Shown here piece by piece: positions 1-64,000 of a stretch of DNA of 64,000 nt; positions within the stretch are counted from its first letter, which is position 1; every line of letters starts with the position of its first letter. The notes beneath the pieces are model-generated. The model searched no databases. It saw only the letters and a list, made by a program, of their open reading frames with translations, and was not told the DNA's origin. The stretch comes from Prorocentrum cordatum (lineage: Eukaryota). The DNA lies in NCBI GenBank assembly GCA_963575745.1, contig CAUYUJ010000170.1, positions 186,001 through 250,000 on the forward strand, in the 5' to 3' direction. The position numbers were made by a program, and so were the translations under genes.

Positions 1-545
1 AACCAAGGAGGGTTGGGAAATACATCTGTCATCTGCCACGAAAGAAATTAACTTGCAATCCGCCTCGAAAGAAATCCATTTGCCCCCCCCAACTAAAGGA
101 ATCGTTGATAGTAAACTCTCACAAAAGGGAATACTACTATAGTACTCTACACAAGGAAGTATGTTGTTGTCCCCACAAGGATAATCCGATTGCAAGCTGT
201 CACAAAAAGACATTAAATTGCAATCTCCCACAAACAGGAACCCGATTGCATCCTCCACAAAGGAATCCGATCGTACATTTTCCCAGGCAAAATCATGATG
301 TAACCCTCAACAAACGAATATGATTGAAATCCCACAGAAAGCCAAATTCAATTACACCCCTTTCACAGACGCAATCCTATTGCAACCTCCCACAGAAGGG
401 ATCGCACTGCAATCCTTTACGAAAGGAATCTTATTGTAGCCCTCCAGGAAAATCCGATTGTAAACTCTCACAGAAAGAACCCGATTGGAATCCCACTGTA
501 CCTCTGCCCATTATTCCATTGTCACACTGTCCCCACTGTCTCACT
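1..545. repeat. Diverged AT-richer minisatellite, unit ~27 bp (roughly cacaaaggaatccgattgcaatctc)
   Basis: Recurrent cacaaagg(a)a..gattgcaa..ctc motifs at ~27-bp spacing. Confidence 0.6.
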
Positions 546-1545
546 GTCCTTCTGCCCCCGCCACCGTCGTCGTCGTCGTGGTCCCCGTCGCTGTCGCGGT
601 CGTCGTCGTCGTCGTCGTCGTTGTCGTCGTCGTCGCCGTCGTCTTCGTCGTCGTGGTCAGCGTCGGCGTCGACGTCCTCGTCGTCGTCGTCGTTCTCGGC
701 TCGGCGTCGGCGTCGGCGACGGCGTCGTCGTCGTCGTCGTTGTGGACATGATATCCCGCGGGTGGAAAAGAACTGCTTCGCCCTGACCCACGTGTGGGCC
801 AAGCAAGACTGGCGGATGCAAAAACTGCTGCAGCAATGTTCCGATAGCACCGTCCTCGGACATGAAATCGCTTCCCGTCGAGACTGTCGCGGATGGCCCC
901 GCGCCGAGCCCCCCCCCATAATGCGCTTGGAGTTCTGATGAGCACTGGGATTGGCATTCTGCCAGGCGCCCAAGAACTTCTCCCATTCTGCCCGCGGGGG
1001 GGGCCCGACCGCCAATGAGCGCCCGCCGCGCGTGCTTTGGTCGATCAGCCAGATGCCGCGAGCGCGCCGCGACGTAGAGCTCGGTCTGCAGAGCGCCGTT
1101 GTCCCTTACCTAATGCAACAGCAATCCTCCGAGCAAGGCAATCAGCTGAATCCGCCAGCCACTTATCTGGCCACGAAGCGGCGCTGACGAAATGTCGGCA
1201 GCGCCTTCGCGCTGGCGACCAGAACCCAGGGGCCCTCGGCCCTCGAAGGGCAACAGGGCAGATCCATGCCGGGGCGGGAAGCGACTGCGCGGTCGACGAC
1301 TGACGCCACGGAGGCGCAGACGCCTGGAAGAATCTCACGCCCATCTGAATCGAGCGAGATGGCTGCGGATTGACGCAAAGCAGGGGCAGGGGGCCGAAGC
1401 GAGGCGGCACCTCGCATCGACCCAGCATCCCCACGACACCTGGCCCATGAGCCGGACGGGATGGCAAGGGGCGGCGCCCCTTCCAGAGCCCCCCCCCCCG
1501 GCCCGAGCCCCGAGTGGCCGCCGGCCACCAGCAGGGGGCCCGCTG

Positions 1546-1748
1546 TTGGAGGCCTGGAAATGGGCACCAACACCAAGACAGAGGGCTGCCTCCACAGGGG
1601 GGGGTGATCCTGGATTTCGGTGTTGGTGGTAATATTTCGGTCACCTTGGAAGCCAGAATATTACCACCATCACCGAGATCGAGATCTTCTTCCCTCGGTG
1701 GAGGCACACCGCCGATATTGGTGTTGGTGTCAATCTCTAGGCCTGCGA
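1546..1748. mobile_element. MITE family A, copy 1 (~203 bp palindromic element, 5-bp TSD CGCTG)
   Basis: Imperfect TIR ttggaggcctggaaat...atctctaggcctgcga; internal inverted repeats caccaacaccaa/ttggtgttggtg and ggtggtaatatt/aatattaccacc; cgctg at 1541-1545 and 1749-1753. Confidence 0.8.
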
Positions 1749-1908
1749 CGCTGCCCGCGGCTGAGGACGACCGGGGGCAGCAGAAGGAGCTCTCGGATGC
1801 TCCGCCCCAGACTGCTCGGACAGTTCAGGCGCGCCACTGGAGACCTCGCGAGGCCCGTGGAGGGGCCCAGGCTGGAATGCGACCGACCACTGGAGAACTC
1901 GGCTATTC

Positions 1909-2112
1909 TGGGAGGCCTGGAAATGGGCACCAACACCAAGACAGAGGGCTGCCTCCACAGGGGGGAGGTGATCCTAGATTTCGGTGTTGGTGGTAATATT
2001 TCGGCCACCTTGGAAGCCAGAATATTACCGCCATCACCGAGATCGGGGTCTTCTTCCCTCGGTGGAGGAACACCGCCGATCTTGGTGTCGGTGTCAACCT
2101 CTAGGCCTGCGA
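1909..2112. mobile_element. MITE family A, copy 2 (5-bp TSD TATTC)
   Basis: Closely similar to 1546-1748; tattc at 1904-1908 and 2113-2117. Confidence 0.8.
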
Positions 2113-5100
2113 TATTCCCTGGCTTACCTTGCAAGGACGAAGCGGCTAAGAGGGCGGGGCCCCGGCAGACATTGAGCTCGCCCGCCCGAGGGCCCCCTCC
2201 ATCGAGCGACTTATCAGAATCGAACGATTCAGCGACAGGCCCCCGACCCTGGCGACCGAAGACTCTTTTTCCCCGGCGCCCTCGGCCTCGGGGCGCGCCT
2301 CGGATTGCTCCGACAGGCAGGCGTGCGCGAACAAAGAAGACCACTTAGCAGCCCACTCTTCCACGGCGAGCTGGCGCTGAACTCGACGCTCGGCCCTCGA
2401 TGGACTGGAGCTTCAACCCTCGGCGGCTTCTCTGCAAGGCCTGGGAATCTGAGGGGGGGCCGCCAAGAGCCCCCAGAATCCCCGCGAGAAGACGCCCCCC
2501 CCCCGAACAACGCGTGACCATCCCCAGGCCCGCGCGAGACTTCCACGGAACGGAGGCGACCGGACGGAAGGTGGCGACAAAAGTCAGCACCGCCGACTGA
2601 GCGCACAAGAGAAAAGAACCGACCGCGCCCGACCCTACCTTACACGTCGCAGCCCCCTTTGCCTGCACCACCACCACTTGCAAACGGCGCGCGGTTTCAG
2701 GCCCCTCTACGCGCCGACGAGCCGCGTCGAAGCCGCCTGCCACTATCCACGGGGGCCGGAGAAACTCGAAGAAACCTGCGACACGCTGACACCTGCCTAA
2801 GCTGGCCCCTGAGAGCCCCATATCATTGCGACCGCGTAAACTGATCACTATAAGGCTCTGGCCAACGGCGGACAACTACGGCGAGGAAACCGTCGCAGCA
2901 CGTCGGATGATGAGGCGCATGCAATCCGCCTGCCGCTGGCCTGGCAGCTGGAAGGCGCCGCGTCTGCAAGTGCCCGCGGGACATGAACAAGTTCCCCCAC
3001 TCGTTTGGGCGCCCCATCAGCGCCCCCCCTGGCGGCGCCGACTGCAGCTCTCGCTTCGCCTGCCAGCCGAGCTGCGTTGGAGAACCAGCGCAGGCCATGT
3101 CCCCGAGCCTCCTCATCATGCGTTATCAAGTCCTCTCATCACGGATGCACACTATACAGCGATAAAAACGTCGCACGTCTGACGCATCAGCCAGCTCCAA
3201 AACGCCACCCCCCCCTCCCCTGCGCGCGATGTTGGCATAGAACCATAGAACCAAAGACCATGTTTCCTCTCTTCCGCCTCGGGCGGCGGCCCCCCTTCAT
3301 TTGGCGTGCCAGGTCGACGAGAGTCGAGAGTTGGCCGTCGCGTCGGCCCGAGGGTCGAAGCCCTTGCCGATGCTCTTGCCCTTCTGCTTCTGGATCTCAG
3401 CCATGCACGCGGCCTCCGACAACTCCTCGGCTTCCTGGGCGACCCCCTTCTCCTCCCCCACCAGCAGCCTTGGTACAGGCAGACGCGGCCGCGGACAGCT
3501 CGGCAAGGTCGCCACTGGCGGCGGCGCCTGGGGGAGGGGCCCTTTCGCCGCCGGAGACCGCTGCGACTGGCCATCGCTGCCGCTCGCCACTGCCTGGCCA
3601 TCTGCCCCGCGCCTCTTCTTGGCGAGCCGCTTCTCGATGTCGCGCCTGCCGAACTCCCCCTGTTCGAGCCGCGCTTCCACCTCGGCCTCCGTCGAGGCCG
3701 TGGCGCCCCGCGTCGCCTCTCAGGCTCTCGATGCCTCTCAGCGCCTCCGCCTCGCCCCCCATCGCGCCCCATGCTATCTGTCTGCTCGGAAAACGCACTG
3801 CACCACTGCACCAGCTGGCCTGGAAGATCGGCTTCGCCTGGCCGAGGCGGCCAGCGCCCGCGCGCCCTCGGCGCGCGCCGCGGCCTGGGCCGCCGACCTG
3901 CGGGCGATGGCCGCCTCGGCGGCGGCGCGCCCAGCCTGCGCCCCCTTGCCTTCAGCCAGCTGCGACTGCTTGCGTGGCCGATCCACGCGCGACACTTGTT
4001 GACCACGGCGGCAGCCTGCATCTTCGCGAACACCCTCGGCACGACGAGGTGCTTCGACGAGGGGCGGCTCGTCCTGGGGCTGCGCAGTTTCTGCCGTGAG
4101 CTTGGCTCCCAGCCGTTGCAGACAACCGCTGAGCTCCTGGCACCCCGTCTCTTTGAGCGCCTGCTGCAATATGGCAGCTACGCCAGGGCCCGCGCCGCGG
4201 TGACCGCCCGCGGCATCGTCGCGGCCCTGGCCATCCCTCCTGCAGGCCCCTCGGGGAACCACCAGTTGCTCCCCGTCGCCGCTAGCCAGGTCAAAGCTGA
4301 CTGATCGCCCCTCCGACGTCGAGCGACCTTTTGTACAGCGGCACACGGAAACTACAACCACGTCGTACGCATCTTGCTTTGACAAGCACTTCGATCTACC
4401 CGCGCACTATGCAGTCGGGGCACATGGATCATGGAACCCGGTCCCTGGACGCCGACGCGCCCCGTGACATTGCTTCGAAAACTCCCCCCCTGCTTGAACC
4501 GAGACTGAGCGCGAACATGTTGTGTGTAGCGCTCGAAACCCAGTCTCTCCAGTGACCCGCTGAGGCACAGGGGATGGAGGCCAGAAAGCTTGACCCCCAA
4601 TAGTTGCGGGAGGAGGCTGGGGATGCGCTACAGGTGGCCCCTGTTTAGTGTTATAGCATATCCTTGACAACTTGTGTCTCACACTTGATAATCCACCTGT
4701 GTCATTTTGGAGCTGTTGCTATGTCCACCGCCACTCGTAAAATCAGCTGCTGATCGAGACGGGCAAGGCGGCAATAAAAACGTGTGAATGGATGGCGGAC
4801 TGTGTGACGAGGAGGGCGGCGCAATAGCATACGTTGGCAGGCTCGATGTGGAAGGTCGTAGTTGCGGCTGCGCTGTGCCATCCATCCCATCGGGCGCCAC
4901 TGGTGGTGTCAGAGAACCGGCGCACGGAATACATTCAGCCGCATGTTTGTGAAATCCTTCACTGGGTGCCCCCACCAGTACTGTTCAAGCGTGCATTTAA
5001 ACATTGCGATGGATATCCCCAAAAATATGATGCGTAGACGTCGTCGGTGAACGAAAACTCGATCCTGTGTGCACGCGCAGCGTAGCAGAACGGACTGACA

Positions 5101-5186
5101 GTCTTGGCAAGTTCGAGATACAGTTTGCAATACGCGGCCCCCGTATCGAGATGAGACGAGGAGGCGGTACGGTCGGGAATTTGTGC

Positions 5187-5370
5187 AGAGCGTGTCGCCA
5201 CGGCTGCCCTGGCGACACGCTATGCCTTGCGAGCGGATAGCGTGTCGCTCCGCCCCGCGGGGCGGGAAGCTCGGAAAGGCTCGATGCGTGGACGCTGGGG
5301 GGCTGGGATGTGGATAGCGTGTTGCACCGAGGCGTTGTGTGCCAGAACCTGCGGAGCGACACGCTATCCA
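5187..5370. mobile_element. MITE-like family B (agcgtgtcgc...gcgacacgct); related copies at ~31391-31535 and ~53584-53775
   Basis: Three dispersed similar copies bounded by inverted agcgtgtcgc/gcgacacgct motifs. Confidence 0.6.
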
Positions 5371-5541
5371 AAAGTCCCCGACCAGAAACCATAAAGCCAG
5401 GCTTTCGGAAATGCCAACGACGAGCACCTCCAGGACGAGTCTCGTCTACGAGGCCAGGGCAGCCCGTGGTGTCGACTGCCGCGCTTCCCCAGCCGCCAAA
5501 CTACCGCCCTATGCGGGAAGAAGGCGGGCCCCGGCAGGCGG

Positions 5542-5563
5542 CTTGAGCCAAAATGGCTACGGA
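5542..5563 (-). other. Relic dinoflagellate spliced leader (DinoSL), perfect 22/22
   Basis: The + strand cttgagccaaaatggctacgga is the reverse complement of TCCGTAGCCATTTTGGCTCAAG. Confidence 0.95.
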
Positions 5564-5874
5564 GTCACTCTTGTCGCCGTCGTCCTCCTTCTCCTCCTCC
5601 TCCTCCTCCTCCTCCTCCTCCTCCTCCTCCTCCACCCCCCTCCTCTTCCTTATCCTCCTCCTCCCCCTCCTCCTCCTTCTCGTCCTCCTCCTCCACGTCG
5701 TCGTCCTCCTCCTGTTCTTCCTGTCTGAACACTGCTGGTCTCTCTCTCTCTCTCTCTCTCCCTCTCTCTCTACATATAGATACACACGTATGGATTCAAA
5801 GCTGCTTCCGCCTCCAGCACTTCCACGGCAGTCACAAGCCTACATCGCCGCTGGTCAGCATGATCAAAAGATGG

Positions 5875-6030
5875 CATAAGCATAAAACTTTGGAGGTCCG
5901 CGCGGATCTCTGGGATCTGCTCTGGACCCCGCTCCATGGTTCGCGGAGCGCGCCAGGGACGGCGCCAGAGGAGCCGCCAGGGGGGCCCAGCTCAGATCCA
6001 AGATATCCGCGCGGAACTTCAAAAGTTGAT
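5875..6030. mobile_element. MITE-like family C (tccgcgcgga...tccgcgcgga); other copies ~35015-35175, ~53980-54142, ~55938-56097, partial ~62240-62292
   Basis: Dispersed ~155-bp copies with inverted cataa..tccgcgcggat / atccgcgcgga..ttatg ends. Confidence 0.7.
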
Positions 6031-6821
6031 TTTTAATCCCTTGTTTCTTGTTCCAATTCCTCCTCCTCCTCCTCCTCCTCCTCCTTCTCCTCCTCCTCTT
6101 CCTCCTCCTGACTCGTAAATGGAATGTGCGGTCTGCCCTGGAAGAGGCAGCAACCAAATCGCCGTGCCCAAGCCTGGGTTATGCACTCGGCGATTTCGAC
6201 GGCCATGTCGGCGTGGTCCAGGCAGAAGGCCATCCCCTCCAGGACCGTGCACCTGCGCGCGGAGAAAAACAACAATCAGCCCCGCGCGCGAAGAAAAGCC
6301 AACCTCTCCCCAAACATGTGGGGAAGCACAACGATCAACACAAAACGCTGCGCCGACGGACCTCGGAAAGGGCGAGAGAGCGGGGAGCACGGAGCTCCCG
6401 GTCGGACACGCGCTAATCGGGAGCGGCCAAGAAGGGGGTGTCCAAGAGGGGGGGGTGCAAATCATGACCGGCGGCGTGTGCGCGGCCCAGCGGGGGGGCC
6501 AAGGACGTAATAAAATAAGAAGAGGCGCCACGAAATCTGGGGAGATATCATGGCCCACGCCATGATATCCACCCCCCCCTAGTCATCACCCCCCTCTTTT
6601 CCGCCCCCGAGCTAACACGATTGACTGCGGATCCGTGGACCTGGCGCGTGCGCGCCAAGTCCACGCGGGCCGGGGAAGGCACCCCCCGAAGCACGGCGCC
6701 AGTGCCGCGCGGCCTGAAGGGCGAAAGCGCGCCGAAGCCCACGGGGCACACCGCTGATCCACGCGCCTCGCGCCTGCGCTTCCTCGATCTGGGCCCCTCC
6801 GGGGCTGAGGGGCAACGATAG

Positions 6822-6997
6822 TTAACGGGCGAAGAACGGTATAGGGTAAACTTTTTCGCCGTCGGGGACACCTGCCCCAGCTGGGAAAGTTCATACCCCT
6901 ACGGTGCCACCGTAAGGGTATAAACTTTCCAGCCGCCCTGGGACAGGAGCACCCGACAGCGAAAAAGTGAATTTTATATCGTTCTTCGCTCGCTGAA
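6822..6997. mobile_element. Palindromic MITE family D, copy 1; second copy 48450-48629
   Basis: Near end-to-end inverted repeat centred on tacggtgccaccgta; flanked by direct repeat (aa)cgatag. Confidence 0.75.
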
Positions 6998-8523
6998 CGA
7001 TAGGGGGGGGGACTGGTTCAAGGGGGGGGCATCGACCTGGAATCGGCGTCGGCGACAGGCCTCCGATGGCGAACCCGCACGGGTCTTGGCGGGGTGGGCC
7101 ATCAGGCCGCCATCGGCGATCAGTGGGCGATTGAGGGTCGATCCCCAGACCCGGCAGAAGCCAACACCCTCCCCCACAAAGTGACGAACGCCGTGCCGTC
7201 GGCAGCGAGGCAGACTGGCTGCACCAGCGATAGAACTAAGTGGGGCCACTGAGAGGCGAATTGCTCGGAAGGCGGGAGAGGGGAAAACGGAGGAGAGAGG
7301 GGGCACACCAAAAAAATGACGAACACACCACCCCCGACGTGGTGGGGGCAATCGACGCGCGTCACTGCCCGCAAACAGGGCCGCCGGGGCGCGCAGAAGG
7401 CACCACCGCCGAGACAGGAGTGCTCCGGGCCTCCTCTGTCCGCACACCTCCCTCGTCCTCCCTCCTCCCTCCTCACCTGCCCCTCCTCTCCTCCTCGTCG
7501 TCCTCCTCCTCCTCCTCCTCCTCCTCCTCCTCCGCATCTCTCTCCTCCTCCTCCTCCTCCTCCTCCTCCTCCTCCTCCTCCTCCTCCTCCTCCTCTTCAA
7601 ACCTTTCTCCTCATAGATAGCTCCTCCCTGCCGCACCCCCAGACGAGTCTTTAGGGCGGGCCGGGCGTTTCGCCTGAGACCTCCTCACCGCTTGTGCTCC
7701 TGAAGCTTGCAAGTTGCCGCAAAATCACGGATAGAGGGCGGCTCGATTTCAAAACGGAGCTCTGGCCTTCGCGCCACGCACATTCCCCTGACAAGCTTCC
7801 CTTGCGGATGGAGGGCGGCACGTCTTCAGACTGTGGCTCCCGTTTTCGCGCTGCGCACGTTAGTCGTACAAGTTGAAACGGCTTCAAGGATGGAGGGCAA
7901 TTCCTTTTCAAAATGTGGCTCTCGCAATAGCGCCGCGCACATTCGTCTTGAAAGTATGCAGCATGTTGAAGGATTCGTATGGTTGTAGTCCACGGAGTTG
8001 TGGTTTCGCTCGCTGTAGGATTGTCAGGACGCAGCAGTCACGTTGATTCGCGGCGTTGACGTCTTAGGGATGGTGTTCTGATACGATTTAGGACTGTTCG
8101 CGGCGCTGCGTTCCCCGAAATTGCGTGTTTTGGTCAACTGGGGGCTCCCAAGGCCCTATACACGCCCAGAGAGCCCCGACTCGCCCCAGGATCGCCGGAA
8201 AATCGTCCCAAACGCGTGTAAATGCCTCCACATGGCCCACCACGCTCCCGAGGCGTACCACGCAGGCGCCCCGACGGCCCAGATGGCCCCCGAGAGGCTC
8301 CACGAGGTTTCCACGACGATGCTGTGATGCTGCTTGCCGCGGAGTTCCTCTCTTGTTTCCAACCCTCCTATGGTTGGGTACTCGTTTTGAATAGAGCAAT
8401 GTGGTCGCCCCGTCTTCCTCCTCCTCCTCCTCCTCCTCCTCCTCCTCCTCCTCCCCTCTCCTCCCCTCGTCCTCTCCTGTTTCCTGTGTTCCCCTCTCCT
8501 CTTCTCTCTCGTGCCGTCGGGTT

Positions 8524-8826
8524 TGCGATCTGCGCAACCGTCGCCACTTTCGTGGGCTCCTGGGAGGCCCAGCGGAGGTGGGTCCCACGCGGATCGCCTC
8601 GGTAGCTCGCCGCCCCCTGGGGGGCTTGCGATCTGCGCAACTGTCGCCACTTTCGTGGGCTCCTGGGAGGCCCAGCGGAGGTGGGTCCCACGCGGATCAC
8701 CTCGAGACCTCGCCGCCCCCTGGGGGGCTTGCGATCTGCGCAACTGTCGCCACTTTCGTGGGCTCCTGGGAGGCCCAGCGGAGGTGGGTCCCACGCGGAT
8801 CACCTCGATAGCTCGCCGCCCCCCTG
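8524..8826. repeat. Tandem satellite, 103-bp unit; left part (3 units) of an array split by the LTR element
   Basis: gcgatctgcgcaa recurs at 8525, 8628 and 8731. Confidence 0.95.
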
Positions 8827-9115
8827 TGTCAACCCGATATTACGAAGAGGGGTCTTAGAGCGATGAAAACCGCAACATTTGATATCAGCAATGATGTAAA
8901 TGTATCTGCGAAGATAGGCGATGGTTTGTTGCTCAGCGAGACCTGCAAAAGTATCTACCGATACGCCCAAGCCCGATGGGCCCTGAAACACATTGAGCCC
9001 AAATGGATACGAAAGGACATGTTACCTCTCGCCTGAATGTTCGCACACTCTGCCTGCTTGCTGGCATGCTATGCAGCACTGCTTACAGATCAGCACGGAC
9101 ACGATTTATTTCACA
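8827..9115 (-). repeat. 3' LTR
   Basis: tgtcaacccg...atttcaca; about 25 differences from 17001-17288 by manual alignment. Confidence 0.93.
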
Positions 9116-9409
9116 CTCTTGCACAATTCTTCTGATATGTGCATCTCTGGTCTGAAATCATCTAGACGTGTTAAATCTCACGTAAACTAACTAAGCTGAA
9201 ACCGAGCGCCTGATGCGCTCTATCCTGAAACCAGGCGGATGGCGCGCTTGAAAAGCGAGCCGGCACTTTCCATATGTGCCTCGTGCTCTCGGGCCTGGTC
9301 AGTTGGCTCTTGGCGCTGCAGTGCGAGGCGTGTGTCTCGCAGCACTGCCCTGATGGCACTGCCGTCAGATCGCTTGGTGAATTGATATCCGAGATGCTGG
9401 TCAGTCGGA

Positions 9410-9945
9410 GCCCAAAAGAGAGGCAGCTGGCTGCACTGATCGTCGGCAAAGAATTCGTTACTTATTTCCTCTTCTTAGTAATTCCTTGAGGCCTACCAGG
9501 TCTAGCAAAAGGCGCCGCTCAGACGGGAGCTTGGGGTGGCCGCCTTTGTGCATCATATCGCACAAGCTAGCGCAATCTGTGGCCTGAGCAAGCGGCAACA
9601 AACTCGGTGGGATATCTTCCGGATGAGCAGCATCCGGCATCTCCAGCGAAGCGAAAACACACCGTGTGATCTGAGCACAGCCTAAAGCGTCTACCCCTGA
9701 CACCGCCTCAGCTGCCAAAGAAGATCAGCAAACCCTCTTGATGGTGCCCGATCGCCAATCAACGATTCCCGCTCGCGCCTAATCGCCGCACGCCAGCTTG
9801 ACCTCGGCGACGAACGTCACGTAGCCGGCCTGCGAGCGGATCTTGACCTTCTTGTCCTTGCTGCCCACGATCTCTACGACACCTTCAGGTGGCTCGTCAG
9901 CATTAGCCCAGCTGGCGTCGTGGTAGGTGACCAGGCAAAACGGTC
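9410..9945 (-). pseudogene. pol: Copia RNase H domain (frameshifted)
   Basis: LVTYHDASWAN, RSQAGYV, AEAVSGVDAL, ATDCASL, ERRLLLDLVGLKE motifs. Confidence 0.85.
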
Positions 9946-10059
9946 CACGTAGCTTCGGGACTTCCAGTCCCACGTCCGCGTGCTTCCGCGCCAGCTTGAT
10001 GAGCCGATTCGTCTCGAGCAGGTCCTGGATGGTGGGCTTGTTCTGGGTGTGCTGTCGCA

Positions 10060-10900
10060 TGGCCACTCCAGCTGACAGGTCTGGTCGAGTCTGCCATGAG
10101 AGCCATCCGAGCGCTCCGAGGGCGGAGCGATTATCCGAAAACTCGGCAGGCGTCGCCTCCGCCGACAGCTCCGTCTTGCGCTCCTTGCTGAGCGCGATCT
10201 CCTCGATCGCGTCCGCGAACTCCGTCTGGCGTAGGTGCAAGACCCCTCCTCATCGCGCCACGCCTGCTTGCCACGAAAGGTGAATGGCAAGCCTCTCCAG
10301 TCGCCCCACGGCAGGAACTTGTAGAGCCGGTCGTACAGTCTCGGGTACTTGGGCGAGACGCCCAGCAGCAGGTCGTCCACGCGGGCGACCACCACCGCGC
10401 ACAGCTCCCCGAGCTTGTCGTGCGAATGCTGGCGAAGGCGAAACACGTAGTCACCGAGCTTCTCCTCCACCGCAAGCAAGGTCCTTTTGAGCTTAGCCCA
10501 TCACTGTCACGGTGCGGTGGCTAGCCCAAAGACTCTCTTGAGGATCTTGATCAACTGCTTCGGGTGCAGCCCAGGTAAGCCTTCGCGAGGCTGAGCCATG
10601 CACAACTGCTGGTCGGGCTGCTCGTCGCCTTGCATGAAAGCCACCTCCACGTCCGCTGCGTAAATCTCCAGGTCGAGCCTCTGGCAGATGGTGAAGAACA
10701 GCATAGTTGAGTTGCGGGTGACCGTAGGCGCGTCTGTGCGCAGGTCGCCCTGAGCGAGACGCGGGTCCATGTAGCCCCCGACGCAGAGTCGGGCCTTGGC
10801 CTTGACCGGCAGCGGGTGCTTGTCAGTCCGCAGCGGCGCGATTCTTGTCCCGGTGCACGAACCGGCTGGGCAAGATGAGGTTGGCCTTGACCATGCCACT
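10060..10900 (-). pseudogene. pol: Copia reverse transcriptase (RVT_2-like, frameshifted)
   Basis: KARLCVGG..DAPT, ADVEVAFMQG, KRVFGLATAP, VVARVDDLLLG, LGALGWLSWQTRPDLS motifs. Confidence 0.9.
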
Positions 10901-11589
10901 GACCGCCTCGGACTCCTCGATGGTGAGCACCTGAAATGATCCGTACTTCTGCCACTCGCTCCACTGCTTGGCCGCCGCCTCTCGGTAGAGCTCCCTGTCA
11001 GAGTCCTTGATGGCCCTCCAGCGGATCTCCTCGTCGGCTTGCTTGCCCTTGGTCCTCTCGGTGGCGATGGAGGTCTGCATCGCTTCTCTAGCGCCCTCCG
11101 TCTCGGATCCGGCCGCTGCTCCGCCGTCGGGCACGGCCGCCCGATCGCGCGAGGCTGCCCTCGGGGGCGGTCCTCCGGAGCCCGCGTGCTCCTTGGCGGT
11201 CTGCAGGCGCTTGCGGGCCGGGCCGAGGTTGCCGCTGTCCGTCCCGTCGAAGGTCGCTCTCCGTCGTCGGAACTCGGCGGGGCCGTAGGGCTGCTCCTCC
11301 AAGGCTGACTGAGGTATGTCGGCTCGGTCGGCGGGCAGCACCTCGATCTGCTCCTGGGGCTTCGGGTCCTCAGGAACGTTCAGACACAGGTCGTCGTCGT
11401 CTGGGCTGTCGATGAACTTCCGCCACGCCTGCTCCATCTCGTCTGGCCGGACCTCGGGCTGGCCCGGCTCCGGGCGGATGTCCTCCACCAGGGCCTCCTC
11501 CTGCTCGAGTGAGTCGCGAGCCCTGTTGAGCTCGGCCACGGCCTGGCCGATCTCGTCTCGGCTGTTCGGGAACCAGACGTCGTCCGGAG

Positions 11590-12605
11590 CGAGCGCCTTG
11601 ATGTGCTCTGGGGCCGCCAGCATGGCGCGCCCTCCCAGCGAGACCCAGGTGTTGTTGCCCTGGTGACCGATAACCACGCACGGCCCCCGCCAGATGCCCC
11701 TCTTGGCGTTGCGGTTGTGCTGCTCCTTCTGCTCCTTCATCTTGACTTGGCGGAGCATGTAGCACATCTCGCCCACTGACAAAGGTGTGGCCACGGTGCG
11801 CGCGCGAGCCAGCATGGCTCGTCTGAGCTGGTCGTCGTTCTGCAACCGCATGAACGACTCGCGCGCCGCCGTCCGAATAGCATATCGGCGGCGAATCTTC
11901 TCGTCATTGGCGGCGAGGCTGTGGGCACTGCAATTGGCCGTGTCGCCCACCAGGTCGGCGGGCATCTTGGGATCGCGCCCCAGAACCCGCTGCGGGGGGC
12001 TGAAGCGGGCCCGCCTCCTCAGCGAGTTCTTCGCGCCCGACACCATAATGCCCAGCGTCCGCATCTCGCCCTCGCCCCTGATCGACGAGCGCTCGATCGT
12101 CCTCGCAGCTAGCTCCTTCCACCAGGCTCCCTGACGTTCCACTCGACCGAGATGCCAGTGGGCCTGTCCAGCGACCGGTAGCTGCACCGTGTCGAAAGAC
12201 TGGAACAAATCGCTGAGAACGCCGCCGAATCCCCTCTCCATGTCGACGCCGGCCCAGGAGGCCCAGCACCTTTCGAAGGCCGTAGCGAACTCCTGGCTGG
12301 CGTGGCGACCGATCAGCGTCGCGAAGTGAAAGGTAGTGGCCAAGTCGACGATGCTGAAGTACCAGTAGCTCTTGCCGTCGACGTCCTTGAGCTCGAAGCA
12401 ATCGGAGCCCACGTCGTCGCCGAAATCCTGCACGAAGTGGAAGTGCGCTGGTCTCCTTGCGCTCGGGCGCTGCTGCGAGCGGCGCGCTCCGCAGATCAGC
12501 CCCTTGACGGCCTGCACGGTGGCCTACTTAGTGCCCTTGAGTCGCAGACTGCGGCCCAAGTCTTCATTGGACGGATGGCCCAAGTTAACGTGGAGTCTCT
12601 TGAGC
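11590..12605 (-). pseudogene. pol: Retroviral-type integrase (HHCC + DDE)
   Basis: RLHVNLGHPSN at ~12560-12600, then VGSDCF, IVDLAT, VDMERGF, AHWHLGRVER, FSPPQRVLG, WRGPCVVIG. Confidence 0.9.
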
Positions 12606-12899
12606 GTGGTCAGCTCGGCTGGCTCGCAGCAGGCTGCTGCTTTCTTTGTGGCAGTGATCGCGCCGACCCCGATCCTGCCGCTCAGCCCACAGTCTCGTCG
12701 GCCTTCACGTCGCGAGTGTCGGCGGAGTCGTCTCCGCCGCCCATGGGGTCTGGATCCCCAATAGGCTCGCCCGTCTCTCCCAGGGGCGCGGTATCGTTCG
12801 CGCAGGCGGTGGCCTGTTCCTTCAGCTCCGTCGCGATGAAGGGCAACGAGGAAGCGCCGCAGTCCACCTGGTAGGCGCGAGGCCCACCCTGGCGGCGAA

Positions 12900-13540
12900 T
12901 GATCTGCTCGACGACGCGCACCACCGCTCGGCAGGACTTGGCTGGATAAACGCCAGACTTCCGCACCGCCATGTTGTCCCCCAGCGTCTGGTCGTGGCGC
13001 TTGCGGCTGCAGGTGCGGCGTGGCCGCTCGTACTCCTTATGGGCGACGAGCAACTTGGCGGGGTGCTTGATGAGCCCCCCCGTCTTGTAGCATCGAGCCC
13101 CGTACTCGCACATCACCTGGTACACGCGCTTGTCGGCAAGTAGCTCCATCATGATGCGCTGCGTCCAGATCCGGCTGGTGGCCGGGTTCTCGATCATGGC
13201 GACGCCGCCTGGATCGAGCTGAGACTTGAAGAGGTCGCGGGCCAAGAAAAGGAATGGCCGTTCCGCGCGCCGCAGCCGCCGCAGCGCCTGCTTGCCCGGC
13301 GGCGCGCGGAAGTTGAAGTTTGCAATGTTCGCGTAGTAGGCGCAGGATAGCTCGAGCTCGATCGACGCGAACTTCGGCCTCGATGCGTAGTACCGCTCGC
13401 ACGTCATCTCGAGGTCCTTCTGCTTGCGGAGGTCCCAGCCGAACTTGCGGTGGATCACCTCCGTGGCTGTCATGTTGCGGCGCACTGCCGCCTCGGTAAT
13501 ACCGCCTTCGCCTCCGAAGACCTGCATGGCGTCCACGCCG
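12900..13540 (-). pseudogene. C5 cytosine DNA methyltransferase-like domain inside the copia polyprotein region
   Basis: Ordered motifs QVFGGEGGIT (FxGxG, I), GWDL (III), ELSC (IV-like Cys), MIENP (VI), MCEYG..IKHP (VIII-like), GVYPAKSCRAV (X-like). Confidence 0.72.
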
Positions 13541-14049
13541 TGGCTCTGGACGGCGTAGACCTCCTTGAAGTTCCTCATGTGGCCCGCCACGCCCCGCGCG
13601 GCGCTCGTCGCATACTGAGCGAGCGGCTTGAGAGGTCGGGGCGGCCAGTCCGCAGTGAGCACCGCCTGAAAAGCGAAGGCGCTCAGCAAGCCCGTGACCT
13701 GGTATACAGAGTAGGCCGACGCGCTTGCCCTTCTTGATGCCTGGCCGCAGGCCCGAGGCTGGCGGCTGGTCCTGGCGGCCGCCGCCGCCTAGGCTCTGTC
13801 CTGCGGAGACGCCGCGTCCGTCTCCTGGTCGGTCTCGCCCGCCTTCTGGAAGCCGTGGCCGCCGGTGTCCATCTCGTGCCCCTCGACCGGCCTCGGGCGG
13901 CGGTGACCCGCCGAGCTGCCTTGGCTTGCTGAGGCCCGCTGGGTCGTCGCCGCCGGCGTCGCCGACTCGTCGTCCAGGACCACCTCCTCGGCCATCGCCG
14001 CCTCGATGGCGGTCTTGGCCTTCTCGGGCTCGGGCGGCTTCACTCCGTG

Positions 14050-14460
14050 AGCCTTGACCCACCTGGCGAAGCGCGCCAGGAGCGGGCTCGCCCAGCCGTT
14101 GTTCAGCTCCAGCACCGCCCACCGCGCGTTGCCCAGGTCGTTCTTGAGCACCCAGCGGTAATCCGCAGTCGGGTACTTGCCGAAGCGCATCTTTTCGTTC
14201 CCCGTGATCTGCAAGCTTGGATGAGCCACGTTGCTCGAGGCGCCGCTGACCGCGTCCTCGACCTTCCAGCCCTGCAGGCGCTGCCTGAGTTCCGGCACGG
14301 TGGCGTGCTGGTCGAAGTCGATGTCCTTCGCCCAGCGGAACTCCTGGGGCTCGTGCGCGTGCATCTTGCCGAGCCCGGGGATGTCCTGCGCCTTCTTGTC
14401 CTGTCCCTGGGCCCTCAGCGCGCGCGGGATGACTCGGAGCTGGTCGCACGTCGCGTCGCG
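14050..14460 (-). pseudogene. Additional polyprotein segment with SAP/HeH-like TVPELRQRL and an FGKY motif
   Basis: ORF 13789-15114: ..HATVPELRQRL..NEKMRFGKYPTADYRWVLKNDLGNARWAV. Confidence 0.45.
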
Positions 14461-15189
14461 CACATCCAACTCGTAGCTTGCCACCCCCGCCTGTGGGCCC
14501 CCCATCCGCATGCTAGAGATCGCCGGCAGGCGGGAAGTACTCGGCGTCGGCGTGTTCGAGTAGCTGGCCTCCCGGTTCGTCGCCCTGGGAGATATCATAC
14601 ATTTCGGCTGCGACGGAGGCATGAGCGCCGGCCGCCGGTTCGTGAAAAGCTGCGGTGGCTGGATCTGCCACGGCACGCGTCGTAAAAGCTGTTGGGGCCT
14701 GAGATGAACTCCATTCGGATGGCTGCGGTGATGATGTAGATTGATGACTCCGTGCTGATTGCTGATATCGTAGCTTTGTTTGCTGCTGAAATCGAACGCG
14801 TTGTGGCCGAGGGTCGCTGTCTGGTTTAGCTCCTCGCCCAGTATGATCGGTTTGCATGATCTGTGCTGCGCTGGCGGGCGCAGGAAGAACTCCCCATGCC
14901 TCATCCTCCGACCCCGACGATGACTGACGCGATGGAATGCATGCGCACATGGCCTGGCGCAATTGCTGCTCGAACAGTTCAGCGCTATCGAGCTCGTCGC
15001 AGTCAGTCTCCGACTGAGACTCGTCGGCCTCCGAGACGACCCCTTGGTCGCAGCGCTCGGGCGCTGCCAGCTTGGCAGCGCTGGCCACGGCTGTCTCAGC
15101 GTGGTAAGTCGCAAAAGGATGCAGCCGGATCTCGGTCTCGGTGTCCGAGACGTCCGACACGTGCTTGCACCTTGGCGCGACGCCTGTAA

Positions 15190-15570
15190 TCTCGAGCGTC
15201 GGGTGTCCGGCGCGGCCCAGGCCCATCTGGATGCCGTGCTCGTTGACGGACTTGATGTCCAGCTTGTTGCCAGCCGCGTGGTAGAGAATGTCCAATTCGC
15301 TGTGGGCCTGGCGGCTGAACAGTCCCGGCACGGCGCTGCGCACGATGCTCACACGCACGGTGAAGGCCTTGCCGTTCACCGAGCAGGGAATCAGCGCCGA
15401 CTTGCGGCTGTGCACAAGCTTGGACGCTCCGGAGCGGAGAGACTCCTTCTTCGGGCACTCGATCGGCTGGATGTTGAAGGCCGCCAGCTTCTTCTTGATA
15501 TCGTTGTACCAGTCCAGGCCGCCGACGCAACGCGAGCAGGCGGTGTCGAAAGTCAGCTCGCCGCCCGACT
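15190..15570 (-). pseudogene. pol: Retropepsin-like aspartic protease
   Basis: LTFDTACSRCVGG catalytic motif; downstream VPGLFSR..ELDI. Confidence 0.8.
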
Positions 15571-15899
15571 CCTCGAGTAGGTCTTCGACGCTGATGTAGA
15601 TGTGCGCCGAACCCGTCGCGGCCATGAGGCATTGGTTGTCCTTGTTGGTGTAGAACGAGGCGGCCGCCACCTCCTCGGGCACGTTGGCCTGCTGGCGCAT
15701 GTTCGTCCAGTCGATGTCGTGCAGCGCGCTGCCGAAGGTGACCTTCCTCCGGTCTCGCGCCGCTCTCAGCTGCTCGTGCTGGTAGACCGCCGCGACCGTC
15801 ATCTCCGCGACGTGGGGCTCCTGCGCGTCGCCGGCCCCGTCGTTCGTAGTCAGGTTCGTAGTGTGACTTCCCTTTCGAGGGATGTCGGCCCTCGCGTTG

Positions 15900-16883
15900 G
15901 GTTCGTTCTTCTTGGGGCACTGCGGGCCGCCGCGCCAGTGGCCCTTCTGGCCACGAGCTCCACATTGCGTCCTCGCCTTCATCTCGGCGATCTTGGCGTC
16001 GCCCTTATTCGGCGGGCGCCCGCCGTCTCGCTTGGCGAAGTAGCCGCGCGCCTGCTTGGCCTCCTTTAGCTTGTCCTTGGCGCGCACCATCTTCTTGGTG
16101 AAGGAAGCCACCTGCTCCTCCGCCTCGTCTATCACGTCCTGTAGATCGTCCCGCAAGTCGTCGCCGTAGCCTTCGGAGCTGTCGGTGGACGCGCCGTCGT
16201 TCTCGGCCTCGTCGTAGGCCTCCGTGGCGCACACCTTCTTGTGGTCCTTTTCTGTGACCTCCGTAGCCGCCTTTGTCGTGGTGATGCTCCTCGTGGTCGT
16301 CCACGACCGATGCTTTGGGCGAATTGATCATGAGCTGCTCCTGGATCTTCGTCGGATTGAACTTGTTGCCCACGCCGTTGAGCACGCTCGCCGCGTGCTC
16401 CGGTGGCAAGCGGACGCCCTTGATGTACAGGTCGGCCAAGACCTCGTCGGGCACCTCTATGTCTTTGGCCTTCAGTTTCGTCGCAATGCCTCTGAAGCGA
16501 TTTCTGAAATGGCGGATCTCCTCGAACTTGTGCCGGATGCACGCCGGCTTCACGAATGTCCCCAGGAGCGCTGGTAACTCCAGTACCTCGATCTCGGGAA
16601 AGCGCTTCCCGAGGCCCTCCAAGAAAACCTCCACCGAACCGTCGCCCTTGATGGTCTCTAGGTCGAGCTCCTCGCACGCCTCCTCGGCCTTGCCCTTGAG
16701 GCTGGCCAAAAGCGTCGCGCCCTGCTTGGGCAGCTTCATCTCGGTGCCAATCTGCCAGACGGCGACCTCCCGGCGGAACTTCATTATCGTCTTGTTCGTG
16801 CCGTCGAAGACGGGTACGGGAATCTTGCCCCCGCTGTTCTTGTCCTCGCCGCTGGCTGCAGCGGCTTCTCCAATAGTCGCCAT
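15900..16883 (-). pseudogene. gag: Gag (frameshift near 16240) with degenerate zinc knuckle
   Basis: ATG ~100 nt after the PBS; VPVFDG..FRREVAVW..LLASLKGKA; CGARGQKGHWRGGPQC knuckle. Confidence 0.8.
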
Positions 16884-16986
16884 GCTTGCGGCAACTCCGA
16901 ATGAGAGGTATCAATCGCAATCACGAGCTTGTAGTGCGCCTGCGTATTGACTCTGCGAAGTCGCGCACGTTGCCGCGGTCGAGTTA

Positions 16987-16999
16987 GCCCCTGCTACCA
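16987..16999 (-). promoter_or_regulatory. Primer binding site, tRNA-iMet type
   Basis: TGGTAGCAGGGGC lies 1 nt inside the 5' LTR end; eukaryotic initiator tRNAs commonly end ..CUGCUACCA. Confidence 0.85.
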
Positions 17000-17000
17000 A

Positions 17001-17288
17001 TGCAGACCCGATATTGCGAAGAGGGGTCTTAGAGCGATGGAAACCGCAAGGTTTGATATCAGCAATGATGTAAATGTGTATGCGAAGATAGGCGACGGTT
17101 TGTTGATCAGCGAGACCTGCAAAGGTATCTACCGATACGCCCAAGCTCAAGGGCCCTGCAACGAATTGAGCCCAAATGGATACGGAAGGACATGTTACCT
17201 CTCGCCTGAATGTTCGTACACTCTGCTTGCTTGCTGGCATGCTATGCTACACTGCTTACAGATCAGCACGGACACCATATATTTCACA
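17001..17288 (-). repeat. 5' LTR
   Basis: tgcagacccg...atttcaca, adjacent to the PBS and TSD. Confidence 0.93.
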
Positions 17289-20244
17289 CCCTGGGGGGCT
17301 TGCGATCTGCGCAACTGTCGCCACGTTCGTGGGCTCCTGGGAGGCCCAGCGGAGGTGGGTCCCACGCGGATCACCTCGAGACCTCGCCGCCCCCTGGGGG
17401 TCATGCGATCTGCGCGACTGTCGCAACTTTCGTGCGCTCCTGGGAGGCCCAGAGGAGGTGGGTCCCACGCGGATCACCTCGAGACCTCGCCGCCCCCTGG
17501 GGGGCTTGCGATCTGCGCAACTGTCTCCACTGTCGTGGGCTCCTGGAAGGCCCAGCGGAGGTGGGTCTCACGCCGATCACCTCGAGACCTCGCCGCCCCC
17601 TGGGGGGCTTGCGATCTGCGCAACTGTCGCCACTTCCGTGGGCTCCTGGGAGGCCCTGCGGAGGTGGGTCCCACGCGGATCACCTCGAGACCTCGCCGCC
17701 CCCTGGGGGCTTGCGATCTGCGCAACTGTCGCCACTTCCGTGGGCTCCTGGGAGGCCCAGCGGAGGTGGGTCCCACGCGGATCACCTCGAGACCTCGCCG
17801 CCTCCTGGGGGCTTGCGATCTGCGCAACTGTCCCCACTTCCGTGGGCTCCTGGGAGGCCCAGCGGAGGTAACTGTCGCCACTTTCGTGGGTTCCTGGGAG
17901 GCCCAGCGGAGGTGGGTCCCACGCAGATCACCTCGAGACCTCGCCGCCCCCTGGGGGGCTTGCGACCTGCGCAACTGTCGCCATTTTCGTGGGCTTCTGG
18001 GAGGCCCAGCGGGGGTGGGTCCCACGCGGACCACCTCGGTAGCTCGCCGCCCCCTGGGGGGCCTGCGATCTGCGCAACTGTCGCCACTTTCGTGGGCTCC
18101 TGGGAGGCCCAGCGGAGGCGGGTCCCACGCGGATCACCTCGAGACCTCGCGGTGCCCTTGGGGCTGCGATCTGCGCAACTGTCGCCATGTTCGTGGGCTC
18201 CTGGGGGGCCCAGCGGAGGTGGGTCCCACGCGGATCACCTCGAGACCTCGCCGCCCCCTGGGGGGCTTGCGATCTGCGCAACTGTCGCCACTTTCGTGGG
18301 CTCCTGGGAGGCCCAGCGGAGGTGGGTCCCACGCAGATCACCTCGAGACCTCGCCGCCCCCTGGGGGGGCTTGCGACCTGCGCAACTGTCGCCATTTTCG
18401 TGGGCTTCTGGGAGGCCCAGCGGAGGTGGGTCCCACGCGGATCACCTCGGTAGCTCGCCGCCCCCTGGGGGGCTTGCGATCTGCGCAATTGTCTCCACTG
18501 TCGTGGGCTCCTGGGGGGCCCAGCGGAGGTTGGTCCCACGCGGATCACCTCGAGACCTCGCCGCCCCCTGGGAAGCTTGCGATCTGCGCAACTGTCGCCA
18601 TGTTCGTGGGCTCCTGGGAGGCCTAGCGGAGGTGGGTCCCACGCGGATCACCTCGGTGCCTCGCGGTGCCCTGGGGGCTTGCGATCTGCGCAACTGTCGC
18701 CACTTTCGTGGGCTCCTGGGAGGCCCAGCGGAGGTGGGTCTCACGCGGATGACCTCGAGACCTCGCGGTGCCCTGGGGGCTGCGATCTGCGCAACTGTCG
18801 CCACTTTCGTGGGCTCCTGGGAGGCCCAGCGGAGGTACGTCCCACGCGGATCACCTCGAGACCTCGCGGTGCCCTGGGGGTTGCGATCTGCGCAACTGTC
18901 GCCACTTTCGTGGGCTCCTGGGAGGCCCAGCGGAGGAAGGTCCCACGCAGATCACCTCGAGATCTCGCGGTGCCCTAGGGGCTGCGATCTGCGCAACTGT
19001 CGCCACTTTCGTTGGCTCCCGGGAGGCCCAGCGGAGGTGGGTCCCACGCGAGTCACCTCGAGACCTCGCGGTGCCCTGGGGTCTGTGATCTGCGCAACTG
19101 TCTCCACGTTCGTGGGCTCCTGGGAGGCCTAGCGGAGGTGGTCCCACGCGGATCACCTCGAGACCTCGCGGTGCCCTGGGGGCTGCGATCTGCGCAACTG
19201 TCGCCACTTTCGTGGGCTCCTGGGAGGCCCAGCGGAGGTGGGTCCCACGCGGATCACCTCGAGACCTCGCGGTGCCCTGGGGGCTGCGATCTGCGCAACT
19301 GTCGCCACTTTCGTGGGCTCCTGGGAGGCCCAGCGGAGGTGGGTCCCACGCGGATCACCTCGAGACCTCGCGGTGCCCTGGGGGCTGCGATCTGCGCAAC
19401 TGTCGCCACTTTCGTGGGCTCCTGGGAGGCCCAGCGGAGGTGGGTCCCACGCGGATCACCTCGAGACCTCGCGGTGCCCTGGGGGCTGCGATCTGCGCAA
19501 CTGTCGCCACTTTCGTGGGCTCCTGGGAGGCCCAGCGGAGGTACGTCCCACGCGGATCACCTCGAGACCTCGCGGTGCCCTGGGGGCTGCGATCTGCGCA
19601 ATTGTCGCCACTTTCGTGGGCTCCTGGGAGGCCCAGCGGAGGTGGGTCCCACGCGGATCACCTCGAGACCTCGCGGTGCCCTGGGGGCTGCGATCTGCGC
19701 AACTGTCGCCACTTTCGTGGGCTCCTGGGAGGCCCAGCGGAGGTGGGTCCCACGCGGATCACCTCGAGACCTCGCGGTGCCCTGGGGGCTGCGATCTGCG
19801 CAACTGTCGCCACTTTCGTGGGCTCCTGGGAGGCCCAGCGGAGGTGGGTCCCACGCGGATCACCTCGAGACCTCGCGGTGCCCTGGGGGCTGCGATCTGC
19901 GCAACTGTCGCCACTTTCGTGGGCTCCTGGGAGGCCCAGCGGAGGTGGGTCCTACGCGGACCACCTCGAGACCTCGCGGTGCCCTGGGGGCTGCGATCTG
20001 CGCAACTGTCGCCACTTTCGTGGGCTCCTGGGAGGCCCAGCGGAGGTGGGTCTCACGCGGATCACCTCGAGACCTCGCGGTGCCCTGGGGGCTGCGATCT
20101 GCGCAACTGTCGCCACTTTCGTGTGCTCCTGGGAGGCCCAGCGGAGGTGGGTCCCACGCGGATCACCTCGAGACCTCGCGTTGTCCTGGCGGGCTGCGAT
20201 CTGCGCAACTGTCGCCACGTTCGTGGGCTCCTGGGAGGCCCAGC
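17289..20244. repeat. Tandem satellite, ~29 units of 103-bp and 101-bp variants
   Basis: Unit gcgatctgcgcaactgtcgccactttcgtgggctcctgggaggcccagcggaggtgggtcccacgcggatcacctcgagacctcgc...; no unique spacers. Confidence 0.97.
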
Positions 20245-20989
20245 AGAGTTACGCCTTACGAGTTGCCGCTGCTCTTCTTTCTGCGCTCTTCTGAGTTCAC
20301 TGATGGGTGCTCTTCTTCCGCACTGCGGGTTTTTCAGCATGTCCGTCAGCATTGAGTGGTCCCGAATGTAACCACCACATGTATAGAATGGGTTGGGTAC
20401 GTCGCAGGGTAATTTGTGTGTAACAGGACGTACTAGAGATGCAACGGCCAGCGCTGCACATGAGCTGTTACCTTGGGCTGCAGCCCGCTGGAATTGCTGC
20501 TGCCATGGGCGGCAGAGTCACACAACTACTCGAGCAGTAATAATCTGTGCACACGGCACTGGAGTGATCAGTCCTGGAGTGCTGTCCTGAACGGTTGTTC
20601 AATTTCCCGTTTGTTCTTGGTTGTTCCTGTTGGATTCAACCTTTTCGGCCTACTGACGCTCCACAGCAGCCCCAAAGGGCGAAAGCTCGCCCCAAGACGA
20701 TTTCAGAAGCCCCCTCCAGGGCGCCACACTGACCAAGAGGCCCCAAAGACGCCACAGGAGACTTGCAGGACAGCCCCAAGAAGGCACCACATCGCTAAAA
20801 CATCACTGCCAGACGCTCATCAAGCCTTCCAGGTGGCACCACCACTAATGACGACGATGACGACGACGACGATGACGACGACGACGCGCGAAAGAAGCAC
20901 AGTACGGCGGATGAGCAGGACATGGGATGCAACTGGCACTCGGTGATGGGACGGCGTTGCGGATCGGCAGGAGTGTCTCAGGACGTCTG

Positions 20990-21530
20990 GGGGGAAGCTT
21001 TTGGGGGCCTCTTGGCGGCCTCCTGGCGCTTCCTGGGGGCCTCTTGGTGACTTCTTGGAACCTCTTGGGGGCCTCTTGGGAGCCGCTTGGGACCTCTTGG
21101 GGGCCTCAAGGGGCGGACAGCTCGAAATGTCGGTTCGTGTTCCTCCTCTGGGGTCCCTCTTGAGGCGTTCTTGGGGCCCTCTTGGGCTGCTTTGGAAGTC
21201 TCTCGGGCCGTCTGGGAGGCCTGTTAGGCCGTCTCGGTGCCCTTGGGGGCCTCTAGGGCCGTGTCGGGGCGATATTCGGGGCCTCCGAGACCGTCTTGGA
21301 GCGTCGAGAAGCCGAAAAGGCAGAAACGCGAAAAACCTTCGGAAAATGAATGATTACTGCCTCTTGGGGCCCTTTTGAGAGTGCTCTTGGAGACCCCTTG
21401 GGCCGTGTTGGAAGCGTTCTGTGCCGTCTGGAGGTCACCTTGGGCGTGTTAGAACGATATTCAGCGGCGCTGGGCCCCCTTTGAGGCCTCTTGGGGCCCT
21501 TTTCATGTGCTTGGGGGCGGTCTTGGGGGC
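20990..21530 (-). repeat. ccccaagagg-rich dispersed repeat; related tracts at ~32250-32890 and ~46060-46510 in the opposite orientation
   Basis: Degenerate ~11-bp cttgggggcct / ggccccaaga tandem motifs. Confidence 0.7.
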
Positions 21531-21994
21531 GCCCCTCGCGGCCCGGTCCCGCCAAGCGCGCTCGGGGCCCGGGCCCGGCAAACGACAACGGCGAGGCTAT
21601 CGACACGCCAAATGCGCGCCAATCTCCAGCCGACGCGCCAGATGCGCGTTGACCGGACGAGCAGAAGTGGAATGGAAGCGCCAAACACGCCCCATATTTC
21701 AGATGATCAGTTGCGGTGAACGCCATGGAAGCATGCAGACGCTGTAACACACGATGAAATCAATTCAATGTATGGACCCCAACAGTAGGCAAGAGGTTTG
21801 AAGATCACGGGAGTGTTTCCCCAGCTCATCACGACCTCAGACAAACCTTCAGCTCGGATCAAAAACTTCGTAGTTAGCGTCAGCGGTGAGTCACACTTGT
21901 AATGCCAATACGACAAGTACTGACCGTCGTCTGTATCGCGGTCTTTCAACCGCCGCAGGCGCAGCATAACTCCGAAGCGGTGAAGCCCCTGTCG

Positions 21995-24900
21995 TCATAT
22001 CTGGCCCCCGCCGCAAGCGCAGCACATGTCCTGTGCAGAAAAATCTTCGGAGTCGTAATAGAATGCGTAGGAGCAATATTCTGCTTGCTTGTCCCAATCT
22101 TTACACGAATTAGAAGCAAGATCAAATGCGCCCTCTTCGGCGGTGTCGACGCACGGATCTTCTTCTAGTACCATCCCCGAGCAAGCGCAACACATATCGA
22201 CGGCCGTAAAATCATCGTCGTCCCATTCATAGCAACTTATTTCCAACACGTCTTCAGAATACCCATTGTACCACTGACAAGGTTGATTGTTACTGTTGAG
22301 ATTGCTGACACAGTCGCAGGTGCAGTTGTGGTCGATCATCGGCACGTCAAGTGGCGATCCTTCTTCTACGCCTCCGTACAAAATGCTGCCGTAAAGGCTG
22401 ACCGACAGCTGAGAGGTGTCCAAGCCGTCAACGAGAACAATCGCATCCTTCACGCTCGAGCTGAAACTTGCCCCGCTTACGACTGGAACGACACGTCGCT
22501 CTAGAAAAAATAATTGCTGGGGGGAGAACTCTCGGAACAATATTCTCGTGCATGCCATGACTGAGCCCTGGTGGAGCTCCATCTGCACATCGTCGATTGT
22601 GCTGCTCGGGCTGTAATCCAGGATTGTCTGAAGGACCAGATCCTTCAAGTGTCTGGTCACGTCGGACTGTTGAGCAATCGAAAGGTCATCCAGGTCCATG
22701 CCGTCGATTAGGATGGTAAACTCAATCGCAGCTGTCTCGCTACCTCCAGAGCAAGCGCAGCACATCTCACTAGCTGTGAAATCGTCGTCGTCGGCACTAC
22801 AATTTACAGTCTGTCCAGCGTCTAAATAGGATTGCAATTCTCTGCAACCGCGGCCATTCGCATCTACAGAGCCCAGAGAATACGCATTATGGCAAGGGTT
22901 GTAGAAGGATCCACCCCCACATGCACAACACTGCACTGTGGCAACGAATGTTTCGTCGTCGTTGTCGTGGCACAAATCAAAATTGGTTCCATTCGGACAC
23001 TTCTTCGTGGCATTGACAGGAACGGTGTCCTCACAGCTGACAGTTCCATTGCTAGCAGTCGTCGAAAGCGTCTCCCCAACATAGTCTGCCCCGTCCTCGC
23101 TGTACCATGGGTGAACATGTCGGCAAGTACCGTCGCAATCTGTAAACACGCACTTGGCGGGGCACTCGGTGAGCGAGCTGGCTTCCGTGCACTGGCATGC
23201 GCTGGGACAGAAAGACTTGATGGACGTGCCCTCGACTGGATTGCACAAGTCTAAATTGAGGAGAGAAGCGATCTCATACGAAGCGAGAAACTCGCAGCCG
23301 GTCAGACCGCGGGGGTGCGGAACGCCTGGCGCGATCTCCCAATTGCTCGTGGTCGCCAGCATCCTGAAGAACCAACCAAGCGTGATGGAGTCCAAGATTA
23401 CCTCTGCTTGTCGTTCCGAAGGAGAGATGCCGACGTAGTCTTCTTTGACGACGTTCCTCACGCCGTCTTCGAACCCTGGTCTGGAGTACAAGTATTGGAA
23501 GAGGCCTTGCACGTAACGAAACCATGCGAGATTCTCTCGCGGCATGTCCGTGCAGTCGTTAGTCCACTCGTCCCAGCACTCTGCAGAGCTCTTCACATTG
23601 TATTTGCCACCTCCGCAAATGCAGCACATCTCAGACGCGGTGAAGTCACCGTCGTCTCGCTCTGCGAAGACACCGTACTCCCAGACGCCGGCCGCCGTTG
23701 CGCAGATCTGGTCGTTGCGGCCGATGTTTGCGGTCATAATTCTTTCGTACTCCGCGCAGTCAAAGAAGTATCTGTCGAAAACTTCAACGCCATGGTCGTC
23801 GCGGTTGGAGCTGGAACAGTTGCCTGGGAAGGTGAACTGGGCGACGTCGAAATCAGTGCACTGCGTGAACCGAGGCCAGTTCGGCTGCGCCATGTCGAAC
23901 CGGAACCTGATCTCATTCTCTGCCGCCCGAAACGTCGAGCACTGCGTGGGGCACCCGAAGCCCGGGGTCCCGAAGAAGCCGACCCGGCCGGAGCCGGTGG
24001 TCAGGAAGGTGGCGTCGCACTCGCAGGTCTTGGGGCAGAGCGCCCTCAGCTGGTACATGTGCTGGTCCGAGCACATCTTCAGCGGCACCTCCGAGCAGTT
24101 GGTGAGGTCACTGATGCCCGTCACCAGGCGCAGCTCCATGGTCGCCGCGGCCACATTGAGGTTCTCGGCCAGGTCCTCGCACGGCAGCGACGCGGCCGCG
24201 TCCGCGACGCTCCACGACGACATCTGGATGATCCGCTTGAAGCTGTCGTCGTTGGCCACGGCCGCCGCGAGGGACGGCGCCCTCGGCTCGAATACGGCCC
24301 TCGAGGAATCCACGCTGGAATGGGCGAACATCTCCTCTGTGATGTCGGTCTCCTCCCAGTGGTAATTCTGCGGGTCGAGGAGGGGAGGCTGCGCCACCCC
24401 AGCCACGGTGTACTCGGACTGGGTCCACTCCGTCCGGGACGGCGTCTTGGCAACGTGGACCAGGCCTGTGGCCGGGTTCACGGTGTAGATGAAGTCTGTC
24501 TGGCCCTGGCACATGATCATCTCAGCCTGTCGCAGCTGCCAGAACACGAGGGGGTCCATCCACAGATACAGGAGGACGAGCACGAGAAAGGCCCCGCCAA
24601 TTTTCAGCATGGAGTTGATCACCGAAAGCTGGGTCCCTCCCCTGGCGTTCCGTGTCATCAGCGGCAGTGGCTCCAGATTGTTGACCAGGATCTTGACCCT
24701 CCGCGGCACGAAGATATCAAAGATGCACTCGTCGAAATCGAGCACAAAGGCCAGCGCCACACCGTTCAGGATCAGTTCGGTCAGGCTGATGGTGTGTGCC
24801 AGCCACTTGGCGCCCACCCACCAAAGGACCCCAGCGAGTATAATTTTCGGGCAGCACACGAGAAGGCAAACCGCGTAGAAGCGGCCGTACCAGATCCTTG

Positions 24901-27029
24901 TCCAGCGGACCACCTTCATGATCGATATCAGGTTGGAGTGCGCCAGCTCGTCCTCGCCGTGGTCCTGCTCGATCAATGACCGCAGAAAGGTCCCCGACTT
25001 CTGGTAGAGCTGCGACGTCCTGCTAGACTCGGTCATCTTCGCGCACGCGTCTTCGGTCGTCGTCTTGCTCTTCGTCTTCACCACCCCGTTCTCCTTGTCG
25101 TCGTCGCTGTCGGAGTCCTGCAGGTCCGCAAGGAACAGCCGCGAGCTCCTCCTGCTCCTCAGGATGCCCTTCAGGCCCCGAAAGATGGTGACGGTGTTGT
25201 TGATGTCCCTCAGGACGGTGGACGCCCACAGGAACTGGATGAGCATGACCAGGGTCTCGGCCAGCCAGGCCTGCTCCACGCTGAACTTCGAGATGTTCGA
25301 GTACAGGTCCTGCCAGGAGAGCCCAGAATCGAATCGATAAGTCGGATCGGCGATCGAAATGAATCGGATCGGCGGAAATCGGCAGCCGAGTCGGGAAAAG
25401 TCGAATCGGCAGACATCGGCAGGCTAAAAGGCCTCCAATAAGAAATCAGAGCCCAAGTCGGAATCTCAAGTCGAATCGAATCGGAATCGGAAGCCATCGA
25501 AATCGAATCGAATCGAATCGGAGGGATCGAAACGAGCCCTGTCCTGCTGCCCGCCAGCCAAGTGGAGCTTGGCCTCCTGCGTGCACACCTGCGACGCCAT
25601 GGACCGCTGAGACACCCTGTCCGCGTAGTCCGCGTGGTGCGCGGCGCCGAGCCGGAACTGCAGCAGGCCCTGGAGGACCTCGGGGGAAATCGCCTGGTCG
25701 TCTTCCAGCATCACCTCGACGATGTAGACGAACGCAACCTGCAGGCAGATGTTCATCAGCCAGCAGACGCTCACCAGAACGGAGCACGAGGGCCCGACGG
25801 CGGGGATGAGGACGAAAAACATCGAGTCCCAGACGGAAGAGTTCGAGCGGTACATGCCGCCCTTGTCCAGCATGCTGGCGGTGACCGCGATAAGCTTGCC
25901 CTCGCGCATCGTGTTCTCGCCCTCGTCGCTGTCCGAGCTGAGGGTCGACATCATGGTGGGCACCGGAGGAGGAGGAGGAGGAGGAGGAGGGAGGAGGGAG
26001 GAGGAGGAGGAGGAGGAGGAAGAATAGGAGAAGGAGGAGGGGGAGGAGGAGAAGGAGGACGAGGAGGAGGAGGAGGAGGAGGGCGGAGGAGGAGGAGGAG
26101 GAGGAGGAGGAGGAGGAGGAGGTGGGCACCGCGACCATGCCCAGCGCTTCGCCCGCCATGGGGCCCAGGTGCGGCGCCGCGCGCGGCGTCCCGCTGGGCG
26201 ACGCGGCACTGCTGGCGCCGTTCTCGCCCGCGCTCCTGCCGATCACGCTCGGCCCAGGCGCCTTCGACCCGCTCCTCGCGGAGGGGCTGACGGCCAGGTC
26301 GTCTGGCGCGTCGATGTCGAAGGTGTGCTCACCTTCACTGTCGCTCTGCAGTCGGTTGTTCGGCTCGTCGTCTTCCTCCGTCTCCTCGGTCCCCGGGATG
26401 CGGAATGGGTTGGTCTTCGCATCGCCGTACGCCGACGTGGCCTGGGACTCGGTGCTGTCCCTGACGCTGAAACGCATGGATGTGCCGCGGGCGAGGGGAG
26501 TCGCATCGCCGTACGCCGACGTGGTGTTCTGGGAGTCGGTGCTGTCCTTGAGGCTGAAAGGCATGGCTGTGCCGTGGGCGCTGTCCAGGGTGTTTTTCCT
26601 CCCCAGCGTCGTGGTCGAGCCCCTGCCGGAGCGATGCATCGCGGACGTCCGCGACCTGTCAAGGCTGCTCGACGTGCCGTCACGCTTGATCTTCTTGACC
26701 TTGTCCTTGAGCTTGGTCAGGTGCTCCTTCAGCTTGGTGTTGGTCTGCTCGACGATGCTCATGATGTCCGCCCGGTTGGCGACGGTCTGGTTGCGAACCC
26801 TGACGAGCTCCTCCTCCTGTGACTTTATTATCTGCTGCTGAGCTTTCAACTGGCTGTCGAATGACCGCACGACGACCTCGAGGACCTCGGCCACCTGGTT
26901 GCCAGACAATGGCAATGCGGTCTTGAGCGCGGCGATGAGGCTGGTCAGGTTCGGATCCTGGCCGGCACTCGTCTCGGAGTCTTGCATTTCTGGCCACTCT
27001 TGCCGCGCGCCCGGGCTGTCCGCCGCCAT
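21995..27029 (-). CDS. Large multi-pass membrane protein with Cys-rich extracellular region, about five DDxFxAxxMCCACGG repeats and a SEA-like domain; segments 27029-26121, 25954-25544, 25309-21995; possibly inactivated by the GGA insertion
   Basis: 1094-aa ORF with several hydrophobic segments; frame continues upstream after removing 25310-25543 (GGQQ|DLYSNISKF) and the GGA insertion (VAVPT|MMSTL); relic SL ~125 nt upstream of the ATG. Confidence 0.8.
25314..25541. mobile_element. 228-bp element (family E, CAGG..CCTG ends, gaatc-rich) forming intron 25310-25543
   Basis: 6-bp TSD tcctgc (25308-25313, 25542-25547); second copy of the same length at 38869-39096. Confidence 0.88.
25965..26120. 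repeat. (GGA)n tract inserted in the CDS, flanked by the 10-bp direct repeat ggtgggcacc
   Basis: ggtgggcacc at 25955-25964 and 26121-26130. Confidence 0.9.
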
Positions 27030-27153
27030 GGCTGGAACCAAACGCAAGGGGCTCCGCCGACACTAAAGCGGCAGAGTAACCCTCGGGTTCGGAGTATGTC
27101 CCCAAAGGAAAATTGGAATATGATTGGGAGGTCCGCAGGTCGGCTTGCACTTA

Positions 27154-27175
27154 CTTGAGCCAGAACGGCTACGGA
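27154..27175 (-). other. Relic DinoSL (20/22) upstream of the membrane-protein gene
   Basis: Reverse complement reads TCCGTAGCCGTTCTGGCTCAAG. Confidence 0.9.
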
Positions 27176-28564
27176 CCGACGTCGCCGACGAATTGGGACA
27201 TGGACCACGAACAGACTTGGCAGATCCCATGCGGCACAGATCCTCCCTTCGACGGCTTCCACGGGGACTTCACGGAGCCGCTGGACGACGTCGATGCGAG
27301 CACCCAGCGATCCCTCTGGAGGCAGGCGAGGAGGAGGAAGATGATGATGAGGAGGCGGAGGAGGAGGAGGCGGAGGAGGCGGAGGAGGAGGAGGAGGAAG
27401 GAGGGAGGAGGAGGAGGAGGAGGAGGAGGAGGAGGAGGAGGAGGAAGAGGAGGAGGAGGGAGGAGGAGGAGGAGGAGGAGGAGGAGGGAGGAGGGAGGAG
27501 GGAGGAGGAGGAGGAGCCGAAGCATGAGTCGCCCGACCAACCTGACCCTGCGGCACGCCGGCCCCCTGCGCGTGGCCCCCGCGGGAGCTCGCCGCGTGCG
27601 AGCCAGCCAGGTCGGCGGTCGAGCGACATCGACGACTGGGCCGTGGGCGTGGTCGCCGCCACGGGAGGACCGGCGGTGGACAAACCTCCCTTTAGCAAAC
27701 CTCCCCTTAGTGAAAACGGCCTGGGACCGAGACCGACGAGCCCGGACCCGCAGAAACGACGGCCGCGGCGCCCTCTCGCGAACCAAAAACGGCCAATTCC
27801 CTAATCGACGTGTCGGGGTAGGAGGTCTATCAACCTCCGAGGAGAGGACGGGTGGCCCCGCGAGCGGATGCGTGCTGCGGGGTACACGCCTGCCCTGCAC
27901 GTGCGCTCGTTGCGGACATGAAAATGGAGCGCTGTGTATCATCGAGGCTGGAGCCGAGTAAGCGTCGAGGCCGTGGCGACGTCGACGAATCTGCGCTCCT
28001 CTGCGAGCCCGCCAGAATCTACCACGGGAGCTGCCCCAACTGGACTCCGAGGGGCCCCGAGGATCCGTGAGACCCTCCTGCAGCTCGACGAAGACAGAGC
28101 CCCGACCCGACTCGAGCCCGGCGAATCTGAAGCCCCTCCCCGACACGCTGAGGGTTCCGCTGCCGCGCTTGGGGACGGGTGGAGGAGGAGGAGGAGGAGG
28201 AGGAGGAGGAGGAGGAGGAGGAGGGGCAGGAGGAGGCGCTGTGGTGCTCGAGCCCCTCCGCACCCAGGACGGCCCCTCGAGGGGCCCCGCGGCTGGCGTG
28301 GGCTCCTCGGTGCCCGGTGGCCGCCAGGCGGTCCCCCCTGCTGAAGGGGCCACGGCCCGGGCGGCCGCCCCGGAGGCCACCCCTGGACCGCTCCAGTCCG
28401 CAACGGGCCACAAGTGCTGGGCGTGTTTTCCACCACCACCACCACCATAAGTTGGAGGGGGGGGGGCTCCTCCTCCCACTCCTCCCCCTTCTCCTCCTCC
28501 CCCTCCTCCTCCTCCTCGTCGCCCTCCTCCTCCTCGCCCTCCTCCTTCCCCCCACCAGCTTACG

Positions 28565-28830
28565 GTGGTGGCGGCGGAGAACAAGCTTATCAACAAGCCG
28601 CTGTACGACGACTGGCTGAGAGGTCGGCACCTCGACTCGTTGCGCCCCGGGACGAACACCGACCTCTGGGCCAGGATCCGCCAGGCGCTCGTGGCTACAG
28701 GGCGGTTCCACGCTTCTCTGGAGCGGGTCCCGTCCCGTCACGGGGCTTCGGAGATCACTGCGCCTCGTCAAAGGATCACTGCCACAGGTACCGCATGCGC
28801 CGACGTCGTTGCGTCGCTAGCCGCGGCGCG
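28565..28830 (+). pseudogene. RNase H1-like fragment, probably from a decayed LINE
   Basis: NTDLWARI..ERVPSRH..GTACADVVA resembles N.DLW / .V.(S/A)H / GN..AD. Confidence 0.5.
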
Positions 28831-29350
28831 AACTTTCCAGGAATCCATGATCCGTGATCCCCTCGACACTGACAAGCGGAACGCGGAGGCGGCGGTGTTG
28901 ATCCGCAATAAGGGTTCGGAGAGCTCCAGTGGAGTGCATCAAAAAGCAGATTTCCGGACCGCCGAGAGACCCACTCCCGTCCTGCCTCCCCCGCTTCACA
29001 AGCTGGCAGGGCCTTGCGTGATTCCCCGCACACTTGGAGGAGAGCGGGGGCGAAATATTTCCGTGCGCGTTTCAGCTTGAGCGACAATCAAAAACGGGTC
29101 TCACGCCAGGTGACGTAGCGACCTTACGCGGCGGCTTACGCGGGCTGCCAGCGCGGTACGCTGCATTGGAGACGAGAGCTCTCACGCGCGACCTTACGCG
29201 GTCAGCTTACGCGCCAATGTCGGCGCAAACGACTCCGTTGTGTCTTGCGTCGCTCACCTGTCTGCGGATACGGATTCCATGCCCCAGGCTTGCGAAACCA
29301 GGCGCGAGCCCCATGCTGTTGGCCAGGGAGGTTCGGCCCTCCCCAGACTC

Positions 29351-29555
29351 TTGGAGGCGTGGAAATGGGCACCAACACCAAGACAAGGGGCTGCCTCCAC
29401 AGGGGGAAGATGATCCTAGATTTTCGGTGTTGGTGGTAATAGTTCGGTCACCTTGGAAGCCAGAATATTACCACCATCACCGAGATCGGGATCCTCTTCC
29501 GTCGGTGGAGGCACACCGCCGATATTGGTGTTGGTGTCAATCTCTAGGCTTGCGA
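29351..29555. mobile_element. MITE family A, copy 3 (a more diverged partial copy at ~31190-31340)
   Basis: Similar to 1546-1748 over its full length. Confidence 0.8.
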
Positions 29556-29725
29556 AGACCCCAGGTGTTGGTGGGTCGAGAGCTCCGCGTGTCCCACTCG
29601 TTGAACTTGGTCGCCTGCTCTCGGTGCGGGAAACCCGCGACGACGGGTCCCGGGCACCTCTCGGGCGCGTGCCCGGTTACCCCGAAGGGGTTCCATAACC
29701 TAGCCTATAGAAGGAGAGGCAAGTA

Positions 29726-29889
29726 TGAAGGGGCCCCACGACACACAAATAAATACACACAAATAAAATAATGCCCCATATTTTCTTATATTTTCTGGGT
29801 TTCTGTCTTCCCGCCCAATTCCCATATTTTCCCATATTTTCTGGGGGATCGACGATTAATTGTGTCTGTGTGCTTTTTTCCTTCCTGGT
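29726..29889. mobile_element. Dispersed element (cacacaaataaatacacac...aattgtgtctgtgtg); second copy ~41520-41685
   Basis: Two similar copies; this one is flanked by a 20-bp direct repeat. Confidence 0.7.
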
Positions 29890-32800
29890 TATAGAAGGAG
29901 AGGCAAGTAGGGACGCCTCGTCACATCCGAGACGCAGAGTCTCTCCGACACCTCCAAGCCTGAGCTCGAGGCCAGGCTCCGTGATGGCAATCCGTCTCGT
30001 TTCACCCATGTCTGACGTCCGCTTCACTCATCCGTAATGCTCTTGTAGTGCTCCTCCCCAGGGGAGGGAACGACATGGGCTCTCGGTGCTCCCGGACCGC
30101 CCCCTTCCCACGGGACTGGCTTTTCCTCGTGGGTCCCCTTGCCGTTGACTAGGGCCCGAGGACTAACTAAGGGCAGCTAAGTTCGCGCTTCGCGCTTCGC
30201 GAAGCGCGAGTGACTTCGCGCTCTCGCGCCGCCCCCCTGCGGGAGGAGAGAAGGACGAGGAAGATGAAGACGAGGAATCGCGAGCCGGGAACCGCGCATA
30301 GCTCCGCGCCCTCGTGGCGGCCCCTGGAAGACGGCCTCCCGAAGGCTCGAATCTCTCATGGAGACACCTCGAGCCGTGAGCTACGTTCGCGACGCCTCGA
30401 GGCATGTGGAGCCAGACGAGTTTGCCGTATCGAATATGCACATGAGCATAGCGACGAGCCGCTCACTGGGCCAGCGCCACAATTCACAGCGCCGCGGGAA
30501 GACCAAGGACCGGCATTGACACGCGATGATACGAATTGGAGATCGCCATGGCGAAAACAAATCATTGATGTCTACAGTTGCCCTGCAAAGCCGTTCACCG
30601 TCGGCGAATGCATTTGAAAGAGCAGCAACTTCAAACGCACGCCCACGTGCGCGATAATGAAAGAGTGGTCTTACGCACGGCAGCGTGGTGACCTCACGCG
30701 GCGGCTTGTGCAGGCCGCCTGCGAGACACACCGCGAGGAAACGACGGGCGCCTACCTGCGACCTCACGCGGGCAGCTTACGCAGGAATGGCGTCGCGAAC
30801 GACCCCTTGTAGTTCTGCGTTGCTCACGCGTGCCTGCGGGAAACCAAGAATGTGCACGCCCACTTTCTCAGTCACGGTGTGCCCCCGAGCTCTCCCGGCC
30901 CAAATCCTGACCAAGTCGGGCCCCCAGCTCCCAAATGAGGTCCAACCACATCTGCCTGGACCCCATCTGGCAGGCCTGAAGCCAGTCGCGGCCACGAGAA
31001 CCCACGAGAAGGCTCCACAGGCAGAAAGACAACGCTATCACTGCGCGCGGCAAGAAGTTGTCGACCTCGCCGGCGCTTGTAGGGGCGAAGGCGGACAGCG
31101 CTACAAGACTTGGGGCCGCTCTGGACAACCCGGATCTGGCCGACACCGCCGCCCTCCCCCCAAGACGCCGGCCACATCGCCTCCAAGACTGGGGTCCTGG
31201 AAACTGGCACCAACACCAAGACAGGGGGGTGCATCCACTGGGGGTGCTGGTGGTTAATCTCTTGGCTACCTCAGAAGCCCGAGTAGTGAGTAGTACCACA
31301 ACCACCGAGTTCAAGAGCATCTCCCCTCGGTGAAGGCAGAAGGCTTCTGAGACGCCCTGCCGCCTTCCGAGACCGACGACACGCTTCAGCAAGCGGATAG
31401 CGTGTCGCTCCGCTCCGCGGGGCGGGAGGCTGGAAATGCTCGCTCGGGACGGTGACGCTTGGGAATGGGAATGTAGTTAGCGAGTCGCGCCGAATCGTCG
31501 TGGGCCAGAACCGGCGGCGCGACACGCTAAGCCAAAGTTCTTGACCGCAGGGGAGGGGGTACCTCATCCTGGAGATCGAGATCGAGGAGAGGGAGGATCG
31601 AGCATCGAGGAGGTTTAAGAAGTCTGTTGGGGCGGCTTTCAGGATCCTGGGGATCTCGGGGGACCCGTTTCCTGCGATCCCCCTAGTGGTGACTCCCCTT
31701 GGCAGTGCCTGACTAGAGGGCAGACGAAGCACCCTTGTGATAAGTACCCCTGCAGCCCTTCAGTAGACGCACCTAAGATGAAAATCGACCAGGGCAGGAC
31801 TGCCCCCAGACATGCGATGCCTTAATTTTTCAATTCGTGGACCGTCGACCCCCTGAAGTCTCGACCCATTCCCCAGGACCGGAGTTTCATCCTGAGTCGT
31901 CGTTTGACGGCTCCAGAGCTTAGCGAGGGCCCCCAGAAGCCGAAAACGACAAAAAAACAGTAGACTTGTTGCCAGGATGCGAGAATGTCTTGGACCCAGG
32001 AATGCCTAGAGAAAGCTGGTCATGGGAGGTCCGGGAGGTTCCCTCCCCCCGGACTTATGTCGTTCCCATCGTACTTAAGGACCACATCCCAGAAATTTGC
32101 CGGCCCAACGGGCCAGAGGCGTGCTAAGATCTTCGATAACAGGTGGACAATATTTCTAGCTCGCTCGCGCGTGGCGGCCCCTGGGGACCCCCGGGCGAAA
32201 AGTACCGAGGCCTGTCCGACTCAGAGATAGTTCTTCCTTCTGGGCATGGCTTTCAGGCGCCCCAGAGCGCTCCTAGAGGGCCCCAAGAGTCCCCAAGACG
32301 GTCCAAGAGGGCTCCGAGTCGCCGACCGAGCGGTCCAAGACGCCCAGAATAACCTCCACACGGCCGCAGGCGCCCCCAAGACGCCCAAAGAGGCCTCGAA
32401 GAAGCGTCTCAAGAGGGCCCCAACAAGCAAAAGTCGCCCAATCCCCTTCGAGAAACGTTCATTTTTCGCATGTGCGACGTTTCTCGTCTTTTCGGCTTCC
32501 CACCGCTCCAAGACGGCCCAAGAGGCCCCCAAGACCGCCCCAAGACGGCCCAAGAAGCCTCCAAGAGGACCCCAAGATGGCCCAAGATGGCCCCAAGACA
32601 GCCCAAGGGCCCAAGAGGCGCCCAAGATGGCCCCGAAACGGGCCCAAGAGAGGCCCAAGACGAGGACCATGAACCGAAAAGTTCAGCCTTCAGCCCCAAG
32701 AGGCCCGCAGGAGGCCCCACGAGGCCCCCCAAGAGGCCCCCCAATCGGCCCCAAGGAGCCCCCAAGAGGCACCCAAAGAGGCCTCCCAAGAGGCCCCCAA

Positions 32801-33925
32801 GAGGCCCCAAGAGGCCCCAACACGGCCCCCAAGAGGCCTCAAAACTGCCTCGCAGAGGCCCCCAAGAAGCCCCAACACGGCCCCCAAGCGGCGAGGCAAT
32901 ATGGGCCGGCGGAATGAGCTAAGCGATTTAATGACCTCGAGCACCCCGAATAAGTAGCGAGACAGTGTCGAACAAGTATCGCCCCTCAGAGCCCGACACG
33001 TGAAAACCCTTCAAGTATGGTATTATACTGGTGCTCGAAATCATTTCTTGCGATCAAGACTAGGCTGAAACATCATACAGTGCGGGCGCGGCCGCAAGAA
33101 ACCCTCGCAGGAAACCCCGCCCTGAGAACCCGTGCGCGAGGTGCACCTAAGGGGAAACCCAGAGCACCCTGAACGCAGAAGCTCCCTCAACGGCTGCGGG
33201 AAGTCACCGCGCAGCGCGAGGAGCGAATCAACCCAGGATAACCCTGACGAAAAGCATATGGTTTCTTGATGGGATTTTGGACGAAACATCAAAAATCGCC
33301 GAAACAATACACCAAAATAGCCAAAACATGCTCAAACAAATCTTCCCCCGACTATTGCTTGACTAGCTTTGAACACTCCTCCTGTCGAGGGACGGGCCCG
33401 ACTTGGAAGCAGGCAGGAACATCACAGTCCTAGACCCTCCCTCCTCCCCGAGGGCGGCTGCTTCGGAACTGGGCCCCTCGCCCCCCCCCCCGAGCTCCTC
33501 TCCTGCCCCAGCCGGGACCCCCGCATCCAGCGAGAGAGCCGACGACGGTCAGCACCCGAATCGTGGGGGGGGGGGGCCCATGGGAACCCTACGTCAGGCT
33601 CCTGCCGTGCTAACCTTCGGCGTTGCTTTCGGACACCGCGGGGATCGCTCAGCCTCGAACGCTCGGCCGTGTCCGAAGCGTCCAAACCCTTCCACATCGA
33701 GCGACTGTGGGTCGCCCGCGGCGTTCGACGTCGAACGCCGCTGGCGGGGACGCAGCCCGTCGACGCGACGCGCACCTACGGTCTAGGCCCTCCCTCCTCC
33801 CCGAGGGCGGCTGCGTCGGAGCTGGGCCCCTCCCCCCCCCCCCCGAGCTCCTCTCCTGCCCCGGCCGGGGCCCCCGCATCCGGCGAGAGAGCCGACGGCA
33901 GCCCTTGGCGGCGCGCACGAGGGTA

Positions 33926-34090
33926 CGAGGGCGCCAACTATACACCAACACCGATCCTGGCCAGGACCACCCTGGGCCCAGGATCGGTGTATACGCCCTC
34001 CTGCCTGGGGCAGGAAGGCATATACACCAATCCTGGGCGCAGAATTGGCCTGGCCAAGATCGGTGTAGGTGTATAATTGGTGCCTTCCGA
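33926..34090. mobile_element. Palindromic MITE-like element
   Basis: ggcgccaactatacacc...ggtgtataattggtgcc, inverted nearly end to end. Confidence 0.65.
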
Positions 34091-34502
34091 GAGGGGGGGG
34101 GAGGGAGGGGGGGGGGCCTCTCAGGAGGAGGCTGCTGCTCAAAGGCGCCCGCCTCACGCCTGCAGAGGAGGCCCGCGCCTGCTGAGAGGCAGGGGTGCTG
34201 CTCAGAGGCCCTCCCCCCTCCCCCCGCCCCCCCCTGCGCGCGGCCGAGGTCCGCACCCGAAGCGGGGCAGCGCATCGCATCGGAGCGCGCGCCGGAGCGG
34301 GCCGCACCAGCTCTGCGTCGGAATCGGGTCGGTGTTCGCTGCTTCTCTCTCTCTCTCTCTTTTGTTTTCGACTCGCGCTCGCTCTCGGATCGGTCTCCGT
34401 GCCCGGAGGCTCCGGCGCCTCGGGATGCACCGGTCGTGGCTGACATGTATATAACCTCGGCCCCCAGCAGCAGAGGCCGCCCGAGGGAGGGAGTTGATGG
34501 AT

Positions 34503-34533
<31 letters not shown>

Positions 34534-35733
34534 GAGGAGGAGGAGGAGGAGGAGGAGGAGGAGAAGGAGGAGGAGGAGGAGGAGGAGGAGGAGGAAGAGG
34601 AGGAGGGAAAGGGGAGAAGGAGGGGGAGGAAGATAGAGGAGGAGGAGGAGGAGGAGGAGGAGGAGGAGGAGGAGGGAAAGTGGAGGAGGAGGAGGGCGCG
34701 AACGCTCCGGCGCATCGGGATGCGGAGCAGCGTCGTGGAAGCATCTGGCCGCCTCGGATCGTCGGACCATCGGACTCGAGCCGGATCGGGCAGGCCAGAA
34801 TCGATACGGCCGGGCCTGGGACATCCCTCGAAGGACATCCCTCGAAGAAGGGAAAACGAGGAACATAGAATCGTATAATAATCCCTCAAGAAGACATCCC
34901 TCAAGAAGAGAAGTCGAAGAGGGGCCCTCGAAGAAGAGAAAACGAAGACATCCCTCAAAGAACATCCATCGAATCGGATAAGAACATCCCTCGAAGAAGA
35001 GAAAACGACGGACACATAAGCTTTTTCGCGCTCCGCGCGGATTTCTCGGATCCACGCTGCCCCCCCCCCAGCGGCGCTTCCGGCGCCGCCCCTGGCGCGC
35101 TCCTCGCGCCAGGGAGGGGGGTCCAGCGTAGATCCAAGAAATCCGCGCGGAGCGCCAAAAGCGTATGTTTATGTCGTTTTCTCTTCTTCGAATCCTTCAA
35201 GAACATGAGACCCTCCGCCGGCCAAACGGAAGAAGAACTTTCGAGGGTGTCCTCCCACAGGATGCACAACAGCATCCAACGACCAACAAGCACGAAGCAC
35301 ATTCGGGCACCCTCCCCGAACCGACATCGATCTTGCACCCCGGTCCGACCGCATAAAATCCGATCGACTGGATCGAAATGGATCCTGTGCCAAGTCCCGC
35401 GCGTCCAACGGGAGAGTTGTTTTCATGGCCCGCGCCTGACAGGGTCCAGCACAAGCTTGCAGGCCAACGGCTTAAAAAAGTTGAGCCAGCACCTGGTCTC
35501 ACGGAAGACTCTCTGGATCGCTGGCGGAAAACCCACTACTGAGACGCTTCGAATGCGCCGAGAGCCGGAGACCGAGGGGGAGAAACAGGACGAGGCGTTC
35601 GACTCGACTGGCGCCGATGCGTTCGGGCGGTCGCGCTTCCGCTGGCCAGACTCGTCCGCAGGGACATTTACTGCTCCGCCAACGCTCATCATCATCACCC
35701 GCATGGCAGGCACCCTGCGGCGCCTCGCATGGT

Positions 35734-35945
35734 AGGGGGCCACATGCGAACCCTACCCCTACCCCCCAACGATTTCCGAGAAGGAGGGTGGGGTTCACTC
35801 CGCTCGGGAGCTCCCGAACGAAGCGAACCCCACCCTCACCCTCAGAAATCGTGGGGGGTAGGGGTCGGGTTCGCACATGGCCCCGCAGCATGGCCCTCAG
35901 AAATCGTGGGGGTAGGGGTAGGGGTCGCATGTGGCCCCGCAGCAT
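35734..35945. mobile_element. Palindromic MITE family F (right arm duplicated); second copy ~60235-60385
   Basis: gggccacatgcgaaccctacccctaccccc...gggggtaggggtcgggttcgcacatggcccc, centre tcgggagctcccga. Confidence 0.7.
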
Positions 35946-37453
35946 GGCCCTCCCGCGAGCCTCCCGTGAGCTTCCCGTGCGCGCCCTCCCGCCTGTGGTG
36001 CACGTGACGCCACGGGCAGGAGAAGCCCACTCCCGCCGTGCCCCCCCGCGGGGTGGACGGCCACCGCGCCGACGGCGCTGCCACGGAGAGGGCCCCCGCG
36101 CCAGGCCTGCAGGCTCGCTCTCTCTGCGCACGCGACGCTGCCGGCGCTGCTCCCGGGAAGCCCAGCGGGGCTCGCTCTCCGCGCCCCCGGCTCGCTCCCG
36201 GCAGCCATCGCGCGGCCTGCAGCTGCTGCCAGGAAGCGGGCGAGGCGGCAGGGGAGAAGAGGGTCCCGAGGGAAGCGGGTGCTGGACCCCGGAGGTCTCC
36301 CGGGGCCAGCTCTTCGTCCCGAGTGGTTTTCTGATGGCCCCTGGGCCCGAGGAGGGATCTGGACGGCAAAAAAACACGATTTTCTTAGCTGCGGATCGAG
36401 AGCGAACCTCTTCCGATAGAAGCTAAGCGGGCCGCGCACAGCTTGAATCAGCAGAGGGAGGGCAAAGGAAGGCGGGGCCTCACGTCGAGGCCGAGAGAGG
36501 GCGAAGCCCTGGGATCAGGCGGTGCCGAAGTTGAAGTGCAGGAAAAGGTACACCTTGGACAGGAGCCCGGTGGCGAAATCCCGGGAAGCGAAAAGTCGGT
36601 GGTGGTGCCGTCAGCGGCGCTTCGAGAACACCAGCCTCATCAACTGCGGGGGAGGGCAAAACAAAAAACACACGAAACACATCAGGGCCCGTGTCCCTCA
36701 GGACCTCAGCTGCCTCGGTGCGCAACACTTTTTTTGATCTGCGGGGCGAGAGCGAACCTCTTCCGCCAAAAGCCATGCGGGCTGCGCACAGCTTTGCTTT
36801 AAGTTCGGGAGACAGGGCACAGGAAGACGGGGCCTCCGGCGGCCGGAGCGGGCGAGGCCCGGGGGTGCCGGCGGCGCCGAAGTGGGCGTGCAGGAGCAGG
36901 AGCGCCGCGGACAGGGAGCTCGGCCCGTGGACTGAAAACGCAGGTCTGGCGCGGTGCTTTCGCCACGACGTCGGCGCCAACACGTGCCGAGCCGACACGC
37001 GGCGGCGTGTGGACGCGGACTCTTTTTGAGCACGGCACGCGTCGCGCCTCGAAGCGGGAGCAGCAGGGCAGCCGAGCTCGGGACCCGCTTGCCTCCAGGA
37101 GAGGCCTCCCAGATTTACAGTCGGGGCGTTGAGCCAAGGAACCCTACATAAAGGACGAGGCCCCTATGTTCCATGAGTTAAGCTTCGATTTCCGATCGAA
37201 GACCTGAGGAAAACCTGAGGCAGGCTGCGAAACAATCAAGGAACACGGAGCCCCTCCCCGATGAAAAGGGTTCCTTCTCCAGCGCCCCGACTGTAGGTCG
37301 GGCATGTCCCCCTACAGGGAGGTTTTGGACGAGCCGTTTCAATAAATACCCCAAAAGATTCAAACATGGCCCAAAAAACATGAAAACAAACCCAGTTTGT
37401 CTTTGACTATTTTTGAATATTCCTCCTGTAGAGGGACAGGCCCGGCTCAATCA

Positions 37454-37655
37454 CAGATGGGGTCGGAGTAGATGGGGTCGGAAGATCGCGCCGCATCGCC
37501 GATGCATCGCCGATGCATCGGCGATGCCTCGGCAACGCCGGCGAGGCGTCGGCGAGGCCAGGGCGGAGAACATCGGGCTCCACGTCGAACCGCACCGCAG
37601 ATGCACCGACAATGCTGCGCGATCCTCCGGCCCCATCTACTCGGACCTCATCTCG
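37454..37655. mobile_element. MITE family G (agatggggtc..gcatcgccgatgc..); second copy ~58163-58346
   Basis: Inverted ends and two dispersed copies. Confidence 0.65.
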
Positions 37656-37666
37656 GAGGCCTAGAG

Positions 37667-37825
37667 TAAGATCGGGCGTGTCCTCCTACAGGGGGATTTC
37701 GGACGAAGAACAAAAAAGCAGTCAACAAAGATCCAAAAATAATCAGAAAGAGCAGAAAATCGTCCCCACACTATTTTTTGACTATTTCTGAATACTCCTC
37801 CTGTCGAGGGACGGGCCCGACTTAA
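37667..37825. mobile_element. hAT-like MITE family H with 8-bp TSD GCCTAGAG; other copies ~37293-37450, ~40214-40373, ~48872-49017, 60842-61033, partial ending ~33404
   Basis: TIRs tcgggc.tgtcc.cctacagg / cctgt.gagggac.ggcccgactta; gcctagag at 37659-37666 and 37826-37833. Confidence 0.8.
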
Positions 37826-38868
37826 GCCTAGAGCTCAGGAACCGCTTCCCTCATGGGCAAGCCTTAGGCCGGGCGTGTCCGTCTAGAGAAAGAAAATTTT
37901 TAAAAAATAGTCGAACATGAGTCTGGGAACCAGTTTTTACGATTCTCGCGTTTTTTTTTGAAGACGTTTCCTCCAAATCCGCCTCTAGGGGATTTTCGCG
38001 TTTTTGTTGAAGACGTTTTCGCGTTTTTTTGAAGACGTTTTTTTTTGAAGACGTTTTTGAAGACGTTTTTTTGAAGACGTTTCCTCCAGACGATTTTCGC
38101 GTTTTTTTCGAAGACGTCTCCTCCAAATCCGCCTCTAGGGGGACCTGCCTGGCCTCCGGCGAGCCAGGAAGCCCCCCCCCCCCCAAGGCGTGCCCGCGCG
38201 CTGCCGGCGCACACACCGCGCCGCCGGCGCCGCTGCCCCGGGAGGCCTCCCGGGGAGGCCTCCCGGGGCCGGGGATGGACAGGGCCTCGGGGGCTCCTCG
38301 GGAGGGCCTCGGGGATGGACTGGTCCTGCATGTGTTTTTGATGGCCCCTGGGCCAGACAACGGGCGTCGGCACCGGCACGCCTTCCCTGTTCGCACCGGC
38401 GGTCCGGGCGGCGGTGCAAACCGCAGTCTTGAGGGCCTTGCTCGTCTTGCTCGACTCCTTCGGGGGCTCCCCGGCGGGGTCTTCCTCGGCGGGGTCTTCC
38501 TCGGCCTTGCTCCGCTTCTCCGGGCGCTCCCCGGCGGGTTGTTCCTTCTTAGGAGCATAGAAATCAGCATAAAAACGGACGACCCAAACCCAAGACTCCA
38601 CCCCCCTTGCGTCGTATAAAAAAAACACGACTGGCGGGTGTTTGCTGCTTTCAGACGGCCCCATGTAACAGGAGAATAAAAATCTTAGGATAATAGAAAT
38701 CAGCATAAAAACACGGACGACCCAAACCCAAGACTCCCCCCCCCTCGCGTCGTATAAAAAAAACACGACTGGCGGGTGTTTGCTGCTTTCAGACGGCAAA
38801 AGCCGCGCTGGGCCCCGAGACTGTCAACAAAAACGACTCGAGATGAAAAGCTCGTTCCGGGGAGTAAG

Positions 38869-39096
38869 CAGGAGAGCCCGGAATCGAATCGATAAGTCGC
38901 ATCGGCGATCGAAACGAATCGGATCGGCGGAAATCGGCAGCCGAGTCGGGAAAAGTCGGATCGGCAGACATCCGCAGGCCAGTAGGCCTCCAATAAGAAA
39001 TCGGAGCCCAAGTCGGAATCTCAAGTCGAATCGAATCGGAATCGGAAGCCATCGAAATCGAACCGAATCGAATCGGAGGAATCGAAACGAGCCCTG
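38869..39096. mobile_element. Family E element, second (non-exonic) copy
   Basis: Same ends and length as 25314-25541; no clear TSD here. Confidence 0.85.
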
Positions 39097-39445
39097 GAAC
39101 CCCCTGTAACAGAACGTGGCTTCGTGAGAACGACCTCGGGCCCAAGACTGGCGGGCGCGAGCCTGGAGAGTGACGGCCGCGGCGCCCTCGAGGACCGAGA
39201 ACGAACAGTTCGCTAATCGCCGTGTCAGGGTTGGGGTTCTGTCCACCCCCGATGGGGGCCTCCTGGGAGCCCTGGGTGGCCTCTCGGGGGCCCCTTTGGG
39301 CCTCCTGGGGGCCTCCCGCGCCGAGGGCTCGAAAGTGTCCCTTCGGCTCCCCCCCCCCTCGGGGCCCCTCCCGCTGGCAGCGCCGTCGCGCGCGGGTGGC
39401 GACCCGCCAGTTGCGCTTGGGCCCCGTGGACCTCCACGTCATCCA

Positions 39446-39494
<49 letters not shown>

Positions 39495-42209
39495 CTCAGC
39501 TCCTCCCTCCTCAGCCCCTCCCTCCCTCCTCCTCCTCCTCCTCCTCCTCCGCCTCCTCCCCCTCCTCCTCTTTCTCCTCCTCCTCCTCCTCCTCCTCCTC
39601 CTCCTCCTCCTCCTCCTCTTCGAGCTCCTCGTCGTCCTCGTGCTCCTCGTCGTCCTTGGTCCTGGCCCCTGTGGCGAAGACAGCAGGGGGCCGCAAACAA
39701 CAGTCGGGGTTCCTCTGAGGTTGTTTTTTGTCTTCGGCACGCCCCGTCGAGTGGGAGGGGGTGGAGGAGGAGTAGGAGTAAGAGTAGGAGGAGGAGGAGG
39801 AGGAGGAGGAGGAGAGGAAGATGAGCGCCCTTGCACCCTCCACTGGACTCACCGCATCCAGGTCACGAAGGGCGTCTTTTGATGCGAAGCGTGTGGTCGT
39901 TGCGGGGCCCGTTCCGACACGGGTAGGGGCCCCGTGGAAGTACAGAAGCTGACCAGGCCTCGCGAGCCCAGGGCTCGGGGAGAGTGGGGGTCTCGAGTCA
40001 TCGAAGCTCTGGCCGCGGGCCACTTATCGCCAGCATACTGGACCTGGCCGGATGAGCAGGAGGTTGCCCAGTGATTCCGTTGAATCCCAGGTGTTTTCGA
40101 TTCTCTCGCCGTGCCTGTTTCAATGAGCTAGCGGTGGATTCCCAGAGAAAAGGAGGACCAGAGCAAGCCAAATATGCATCAGCGATGATGCACCTCCACC
40201 TTCCGTCCAAAGCTTAGGTCGGACATGTCCTCCAACAGGCGGATTCTGGGAGAAGGACGAAACTAGCCCCAAACTAGATTCGGGCCTTGCCAAGAATAGC
40301 CGAAACAGCGTCCCCCGACTAGTATCTTGCTGTCTTTGAATAGTCCTCCAGTAGGGGGGCATGCCCGACTTACCCATCGGTCGGAAGAAGTGGGTAGAAC
40401 CATGAAGTAGAAAGGCGTTGGAAATAGATCGGGTTTCCGCCCCGCCTCCTGAAGAGGAGGGAAGAGGGAAAACCACTCGACTCTTGAAGTAGGAAGGCGC
40501 TGAAAGTAGATTGGAATCTGGGAAGGTACCTACTTTCAACGACCGAGGGGTAATCCAAAGTCCCCCGATCATACGTCCCCACGAGCGTGCCCCTTCGCTG
40601 CAAGCAGTGCCCCCCTTCCTGAAGGACCCGCACCGCTGCTGGGAATGCCGTCCAGGCGGGGGCCGCGCGTTGAGGAGGAATGGACTCACCTCCTCCTCCT
40701 CCTCCTCCTCCTCCCCTTTCTCCTCCTCCTCCTCCTCTCTTCTCCTCCCTTCTCCTCCTCCTCCTCCTCCTCCTCCTCCCTCCTTCCTCCTTCCTCCTTC
40801 CTCCTTCCTCCTTCCTCCTCATCGCTCTGACGCAAGCCCGCGATTGCGAAAAGCTATGACCATAACAACGAGGCGTCCAAGGATAGTCCGTTCTCGAAAA
40901 GGGACCGCTTCCGCCTTCGCGTGACTGTTGCACGAGCTCATACATGTGGTCATGGGCGATGGAGGAGTCCCAAGCGACAGCTCCGTTTATGTGGAACCCT
41001 CGGGCCTAACAATTAACGAAGTGCCCAGAGATAACCCCGTGTTGGGAAAGATCAATCCTCACATCTTCGAAACGTTGCGTTAAGAAACGAATGCGCGCGT
41101 CGCTGAACCGCACGCCCCACGTTTTAAACAACCAGTGACCCACCCTTGAAATTGCTGTTCGGGTTTGAAACGAATGCCCGCGAGGGGCGATATGGCGAGC
41201 GCCATTTGAAACCAGCCCCTCCTTCCATCCTTGGAAACGAAAAACGAAAAAGATTCGTAATACGAATGCACACGGCGAAAAGGCCAGGGCCACATGTTGA
41301 AACTCCCCCCAGACCAGACAGCTATTGCAAACTTGTGGGCGGATGCGCGCGTGGAACTGCGGCGATAACCACGTTTTGAAAACGAACCTCCCCCATCCCT
41401 GAAGCCGCTGCAGTGTTGTGAACGAGTGCGCGCGGCGCGAAGGCGAGAGCCACACTCAGCAAAGGAGCCGCTCTCCGTCCTTGAAAAGATTGCATGTTCA
41501 CGGCGATTACAGGAGCAAATTTGAAGGGGAACTGGGACACACAAATAAATACACACAAATAACATGTTTCCCCTATATTTCCTCATACTTTCTGGGATTT
41601 TGTCTTCCCCCCCACTTCCCATATTTTCCCATATTTTTCTGGGAATCGCCGATTAATTGTGTCTGTGTGTTTTTTCCCCTCCTGAAAAATGCTGAAACCG
41701 ATTTGCCCCATTCACGCCTGAAATTGCTCCAAGCGTTTACAACGACTGCGCGCGACGCGAAGGCGAATGCCAGATGATGAAAACAACACCCTCCAACCCT
41801 CAGACTGTTACAAGATTTGAGGACGGCCGTAGACGGAGATAAGGAGAGAGCCGCATGTAGAGAACCAGCCCCTTACGCCGTTCAAACTGTTCGAATGTGT
41901 GAGGTTCAGGCTAACCCACCCTATGAACCACGCCGGGGGGTGGGGTGTGGGGGGGGGGGGGGGCGATCGAGGAATTACTGACAAGGCCAAGGAGCGGCGG
42001 AGGAGGGGGAGGAGCAGACAGGCAACCCATCGGCTCAGCGCGGCGAGTGATTAAATGGCCAGTGGACAAGCAGCGGAGCCTGTGCACACAGGCGCGTCGA
42101 CCTGAGACTTCTCGTCGTCAATATTCCTCCTCCTCATTTTCGTCCTTCTGCTCCCCTCATCCCTCCTCCTCATCCTCCTCACCCTCCTCTTCCGTCTCCT
42201 CCTCCCCCT

Positions 42210-42296
42210 CACCATCACCATCACAATCATTATCAACATCATCACCTTCATCACCAGCAGCAGCGGCATCATCATCATCATCATCATCACCACCAC

Positions 42297-42367
<71 letters not shown>

Positions 42368-42457
42368 CCATCGTCATCATCAGCATCATCATCATCAGCA
42401 TCATCATCATCATCATCATCATCTTTATCATCGTTATCAACATCATCATCATCACCG

Positions 42458-42536
<79 letters not shown>

Positions 42537-42603
42537 TGTCACCATCACCATCACCATCATCATCAGCATCATCATCGCTACCACCATCATCGTCATCATC
42601 ATC
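42210..42603. repeat. (CAT)n microsatellite
   Basis: ~390 bp of atc/acc triplets. Confidence 0.95.
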
Positions 42604-43269
42604 CGCCTCCCTCGAGAGGGGAAGGATGGCCGAAAAACGCTCAAGGCCAGCGGGGCCTGGCCTGAGACAGCCTGCGGCGTGCCGAAAAGAAAAGCATCAA
42701 TGCCAAAGCTTGGTGCCCGACGTTGAGGTCCCCATGTGCGCATCCAAGACCCGGAAGCGTTCAAGTAAGAATACGGTCAAGACGGACAGCCCTGACGGAC
42801 GCCTGAAGCGACCGTCGGGGCTGCTGGGGCAGCTCGGGCACAGGTGGGGGAGGAGCTTGAAGCGCAACTAGCAGACTAGGGTGACCGACCCGAAGAGAAG
42901 GGAAAGGGCAGGAAGGGGGGAGGGGGACGGGGAGCGATCGTTGTCGTCGATGGCCGTGGCTGGGGTAGTGGTAGTAGTGGCGATGCCTGCTGCGCCAGCG
43001 TTGCCTGCGCCGGCGCTGTGGCGCGCGGCGGTCTCACACCTGTCCGCTGCGCCAGCTCTGCTGCGCGTGGTAAATGTCATGTGCGCGGTCTGCCGCCGCT
43101 GGTTCCACAAGCGGCGGTCGCCTCGTTGCTGTTTCTCGCGGCGCCGGCGGGGCTGCGCGGGCGCTCTCGTGCAACAGCTACTGCACCACGGCCGCCCAGA
43201 TGTTCTCGTCGGTGCCAAGGTGCAGCCGCGTGCTCACCTGCTGCCACCCGCAGGGGGTGACTCGGTCCG

Positions 43270-44905
43270 CTCCGCGGTGGCCATGTCGTGACCCCATGAG
43301 CGGACGTACGCCACGGTGGCGTCTCCAGAACGCCCCACATATCGAAGACGACTAGGATGAGCTGCCCTCCCTCTGGCCAGTAGCGGTCCCGCTTGCTGCT
43401 TTCTGCGCTGTTGACGGCAAGACCGTCCATGCTTGAGCGTGCCTGCTGGCGCGGCGCGTTGCCGCTGCATGCGCAAGTCGCGCGCGTGTCCAAGAACAGA
43501 GTCTGTCCAGTCACCGCCCCGCGGGTGGCGACTCAGCTGTGACTCCTCGAGGTCCGCGGGCTCACCCTGTGCCAAGCAACAACCCATTGCTCGTTCGCGC
43601 CACGTGCCCTGTGGTCCGCTGGTGGCACCTGGCGCAAAATACCAGATGCCGTTGTGTTTGTTGTTGTGGCAAGGCCCGCATGGGCACTTTAGGGCGTGTC
43701 GCCCACGTCTGTCGACATGTTTTCCTCACGCAACTCCGCCCTGCGTGCGGTGCTTGCACGTGGCTCCCCGCGGAGGGTAACCGAAGCCTGTCTGCGATGG
43801 AGACGCGGAAATGCTCGTCCGGGATCGTGCTCGGCGTCTCGCCCTCCCAGACGATGGGCGGCTTCAAAAACTCCCCAGCGGCCGGGCCGCCTGATGAGCG
43901 GAAGTCGACCTTATCGTCTGCCCCTTGGGAGGCCAACGGCCGCTCGCGGCTCCTGCTGCTGAGGTCGCCCGCCCACCTCCTTTGCACCCCTTGGAGCGGT
44001 TCGCGTCGAAACCCTGCCAACCTGCACTCGGATCCCCGCCCTCACCATGGCCTGGGCCACTCGGGGGCAGAGCTCCTGGAACCTGGCCCACGGAGGCTCG
44101 CCCAACCGAGTGCACACGCTGCGGAGCGTAAGCGCCCAGCTGCCCAGGTAGGCAGCAGCCAACGCCTTGGTGCCCGAGGCGAACCCGAGGCCCCCGTCGG
44201 TCGAGCGTAGGAAGCAGCGTGCCCGCTGGTCGATGTCGACGACGTCGCCCAGAAAGTCCTCCATTGCCTGTGTGAAAGTGTCGTCGAGTCTGGTGAACCA
44301 GTCCCCGTCCTCGTAGTTCGTAGCTTGCGTGCAGCAGGTCCCTGACGCATCCGTCTCTGTAGGTCTGGAGAAGAAAGAACCACTCCCTCGTTCCGAGCTC
44401 AGCGCCCCGCACTGTCTGCAGTCGAATGACCAACCTCTCTGCATCCCGTACTGTTTCGTCCCCGTTCGCTTCCCCGTGGGCAGCAAGGCTCGCGAGCGGA
44501 TCCTCCGGCTCCACCCAGGGCGCGGTGGCCCCCATGTGGAGAGTGGTTCCACAGGCCTTCGAGCAGCGACGAAAGGTGGGCCGCGGGGCCTCATGTCCAC
44601 GCTGCGGTTTTGCCCTCGTTGATGGCGAGCCCTGCCCGTGTGAGTTCCTCCACTACTGGCGCCGCCGCTGCCTCTCCCAGTGTCGCAGACCACCACGGAC
44701 CACGTCGTCTGAGTAGGAGAACTCCTCCTCGAGCCCCAGAGCGAAGCAGGCGGGCGAAAGCAGGCAGCCCTGCTTGACTTCTCTCGCGGCTCCCACATCT
44801 CTGGCCGAGCTGCCTGCCGTCCACTAGAGGTGCGTGGCCCCCCGTGCCCAGCCACACCGCCGCCACCTGGTACAGGGCGGGCAACCGCGCCGCGACTCCC
44901 ACCGA
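43270..44905 (-). mobile_element. Decayed CRE-like (restriction-like endonuclease) non-LTR retrotransposon, 3' half
   Basis: FSYSDDV at 44701-44721, GLAINEGKT, DGGLG..AAAYLGSW, AGEFL..DEHFRVSIADRLRLP, AVNSAESSKRDRY..VFDMWG. Confidence 0.75.
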
Positions 44906-47900
44906 GGATGTTTCGGCGTGGAAAAGTGTTTAGCGCGTTGGTGGCGTCAAACGTCTAAACAAAGTCTGTGGGTGAGGCTGCCGTCATGGCCGTCACGGCC
45001 TTGTGGACCTCACTTCTTCCTTCCCTCCCCCCCTCCCTCCCTCCATACTCCGCCCCATCCATCGCGGCCATCCAGCCCGAATCCCACAAGCCTTCTGGGC
45101 GTGAGTGGTTGAAGGCATTTCCTCTTCCGTCTCCCATTTTCCTCATCGGGGAGGGCTTTAGCACTAGTACCTATCATAAGCACCCCCTCGGGGCAAAATC
45201 TCGGGTCCTGATCGCGGGGGCGCGAGCACTGTGTGTGTGTGTGGTTATTGACAGGGACGGCCGGGGTGCCCGCGTATTTCCCGCTGCGCGCAGGGCCAGC
45301 ATCGACTTCAAAAAACAGTGCGACGTGCACTTCGAGGCAAAACCTGGATCCTGTGCGCGCACCCCGCGAGCACAGCGCATGGGCTTCTGACTGGGACGGC
45401 GGGGGGGCCGGCACGCTGCCCGCCACGTGCGGGCCCACCGGCCCCCGTGAGGGCCACCCCGCCAGGACTGCGCGCTGGCTTCCGACACAGGGCGGTCGGG
45501 GCCGACACGTTTCCCGATGTGCACTGCCACGTGCGCATGCGCACCTGGCACACTCTGCGCGTGCCCCGAACGTGGCGCACCTTGGCGCGCGGCGGGAGTG
45601 TGCGGCGCACATGGCGCACGTGGATCACGTGGCGCATCCGGCGCACCAGGCGTGCCCGGCACGCTTGGGCCACAGGGGTGCCTGGCGCACCCGGCGCACG
45701 TGGCGCGCCTGGCACGCCTGGCGCACCTCGCCCCCGCGCTGCGCACATGGGATCAGTGTTGGTTCCCATTGGCTGACCATCCAAAGACTACCGCTGAACA
45801 CGCTGCGGCTCGGTTGCTACTTTGTGTTGGAAGGGCAGGTGGGAGTGAGCGAGACGGCTTGCGGGCGGGGAGGGTGTCCTGTCACCTCCCTCTTCCCCCT
45901 ACCCTTGGGTCTGGAGGGGGGGGCGCGGCCAGTTAGGGCGTCCAAGATGAGCTCGACGAGGAAGCCAACATCATTGATTTTACCACGATTGTGGACACAT
46001 TTCGGCTTCCTAGTGGGGGGGGGCCCTGATCGAGGAGCTCCCCTCCTTTGATCGATCTCCTCCAGGACGGCCCCAAGATGGCCCCCGAAGCTTCGAAGCG
46101 TGACCCAAGATGGCCCCAAGAGGTGCCCAGGAGGTCCCACAGAGGCTCCCAAGAGGCCATCAAGATGCCCCCAAGAGGCTCCCAAGAGACCCCCAAGAGG
46201 CCGCAGGAGGCCCCCCCGAGGCACCCAAGACGCCCAAGAGGTCTGGGCGACAAAGCCAAAATATAGATGTTACAACAGGTTTTGATTACATGTCGGCCTC
46301 CTGGGGAGGGACCTTCAATAATGAGCCCGCCCTCCTTTGATGGATGATGGATCTCTTCCAAGATGGCCCCGTGATGGCCCCCGAGGCTGCCGAAGGTGCC
46401 TCCCAAGAGACCCACAAGAGTTTCCAAGAGGCCCCCCAGAGGCACCCAAAATACCGCAAGAGGCACCCAGGACTGCCAAGAGACCCAGGACGCCCCAAGA
46501 GGACCTCAAGGAACTCCCGAAAGAAATGCGAAGAGACTCTTATCATGTCCATCATGCTCTTATATCCCGTCTTCCTTAAATTCCACCTTAAGTTCCCTGG
46601 ATTCCATCGGGTTATTACCTTTGGTCTCAGCCGCTAGCCTCTCTTTCCCGGCCCCGTTCTCGCACTTAACGTGAAATTTCCCATTCGCGTTCATGGTTGA
46701 CGCCTCGGGGATTCCTAAAGAAGCACTGCGCCCAATCGTCAAACAGATCACCTGCGTGGGCCATGACGGATTCCAAGCCTGTGACTCTTAACGGGGGCGG
46801 TAACGAGTATGCCGTCCCGTGTGTTTCTCTAGCTGGGTGGTCACACGGTGAACTCTCTTTGGTGCTTCGGGGCGCATGCCCAAGTTCATCTTGCCTGACA
46901 AGATGCTGCCAGTAACTGTGGGATACCATGGGTCAATTCGCAATCGCACTTAACCCTTCACCCTCTTTCGGGCCCGTTCGTCTCCCTGTGGGCTCGGTTT
47001 CTGTTTGTCATGTGTGGTGCACCGCGGATCCCAATCTACCCTCTCCAAGTCGCTGAGTACGAACGCTCCCGTTGCATCGTTTTCTTGTTTAGCGCCGTAC
47101 GTTGTCTCGTGCTCGTTGCACATGAGCCGCCCGGCTGAGAAGCCTCAAAGGGGCGCTGGCACCTGGTAGTGATAGCGGTGCGCCCATAGCCTCAACGCTG
47201 GTAGTGATAGCGGTGCGCACCACATAGCCTCAGAAACTGCCAGCTGCCACCACTGAGTTGTGCTGAAGCACTTAACAATGTCCACTCCACTCTCGAAATG
47301 TTGCTCGGCCCACCACATGTGCTTAAGTGTTGGATGGTTCTGCACTCGTTGATTTGACTCTGCGCTCCCACAAGCCCTTTAGCGCCGCTTTTCCCGACAG
47401 TCTCGACCATCTTGTTTTGGCAGCGGCATTGATATCCTGAAGGATTCGCTCTCGTGGTGCATGTGCTGACTCACGATGCTGAGCGTCAAGGCACTCAACC
47501 TACGCGTTATCTGGGAAAAAATGAATCCTTCATGCAGGTTGATCGAATAAATGCCTCCACTCCTCCTCTCGGTCAGGACCTGGTTGATGCCGTCGTGGCT
47601 CACCTGCAGGGCTGATTTAACGTGGTTGAGGTCGCCGTTATCATGCGCATTTCGGCATAACTCGAAGTACTGCATGAGGCCTGCGTGAAGCCACCATGTA
47701 CGCCCTGCAAATGCATGAACGCCTTTGGCTCCGTCCATTGTACGTCGCTCCGCTACCATGCAACCCAGTTGGGAGGATATGATGGTTGCTTATGTCCTGC
47801 AGCGGCAACCCAGTTGGGAGGATATTATGATGGTTGCTTATGTCCTGCAGCGGCAAAAAAAAACATAAATTTGAAGGCTTCGCTCTGACAGTGAAACGCT

Positions 47901-48449
47901 TGCACCAAATCGTAGCGGTCATCACTGCTCTGGCGATCTGTCCGCCACATGTCTGCGCGGAAAGATCCTCCTGACACTACAACGCTTCCCGTGCTGCACT
48001 CCCCCCAAGGCTACTGCGGATGGTGTAGGGGGTGGGCATATTTGAACTCACTCATCCTAATACACAAACGAATACTCCCCATACATAAAATAAGAATTCA
48101 CCTATCAGAATAATACTCGCTGACTCTCGTACATAAAATACTACCTCCTCCTCCTCCTCCCCCTCCTCCTCCTCCTCATAACACGCCATCGCCATCTTCC
48201 CCCGGGGTGGGAACTCTTGGGCTGGCGGGGGAAGAGCGGGCCCGGGTCCAGCATCTGGGCGGTCGGGAGCCTGAGCGAGCTCCGAGCGCCCGGGCGCGCT
48301 CTGGCGGGCCGGAGGAGCCTCGGGCACTCCTGGGCGCCCGACGCGCGCCCCCAGACGTCTGCTGCGCACGGTGTGCACGGCAGGCTCGCGCCGTGTCGAC
48401 CCCGGCGCTGGCTCCCGACACCGCGGGGATCGCTCAAACGGCCCCTTCA

Positions 48450-48629
48450 TTAACGGGCGAAGCACGGTATAAAATAAACTTTTTCGCTGTCGGGGGCGAC
48501 TGTCCCAGGGCGGCTGGAAAGTTTATACCCTTACGGTGGCACCGTAGGGCTATAAACTTTCCAACCGCCCAAGGACAGGCGCCCCTGACAGCGAAAAAGT
48601 TCATTTTATACCGTTCTTCGCTCGCTGAT
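48450..48629. mobile_element. Palindromic MITE family D, copy 2
   Basis: Similar to 6822-6997. Confidence 0.75.
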
Positions 48630-49198
48630 TTCAAAGAGGCCCGATCGCTCAAGGACGGGCCGATTCTGGGCCACGGGCGGCGTTCCACCTCCAACGCCCG
48701 CGCGGGGGTCGCCGCCGGTCGACACGACGCGAGCCTGCCGGCGAGTGCGGGGCCCCCAGGTGTCTCGACCCACGCCCCCGAGACTCGTTCTTCCTCCGAG
48801 CCGCCTCTTGCCGGCCCCGGGGCCCAGCGAAGGCCCCCAGAGGCCGAAACCGGCCACCTCCGTCGCTGCTCTTGCGTCGGGCCTGTCCCCCTACAGGCGG
48901 ATCTTGGACAAGATGCACCACAGGTGCCCGAAAATGGTCCAGCAGATCGTCCCCAGCCTAGTTTTTTTTTTTACTATGTTTGCATTTTCCCCCTGTAGAG
49001 GGACAGGCCTGACTGAACGCTACCCTTGCTCGCGCCGCGAGCACGTCCGAGGACGGGCGGAGCGCGGCGGCGGGGGGCTGTGGAGGCCGAGGCCGCCAGG
49101 CGTGGGGCCCGCGGCCGAGGCGCGTGCCGCGGAGGCTCGCGCGCCGCCGCGCGCAGAGGGGGCGCCTTCGCGCGCTGTCTGCAGAGGCCAGGGCCCAG

Positions 49199-49528
49199 AG
49201 GATCGGGGATCGAGGATCGTGGCTCGAGGATCGAGGTTCGAGGATCGAGGTTCGCGATTCGAGGTTGGAGGATCGAGGATCGGGGAGGGAGGGTCGAGGA
49301 TCGCGGCTCGATGATCGAGGTTGGATGATCGCGGGATCGAGGTTCGAGGTTCGAGGATCGAGGATCGAAGGCCGCGGATCGCGCTTCGAGGATCAAGGAT
49401 CGAGGAGAAAGGTCAGAGGTCCGACGAACAGGGATCGAGGATAGCGGATCGAGGTTCGAGGTTCGAGGATCGAGGTTCGAGGATCGAGGGTCGAGAATCG
49501 AGAATCGAGGGTCGAGATTGGAGGTTGG
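49199..49528. repeat. 7-bp tandem repeat gg(a/t)tcga
   Basis: ggatcgaggatcgaggttcga... Confidence 0.9.
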
Positions 49529-51076
49529 AGGGACCTGCTGGTGCTCCTGCCCATCGGTGACACGGGCGCTTGCCAGGAACTCTCTTTGGCTTTCAAGCCC
49601 CAGGCTGCAGCTGCTGAGTATAGACTATCCCTCAGATCCGGGCGTTGTCGTTTTTTCGTCGCCGTCAGTCTCTGGAAGACATCTCCCGGCCCAGGGACCG
49701 ACATAATAGGACGCAGGATGAAAAAACTGTCCTGGGATAGTGGTCGAGAGCCCCAGGGACCGACGTCGCAAAGAAAAACGCACAGTCGGAGGAGAGGGAT
49801 TCGAAAGTCTGAAACTAAGATCTGAGTGCAAAACCGCACTAAGCAAGGAACTGGGTGCAAAACCGCACCAAGTGTTCACTCGCAACGCGCGGCTGAGTTC
49901 ACGAAGCACTTCGCATCGTACCGACGCCTCCAGTTTCTGTCGTGCACTATGTTTTCGTCGTCTCTCGTGCACTCAACCAAGCGATGCTCTGCGCAACAGA
50001 CACGGTATTCAAAAGATCAAGCCTGAAGCCACGCCATTGGCAGGCTGAATATCACTGCTCGGAGGATCACCCATGCATCATGCATCCTGAAAGCGCTGCG
50101 ATCGGGTCATGCCCCCCTGCGCACTAGTATCAAACAACTTCTGGATCAAGAAATGGTAACATCAAACATGGCTCATGACGAGCTTTCTCTTCTGCGCAGG
50201 GAGACTTAATGAAAAAATGGAGGCCGAATTATCGTAGCACGACAAAGTCCTCGACCACGCCACTCGAGGACACAGGCGCCGCCACTAAAACGTACTGTCG
50301 GCGTTGAGTTGTATGCGCACTGTGCAGTGCGGGGGGCCTTCGGATCATTAATCCAGAGAAGGCCGCCAAAAAACACATCCTGGCCGCACCTGCGGCATTG
50401 CGTGGCAGCGACGCAAGCGGACACGACCTGCCCGCCGATGCCCTCTGGGCCAGGAGCCTGGCACTGCCCGGCTGCTCCTCACGGGGCTGACCCGCTGCAG
50501 CCCGCGAGGCTGGGGCGGCCAGCCCCTCAAAGGCTGACCCGCTCGTAGTAGCCCGCCCCCGCCTGCGAGGCTGGGCCGGGGGTGGGCCAAAAGTCCAAGG
50601 CGTGGCCCAGCTCGGCTCCTCCGCCGCTCTGTGCGTCAGGGTGCAAGGCGGAGCCCGTGTTGACGCGCGAGGCCTGGGTCCGCTGCTGCAGGCCGAGCAC
50701 GGCGCCCTCGCGGAGGGCGCGCGGTTGCGGCGCGGCCGGCGGCAGCATGCTCGGGTGGGGCGCGAGGCCCTCCGGGCAGGCGCCTCGCGTGCACGGCCAA
50801 GCCTGGGCCTCTGGCGCCGACCAGGCCGGGTCGCCCAGCGCGTTGGCCAGGATCTCCCGCTTGAGAGAGGCTGGCCAGCCCACCGTGCCGAGCGCTGCGG
50901 CCGCCGCGCCCCCCTCGTCCCGCGCGCCAGGGCCGTGGCGGAGGGACCCCGCCGCGGCATCGGCATCGAAATGACCGTGAGGCTGCGGCACGGCCGCGGC
51001 GTCGTCCGTCAGCCCCGGCGGAGCTGGCACAACGACCTGGTCCGGCAGGCCCTGGTGCGCGGGCACGAGCCCGCGC

Positions 51077-51176
51077 NNNNNNNNNNNNNNNNNNNNNNNN
51101 NNNNNNNNNNNNNNNNNNNNNNNNNNNNNNNNNNNNNNNNNNNNNNNNNNNNNNNNNNNNNNNNNNNNNNNNNNNN
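51077..51176. other. Assembly gap (100 N)
   Basis: Run of N. Confidence 1.
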
Positions 51177-53864
51177 CCCCACGCCCAGGCCCGGCGGCGG
51201 GGCCGCGGGGAGCGGCTGGCCCCAGGCGCGCATCACGGCCGGAGGGTGCCAGCTTATACGCAGCCGCGCCCACGCTCGGCTCGGGGAGGCGTACCCAGAA
51301 TCAAGCAGTGGCACAGCGCCCCGGCCCGCCTATGGCCCTGCCAAGCAATGTTCTGAGAACCTTTTGTGGTCTCCACGAGATGTTCTTAGAACATGTCTGG
51401 CAGAGCCTGTCTTGTTTTTTTCACATCGGGTTCATGTTCTAAGAACATGTGTGGGTTCTAAGCACATTTTGTGGTAGGACTAGAGGAATGCCAGGACGGT
51501 CCGTCCCTGCTCAACAGAGATCCGAGGATATATATATATATATATATATATATAAATCAATCCAGGCGAGTTTCCTCGCTTTCGGCTTCCAGGGCCTGTT
51601 ATCGGGACCAGGCACCATCAAAAACGGATCCGGGATGAAAACATTGAAAAAACACATCGGCGGATGTCTGGGTAAGACTCGGGTACGGGGGACTCGGGTG
51701 GGCCTGGCGGGACCATCACAAAAATGACGAGACCCAATCTGGAATTTTGCGCGAGCTCTGGACCGTCGAAATCCGGGACGCGCTCGTCAAAAAGCGCTGG
51801 CAAACCCGAGTTCGGGCTTACTCAAGTCATACGTTTCCCCGATCGGCGACTCCTAACGGTGTGGTTTGCAGAGGGTGTGGTTTGCAACAACCTGCTCCAT
51901 GGGAGGCACCCTGAGGGGAGCAAGCGGGGGCCACGATATGGAGCTCTCCGCCGCGACCCGAGGAGGCCCGACGAGGACAGCGTCGTGCCCACCAAGCCCC
52001 CACGGCGCCGATCGCAGACCACACCCCGGCGCAAAAACACCGTTTGTAGTCGCCGACACGCCGTGAAAAAATTCACGACCCCTGGGTGCGCAGCAAAGTC
52101 TTCACACCCACAGGCCCGCTCGCGTGGCGACAAAAATCACGACGGGAAGTTGTCCTATGTTTTCGGCCTCCGGGGGCCCTTCTCGGGCCTCGGGAACGGC
52201 AAAAAACTACTCAGGACGAAAAGCCGGCCCCGGGAAGGGGTCCAGACCTCTGGGGGTCGACGCTCTGAAAAAAACATCACTAAGTCGGGGGCCTGGGCCC
52301 CTGAGGCTCTGGGCGCTGCAGTTTCTTCACCGGGCATCTTCGCCCAGCTCTTCGGGCCCCCGGCCCCCTCCGCAAATGGGCGCGGCCTGAAAAGGGCGCG
52401 CCCGAAAGATGGGGTCTGAGGGCTCCTCCTCCTCCTCCTCCACCTCCTCCTCCTCCTCCTCCTCCTCCTCCTGCTCCTCCTCCTCCTCCTCCTCCTCCTC
52501 CTCCTCCATTTCCTCCTGCTCCTGCTCTGGTCGTGGCGTCTCGCGACGTCGCATCTGAATTGGGAAGCGTCGGAGCTCCGGGGCGGAGGGCCTGTGCCAT
52601 GGTCGGCCGCCGGGGGCCCCCGCCAGAGGCCCCGCGGGAGCGCCAGAAAAAGCGGCGCCCGGGGTGAGCAGCCGCTCCCGCGGGGAGGGGGCCGAAGCCT
52701 CCAGGGGGTCCACGCCCGGAGAGGACGTGGGCGCCGAAGAGCCGAGGCGGGCCAGGGCCCGCCCTGGGCCCGGGGAGGGGTGCGCACAGGCCCCCCTGGC
52801 CTGGAGGGGGTGGCACAGTTGTCCCCCCCCAGGAGGAGGAGGAGGAGGAGGAGGAGGAGGAGGAGGAGGAGGAGGAGGAGGAGGAGGAGGAGGAGGAGGA
52901 GGAGGGGAGGGAGGAGGGAGGAGGGGGGAGGGAGGAGGGAAGGAGGGAGGAGGGAGGAGCGAGGAGGCGCATGTGCCATTGGGCCCAGGGGTGGCCCGGC
53001 CAGCGGATCGGCGCAGGTGTGTAGCTGCCGCCCTCCGATGCTCCGCGCCGCGCCGGGGGACCGCGCGGTGCGCGGCGCCGCGGTACGATTACGCGTCCGA
53101 TGGGCCTACGGCCGCCGTCTGCATGCAAGAACAACTCCGGGCAAGAGTGGCCTCTGGTGCACGGCTTGCGAGGGGCGCGGGGAGGCCAAACCCGAGCGCC
53201 GCGCAAGACGCTGGTATCGCATCGTGTTCAATCGTCTGGGGACCCCGCGTGCCCACACCAAGGGTCACTCCGGCGAAAGGTCACTCTTACGTGCAGCCGA
53301 GGCCCACGTCAGATGGACAAAATTCTGCACCACCCGCGCGACCAGGGTGTCGGCGCAAGCTTCAGCGCGCCCCTCGGCCCCCGATTCGGAATTTGCTGGC
53401 ATCGCCAACGGGACGCAGAATGTCGGACAGTGGGCAGATCGACACATCGCGGCGCAGACCGCTAATACTGAATTGGGGTCGCGGGGGGGGTTCATCAAAA
53501 TCATCTGAATGGTGCAGGATTTTGTTCATCAGCCGAGAATCAGGGTCTCCACGAGCGACAGACGGACGGCCCGGAATTTTTGCTTAGCGTGTCGCGGCGA
53601 CGACCCTGGCGACACGCTATGCTCTGCAAGCGGACACGTGGATAGCGTGTAGCTCCGCTCCGCGGGACAGGAGGCTGGGAAAAGCTTGGGACGTTGACGC
53701 TGGGGGACGGGGACGTGGATTGCGTGTCGCGCCGAAGCGTGGTGGGCCAGAACTGGCAGAGCGACAGGCTAAGCCAAAGGTTACGACCGTACTTCGTTCA
53801 ACGGTTTCCCGCCAGCCCCTGGTTCAGAGGAACAAGCCCGTCAAACATGGATAGAGCTGTACGT

Positions 53865-53897
<33 letters not shown>

Positions 53898-54149
53898 CAC
53901 GTGTGCACATATACAAACAGATACAGATACCGATCTAACCATAAATCTATGTATATATAGAACGATAAAGAAATCAAGATGCATATAACTTTCAGGGGTC
54001 GGCGCGGATCTCTTGCATCGGCGCTGGGACCTCCCTGGGCGGCGCCTCCGGCGCGCCGCCCGTCGCGCTCCGCGCACCGGGAAGGAGGGTCCAGTGCCCG
54101 TCCAAGGACATCCGCGCGGACCTCCGAAAGGGTATGTCTATGCAGCTCG

Positions 54150-54493
54150 GATTCTCCTCCCCCTCTTCCTCCTCCTCCCCCTCAGCCTCCTCCTCCTCCT
54201 CCTCCTCCCCCTCCTCCTCCCAACCCCTCCCACTCCCCCTCCCCCTCCCCCCCCCTCCCCCTCCCCCTCCCCCTCCCCCCCTCCTCCCCTCCTCCCCTCC
54301 TCCTCTCCTCCTCCTCCTCCTCTCCTCCTCCTCCTCCTCCTCCTCCTCCCCCTCCTCCTCCTCCTTCCTCCTCCTCACTCCTCCTCCTGCCTCCTCCTCC
54401 TCCTCCTCCTCCTCCGCCTCCTCCTCATCCTCCTCCTCCTCCTCCTCCTCCTCCTCCTCCTCCTCCTCCTCTCCTCCTCCTCCTCCTCCTCCT
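54150..54493. repeat. (TCC)n/(GGA)n tract, representative of many in the window (e.g. 5580, 7460, 27330, 34510, 39500, 52830, 56700-57320)
   Basis: Direct inspection. Confidence 0.95.
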
Positions 54494-56475
54494 GACAGCG
54501 GGCACCCACGACGGCGCAAGACGGCGCAAGGAAGCTCCCCAAGACGGCTCCGAGATGGCTCGGGAAGCCTCGACGCGGTTCTGAGGAGTGCTGGCGGAGC
54601 CCACGGCATCCACAGAACAGCCTCTGGGAACCAGCTTGGAAACCTGCACCCAACGCTCGCAGCGCCGCTCAGTGGAGGGCGCGATGCTGCGCGGAGCTGC
54701 GCGTTGTTGCGCGGCTGCGTTACTCTGGCGAGCTGCGAACAGATTTCCAAGAAGCTCCTGTGGATCGGACACGTACAGAAGGCACAAAATCCACCCCCAT
54801 AGTCAGCATTACGACCAGCGAAGCCGTTTAGTAATTAAGCGCGCCCGAGGAAGGAATCGGACAGGGCGGGGCTGCTTAGTAAACGCCCAGGGCCGTTTAG
54901 TAGACGCCAATTGTCGGGGTCTCGGTGGTTTCTCCTCCCTTGGATGTCAGTGCAAGGACACCAACCGTGGCGCTCCTGCTAGGGCAACGTCTTCCAGGCA
55001 TCGAGAAGCTGACGTGCGGTGAAGGGCCAGCGGAAATAAAGCGTGAGGGCTGTGCAGGGGGAGGCCGGAGTAAGTAGACCTCTGCCCTCCAAGAGGTGTG
55101 AGCTTGTTCTAGGCGGCGAGCGAATGGGGGAACAGTTCGGGTTCGAGGTTCGAGGTTCGAGGTTTTCGGACGTCTTCGTTGATTCTCGGCGGTTTTCCAG
55201 CCTCGAGATGCTTGTCAGCAGCTGCGCCTCGCCGAGGGCGTTCCTGGGGTGCCCAGATCGTCCCGAACGGCCGCTGGAGACCTGACTTTTGACCCTAAAA
55301 CCACATTCGGCGGCGGGCGAGGGGGGGAAGTGAGAAGGAGAAGGCCTTCTCAGAAGGCGGCGGGACTTCTTAAAAGGCCCCCTGGGCCTTCTGAGAAGTC
55401 TCCTGTGTCGTAGGGAAGGCTTCGAAAGAAAACGTCTCAGAAGGCCCCGGGACTTCCGAGCCTTCCGAGAATCGGGGGTACGCAAACATGGATTGGCGAT
55501 CCATGGATTTGGCGCGCGGTCGCCTGATCCATGGATCGGGGGAGGTGCCCTCCCCAGAATGCGGCCGCTGCCGCCTCGCCCGGCGGTGGAAATCCGTGGA
55601 ACCGGGACGCGTCGCTAATCCACGCCCCCTTGATCCATGTTTGCGATCGCCTGAGAGGAGGCACCCTCCTCCTCACTTCCCCCCCGGGCTCGCCGCCGAT
55701 GCCTGGGGCGCAAAGGACCTCTGGGAGGAGCCAGCCACCGACCCGCGCCGACCCTGGCCGGGCACGCCCCCTTGGCCTCGGAGCTGCCCGGCCAGGGTCG
55801 TGTCGTGTCGTGTGCGGTTGGCGTCCTCTCCGGCGAAGGTTAAAAATCACCGAGTGGCCGTTCTCGAAGGGCGGGGCTCGAGCCAAAATGGACGCGGTGG
55901 AAGCAGAAGAAGAAGAAGAACAAACAAAAAACGCACAGACATAATCGTTTGGCGCTCCGCGCGGATTGCTTGGATCCGCGCCGACCCCACTCCCTGGCGC
56001 GCGGAGCGTGCCAGGGGCGGCGCCGGAGACGCCGCCAGGGGGGGCCCAGCGCGGATCCAAGAAATCCGCGCGGAGCGCTTAAAGTTTATGCTTATGTGGC
56101 TTTCGCTCCGAGGAAGGAAGAAGAGACAAGCCCCCGCAATCCTGGCGACGGGGTGTGATGCGCGCGCGTCTCCTGGCAAATCCTTCCTCCTTCTACCTCT
56201 CCCCTCTCCGACAACGGCGACAACGACGACGACGACGACGACCCAAAATATGTTCCCCAAGCTCTGAACGTGTCCCCCGACTCCTTCCCGTGTCCATCCT
56301 GGCCAGGTTTCACCCCGGATCGACTTCTCACGGTCAGGGCCCGAAACGGGCCCACCAGAGAACGAAAACAACGAAAAGCCTCATCGACCCTTGATCTTCG
56401 ATCCCGCGCGATGACGGCGGCGGCGACGTCCGACGAAAAACGGCGACGGCGACGGCGTCGGCGACCACGACGACC

Positions 56476-56528
<53 letters not shown>

Positions 56529-57566
56529 AACCATGACGACAACGACGACAACGACGACGACGACGACAACGACGTCCAGCGCTCTGGGCCGGCGCCCGCC
56601 AAGCCTGGCGCCGCTGACGGTGCGCAGCAGCTGCTCCAGCAGGTCCCAGTCGGTGTCGCTCAGTCTGGCCAGGGGGGGGCGAGGGTGCCGCGAGCCTTCC
56701 CCGAGGAGGAGGAGGAGGAGGAGGAGGAGAAGTTGGAGGAGGAAGAGGAGGAGGAGGAGGAGGAGGAGGAGGAAGAGGAGAAGGAGGAGGAGGAGGAGGA
56801 TTCAGTGCGTGGTGACTCAGTCCGAGCCCACCCTGCCTTCCTACCCAGCGCCTGCCCTGCGCAATTGCGAGTGTTGCGGACCTCGCGTCGGCAACCTGGT
56901 CGCAAGTCTCTTTCTTTCTTTCTTTCTCTCTCTCTCTCTCTCACACACACCATGAGGGCAAGGGGCCACTGGACAGAGACAAGAGGAGGGAGAAGGAAGG
57001 AGAGAGGAGGGAGGAGGGAGGAGGGAGGAAGAGAAGGAAGAGGAGAAGAAGGAGGAGGAAGAGGAGGAGAAGGAGCAAAGGAAGGACGAGAGAGACGAGG
57101 AGGAGGACGAGGAGGAGAGGAGGAGGAGGAGAGGAGAGGAGGGAGGAGAGAGAGGGAGGAGAGGCAGGAGGGAGGAGGCAGGGGGGAGGAGGAGGGAGGA
57201 GGAGGAGGAGGAGGAGGGAGGAGGAGGAGGAGGAGGAGGAGGAGGAGGAGGAGAGGAGGGGAGGAGGAGAGGAGGAGGAGCAGGAGGAGGAGTTGGAGGA
57301 GGAGGAGGAGGAGGAGGAGGCGCCAGGCCACACAGCCACTGTGGGACAAGCAGCTGCATCGGGTCGGGCCCTCTGCAGAGGCCTCGCCTCCTCTCTTCCT
57401 CGCGCGGCGCGGCGCGGCGGGCCGGCGGCGCGCGCGCGGTCGGGGCCGCACGGCGAGGCGCGCAGTGCGAAGGACGAGACGGGCTGGGCGCAGAGGCCAT
57501 GGGGGGGGGAGAGGGCGTACGCGGCGCATTCGTCGCGCCGCGAGGACGACCGCGACGACGAGGGAG

Positions 57567-57610
<44 letters not shown>

Positions 57611-60600
57611 TGGCGGCGGCGGCGACGACGACCACGACGACAACGGCGACGACGGCGAAGATGACGACGGCGAGGACGACGGCGGCGACTTCGTATACGT
57701 CGGCTGCGAGGACGAGGCTGGCAGGCCGCAGAGGGCATGGAGGAGGCGCATGGGGCGGCGCGGGGGCGAAGTTCGGCTTGAAGGGGGGCATAGGGTCCCA
57801 CAGCGAGGCCCCACGGGGCGATCAGCACGGACAGGGCCGCGCGGCCGCGGCGCCCGAGGCCAGCGGCCCTTACTCGCGCAGCACCGCCCGGAGGAGGAGG
57901 TGCCCGAGCACTGCCGGGGGCAGCGGACAGGGCTGCCCCTGTGGGCCCCTGCTCTGGCCGAGACCGGCGCGCTCCTCTGGGACGCCCACCACGACAGCCC
58001 CAGCGTGGTGGTCGGCCGATGCATCGACTGGCGCCCAGGTGAGCGCCCCCCGAGCAGGAGAGGCGCGGCACCGGCAGGAGAGGGAGACGAGGCCTGCCCA
58101 GGTCTATGGGGCGCCCTGGAGTCTCGCGGGACCCGGGGGGCCAGAATCGGAGGCCGCCCAAGGAGGGGTCCGAGCAGATGGGGTCCGAGAGTCGTGCGCA
58201 TCGCCGATGCACCGGCGATACTGCGGCGACGTCGGCGATGCATCGGCGCAACGGCGCAGATAACATCGGGCTCCACACCGAGCCGCATCGCCAATGCGTC
58301 GGCGATGCGGTGCGGTCCTGCGACCCCGCCTGCTCGGACCCCACCCGGGGAGGCCTGGCAGTGCCCGTGCCCGCTACCTCCCGTGGGGCCCCCGAGCACA
58401 GGCACCCCAGGCGGCGGACGTTGAGAGGCAACGACAGAGGGGAACTGGCACAGGAGGGGAAACATGGACCTGGACTCGGCGACACGTCGCCGAGACGTGG
58501 GCGATGGGCCCCCGATCATGAATCCGCACGTTCCTGGGCCCAGGGAGGCCATCGGGCCCCTCTATATCGGCGATCAATGGGCGGTAGGGGGTCGACGCAT
58601 CCCCCCTGTGATGGGCCCATTTTCCACCATCACTACCACTTGTAGGAGAAGGAGGAGGAGGAGGAGGAGGAGGAGGAGGAGGAGGAGGAGGAGGAGGACC
58701 TGCTCATCCTCCCTTCTCCCCCGTCCTACATACGGCATGGCAGTGGTGGAGAATCTGCCGATCAGCCATACGCCTATCACCGCCCGTGGTTGCCCCGGAG
58801 ACGTGCGCCAGTTCCCGCCCCGGCGGGAGCAGGGGCCAACGCCCGCCCGAGCTGACACCCGCACAGTGAGCTGCCCCGATACGCGGCACGCAGCACGAAG
58901 CGTGTCGACACGGAGCGCAACGGCGCAGACTGAGAACACAGCTCTGGCGCGGTGCGTTCGCCCGGACGGGCACCAGCACGTGCCGAGCCGACACGCACCG
59001 TGTTCAGGGCGGAGGCTCTGAGCACGGTGCGTCCTGCTTTTTCAAAGCGGGCGTATCGGGGCAGCCGCAGGCACGTGCAGTGGGCGAATTCCGCCTCGGG
59101 GGCCGCCGCGCGGGCGCGGCGACCCCTCTGTGGCTCACTCGGCCTCGTCGCTGGCGGGCTGCGCCTCTGTGGCCTCCTGCACCTGCAGGGGGCACCAGAA
59201 AAAACTCTCGGAAGGCGCGGGGTCTTCTGAGAAGTGCAGCCGCCTTCTGAGGAGGCCCTCTCCTTCTCACTTCCCCCCCTCGCCCGCCGCCGAGACACGG
59301 GAGCACCGATACCGCTGCTCCCTGGACCTCTCCCAGGGTGCGGTCTGGCCAGAACTCGAGGACCCTTTCGCCGCAGCGACGAGGGCCCTCCAGGACGAGC
59401 CGCGGCATCGGTATCTTGTCACCCTCTGGATTTACGCGGCGGGTTCCGAAAACCCTTGCCCAGAATACCTTGCCATCTCTTGGGAGACCGATCTTACTTC
59501 CGCCAGCCTTCCTCCGGCTTCCGCCGGCGGAGGCAGCCTCGTCTTGCTTCCGCCGCCCTCCGTCGAGTCCGAGACATCAACCACCACGAGCCCCGAAGCA
59601 GGCGAGGCCCCTCTCTGGGACGCATCGTGTGCGTGCCGATGTGCCTCCTGGGGGGACCAAAGAAGGTACCAATACCGCTACTGATACCTCTACTCCCCGG
59701 TCCTCTCGCCGGCTGCGTTCTGACCAGGAATTCGAGGCGAATCCAGCGGTGGCAGCGAGGGCAGCCCAGGAGGCCCAGAAAGGGGAAAACGAGGGGAGGG
59801 TAGAGGTATGGGCACCTTTTCCTCCTCTGAGATTTGCCCTCTTCGGACCTCGCCGTTCAGGGCCTCCCGCATGCCGTCCCGCACGCCCTCCGCCGCAAAG
59901 GTCGGCTGCCTTGAGTATCGTTTAACCGATCCCCATCCCCAGCGGCGTGGCCTGGGCCCCACTGGCCGATCTGCCCCCCTAAGATGGGGGTATAGGCCGC
60001 ATCCTTCGGGTTCCGAGGGGCGCATGCCCAACTGGGGGGGGTAATTTGGTTGGGGGTCTCGAAGGGGATGGGGCCGGGGATGGGGATCGGCTAAACCCAG
60101 ACATGACCGCGTCGTGACCAAAACGCGGGACGGGAGCTTTCTGGCCAGCTTCGGCCTCGGGGGGCTCCCGCCCGGCCTCGGGACCGTCAAACAACGACTC
60201 GGGATGCAAAACCGACCCCGGGGATTCCCTTAGAGGGACACATGTGAACCCTACCCCTACCCCCCACGATTCAGAGGGGGGAGGGTGGGGTTCACTTCGT
60301 TCGGGAGCTCCCGAACGGAGTGACGGAGTGAACCCCCCCCCTCAGAAATCGTGGGGGGTAGGGGGAGGTTCACATGTGGCCCCCTATGTCCCTGGGGCCG
60401 GTTTTTCATCCCGAGTCGTTTTTGACGGTCCCCATCGGAACAGGGCCTTTCGGAAAGGGCCTCCTCCGATGCATGGGGAAAGGGCCCTGAAGTCCAGGCC
60501 CTCTCCCCGGCCTTGAGAAAGGGCCTTCCTCCAGGCCCTCTCGGAAAGGGCCTCTCGGAGAGGGCCTTCCTCCGGGCCCTTGCGGAAAGGGCCTTTCGAT

Positions 60601-60841
60601 GTCCGGGCCCCTTCCGAGAGGGCCTGGACTCCCGGGGGGCGCCGCCCTGCAGACATCACGACGCCGCATGCCTGGCAACGACTACCCAGCCTCGAACTTA
60701 TCCCTATCCCTAAGATGGGTGAGCAAAAAGCGAGGACAATCTTGGGGATAGACCCTCAGAAACCGAGGGAATCCTTAAGATCGGCATCGAGGTGAGGTGA
60801 TGCCAAACATAGGGATAGGGATATGTTTCAAATTGGTAAAC

Positions 60842-61033
60842 TTATGTCGGACGCGTCTCCCTACAGGGGGATTTTCGACGAAAAATGAAAAATACCCCAA
60901 AAGTACCCCGAAAAGGTCCAAAAATACCCCCAAAAAAGTCCCCAGACTATTTTTGCATTATTTGTCGACTATTCCTGGGGTGCTTTTTATTTTTCGTCGA
61001 AAATCCCCCTGTAGGGGGACAGGCCCGACTTAA
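60842..61033. mobile_element. hAT-like MITE family H copy with 8-bp TSD TGGTAAAC
   Basis: tggtaaac at 60834-60841 and 61034-61041. Confidence 0.82.
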
Positions 61034-61213
61034 TGGTAAACGACACCGATCTGCCTCGCGGTGCCCGCCGCGGGGAGCCACCAGGCGCCGGGCCGGCACC
61101 GGCAGCCGCCCCCCGCCAGCGCGAGGGCGCGGCTCGCCAGCAGCAGGGACCACGGGGGCCAGGGACGCTCTTCGGCGGCAAGGCGCGGGAGCCCCGCCCA
61201 GAGACGTGACGAA

Positions 61214-61386
61214 GCAACAGCACACACCCATACCCATAGGGGGGTCGGAGAGGGCTATGGGTGCGTGTTGTCGAATGGGGGTCCCCGCTCGAACAGGAGC
61301 GTTCCCCCAGGGTCCGACAACCCGCACCCATACCCAGAGCCAGTCCTCCTCCCAAGGACCCCCCTATGGGTATGGGTGTGTTGTTC
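61214..61386. mobile_element. Palindromic MITE-like element
   Basis: cacacccatacccatagggggg...ccccctatgggtatgggtgtg. Confidence 0.65.
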
Positions 61387-62294
61387 GTTCGTGAGACACG
61401 ATCGCGGCGCAGTGGAAAAACAAAATCGGGGCGGGAGGTTCTTGGCCAGCTTCGGCCTCGGGGGGCCCTCGCCAGGCCTCGGGAGATCGTCAGAAGAGGA
61501 CGCAGGAGGAAGAGCCGGCCCCGGAGAAGGGGTCTGGACTTCTGGGGGCGCCGTCCTGAAAAAGTCAGGGCTTCACATGTCTGGGCGTATACCATCTAAG
61601 TTCAGTCTTCAGCGTCGACTAGCGTCGAGTAGCGTCTGGAGTTGATGAGACAGCGCCGATGTAGCGTCGGTTAGCGTCGATTTAGCGTCGATTCGCAAGA
61701 GCCGACAAGATGGTATGGGAGGCTCCCATGAGTTGCCACCGAAGGATTCCGAGGAAGAAACAATGGCATGTTCACACCATTCCTGGGTGCGTGGCACGTG
61801 GGTGAAGTGGGATTCCGTGGTCTGGACTCTGCTTGTTGTTGTCATCGTTCCCCCCCGACCCCCTGGCGACCCATCCGCGACCCAACCCGCGACCCGCCCT
61901 GCGACCCACCGGCGACGTGCCCGCGACCCACCCCGCGCCCGCCCCCATCGCTCTTATCAGCAACAGCGAGATGCTACGCAGATTATTGCACTGTGGCTGC
62001 GTGGTATGTGGTGCAAGCTGTGCGGTGCAGGCTGCGTGATGCAGTATACGAGCAGGCGGCCACGGGGCGGCTACGGGCGGCAACGTGGCAAAACCTCGCC
62101 AGACCCACCCAGCGCACGAGGCGGCCACGGGGTGGCCACGGGCGGCATCGTGGCCGAATCCTCGCCGGACCCAACCAATCCCTGAATCAGAGAAGTGTCA
62201 GCCCCTGAGTGCAAGCACTGTTTAGTTCCGAGCGGATTGATTGAATCCGCGCGGAGCTCCGAACGTTTATGTTGAAGCCGTTGTTTTCTTCCTC

Positions 62295-62868
62295 GAGGAT
62301 TGCCCTGCAAGTTCACGCCGTCAGCCCACGCCACCCGCCTGGCGCTCAGGGGCAGCGCTGAGAGCTTGTTGTGGGACAGGTCCAACCTCCCGACCTCCGA
62401 TAGGTGGTCGAAGAAGGCCCACGGCAGCCAGCTGAGGCTGTTGTGCGACAGGTCCAGCGACGAGAGGCACTGCATCTCAGCGCCGAAATCGTCAGGGAGT
62501 CCCCAGAGCTTGTTGTTAGAAAGATCCAAGGTCTCCAGCGAATTCAGATTGTCGATCTGCGGCAGCAGCTCCATCTCATTGGAGGACACGTCGCACCGCT
62601 GCAGATTGTGCAGGGACCCGAAGCTCCTGGGCAGGCCCACGAGTCCATTGTGGGAAAGGTCGACCGTGCGTAGCTCCACGAGGTCTCCCATTTCGGCGGG
62701 CAGCAGGTAGATCGAGTTGTGGGCCAAGTCCAGCTCGCGCAAAGACGCCAGCTGGGTGAACGTGTGGGGCAGGTGCTGTATCCTGTTGGACCTTAGGTTC
62801 AAGACCCGCAGCAAGCTCAGCGACCCCATGTTGTCCGGGAGCGCCGACAGCTGGTTGTGCGATGCGTC
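62295..62868 (-). CDS. Leucine-rich repeat protein exon (about 8 LRRs; 3' boundary uncertain)
   Basis: Repeated LxxLxLxxNxLxxLP (DASHNQLSALP, LNLRSNRIQHLP, LDLAHNSIYLLP...) ending NLQGNP; acceptor TTTCCCCAG|G. Confidence 0.88.
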
Positions 62869-63182
62869 CTGGGGAAACGAAGAGCAGCGATGCTGCTACA
62901 GACCTGTCCTGGGGCGCCCCCTGGGCAGGACTTCGATGCAACTCCAACCGTGGCGGCGACGGAAGAGCAACTGCACTCCACATCCTTCAAGAAGCAGCCC
63001 CCCGCGCCAACCTGTCCGGCGCCTCTTGCCCGCCCCCCCACGCGCCCCAAACCCACCCCCTCTGGCTCCGCAGCCTCCCCACGCCCCCCGAAGGACAGCG
63101 GTTTCCCACCCCCCCACGCGGTCCACTCCCCACGCTTATTGAGAGACCTGGAGTAGCAGTACTTTCCCCTCCTCTGAACGTC

Positions 63183-63299
63183 CAGCTCCAACAGCCCCCG
63201 CAACTCAGAGAAGGTCTGGGGCAGCTCGCGCAACTGGCGGCCGTTCAGGTCCAGCCGGCTGCGGCCCTTGAGCTCGGCGAGGTCGTCCACACCAGTGAC
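63183..63299 (-). CDS. Leucine-rich repeat protein, upstream exon
   Basis: VTGVDDLAELKGRSRLDLNGRQLRELPQTFSELRGLLEL; acceptor CTTCCAAG|G; joins in frame to DASHN via a GA donor. Confidence 0.8.
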
Positions 63300-64000
63300 C
63301 TTGGAAGAGCAGAAAGCTACATGTATAGTTAATGCATCTGTATCTCTATCTCTCTCTCTCTCTCTCTCCCTTTCTCCCTCTCTCTCTCTCTCGTTGTTTG
63401 TTTTGGTATCTCTCTCTCTCTCTCTCTCCTTTTCTCCCTCTCTCTATACACAACCTCGATGGACCCAAATATCGGGGCGATGGCGGAAAAAACGGGGGGG
63501 AGGTGGTGACGGTGATGCTCTCTTGTTCGGGTAGCAGTTCCGGGGGCCCTGGCTTGGCTCAAGGCCCCTGCCATTCCCAGGAACCTGATGCCCCAGGGTG
63601 GTGGGTAGGTTGTTCTGAAACAGCCGAGCGCATCAGCCCAAATGTCATCAGAGGTTGGGAGGTTGTAGAAGATACACTTACGTGTTGACAAACGGAGGCG
63701 TACCCTCGATGGACCGTAATACTGGTATGATAGCGGAAAACGGAAGGGGAGGAGGTGACGGTGATACACCCTTTTTCGGGTGGCGGTTCCGGGGGCCCTG
63801 GCCCAGGGCCCCTGCCACTCCCAGGGACTCGACGCCCTCCCTTGCGATGGGAGTGAGACGCCAACGAACGGAGGTGGGGACAGGATACGCGGAGGTGAAG
63901 GGGATGCCGGGGCCTCGCCCAGACTATGCGAGCGTCGGGACCCGCCCACCTCCTCACCTCGTCCCTTCTTCTCCTGTCCGCGGCATTGTCGCCGCATTCG

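Follow-up and report, generated by a model that had tools for sequence, protein, structure and literature searches.

Both long terminal repeats (LTRs) of a Ty1/copia-type retrotransposon from the dinoflagellate Prorocentrum cordatum carry, in the sense orientation of the element, a 22-mer that is derived from the dinoflagellate spliced leader (DinoSL) or at the very least resembles it far more closely than expected by chance. By the general account, nuclear mRNAs of dinoflagellates acquire a 22-nt leader through trans-splicing. Because an LTR element needs an identical R region at both ends of its RNA to be reverse-transcribed, it should be hampered by trans-splicing near the 5′ end. We propose, with a confidence that is evenly balanced for and against, that the 22-mer is a relic of a capture made through the element's own RNA and that it lies at or near the border between U3 and R. 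The element was found in a 64,000-nt stretch of DNA (assembly GCA_963575745.1, contig CAUYUJ010000170.1, positions 186,001 to 250,000 of the forward strand), hereafter the window, to which all coordinates refer.

The element and its two 22-mers

The retrotransposon, a frameshifted copy on the minus strand at 8827-17288, interrupts a satellite array (Table 1). Its LTRs have TG..CA ends and differ in 25 of 289 alignment columns. The flanks of the element rejoin into one satellite unit, and the same 5-bp target-site duplication stands on either side. One base past the 5′ LTR, at the place of a primer-binding site, lies TGGTAGCAGGGGC; no tRNA genes with which it could be compared as a primer match were found in the 64-kb window. 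Another repeat of the window, at 25314 and 38869, was considered as an LTR pair and rejected as AATCG-rich low-complexity sequence.

Table 1. Coordinates of the element, its leader-like 22-mers and the surrounding features in the window
Feature	Position	Strand	Basis or remark
5′ LTR, 288 nt, TGTGAAAT...CTGCA	17001..17288	-	repeat comparison
3′ LTR, 289 nt, TGTGAAAT...TGACA	8827..9115	-	91.3% identical to 5′ LTR
DinoSL-like 22-mer, 5′ LTR	17165..17186	-	LTR positions 103-124, 19/22
DinoSL-like 22-mer, 3′ LTR	8992..9013	-	LTR positions 103-124, 18/22
9-nt spacer TCGTTGCAG, acceptor-like YAG end, then GGCCC (5′ LTR)	17156..17164	-	sequence
9-nt spacer GTGTTTCAG, acceptor-like YAG end, then GGCCC (3′ LTR)	8983..8991	-	sequence
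Primer-binding-site-like TGGTAGCAGGGGCTAAC, one base past 5′ LTR	16983..16999	-	sequence
Weak polypurine-like stretch AGAAGAATTGTGCAAGAG before 3′ LTR	9116..9133	-	sequence only
Remains of gag-PR-(MTase-like)-INT-RT-RH polyprotein	9226..16871	-	P0007 mapping
Cytosine-5 methyltransferase-like domain, 287 aa, open in the window	12853..13713	-	predicted fold
Target-site duplication CAGGG, 5′ side	17289..17293	-	sequence
Target-site duplication CAGGG, 3′ side	8822..8826	-	sequence
101-103-bp satellite, left part, broken by the element	8416..8826	.	
101-103-bp satellite, right part	17289..20253	.	

An intact relative of 2378 amino acids (P0007) could be mapped onto the element: its residues 4-2377 are colinear with the minus strand from 16871 to 9226 in seven pieces of 65-88% identity, and since these pieces lie in several frames, the window copy is frameshifted. 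Pfam places rve at residues 1326-1398 and RVT_2 at residues 1846-2024 of P0007. Among the open reading frames and read-through frames of the window, the sole Pfam match was a weak one to RVT_2 (E = 4.7e-4). A family profile compared with solved structures matched retroviral integrase cores (E = 1.5e-5) and a nucleocapsid zinc knuckle (E = 0.02). The location of the integrase upstream of an RVT_2-type reverse transcriptase identifies the element as Ty1/copia-type. Its integrase ORF is 99% identical to a protein named Prorocentrum cordatum, and 20 further relatives are 58-85% identical (18 from Prorocentrum cordatum and two unnamed ENA proteins), which makes the family multi-copy. Symbiodinium proteins labeled RE1/RE2 are about 30% identical to the integrase region. 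The integrase ORF had no match in viral contigs or metagenome contigs, nor did an LTR 22-mer in viral contigs or an LTR 20-mer in genome contigs.

Between its protease and integrase, the polyprotein contains a predicted cytosine-5 methyltransferase-like domain, a stretch that is conserved from the Prorocentrum-type family to Symbiodiniaceae-type relatives. It has no Pfam match, and the profile of alignment A1 retrieved no methyltransferase among solved structures; the class I methyltransferase fold of the cytosine-5 type is a prediction, recognized solely by modeled fold. The model built from alignment A3 (mean pLDDT of 77.7) matched Dnmt2, MET1, DNMT1, and DNMT3 in Foldseek at probabilities of 0.99-1.0 with TM scores of only 0.31-0.34, and all 50 rows returned by VIA-align were cytosine-5 or DNA-modification methyltransferases (Z of 9.9-11.5, 164-223 residues aligned, rmsd of 3.5-5.3 Å). 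Alignments A1 and A3 show conserved FGGE.., ..PC.., and ENP stretches, which may correspond to methyltransferase motifs I, IV, and VI; in place of the LPC of its relatives, the window copy has ELSC. In the available part of PMC5890265, SymbioLINE-Dnmt, SymbioDIRS-Dnmt3, and KnitGypsy-Dnmt3 are described as retrotransposons that carry DNMTs, dinoflagellate LINE and DIRS elements are among the carriers, and Symbiodinium Copia elements are reported to be without any DNMT domain. The window element resembles these carriers, as far as that text describes them, in having a cytosine-5 methyltransferase-type domain in its polyprotein, again in a dinoflagellate. It differs from them in that the predicted domain sits in a copia polyprotein, where Pfam missed it and the predicted fold revealed it.

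The canonical DinoSL is DCCGUAGCCAUUUUGGCUCAAG, as given in the accessible portions of two sources (bioRxiv 10.1101/783902; PMC7245778). The 22-mer of the 5′ LTR, TCCGTATCCATTTGGGCTCAAT, agrees with it at 19 of 22 positions and that of the 3′ LTR, TTCGTATCCATTTGGGCTCAAT, at 18 of 22. Both are full-length DNA copies in the sense of the element. The original prediction of a DinoSL-like 22-mer about 100 nt inside each of two LTRs was correct, and the repeats are true LTRs. Leader positions 7, 14, and 22 are altered in both copies, to T7, G14, and T22, and the 3′ copy has an additional deviation at position 2. Two of the three shared deviations abolish the AG dinucleotides of the leader itself (positions 6-7 and 21-22), and the non-symmetric ends of the leader, TCCGTA and CTCAA, are present. 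The two copies of the 22-mer differ from each other at one of 22 positions, about the same rate as over the whole LTR (25 of 289).

When the window was scanned for DinoSL at up to three mismatches, three matches were obtained (5542, which is exact, 17165, and 27154), against 0.00 expected from 100 shuffles of the window that preserved dinucleotides. A looser scan with leader positions 2-22 and up to six mismatches found six places, all on the minus strand. Three further leader relics accompany the LTR copies on the same strand of the 64-kb window, at 5542 (the exact one), 27154, and 55877. In its beyond-chance likeness and its sense orientation, the LTR 22-mer behaves as a relic DinoSL. Such relics mark the 5′ boundary of a retroposed copy, and the 22-mer instead lies 102 nt inside each LTR. 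Nor does it look like part of an SL RNA gene, in which a GT donor directly follows the leader: the motif of the 5′ LTR is followed by TC, and the GT after the 3′ LTR copy arises only through a substitution. No Rfam family matched anywhere in the 64-kb window.

Downstream of the 22-mer, the 5′ LTR continues with TCGTTGCAG and then G, exactly the letters that had been reported for it, and the 3′ LTR with GTGTTTCAG and then G. A third variant, described below, has CCTTTAAG and then G at this place, and in all three the AG directly before GGCCC, which stands at LTR position 134 in the window element, is kept. This would look like a retained 3′ splice site; three variants are no proof, and use of the AG as an acceptor is putative. 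The loss of both AGs from the 22-mer, together with a YAG followed by G downstream, would fit splicing at the downstream AG with the relic in the outron, and would equally fit a transcription start at the relic without splicing.

The third variant comes from public run X1, whose DNA contigs contain part of the element (share 0.16). At 80% likeness, this run yielded 3034 contigs that are 80-99% like the element (420 at ≥99%, 783 at 95-99%, 883 at 90-95%, and 948 below 90%), which makes a related family abundant in it; run X3 gave nine short matching pieces and run X2 none. In one X1 contig (word depth 63), positions 17158-17227 of the window are replaced by 36 other letters, whose reading in element orientation is TTCGTAACTATTTGGGCTCAAT, then CCTTTAAG, then GGCCCT. 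This variant keeps the 3′ 13 nt of the motif, including the deviations at positions 14 and 22. Its G7 is changed to a different base than in the window LTRs, the motif is preceded by a stretch shorter by 34 nt, and the spacer measures 8 nt versus 9 in the window. Of the 1045 rows in the table of differences for these contigs, the 40 covered include none in the 22-mer and carry no information on its variation. Because both LTRs share their three deviations and the X1 variant shares two of them, the 22-mer appears to predate the insertion, as had been claimed from the deviations of the two LTRs, and these comparisons support its being a family trait.

Leader-like stretches in related LTRs

With a profile of the polyprotein (alignment A1), we retrieved 78 metagenome loci of 24-40% protein identity, 54 of them from one metagenome. 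For the one locus that was checked (L009), all organism names among its 120 listed protein relatives were those of dinoflagellates, the genera named being Cladocopium, Symbiodinium, Effrenium or Polarella. Many of the loci are contigs of about 8 kb whose ends overlap inside the LTR, and five have both LTRs. The LTRs start with TGTGAAT.., end with ..CA, and are followed by T and TGGTAGCGGAGC, a build like that of the window LTRs. Twenty-five complete LTRs were rebuilt; they form 22 BLAST-independent clusters and are otherwise unalignable. Together with 17 independent LTR pieces used as a hold-out, this gave 39 independent LTRs or LTR pieces, most of them from loci of a single metagenome, and it is on these that the clade-wide signal rests. 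Leader positions 2-22 were aligned with gaps (match +1, mismatch -1, gap -2/-1), and the sums of scores were compared with those of permuted leaders (Table 2). The idea of a clade-level signal arose after some of the discovery LTRs had been viewed, and only the 17-piece hold-out is free of that influence.

Table 2. Summed alignment scores of the leader against related LTRs, compared with permuted leaders
LTR set and alignment	Sense	Antisense	Permuted leaders	Permutations reaching the sense sum
22 LTRs, discovery, local	172	144	140.5 ± 9.7	3/2000
22 LTRs, discovery, full-length	132	97	85 ± 14	2/2000
17-piece hold-out, local	125	110	106.7 ± 7.2	19/2000
17-piece hold-out, full-length	87	78	61.9 ± 10.4	27/2000
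All 39, full-length	219	175	146.8 ± 21.8	1/2000

Nothing close to the canonical leader was seen: a gapless scan at up to five mismatches over the 603,479 nt of the 78 loci gave three stray matches, none in an identified LTR, and a near-canonical leader was found in 0 of the 39 independent related LTRs. The signal in the relatives is weak, and the hold-out support for it at the level of the clade is modest, at about 0.01. For all 25 LTRs, the local sum was 196, compared with 162 ± 5.4 for internal sense windows of the same loci and 172 ± 5.6 for dinucleotide-shuffled LTRs (0/1000 reaching the observed sum in either case). At a score of at least 8, nine of the 39 LTRs matched in sense (L008, L057, L061, L018, L025, L010, L017, L020, and L059) and three in antisense; permuted leaders gave a mean of 0.8, and 0/2000 reached nine. 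The best relative, L008, reads TCCGTGGCCACTGTAGGCACAAG and agrees at 18 of 22 positions with one insertion. The stretches of other relatives start with TCCG or TCTG and end with ..CAAG or ..AGG; overall, the relatives retain 14-19 of the 22 leader letters, mostly with indels. The stretches of the nine LTRs are degenerate and colinear with the leader.

The excess of sense over antisense is confined to gapped alignments and to the upper tail. Gapless sums were equal by orientation (454 in sense versus 452 in antisense), and the gapless upper tail was sense-specific, with at least 14 of 21 positions matched in five sense and zero antisense LTRs. Far rotations of the leader that break its center lost the signal (sums of 163-168 versus 196). 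These two results, the equal gapless sums and the loss on rotation, indicate that part of the excess stems from the T-run and the GCCA..TGGC dyad of the leader. When whole loci were scanned locally in windows, 25 sense and 19 antisense matches scored at least 11, which is not telling on its own. In group-I relatives, CAG followed by GCACAAGG was considered as a conserved acceptor and dropped, since full-length alignment identified the block as the 3′ half of the leader-like stretch. In three young relatives (L016, L018, and L025), whose LTR pairs are about 99% alike, the non-canonical stretches are identical in both LTRs.

The position of these stretches was compared with that of AAAAG/C, which the available text of PMC2488372 gives as the motif at the exact polyadenylation site of Amphidinium, Karlodinium, and Lingulodinium genes. 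Thirteen of the 15 related LTRs of up to 180 nt have a single AAAAG/C beyond their first 10 nt, and in 12 of these 13 this motif follows the end of the best leader-like stretch at a distance of 6-55 nt, as compared with a mean of 5.7 LTRs under random placement (P = 3.7e-4). Of the seven relatives that reach a score of at least 8 and have a complete LTR, six have the start of the stretch 82-98 nt away from the LTR 3′ end. The window LTR is longer, its 22-mer starting 185 nt before the LTR 3′ end, and it is without AAAAG/C, having only an AAAC at LTR position 188. A leader-like stretch followed within tens of bases by a poly(A) motif is the layout that would be expected at the beginning of R.

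Proposed leader capture and competing explanations

The capture mechanism, the assignment of U3 and R, the start and end of R, and any present use of the 22-mer are what we infer from these comparisons of sequence. The genomic RNA of an ancestral element would have been trans-spliced to the spliced leader inside the LTR, and reverse transcriptase, in finishing minus-strand strong-stop DNA, would have copied the leader as well. If the complement of the leader was kept at the first strand transfer, the leader would have been written at the U3/R junction and would since have been present in both LTRs of every descendant. Such a capture would probably require the reverse transcriptase to extend a mismatched 3′ end. 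The leader would thus mark the 5′ end of R or lie within about 30 nt of it, and R would begin at the 22-mer, or at the AG 9 nt past it, and extend as far as a poly(A) site in the downstream part of the LTR. Speaking against a simple capture of leader plus exon, these would be predicted to abut, yet 9 nt (8 in the X1 variant) intervene. The deviations shared across the family and the non-canonical stretches in both LTRs of young relatives argue that the leader now passes on as DNA and is not renewed from the cellular leader in each cycle. As there was no rewriting at the last cycles, a role of the 22-mer in the strand transfer of trans-spliced RNA would be speculative; either the RNA that is reverse-transcribed would not be trans-spliced at the encoded copy, or the transfer would precede the copying of the leader.

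More broadly, dinoflagellate copia elements may have made the spliced leader a part of their LTRs, where it would form the first 22 nt of R, a proposal that we make tentatively and consider doubtful. It would allow two uses: the genomic RNA might bring its own leader at its start and dispense with trans-splicing, or it might be trans-spliced at or next to the encoded copy, in which case the anti-leader strong-stop DNA would still match the 3′ end of the RNA for the first transfer.

One competing explanation makes the 22-mer a working mimic of the leader: transcription would begin with the motif's first base, or the motif would serve as a start-site element, giving a leader-like RNA start without trans-splicing, with R intact, that the leader-dependent translation machinery of the host could handle. 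In nematodes, a leader sequence has been reported to work as an internal promoter element. The 22-mer is full length, unlike the 5′-truncated form typical of re-spliced relics, and it stands in sense where R should begin. With two of three deviations removing the AGs of the leader, internal splicing would be avoided, and in the X1 variant G7 is changed as well, to a different base; LTRs that cannot otherwise be aligned still have degenerate counterparts. The 14-19 of 22 letters kept by the relatives, often with indels, would however make a poor sequence-specific mimic, and the acceptor-like YAG followed by G that is conserved 8-9 nt downstream would remove the mimic if it were used. A trans-spliced leader may also carry a special cap that a transcribed one would lack. 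We think this explanation unlikely. The interpretation offered in the original prediction stands in part: the comparisons support a 22-mer that is a family trait older than the insertion, in sense, with mid-LTR counterparts in relatives, and the strong form of the claim, that the element encodes its own SL mimic, is weakened by how few letters those relatives keep.

A passive origin, which we judge improbable, would start from a single event in which a master copy took the leader-bearing end of a host cDNA or mRNA into its LTR, either because reverse transcriptase switched templates or through nested retroposition; the 22-mer would then be a functionless passenger in U3, unrelated to the ends of the element's RNA. 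Relic leaders are frequent in the genome, with three more within 64 kb, and the U3 regions of LTRs are known to acquire foreign sequence. The 22-mer is inherited as DNA with fixed deviations, and it differs between the LTRs about as often as the rest of the repeat does. Such an origin leaves unexplained why sense stretches lie upstream of AAAAG/C at a matching place in unrelated-looking LTRs, and why X1 has kept the 3′ 13 nt despite its 34-nt difference in length upstream. Moreover, the LTR shows no meaningful likeness to the flanks of the other leader relics of the window that extends past the leader (best local score of 20, about 37 columns). It is far less probable still that the 22-mer owes nothing to the leader and is a conserved cis element of the LTR that resembles it, for example, a dyad-symmetric protein-binding site of the GCCA...TGGC type. 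The equal gapless likeness of the relatives in both orientations and the loss of signal when rotation breaks the leader's center are as expected for a dyad. Against this stand the 19 of 22 match in the window, where 0 are expected, which includes the non-symmetric ends, and several relatives that also match the ends TCCG.. and ..CAAG.

Relation to known elements and meaning for dinoflagellates

That trans-spliced RNA leaves relic leaders behind when it is reverse-transcribed is established for dinoflagellates, according to the portions available of PMC7245778 and 10.1101/783902. As these portions describe the relic DinoSL of retrogenes (Slamovits and Keeling 2008, cited there), it is, like the LTR 22-mer, a sense-oriented copy of the 22-nt leader encoded in DNA, and both are best explained by reverse transcription of trans-spliced RNA. 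The retrogene relics lie at the 5′ edge of a retroposed host gene and are typically 5′-truncated after re-splicing (PMC7245778, 10.1101/783902, same portions). The LTR 22-mer, unlike them, is full length, occurs family-wide, and sits inside a repeat that is remade at both ends in each cycle. The accessible text of PMC2488372 describes a host gene with a genome-encoded leader at the exact splice site, and its authors remark that a leader-bearing message is possible without trans-splicing. As in the LTR, leader-like DNA stands there where the leader of the mature RNA would be; that case, as described in the same text, is a host gene in a tandem array and not an LTR, and the LTR 22-mer is 9 nt away from the next acceptor-like AG.

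Ty1/copia elements of dinoflagellates were already known (PMC5776459; PMC3942190, the latter in its available part). SmTCL1-4 of Symbiodinium microadriaticum (PMC5776459) belong to the same Ty1-copia superfamily and host phylum as the window element and likewise have an integrase upstream of RT, RNase H, and flanking LTRs; the paper on them describes no leader-like LTR motif and no methyltransferase-like domain. Our literature searches, which included the available part of the review PMC11453091, turned up no account of dinoflagellate LTRs with a leader-like motif. What is new here is a relic leader fixed in the LTR of a retrotransposon, relic leaders upstream of retrogenes being known already. 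In other phyla, SLACS, CZAR, and CRE of trypanosomatids and NeSL-1 of nematodes are non-LTR elements that insert in SL RNA genes and are flanked by the split gene. They share with the window element the link between a retroelement and the spliced leader of its host; the window element differs in being an LTR element in a satellite, with the leader-like sequence inside its own LTR.

An encoded leader can be told from a trans-spliced one by its three diagnostic letters and 9-nt spacer, so that the question can be put directly to existing full-length cDNA. If a leader copy is indeed fixed at the start of R, it would show how these elements solved or bypassed the problem of trans-splicing, and either of the two uses would be an adaptation of an LTR retroelement to a trans-splicing host. 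It would also provide a sequence landmark for the otherwise unmapped U3/R border of dinoflagellate LTRs. Finally, it would link copia elements directly to the machinery that makes leader-tagged retrogenes, and it has a bearing on the identity of the reverse transcriptases behind the many retrogenes of this kind in dinoflagellates.

A predicted methyltransferase-like domain in an element inserted into a satellite

Insertion of the Ty1/copia-type retrotransposon splits a tandem array of 101–103-bp units in two, and rejoining the array flanks with the duplication CAGGG yields a single satellite unit. Between its protease and integrase, the copia polyprotein carries an extra conserved domain, found in the window element, in its intact relative P0007 and in related metagenome loci such as L005, L008 and L013. 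This domain had no match by Pfam or PDB sequence profile. VIA-align of its predicted fold returned cytosine-5 or DNA-modification methyltransferases in 50 of 50 rows (Z 9.9–11.5), and Foldseek matched the model to cytosine-5 DNA methyltransferases with a probability of 0.99–1.0 and a TM of 0.31–0.34. The Symbiodinium Copia elements are described in a 2018 paper (PMC5890265) as lacking a DNMT domain, whereas the window polyprotein is predicted from the modeled fold to contain a methyltransferase-like one. The 228-bp direct repeat elsewhere in the window was ruled out as an LTR pair; it is AATCG-rich and low-complexity-like.

Features of the window discussed here, with coordinates and strand
Feature	Window position	Strand	Basis or detail
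Tandem array, unit 101–103 bp	8416–8826 + 17289–20253		~3.4 kb total
Predicted cytosine-5 DNA methyltransferase-like domain	12853–13713	-	predicted fold
Exact 22-nt DinoSL	5542–5563	-	sequence match
Leader-like 22-mer	27154–27175	-	2 mismatches, positions 2–22
Leader-like 22-mer	55877–55898	-	4 mismatches, positions 2–22
Direct repeat pair, 228 bp	25314–25541 + 38869–39096		95% identical, 13.5 kb apart
~206-bp repeat, three copies	1543–1748, 1911–2112, 29348–29555		91–95% identical
Assembly gap	51077–51176		100 N

Short motifs in the LTRs of related copia elements

The LTRs of L003, L007, L008, L010, L013 and L017 share a block, (T)TTCAGGCACAAG|G, and are otherwise unalignable. In full-length alignment, this block reads as the 3′ half of a leader-like stretch (canonical TTTTGGCTCAAG). 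Separately, a single AAAAG/C lies at about two-thirds of the length in 13 of 15 short LTRs (139–180 nt) of related dinoflagellate copia elements, among them L008, L009, L013, L016, L017, L020, L022, L024, L025, L028 and L061. As AAAAG/C is a published dinoflagellate poly(A)-site motif, its presence in these sequences may mark the R/U5 border.

Other leader-like 22-mers in the window

All six leader-like matches in the window (≤6 mismatches) lie on the minus strand, as does the retrotransposon. The match with two mismatches is followed by TAAGTG. A long GGA-rich repeat precedes the exact DinoSL, and CCGCCTGCC follows this leader in place of a GT donor; the 22-mer has the appearance of a relic leader from a retroposed gene.

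What the first reader, a model, noticed from the sequence alone, without database searches (positions are those of the whole stretch)
25310..25543. Introner-like event: a 228-bp mobile element creates a perfect GA-AG intron using its TSD
Seen: the element (CAGG..CCTG) sits in coding sequence with 6-bp TSD GCAGGA (minus strand) and contains an in-frame stop. Splicing CAG|GAcaggg...cctggcAG|GAC removes exactly the element plus one TSD and restores GGQQDLYSNISKF. A copy with the same ends lies at 38869-39096. Known: dinoflagellates use GA/GC donors and AG|G junctions, and introners co-opt TSDs. Inference: both splice sites come from the duplicated target, so any insertion at an AGGA-containing site can be spliced out, giving an intron-poor retrogene a new intron.
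Basis: partly seen in the sequence, partly recalled or inferred. Interest (0 to 1): 0.75.

Follow-up and report, generated by a model that had tools for sequence, protein, structure and literature searches.

The report
Transposon-made intron in dinoflagellate retrogene
A 228-base repeat landed inside a protein-coding gene of a dinoflagellate alga and can be cut out of the message as an intron by using the small duplication it made on landing; this way of making introns has already been described in related algae.

Summary
A 228-nt element (25314-25541, minus strand) interrupts a long open reading frame. It is flanked by a 6-7-bp direct repeat, GCAGGA(C), and carries two in-frame stops. Removing 25310-25543 (234 nt, GA..AG, phase 0) restores the frame. 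The restored protein runs straight across the joint in 4 of 7 homologues; the other 3 do not reach it. A second copy (38869-39096, 95% identical, same ends) lies in non-coding DNA and has no flanking repeat. The host is a dinoflagellate retrogene: a relic spliced leader (19 of 21 letters) sits 124 nt upstream of its ATG. One contig of a probable RNA run joins exactly across the 234 nt. That contig differs from the window at 14 of 304 letters, so it comes from a paralogue, and splicing at this locus is not shown. Both splice sites coming from an AGG-containing target duplication is already published for Polarella (Roy et al., classes 12-14), and repeated AGG intron boundaries for Crypthecodinium. 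So this is a new member of a known kind, of modest interest. Copy number could not be measured because no genome is held. A second interruption of the same gene, (TCC)n between 11-bp repeats with no GY..AG register, is unexplained.

The parts
25310..25543 (-). Proposed phase-0 intron, 234 nt, GA..AG followed by G. It equals the element plus one copy of the flanking repeat.
   Evidence: register 4 of 8. joint 25306->25541, skips 234, 7 letters fit either side, in one X1 contig that is 95% like the window.
25314..25541 (-). Element copy 1, 228 nt, CAGG...CCTG ends, 63% pyrimidine in the gene's sense, two in-frame stops.
   Evidence: (D13).
25542..25547 (-). Upstream copy of the flanking repeat GCAGGA (7 bp with 25541). 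Holds exon end CAG and donor GA.
25308..25313 (-). Downstream copy of the flanking repeat GCAGGA (7 bp with 25307). Holds acceptor AG and first exon bases GA.
38869..39096 (-). Element copy 2, same orientation as copy 1, 217 of 228 letters identical, no flanking repeat, in DNA without a convincing reading frame.
27154..27174 (-). Relic dinoflagellate spliced leader (19 of 21 letters), 124 nt upstream of the ATG. Marks the host as a retrogene.
   Evidence: 3 matches in the window against 0.01 expected by chance.
26121..27029 (-). Exon 1 of the host gene (ATG at 27029-27027), 303 codons, 45% identical to P0001 residues 23-338.
25965..26120 (-). Second interruption: impure (TCC)n block between 11-bp direct repeats CGGTGCCCACC (26131-26121 and 25965-25955). 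Exact removal of 166 nt restores frame and colinearity, but no register gives GY..AG.
25544..25963 (-). Exon 2, 140 codons, 78% identical to P0001 residues 336-475, ends ...HLAGGQQ.
21995..25309 (-). Exon 3, 1104 codons plus stop (21995-21997), starts DLYSNISKF, 64% identical to P0001 from residue 475/476 on.

Best explanation
A short non-coding dispersed element inserted into the coding sequence of a retroposed gene. The organism is a GC-rich core dinoflagellate, probably Prorocentrum. The staggered cut was filled in, which duplicated 6-7 bp of target, GCAGGA(C). The target contained AGGA. The upstream copy therefore offers exon-end AG plus donor GA. The downstream copy offers acceptor AG plus the exonic G that dinoflagellate acceptors favour. 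The element's pyrimidine-rich 3' end (..CTCTCCTG) lies just before that acceptor. The spliceosome can thus remove the element plus one repeat copy (234 nt, phase 0) and leave the message unchanged. Shown: the insertion, the duplication, the unique GA..AG register, the exact colinearity of the restored protein with homologues, and the retrogene mark. Inferred: that this copy is transcribed and spliced, and that the element moves by transposition.
For: Anatomy. Chance of such a flank identity in this window is 0.16%, and of the 4-nt inverted ends 0.56%. Colinearity: the upstream exon ends at P0001 residue 475 and the downstream exon starts at 476. P0003, P0004 and P0005 also cross the joint without an insert. 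That makes 4 of 7 homologues; P0002, P0006 and P0007 give no alignment at the joint. A joined form exists: one X1 contig (304 nt, depth 115) skips exactly 234 nt with 7 ambiguous letters. Its 11 listed differences from the window are 6 synonymous and 5 conservative changes, as expected of an expressed paralogue. Window-identical contigs (0 other letters) cover 21800-25179 and 25658-25930 in X1 and X4. All three exon frames (4641 nt) are stop-free. Under neutral change of 2.4% per site (half the divergence between the two copies), 2.5% of 3000 simulations stay stop-free. The relic spliced leader is 124 nt before the ATG. Published precedent: TSD-only splice-site recruitment and an excess of GA donors in young introns; repeated AGG-bearing intron boundaries of 2-9 bp.
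Against: The joined contig is not this locus: 14 of 304 letters differ. X1 is only guessed to be RNA. No window-identical contig covers 25180-25657 in X1 or X4. Only 2 copies of the element were seen, and copy 2 has no flanking repeat. The inverted ends are only 4 nt and the intron RNA has no special fold (z -0.87). The same gene has a second interruption with no GY..AG in the colinear register, so the copy could be damaged. The window's own protein is absent from the protein collection. The simulation assumes that the two copies diverged after the insertion.
Confidence: 0.55

Rival explanations
1. The window's copy is a dead or silent duplicate. The element, and the (TCC)n block, are unspliced insertions. 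The RNA seen comes from intact paralogues that never had the element.
For: The joined contig differs from the window at 14 of 304 letters. Window-identical contigs stop at 25179 and resume at 25658 in X1 and X4. The second interruption has no GY..AG in the register that keeps colinearity. No identical protein is on record.
Against: 4641 nt of exon frames are without a stop; only 2.5% of neutral simulations at 2.4% divergence stay so. Contigs identical to the window cover most of the gene in X1 and X4. Contigs drop rarer variants by design, so a missing low-depth path next to a depth-115 paralogue path is expected (tool text).
Confidence: 0.2
2. The insert is not a mobile family. It is a one-off 228-nt piece copied from the nearby locus at 38869-39096 into a staggered double-strand break during repair, and it then became an intron.
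For: There are only 2 copies in 64 kb, 13.5 kb apart and in the same orientation. Copy 2 has no flanking repeat and lies in non-coding DNA, as a source sequence would. The inverted ends are no longer than 4 nt. There were 0 matches in 2 metagenome, 2 viral and 1 prokaryote-genome scans, though none of these collections is known to hold dinoflagellate genomes.
Against: The ends CAGG/CCTG are inverted, which has a 0.56% chance. A flanking duplication of fixed short length is typical of transposase cuts. Another repeat in the window (6822-6996) has a 7-bp flanking repeat, so such machinery has acted here.
Confidence: 0.2
3. An older intron was already there and the element merely landed in it.
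For: None found.
Against: The removable stretch is exactly the element plus one repeat copy, with 0 further intron bases. The host carries a retrogene mark.
Confidence: 0.02

Closest known systems
Introner-like element classes 12-14 of Polarella glacialis (Roy et al., bioRxiv 10.1101/2020.10.14.339549; parts 1-2 of 4 read; the 2023 Current Biology version was not read)
   Same: Both splice sites are recruited from an AGGH-bearing target-site duplication. The message is unchanged after splicing. That paper reports GA donors as typical of young introns and phase 0 as favoured.
   Different: The duplication here is 6-7 bp (NNAGGA[C]) against 4-5 bp there. The genus is different. Only one genic copy was seen here, against 123-196 introns per class there.
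Identically repeated intron boundaries of Crypthecodinium (Mendez et al. 2015, PMC5032977; abstract and passages read)
   Same: A repeat of 2-9 bp containing AGG at both splice sites, found once in the mRNA.
   Different: That paper describes a general boundary pattern, not a repeated mobile insert. Here the whole intron is a dispersed repeat.
Symbiodinium introners (Roy et al.; Gozashti et al. 2022, PMC9860276, passages)
   Same: Short non-autonomous insertions with a target duplication that become introns in dinoflagellates.
   Different: Those carry inverted repeats and their own 3' splice site, and take only the 5' site from a 4-bp duplication.
Introner elements as defined for Amoebophrya and applied to Prorocentrum cordatum (Farhat et al. 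2021, PMC7789003; Dougan et al. 2023, PMC10666404; passages read, supplements not read)
   Same: Repeated introns with direct repeats over the exon/intron borders. P. cordatum is the closest named relative of the host gene.
   Different: The definition needs inverted repeats of 8-20 nt near the intron ends, and this element has 4 nt. Their direct repeats are 3-5 nt, and here it is 6-7.
Florenciella introners (Gozashti et al. 2022, legend of Fig. 2E)
   Same: The element carries neither splice site and co-opts both from the insertion site.
   Different: The lineage is a stramenopile and the sites are canonical.

Membership tests
Introner / introner-like element (Roy, Gozashti) | Many near-identical copies that each form an intron in unrelated genes | tested here: inconclusive
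   2 copies in the window, 1 of 2 in a gene. No genome is held. 0 matches in 5 collection scans that are not known to hold dinoflagellate genomes.
Introner / introner-like element (Roy, Gozashti) | Insertion in coding sequence whose exact removal restores the uninterrupted message | tested here: met
   the joint falls between P0001 residues 475 and 476, and 4 of 7 homologues cross it without an insert.
Introner / introner-like element (Roy, Gozashti) | Removed from RNA by splicing | tested here: inconclusive
   One joined contig in X1 at the predicted borders, but 14 of 304 letters differ from the window and the run's RNA label is a guess.
Introner / introner-like element (Roy, Gozashti) | Target-site duplication that supplies splice-site letters | tested here: met
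   GCAGGA(C) on both sides of copy 1, with a unique GA..AG|G register inside it. Copy 2 has none.
Introner element sensu Farhat 2021 / Dougan 2023 | Inverted repeats of 8-20 nt within 30 bases of each intron end | tested here: not met
   Only CAGG/CCTG (4 nt). The best local alignment of the two ends is an internal GATTCGAT motif, not a terminal repeat. No hairpin.
Miniature inverted-repeat DNA transposon | Terminal inverted repeats of about 10 nt or more plus a target duplication of fixed length | tested here: not met
   The inverted ends are 4 nt. A duplication is present at 1 of 2 copies.
Dinoflagellate retrogene | DNA-encoded relic of the 22-nt spliced leader upstream of the coding sequence | tested here: met
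   19 of 21 letters at 27154-27174, same strand, 124 nt before the ATG. 3 matches in the window against 0.01 expected. The query motif was recalled from memory. Its use as a retrogene mark is stated in the abstracts listed.
Dinoflagellate retrogene | Lacks the parent gene's introns | not testable with these tools
   The parent gene was not available. Song et al. 2017 note that some retrogenes keep parental introns.
Dinoflagellate spliceosomal intron | Donor GT/GC/GA, acceptor AG followed by G | tested here: met
   GA..AG|G. The rule is as described.

The most novel reading that the evidence does not exclude
This retrogene records two separate intron births after retroposition, each from an insertion bounded by a direct repeat. 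One is canonical (GA..AG taken from the duplication). The other is the (TCC)n block, cut out exactly between its 11-bp repeats with no GY..AG at all. If true, a core dinoflagellate can excise insertions guided by boundary repeats rather than by canonical dinucleotides, as so far proposed only for the parasite Amoebophrya.
Probability: 0.08. Interest if true: 0.6.

Novelty: new member of a known kind. Interest (0 to 1): 0.3.

Why it matters
This is a clean single-locus example of intron creation by an inserted repeat. The retrogene mark gives the direction of change, gain rather than loss, without needing a phylogeny. It would extend splice-site recruitment from the duplication alone to a 6-7-bp duplication, and probably to Prorocentrum. 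It also bears on why dinoflagellate retrogenes carry about as many introns as other genes (Song et al. 2017, Table 2). It adds no new principle.

Tried and rejected
Whole-genome search: no genome is held for this window.

Copies elsewhere: 2 patterns from the element gave 0 matches in metagenome contigs. The same 2 patterns gave 0 in viral contigs, and 1 pattern gave 0 in prokaryote genomes. These collections are not known to hold dinoflagellate DNA, so the blanks say little.

Short protein fragments across the joint: a 140-aa query gave 0 hits among proteins of 77-245 aa and only P0001 among longer ones.

Function of the host protein: no Pfam family for either part and no Atlas hit above 0.79.

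Intron RNA fold: z -0.87, with 43 of 200 shuffles folding as well.

Poly(A) relic: none seen by eye downstream of the gene in 20900-21720.

Cover of the element: no contig covers bin 25388-25525 in X4, X17 or X18, and X17 and X18 do not cover 25112-25930 at all. This is no evidence either way.

Earlier notes of this scan: nothing for this genome or this sequence, and one unrelated giant-virus note.

Segmental duplication as the link between the two copies: rejected, because the 24-nt flanks on both sides are unrelated.

The (TCC)n flanking repeat as a general feature of such arrays: rejected, because it occurs at 1 of 22 arrays. In that call's null, 106 of 2000 random nearby pairs share 11 letters or more, so the length alone is not rare in this repeat-rich window. 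What matters is that the repeat abuts the block and matches the homologue's joint.

Full report
WHAT IS THERE

On the minus strand the window reads ...GGGCAGCAGGA|CAGGGCTCG...(228 nt)...GGGCTCTCCTG|GCAGGACCTG.... The 228-nt block at 25314-25541 recurs at 38869-39096 in the same orientation. 217 of 228 letters are identical, and similarity ends sharply at both borders (family D13, 23, 33, 54). A low-stringency search of the window found no further copy.

Copy 1 is flanked by GCAGGA on both sides. The repeat is 7 bp if the next C is counted, which is ambiguous because the element starts with C. In this repeat-rich window, a 6-bp flank identity at that spacing occurs at 102 of 63542 positions, and 4-nt inverted ends at 353 of 63566. 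Copy 2 has no flanking repeat. It lies in DNA with only low-complexity reading frames.

THE HOST GENE

A 1104-codon frame (25309-21998, stop at 21995-21997) continues upstream of the element as a 140-codon frame (25963-25544). Read through, the gene's frame meets two stops inside the element. Removing 25310-25543 gives ...HLAGGQQ|DLYSNISKF....

A protein search gave 7 relatives:
- The best is an unnamed 1638-aa protein, P0001, at 62% identity.
- The named ones are Prorocentrum cordatum (35-36%) and Durusdinium trenchii (26%).

In P0001 the upstream exon ends at residue 475 and the downstream exon starts at 476. P0003, P0004 and P0005 also cross the joint with no extra residues. P0002 does not reach the joint, and the alignments of P0006 and P0007 stop short of it. 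So the stretch is an insertion relative to 4 of 4 informative relatives.

No Pfam family and no Atlas lead name the protein. It has four copies of a Cys motif.

ORGANISM AND RETROGENE STATUS

No genome is held for the window. Three things point to a core dinoflagellate, probably Prorocentrum:
- The window's GC is 54-70% in 2-kb steps, against a genome mean of 59.7% reported for P. cordatum (PMC10666404, passages).
- The closest named relatives of the host gene are dinoflagellate proteins.
- Relics of the dinoflagellate spliced leader are present.

The spliced-leader motif (recalled from memory) matches three times with up to 3 mismatches, against 0.01 expected. All matches are on the minus strand. 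One match (19 of 21 letters, 27154-27174) lies 124 nt upstream of the host gene's ATG at 27029. Such DNA-encoded relics are the accepted mark of retroposed genes (abstracts listed). One caution applies: Song et al. 2017 report that some retrogenes keep parental introns.

THE INTRON READING

Eight cut registers give the same message. Only one has an AG acceptor: GA at 25543-25542 and AG at 25311-25310, followed by G. The donor, the acceptor, the exon-end AG and the first exon G all lie in the two repeat copies. The element contributes only its pyrimidine-rich 3' end. The intron is phase 0, between CAG and GAC. It has no long inverted ends and no notable fold.

RNA EVIDENCE

20 of 24 listed public runs hold part of the gene. 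Four were laid on 21800-25930. One X1 contig (304 nt, depth 115) joins 25306 to 25541. It skips 234 nt, and 7 letters fit either side, which is the predicted joint.

That contig differs from the window at 14 of 304 letters. Of the 11 differences listed, 6 are synonymous and 5 are conservative replacements. Two of the replacements give the residue that P0001 has. The contig is therefore a paralogue's message. It shows either the empty site or a spliced sister intron, not splicing at this locus. X1's RNA label is also only a guess.

Contigs identical to the window cover 21800-25179 and 25658-25930 in X1 and X4, but not the stretch between. The contig borders overlap the paralogue contig by exactly 30 letters on each side. 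This is consistent with the rarer path having been dropped during assembly, which is my inference; the tool warns that contigs drop rare variants.

INDIRECT SUPPORT FOR FUNCTION

All three exon frames (4641 nt) are free of stops. I assumed the gene drifted neutrally by 2.4% per site, half the divergence of the two element copies. Only 2.5% of 3000 simulations then stay open; the figure is 17% at 1.2% drift and 0.1% at 4.8%. The assumption that the copies diverged after the insertion is untested.

A SECOND INTERRUPTION

P0001 also runs straight across 26121/25963. There the window has 166 nt of impure (TCC)n between exact 11-bp repeats, CGGTGCCCACC. Exact removal restores the frame and ...GMVAVPT|MMSTLSS. 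None of the 12 registers gives GY..AG (read by hand).

Frame-keeping canonical alternatives exist, for example GC at 26127 to AG at 25938, which would cost 8 conserved residues. Alternatives with acceptors at or below 25922 clash with an X4 contig that is colinear up to 25930. Only 1 of 22 triplet arrays in the window has such a flanking repeat. This interruption stays unexplained and is the main reason to keep the dead-copy rival alive.

COMPARISON WITH WHAT IS KNOWN

- Roy et al. (preprint, parts 1-2 read) describe Polarella classes 12-14, which take both splice sites from an AGGH-bearing duplication. They also find GA donors enriched among young introns and a strong phase-0 bias.
- Mendez et al. 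2015 describe repeated boundaries of 2-9 bp containing AGG as the rule in Crypthecodinium.
- Gozashti et al. 2022 list elements that co-opt both sites from the insertion site.
- Dougan et al. 2023 report 'introner elements' in P. cordatum, defined by inverted repeats of 8-20 nt (after Farhat et al.). This element fails that definition.
- 'Prorocentrum' does not occur in the main text of either Gozashti paper. I did not see their datasets.

VERDICT

Splicing at this exact locus and the mobility of the element remain unproven. I rate it a new member of a known kind, interest 0.3.

Noticed in passing
window 25955-26131 (minus strand): A 166-nt (TCC)n block in the same gene lies between exact 11-bp direct repeats. 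The homologue is colinear across it, but no cut register gives GY..AG. It could be a non-canonical intron, an assembly indel in a coding microsatellite, or a broken gene.
   Followed up: partly
window 5542-5562, 17165-17185, 27154-27174, 55877-55889: Relics of the dinoflagellate spliced leader (21/21, 18/21, 19/21 and 12/13 letters), all on the minus strand. The window looks like a one-direction run of retrogenes.
   Followed up: partly
window 6822-6996 and 48450-48628: A palindromic repeat family of about 175 nt that matches itself in both orientations. The first copy has a 7-bp flanking repeat, ACGATAG. Other two-orientation families lie at 1543-1748 / 1907-2112 / 29348-29555, at 35015-35180 / 55928-56090, and at 35733-35884 / 60231-60386.
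   Followed up: partly
window 29719-29887: A 169-nt repeat (84% like 41515-41684) is flanked by an 18-nt direct repeat that includes its own first 5 letters.
   Followed up: no
window 17289-20248 and 8519-8823: Satellite of 101-103-bp units, about 29 units and 3 units. 8832-9119 is also repeated at 17006-17292 at 92%.
   Followed up: no
window 21998-25309 (minus strand): The host protein carries 4 copies of a motif F[TS]A..MCC.C[GS]G and has no Pfam or Atlas match. It belongs to a dinoflagellate-only family of unknown function.
   Followed up: partly
window 39120-39252 and 27706-27840: A weak repeat (74% over 136 nt) lies 23 nt from element copy 2 and about 530 nt upstream of the host gene's leader relic.
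   Followed up: no

What the first reader, a model, noticed from the sequence alone, without database searches (positions are those of the whole stretch)
25955..26130. A (GGA)n tract inserted into a CDS with a 10-bp target duplication: the microsatellite behaves like a mobile insert
Seen: 156 nt of GGA-type repeat lie between two exact copies of ggtgggcacc. Removing the tract plus one copy (166 nt) fuses two frames cleanly (GMVAVPT|MMSTLSS). The sense strand of the tract has no AG, so canonical splicing cannot excise it. Inference: the many GGA/GAC tracts here may arise by insertion at staggered breaks (truncated TPRT of a GGA-tailed retroelement, or repeat addition during repair) rather than by slippage. 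Alternatively, it is removed non-canonically through the direct repeats. A weaker similar case flanks ~39420-39674 (ggcccc(t)gtgg).
Basis: partly seen in the sequence, partly recalled or inferred. Interest (0 to 1): 0.7.

Follow-up and report, generated by a model that had tools for sequence, protein, structure and literature searches.

The report
Bare microsatellite as candidate new intron
A 156-base simple repeat sits between two copies of an 11-base stretch inside a dinoflagellate protein-coding gene and is missing, to the base, from assembled sequence of four public data sets that are likely RNA, so it is likely either cut out as an unusual new intron or a recent insertion that those cultures never carried.

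Summary
A 156-nt (GGA)n tract (25965-26120) lies between exact 11-bp repeats in a dinoflagellate gene that has none of its paralogue's introns. Contigs of 4 of 4 runs laid (four studies, probably RNA) are identical to this gene copy and lack tract plus one repeat exactly; a paralogue and a homologous protein also show the single-copy site. So it is an insertion, not slippage. The genome holds an APE-type LINE family ending on (TCC)n (27 of 30 copies), a plausible source of tail-only inserts; a second copy of this tract with 39 nt of the gene lies on another contig. The general claim fails: about 1% of tracts have abutting repeats. No register gives AG and no hairpin closes the insert; the best register is GT...CG|GT, both sites taken from the duplication. 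Splicing (0.42) and tract-free chromosomes as the RNA source (0.36) are nearly tied; assembly error (0.12) and reverse-transcriptase skipping (0.10) remain. No DNA reads were tested. This scan noted TCC-targeting LINEs and hairpin-type non-canonical introns before on other DNA of this genome; my look-ups showed no tract-only case.

The parts
25965..26120 (-). 156-nt (TCC)n tract on the gene's sense strand ((GGA)n on +); one A, 61 nt from its 3' end
26121..26131 (-). Upstream copy of the 11-bp repeat (target duplication; 8-11 bp depending on how the shared C's are assigned)
25955..25965 (-). Downstream copy of the 11-bp repeat
25964..26129 (-). Candidate 166-nt intron in the GT...CG register (one of 12 registers that give the same product; none ends in AG on the sense strand; one reads GT...AG on the opposite strand)
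   Evidence: registers; exact absence from contigs; splicing itself is inferred
21995..27029 (-). Host coding sequence, 1,544 codons once both inserts are left out; predicted membrane protein with a Cys-rich C-terminal part; no Pfam family over its cut-off; lacks the introns of its paralogue on C19060 (likely retrocopy)
25314..25541 (.). Second insert in the same gene: 228-nt MITE-like element (CAG...CTG ends) with 6-bp duplication; a GA...AG|G register from the duplication would remove it in frame (predicted introner; removal not seen in RNA)
   Evidence: (5 full copies in 1.164 Mb, 3 with an exact 6-bp duplication); no contig of this gene copy covers it
27154..27175 (-). Decayed spliced-leader copy about 125 nt upstream of the start codon
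   Evidence: identification as the dinoflagellate leader is from recall and from its perfect copies

Best explanation
A bare (TCC)n tract lies between two 11-bp copies of coding sequence and is absent, to the base, from assembled contigs of four runs; it likely entered at a staggered break and is likely removed from the mRNA as a young non-canonical intron whose two ends come from the duplication. Entry (inferred): reverse transcription of a repeat-only RNA tail by the machinery of the (TCC)n-targeting LINEs, cut short before any LINE body was copied, or repair templated on another tract; the upstream repeat ends in CCACC, 4 of 5 like the tract. Removal (inferred): the duplication holds C-G-G-T, so it gives a GT donor and a CG|GT acceptor, one base off the AG|GH rule of dinoflagellate introners; the tract acts as a long pyrimidine run and its only A, 61 nt from the end, could be the branch point. 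Shown: anatomy, single-copy ancestral site, exact absence from contigs, existence of the LINE family. Not shown: the tract in raw DNA reads, and tract-bearing DNA and tract-free RNA in one culture.
For: Contigs join 26121 directly to 25954 in 4 of 4 runs laid, four studies, none covering 26109-26120; the X7 949-nt and X1 274-nt contigs fit the 166-nt skip on both sides. Junction contigs have depth like their neighbours (4.6-6.8 against 2.5-11.7) and run unbroken through the site. 0 differences in 3,523 aligned bases of gene-copy contigs (positions overlap between runs), which points to the same or a near-identical genotype, and only one assembled copy exists. The gene is otherwise open, shows 28 silent and 28 replacement differences in 233 codons against its paralogue, and its other insert sits at a spliceable site. 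G|GTGCCC is a real donor in the paralogue. Introners that take both sites from an AGGH duplication and a conserved exonic GH are described in 10.1101/2020.10.14.339549. In Amoebophrya only 11-30% of non-canonical introns have inverted repeats (PMC7789003). LINE source: EN+RT frame of 1,869 aa between (TCC)n tracts; 27 of 30 copies end directly on (CTC)n; pure-tail insertions are known for L1 (PMC3812793). Unchecked earlier notes report about ten exact AG-less removals in this genome.
Against: No sense register ends in AG and no hairpin joins the ends (z +1.58; 0.02 expected pairs between the end regions), unlike the earlier noted cases. An in-frame canonical AG|G lies 42 nt downstream (read) and the contigs do not use it. 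The four runs have no library record (two guessed RNA, two unknown) and were chosen for identity, so 0 differences does not prove the same strain. A 15-25% diverged, intron-rich paralogue supplies most raw reads (2 of 64 reads at 99% or more in X23), so loss of this copy may be tolerated. The LINE family inserts into existing tracts: 3 of 3 truncated copies have (TCC)n on the left, and one copy is followed by its (CAT)n target rather than a TCC tail, so a long RNA tail is not shown. The priming side of this site has only 1 nt in common with the repeat for a TCC-sense RNA.
Confidence: 0.42

Rival explanations
1. The insertion is real but not spliced. It is private to the sequenced lineage (or to one of two collapsed identical copies), knocks out a redundant retrocopy, and the RNA comes from chromosomes that never had it.
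For: No AG, no hairpin, canonical alternative unused. Perfect duplication, so young. Redundant and more abundant paralogue. Wild metatranscriptomes also share 23-44% of the gene's words, so low diversity could explain 0 differences. The copy on C6403 (same tract interruptions plus 39 nt of this gene) could be the donor of a recent one-sided repair event that would give both tract and duplication.
Against: 0 differences in 3,523 aligned bases; no second copy in the assembly; gene otherwise intact; if C6403 was copied from this site, the insert has had time to spread.
Confidence: 0.36
2. The tract was grafted into the gene by the assembler, drawn by the 39-nt identity with the C6403 site.
For: Absent from all contigs laid; a second locus shares tract and flank; tracts differ between otherwise near-identical duplicates (L002/L006), so tracts may be noisy.
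Against: The other junction is unique in the genome and shares only 2 nt with the tract; the two tracts differ (89% with gaps) and the central 32-mer is unique; flanks are error-free against contigs.
Confidence: 0.12
3. The tract stays in the mRNA, and reverse transcriptase slips between the 11-bp repeats (a falsitron), helped by loss of GGA-rich fragments in library making.
For: Falsitrons are flanked by 3-16-nt direct repeats and reach 70% of cDNA reads, over 90% in some samples (PMC8240250, passages).
Against: No hairpin to stall the enzyme; unbranched contigs in four studies need the skipped form to dominate (my rough bound: unspliced share under about 25%, an estimate, not a tool result).
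Confidence: 0.1

Closest known systems
Dinoflagellate introners that take both splice sites from the target duplication (Polarella classes 13/14, AGGH; 10.1101/2020.10.14.339549, parts 1-2 of 4 read)
   Same: Insert in coding DNA plus one duplication copy is removed exactly; donor and acceptor positions both come from the duplication; exon resumes with GH
   Different: No terminal inverted repeats, no element family, 8-11-bp duplication, CG in place of AG; body is a bare microsatellite
Non-canonical introns of Amoebophrya A25/A120 (PMC7789003, passages)
   Same: No AG; direct repeat at the boundaries; dinoflagellate
   Different: Their introner elements have 8-20-nt inverted repeats and 3-5-nt direct repeats; here no hairpin and an 11-nt repeat
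Tail-only L1 insertions and microsatellite-targeting APE LINEs (Waldo, Mino, Kibi, Koshi, Dong; PMC3812793, passages)
   Same: Pure simple-repeat insert with a duplication; an APE LINE in this genome sits in and ends on a microsatellite
   Different: Tail is (TCC)n, not poly(A); no LINE body to tie this insert to the family; TCC is not among the targets listed in the passages read
Falsitrons (PMC8240250, passages)
   Same: Exact loss between direct repeats in cDNA-based data, no canonical ends
   Different: No hairpin at the base; skipped form seems dominant in four studies

Membership tests
Dinoflagellate introner | Target-site duplication at the boundaries | tested here: met
   11-bp exact repeat; single-copy site in paralogue and contigs
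Dinoflagellate introner | GT/GC/GA donor and AG acceptor on the sense strand | tested here: not met
   0 of 12 registers end in AG; best is GT...CG
Dinoflagellate introner | Terminal inverted repeats and a family of copies with the same ends | tested here: not met
   Body is pure C/T; one related tract only, on C6403, without duplication
Dinoflagellate introner | Removed from the transcript of a chromosome that carries it | tested here: inconclusive
   Absent from contigs of 4 of 4 runs; DNA of those cultures not seen
Amoebophrya introner element (non-canonical) | 8-20-nt inverted repeat closing the intron | tested here: not met
   z +1.58; 0.02 expected pairs between the ends
Amoebophrya introner element (non-canonical) | 3-5-nt direct repeat over the boundaries | tested here: not met
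   Repeat is 11 nt
Tail-only LINE (TPRT) insertion | Duplication of roughly 7-20 bp (range recalled) around a pure tail | tested here: met
Tail-only LINE (TPRT) insertion | A LINE in the genome whose 3' end meets the same repeat | tested here: met
   27 of 30 copies end on (CTC)n; EN and RT domains in L196
Tail-only LINE (TPRT) insertion | The LINE RNA carries the repeat as a tail, and its endonuclease cuts this site | tested here: inconclusive
   Flanking tracts look target-derived (L207, L218, L232); this site only half resembles the target
Falsitron | Present in cDNA, absent in direct RNA sequencing | not testable with these tools
   No direct RNA data were offered

The most novel reading that the evidence does not exclude
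A bare microsatellite dropped into coding DNA by the machinery of repeat-targeting LINEs becomes an intron at once: the duplication supplies GT and NG|GH, the repeat supplies the pyrimidine tract, and this dinoflagellate's spliceosome accepts it without AG and without a hairpin. Microsatellite-targeting retrotransposons would then be a source of new introns with no transposon body.
Probability: 0.28. Interest if true: 0.82.

Novelty: new variant of a known kind. Interest (0 to 1): 0.56.

Why it matters
If spliced, it is a minimal natural test of what defines an intron in dinoflagellates: no AG, no hairpin, no element, only a duplication and a pyrimidine run. It would link microsatellite birth by retrotransposons to intron gain, and gene finders would miss such genes (no protein of this copy came up). 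If not spliced, it is still a clean case of a microsatellite born by insertion in unique DNA, where the duplication is visible; inside existing tracts such events would pass for slippage. One PCR plus one direct RNA run decides it.

Tried and rejected
Slippage from a seed in the gene: rejected; the single-copy site has no repeat run. General rule for GGA tracts: not supported. One search, a first version of that test, missed the positive control and was discarded. Empty-site search in 1.164 Mb: 33 of 277 tracts had hits for both flanks, mostly self-hits (faulty filter) or low-complexity; the true paralogous pairs (L025/L066, L079/L137, the L098 pair, L055/L139) were all filled, so L025's 9-bp repeat is an old family feature. 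Hairpin from the quasi-palindromic repeat: the two copies can pair in isolation (-10.7 kcal/mol) but not in context. Remnant of the paralogue's intron: that GC-AG intron lies within the duplication's span and starts with (TCC)n after 13 nt, but its interruptions differ and it cannot give the upstream repeat; kept as an unexplained coincidence. Antisense GT-AG splicing: that register exists, but the stranded reads of X23 over the exons, mostly from the paralogue, point almost only to minus-strand RNA. The 20 RVT_1 loci fetched from the top end, by eye, on A/AT-rich targets, none on a GGA/TCC tail. GGA-sense LINEs: 1 of 16 frames from 11 of 12 loci gave a weak RT hit under the cut-off; not established here. 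Metagenome scan for the junction: 0 matches. X15 and X23 gave no usable cover of the junction for this copy. PMC3229502 passages did not bear on the question.

Full report
Observation. The 10-mer occurs only at 25955 and 26121 in the window, and the repeat is 11 bp. On the minus strand the tract is 156 nt with 153 pyrimidines, one A and no AG. Leaving out 166 nt joins a 303-codon upstream frame to the downstream frame; keeping it gives a stop at codon 528.

Host gene. The minus-strand frame runs from 27029 to 21995 and has one other interruption, a 228-nt element at 25314-25541. That element has 5 full copies in 1.164 Mb of sampled DNA, 3 with an exact 6-bp duplication, and a GA...AG|G register from its duplication removes it in frame. 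P0001 reads GGQQDLYSN across that site. A decayed spliced leader lies at 27154-27175. An intron-rich paralogue spreads over more than 240 kb of C19060 at 75-98% identity, so this copy is likely a retrocopy in a dinoflagellate (4.1 Gb). Eight aligned exon pieces show 28 silent and 28 replacement codon differences in 233 codons, which points to selection on at least one branch. Pfam found nothing over cut-off.

Empty site. The paralogue reads GTC AG|G GTG CCC ACC ATG with one copy of the repeat; P0001 reads VVRVPTMM. Twenty runs hold part of the gene. I laid six of them. In one search an X7 contig of 949 nt and an X1 contig of 274 nt ran off the left piece; a 166-nt skip predicted their far ends at 26772 and 26233, and one search gave exactly these. 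In one search, 4 of 4 runs (X1, X5, X7, X10; four studies) join 26121 straight to 25954, and none covers 26109-26120. Contigs of this gene copy have 0 other letters in 3,523 aligned bases over both calls. The runs have no library record. I infer RNA because a single-copy gene at depth about 5 lies in contig sets of 105-146 million letters from a 4.1-Gb genome, and cover stops at 27094. If any is DNA, it shows an empty allele directly.

Is it general? In 277 GGA/TCC tracts from 1.164 Mb (window, paralogue locus, C6403 stretch and 99 spaced stretches of large contigs), 4 have an abutting exact repeat of 8 bp or more, against 0.65 in 40 shuffles: this one, an old family feature (L025) and two in low-complexity DNA. 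In 871 simple repeats from 1.56 Mb, 11 do, against 0-4 in 8 shuffles; the shuffles do not keep local composition. L184:4749-4863 (12-bp repeat around GGA) is the cleanest second case, in non-coding DNA with no empty site at hand. So about 1% of tracts at most show this footprint.

Where could a bare tract come from? Spliced leaders abut GGA tracts in 1,883 matches and TCC tracts in 5,284 (overlapping matches counted; controls 0), while about 1% of positions follow such a run and the sample held 4 exact leaders. Of 5 frames scanned from 8 TCC-leader loci, 3 have RT hits, one with endonuclease in an open 1,869-aa frame. Of 30 copies of that family, 27 end directly on (CTC)n, two after a short break, and one on (CAT)n with a 20-nt duplication; all 3 truncated copies have TCC on the left. 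This is a TCC-targeting APE LINE, as earlier notes said. L1 can insert a pure tail when severely truncated (PMC3812793, passages). A tail-only event off target would look like this site; on target it would be invisible. That the RNA carries a long tail is not shown.

A second copy. C6403 holds a tract with the same interruptions followed by 39 nt identical to this gene, with no duplication. That junction occurs at these two places only; the other junction and the tract's central 32-mer are unique. C6403 may be a copy of this site, or the donor of a one-sided repair that copied repeat plus tract into a break, or the bait for an assembly graft. I cannot order these.

How could it be removed? Twelve registers give the same product; none ends in AG on the sense strand; one is GT...CG|GT, and one reads GT...AG on the opposite strand. 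No hairpin closes it. G|GTGCCC is a working donor in the paralogue. Dinoflagellate introners can take both sites from an AGGH duplication, and the exonic GH after the acceptor is conserved (10.1101/2020.10.14.339549, parts 1-2 of 4 read); this duplication offers CGGT. Most non-canonical introns of Amoebophrya lack inverted repeats (PMC7789003, passages; review PMC11453091, passages). Earlier notes on this genome, which some of them call Prorocentrum cordatum, report about ten exact AG-less removals, nearly all hairpin-bounded; I did not check them, but they raised my odds for splicing from 0.20 to 0.42. Against: a canonical in-frame AG|G 42 nt downstream is unused, the paralogue dominates the raw reads, and cDNA skips between direct repeats can be dominant artefacts (PMC8240250, passages).

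Verdict. A real-looking insertion with duplication, absent from four probably RNA data sets. Odds are my judgement: spliced 0.42, RNA from tract-free chromosomes 0.36, assembly graft 0.12, enzyme slippage 0.10. It works like a duplication-defined introner but fails membership (no AG, no inverted repeats, no family). Eight paper searches showed no microsatellite-only intron in their listings or in the passages read; subscription papers and supplements were not seen. Six answered look-ups in earlier notes showed no tract-only case.

Noticed in passing
window 25314-25541: 228-nt MITE-like element with 6-bp duplication in the same coding sequence; predicted GA-AG introner with both sites from the duplication; another copy at 38869-39096 without a clear duplication.
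   Followed up: partly
L031:1337-1538 (G000:C6403 about 35045-35246): Copy of the same tract plus 39 nt of the gene, joining two unrelated flanks; suggests that tracts act as hubs for ectopic copying, or an assembly graft.
   Followed up: partly
G000:C19060:300735-304733: The paralogue has a GC-AG intron at the position of the duplication, and it begins with a (TCC)n run after 13 nt; unexplained coincidence.
   Followed up: partly
L196, L197, L198, L204-L233: Spliced-leader-headed APE LINEs inside (TCC)n tracts, some with intact single frames of 1,869 and 2,786 aa; thousands of leaders abut TCC or GGA tracts genome-wide.
   Followed up: yes
window 5542-5563 (-): Perfect spliced-leader copy about 20 nt from a GGA tract (5583-5713); what follows it was not identified.
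   Followed up: no
window 28433-28570; L022:4400-4560: Small element with inverted ends (CCA runs, then ATAAGTTGGAGGGGG) around a GGA/TCC core.
   Followed up: no
L184:4737-4875: GGA tract between exact 12-bp repeats in non-coding DNA; best second candidate of a tract-only insertion.
   Followed up: partly
L152-L171: Young LINE families with 1,245-1,349-aa frames that end on A/AT-rich targets such as (TA)n and (AGT)n.
   Followed up: no
window 17289-20248 and 8519-8823: Arrays of a 101-103-bp tandem repeat, about 23 copies in the larger part.
   Followed up: no
window 21995-23900 (-): The host protein's C-terminal part repeats a DDxDFTAxxMCCxCGGG-like Cys motif; no Pfam family; relatives found only in dinoflagellate-labelled and unnamed records.
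   Followed up: no
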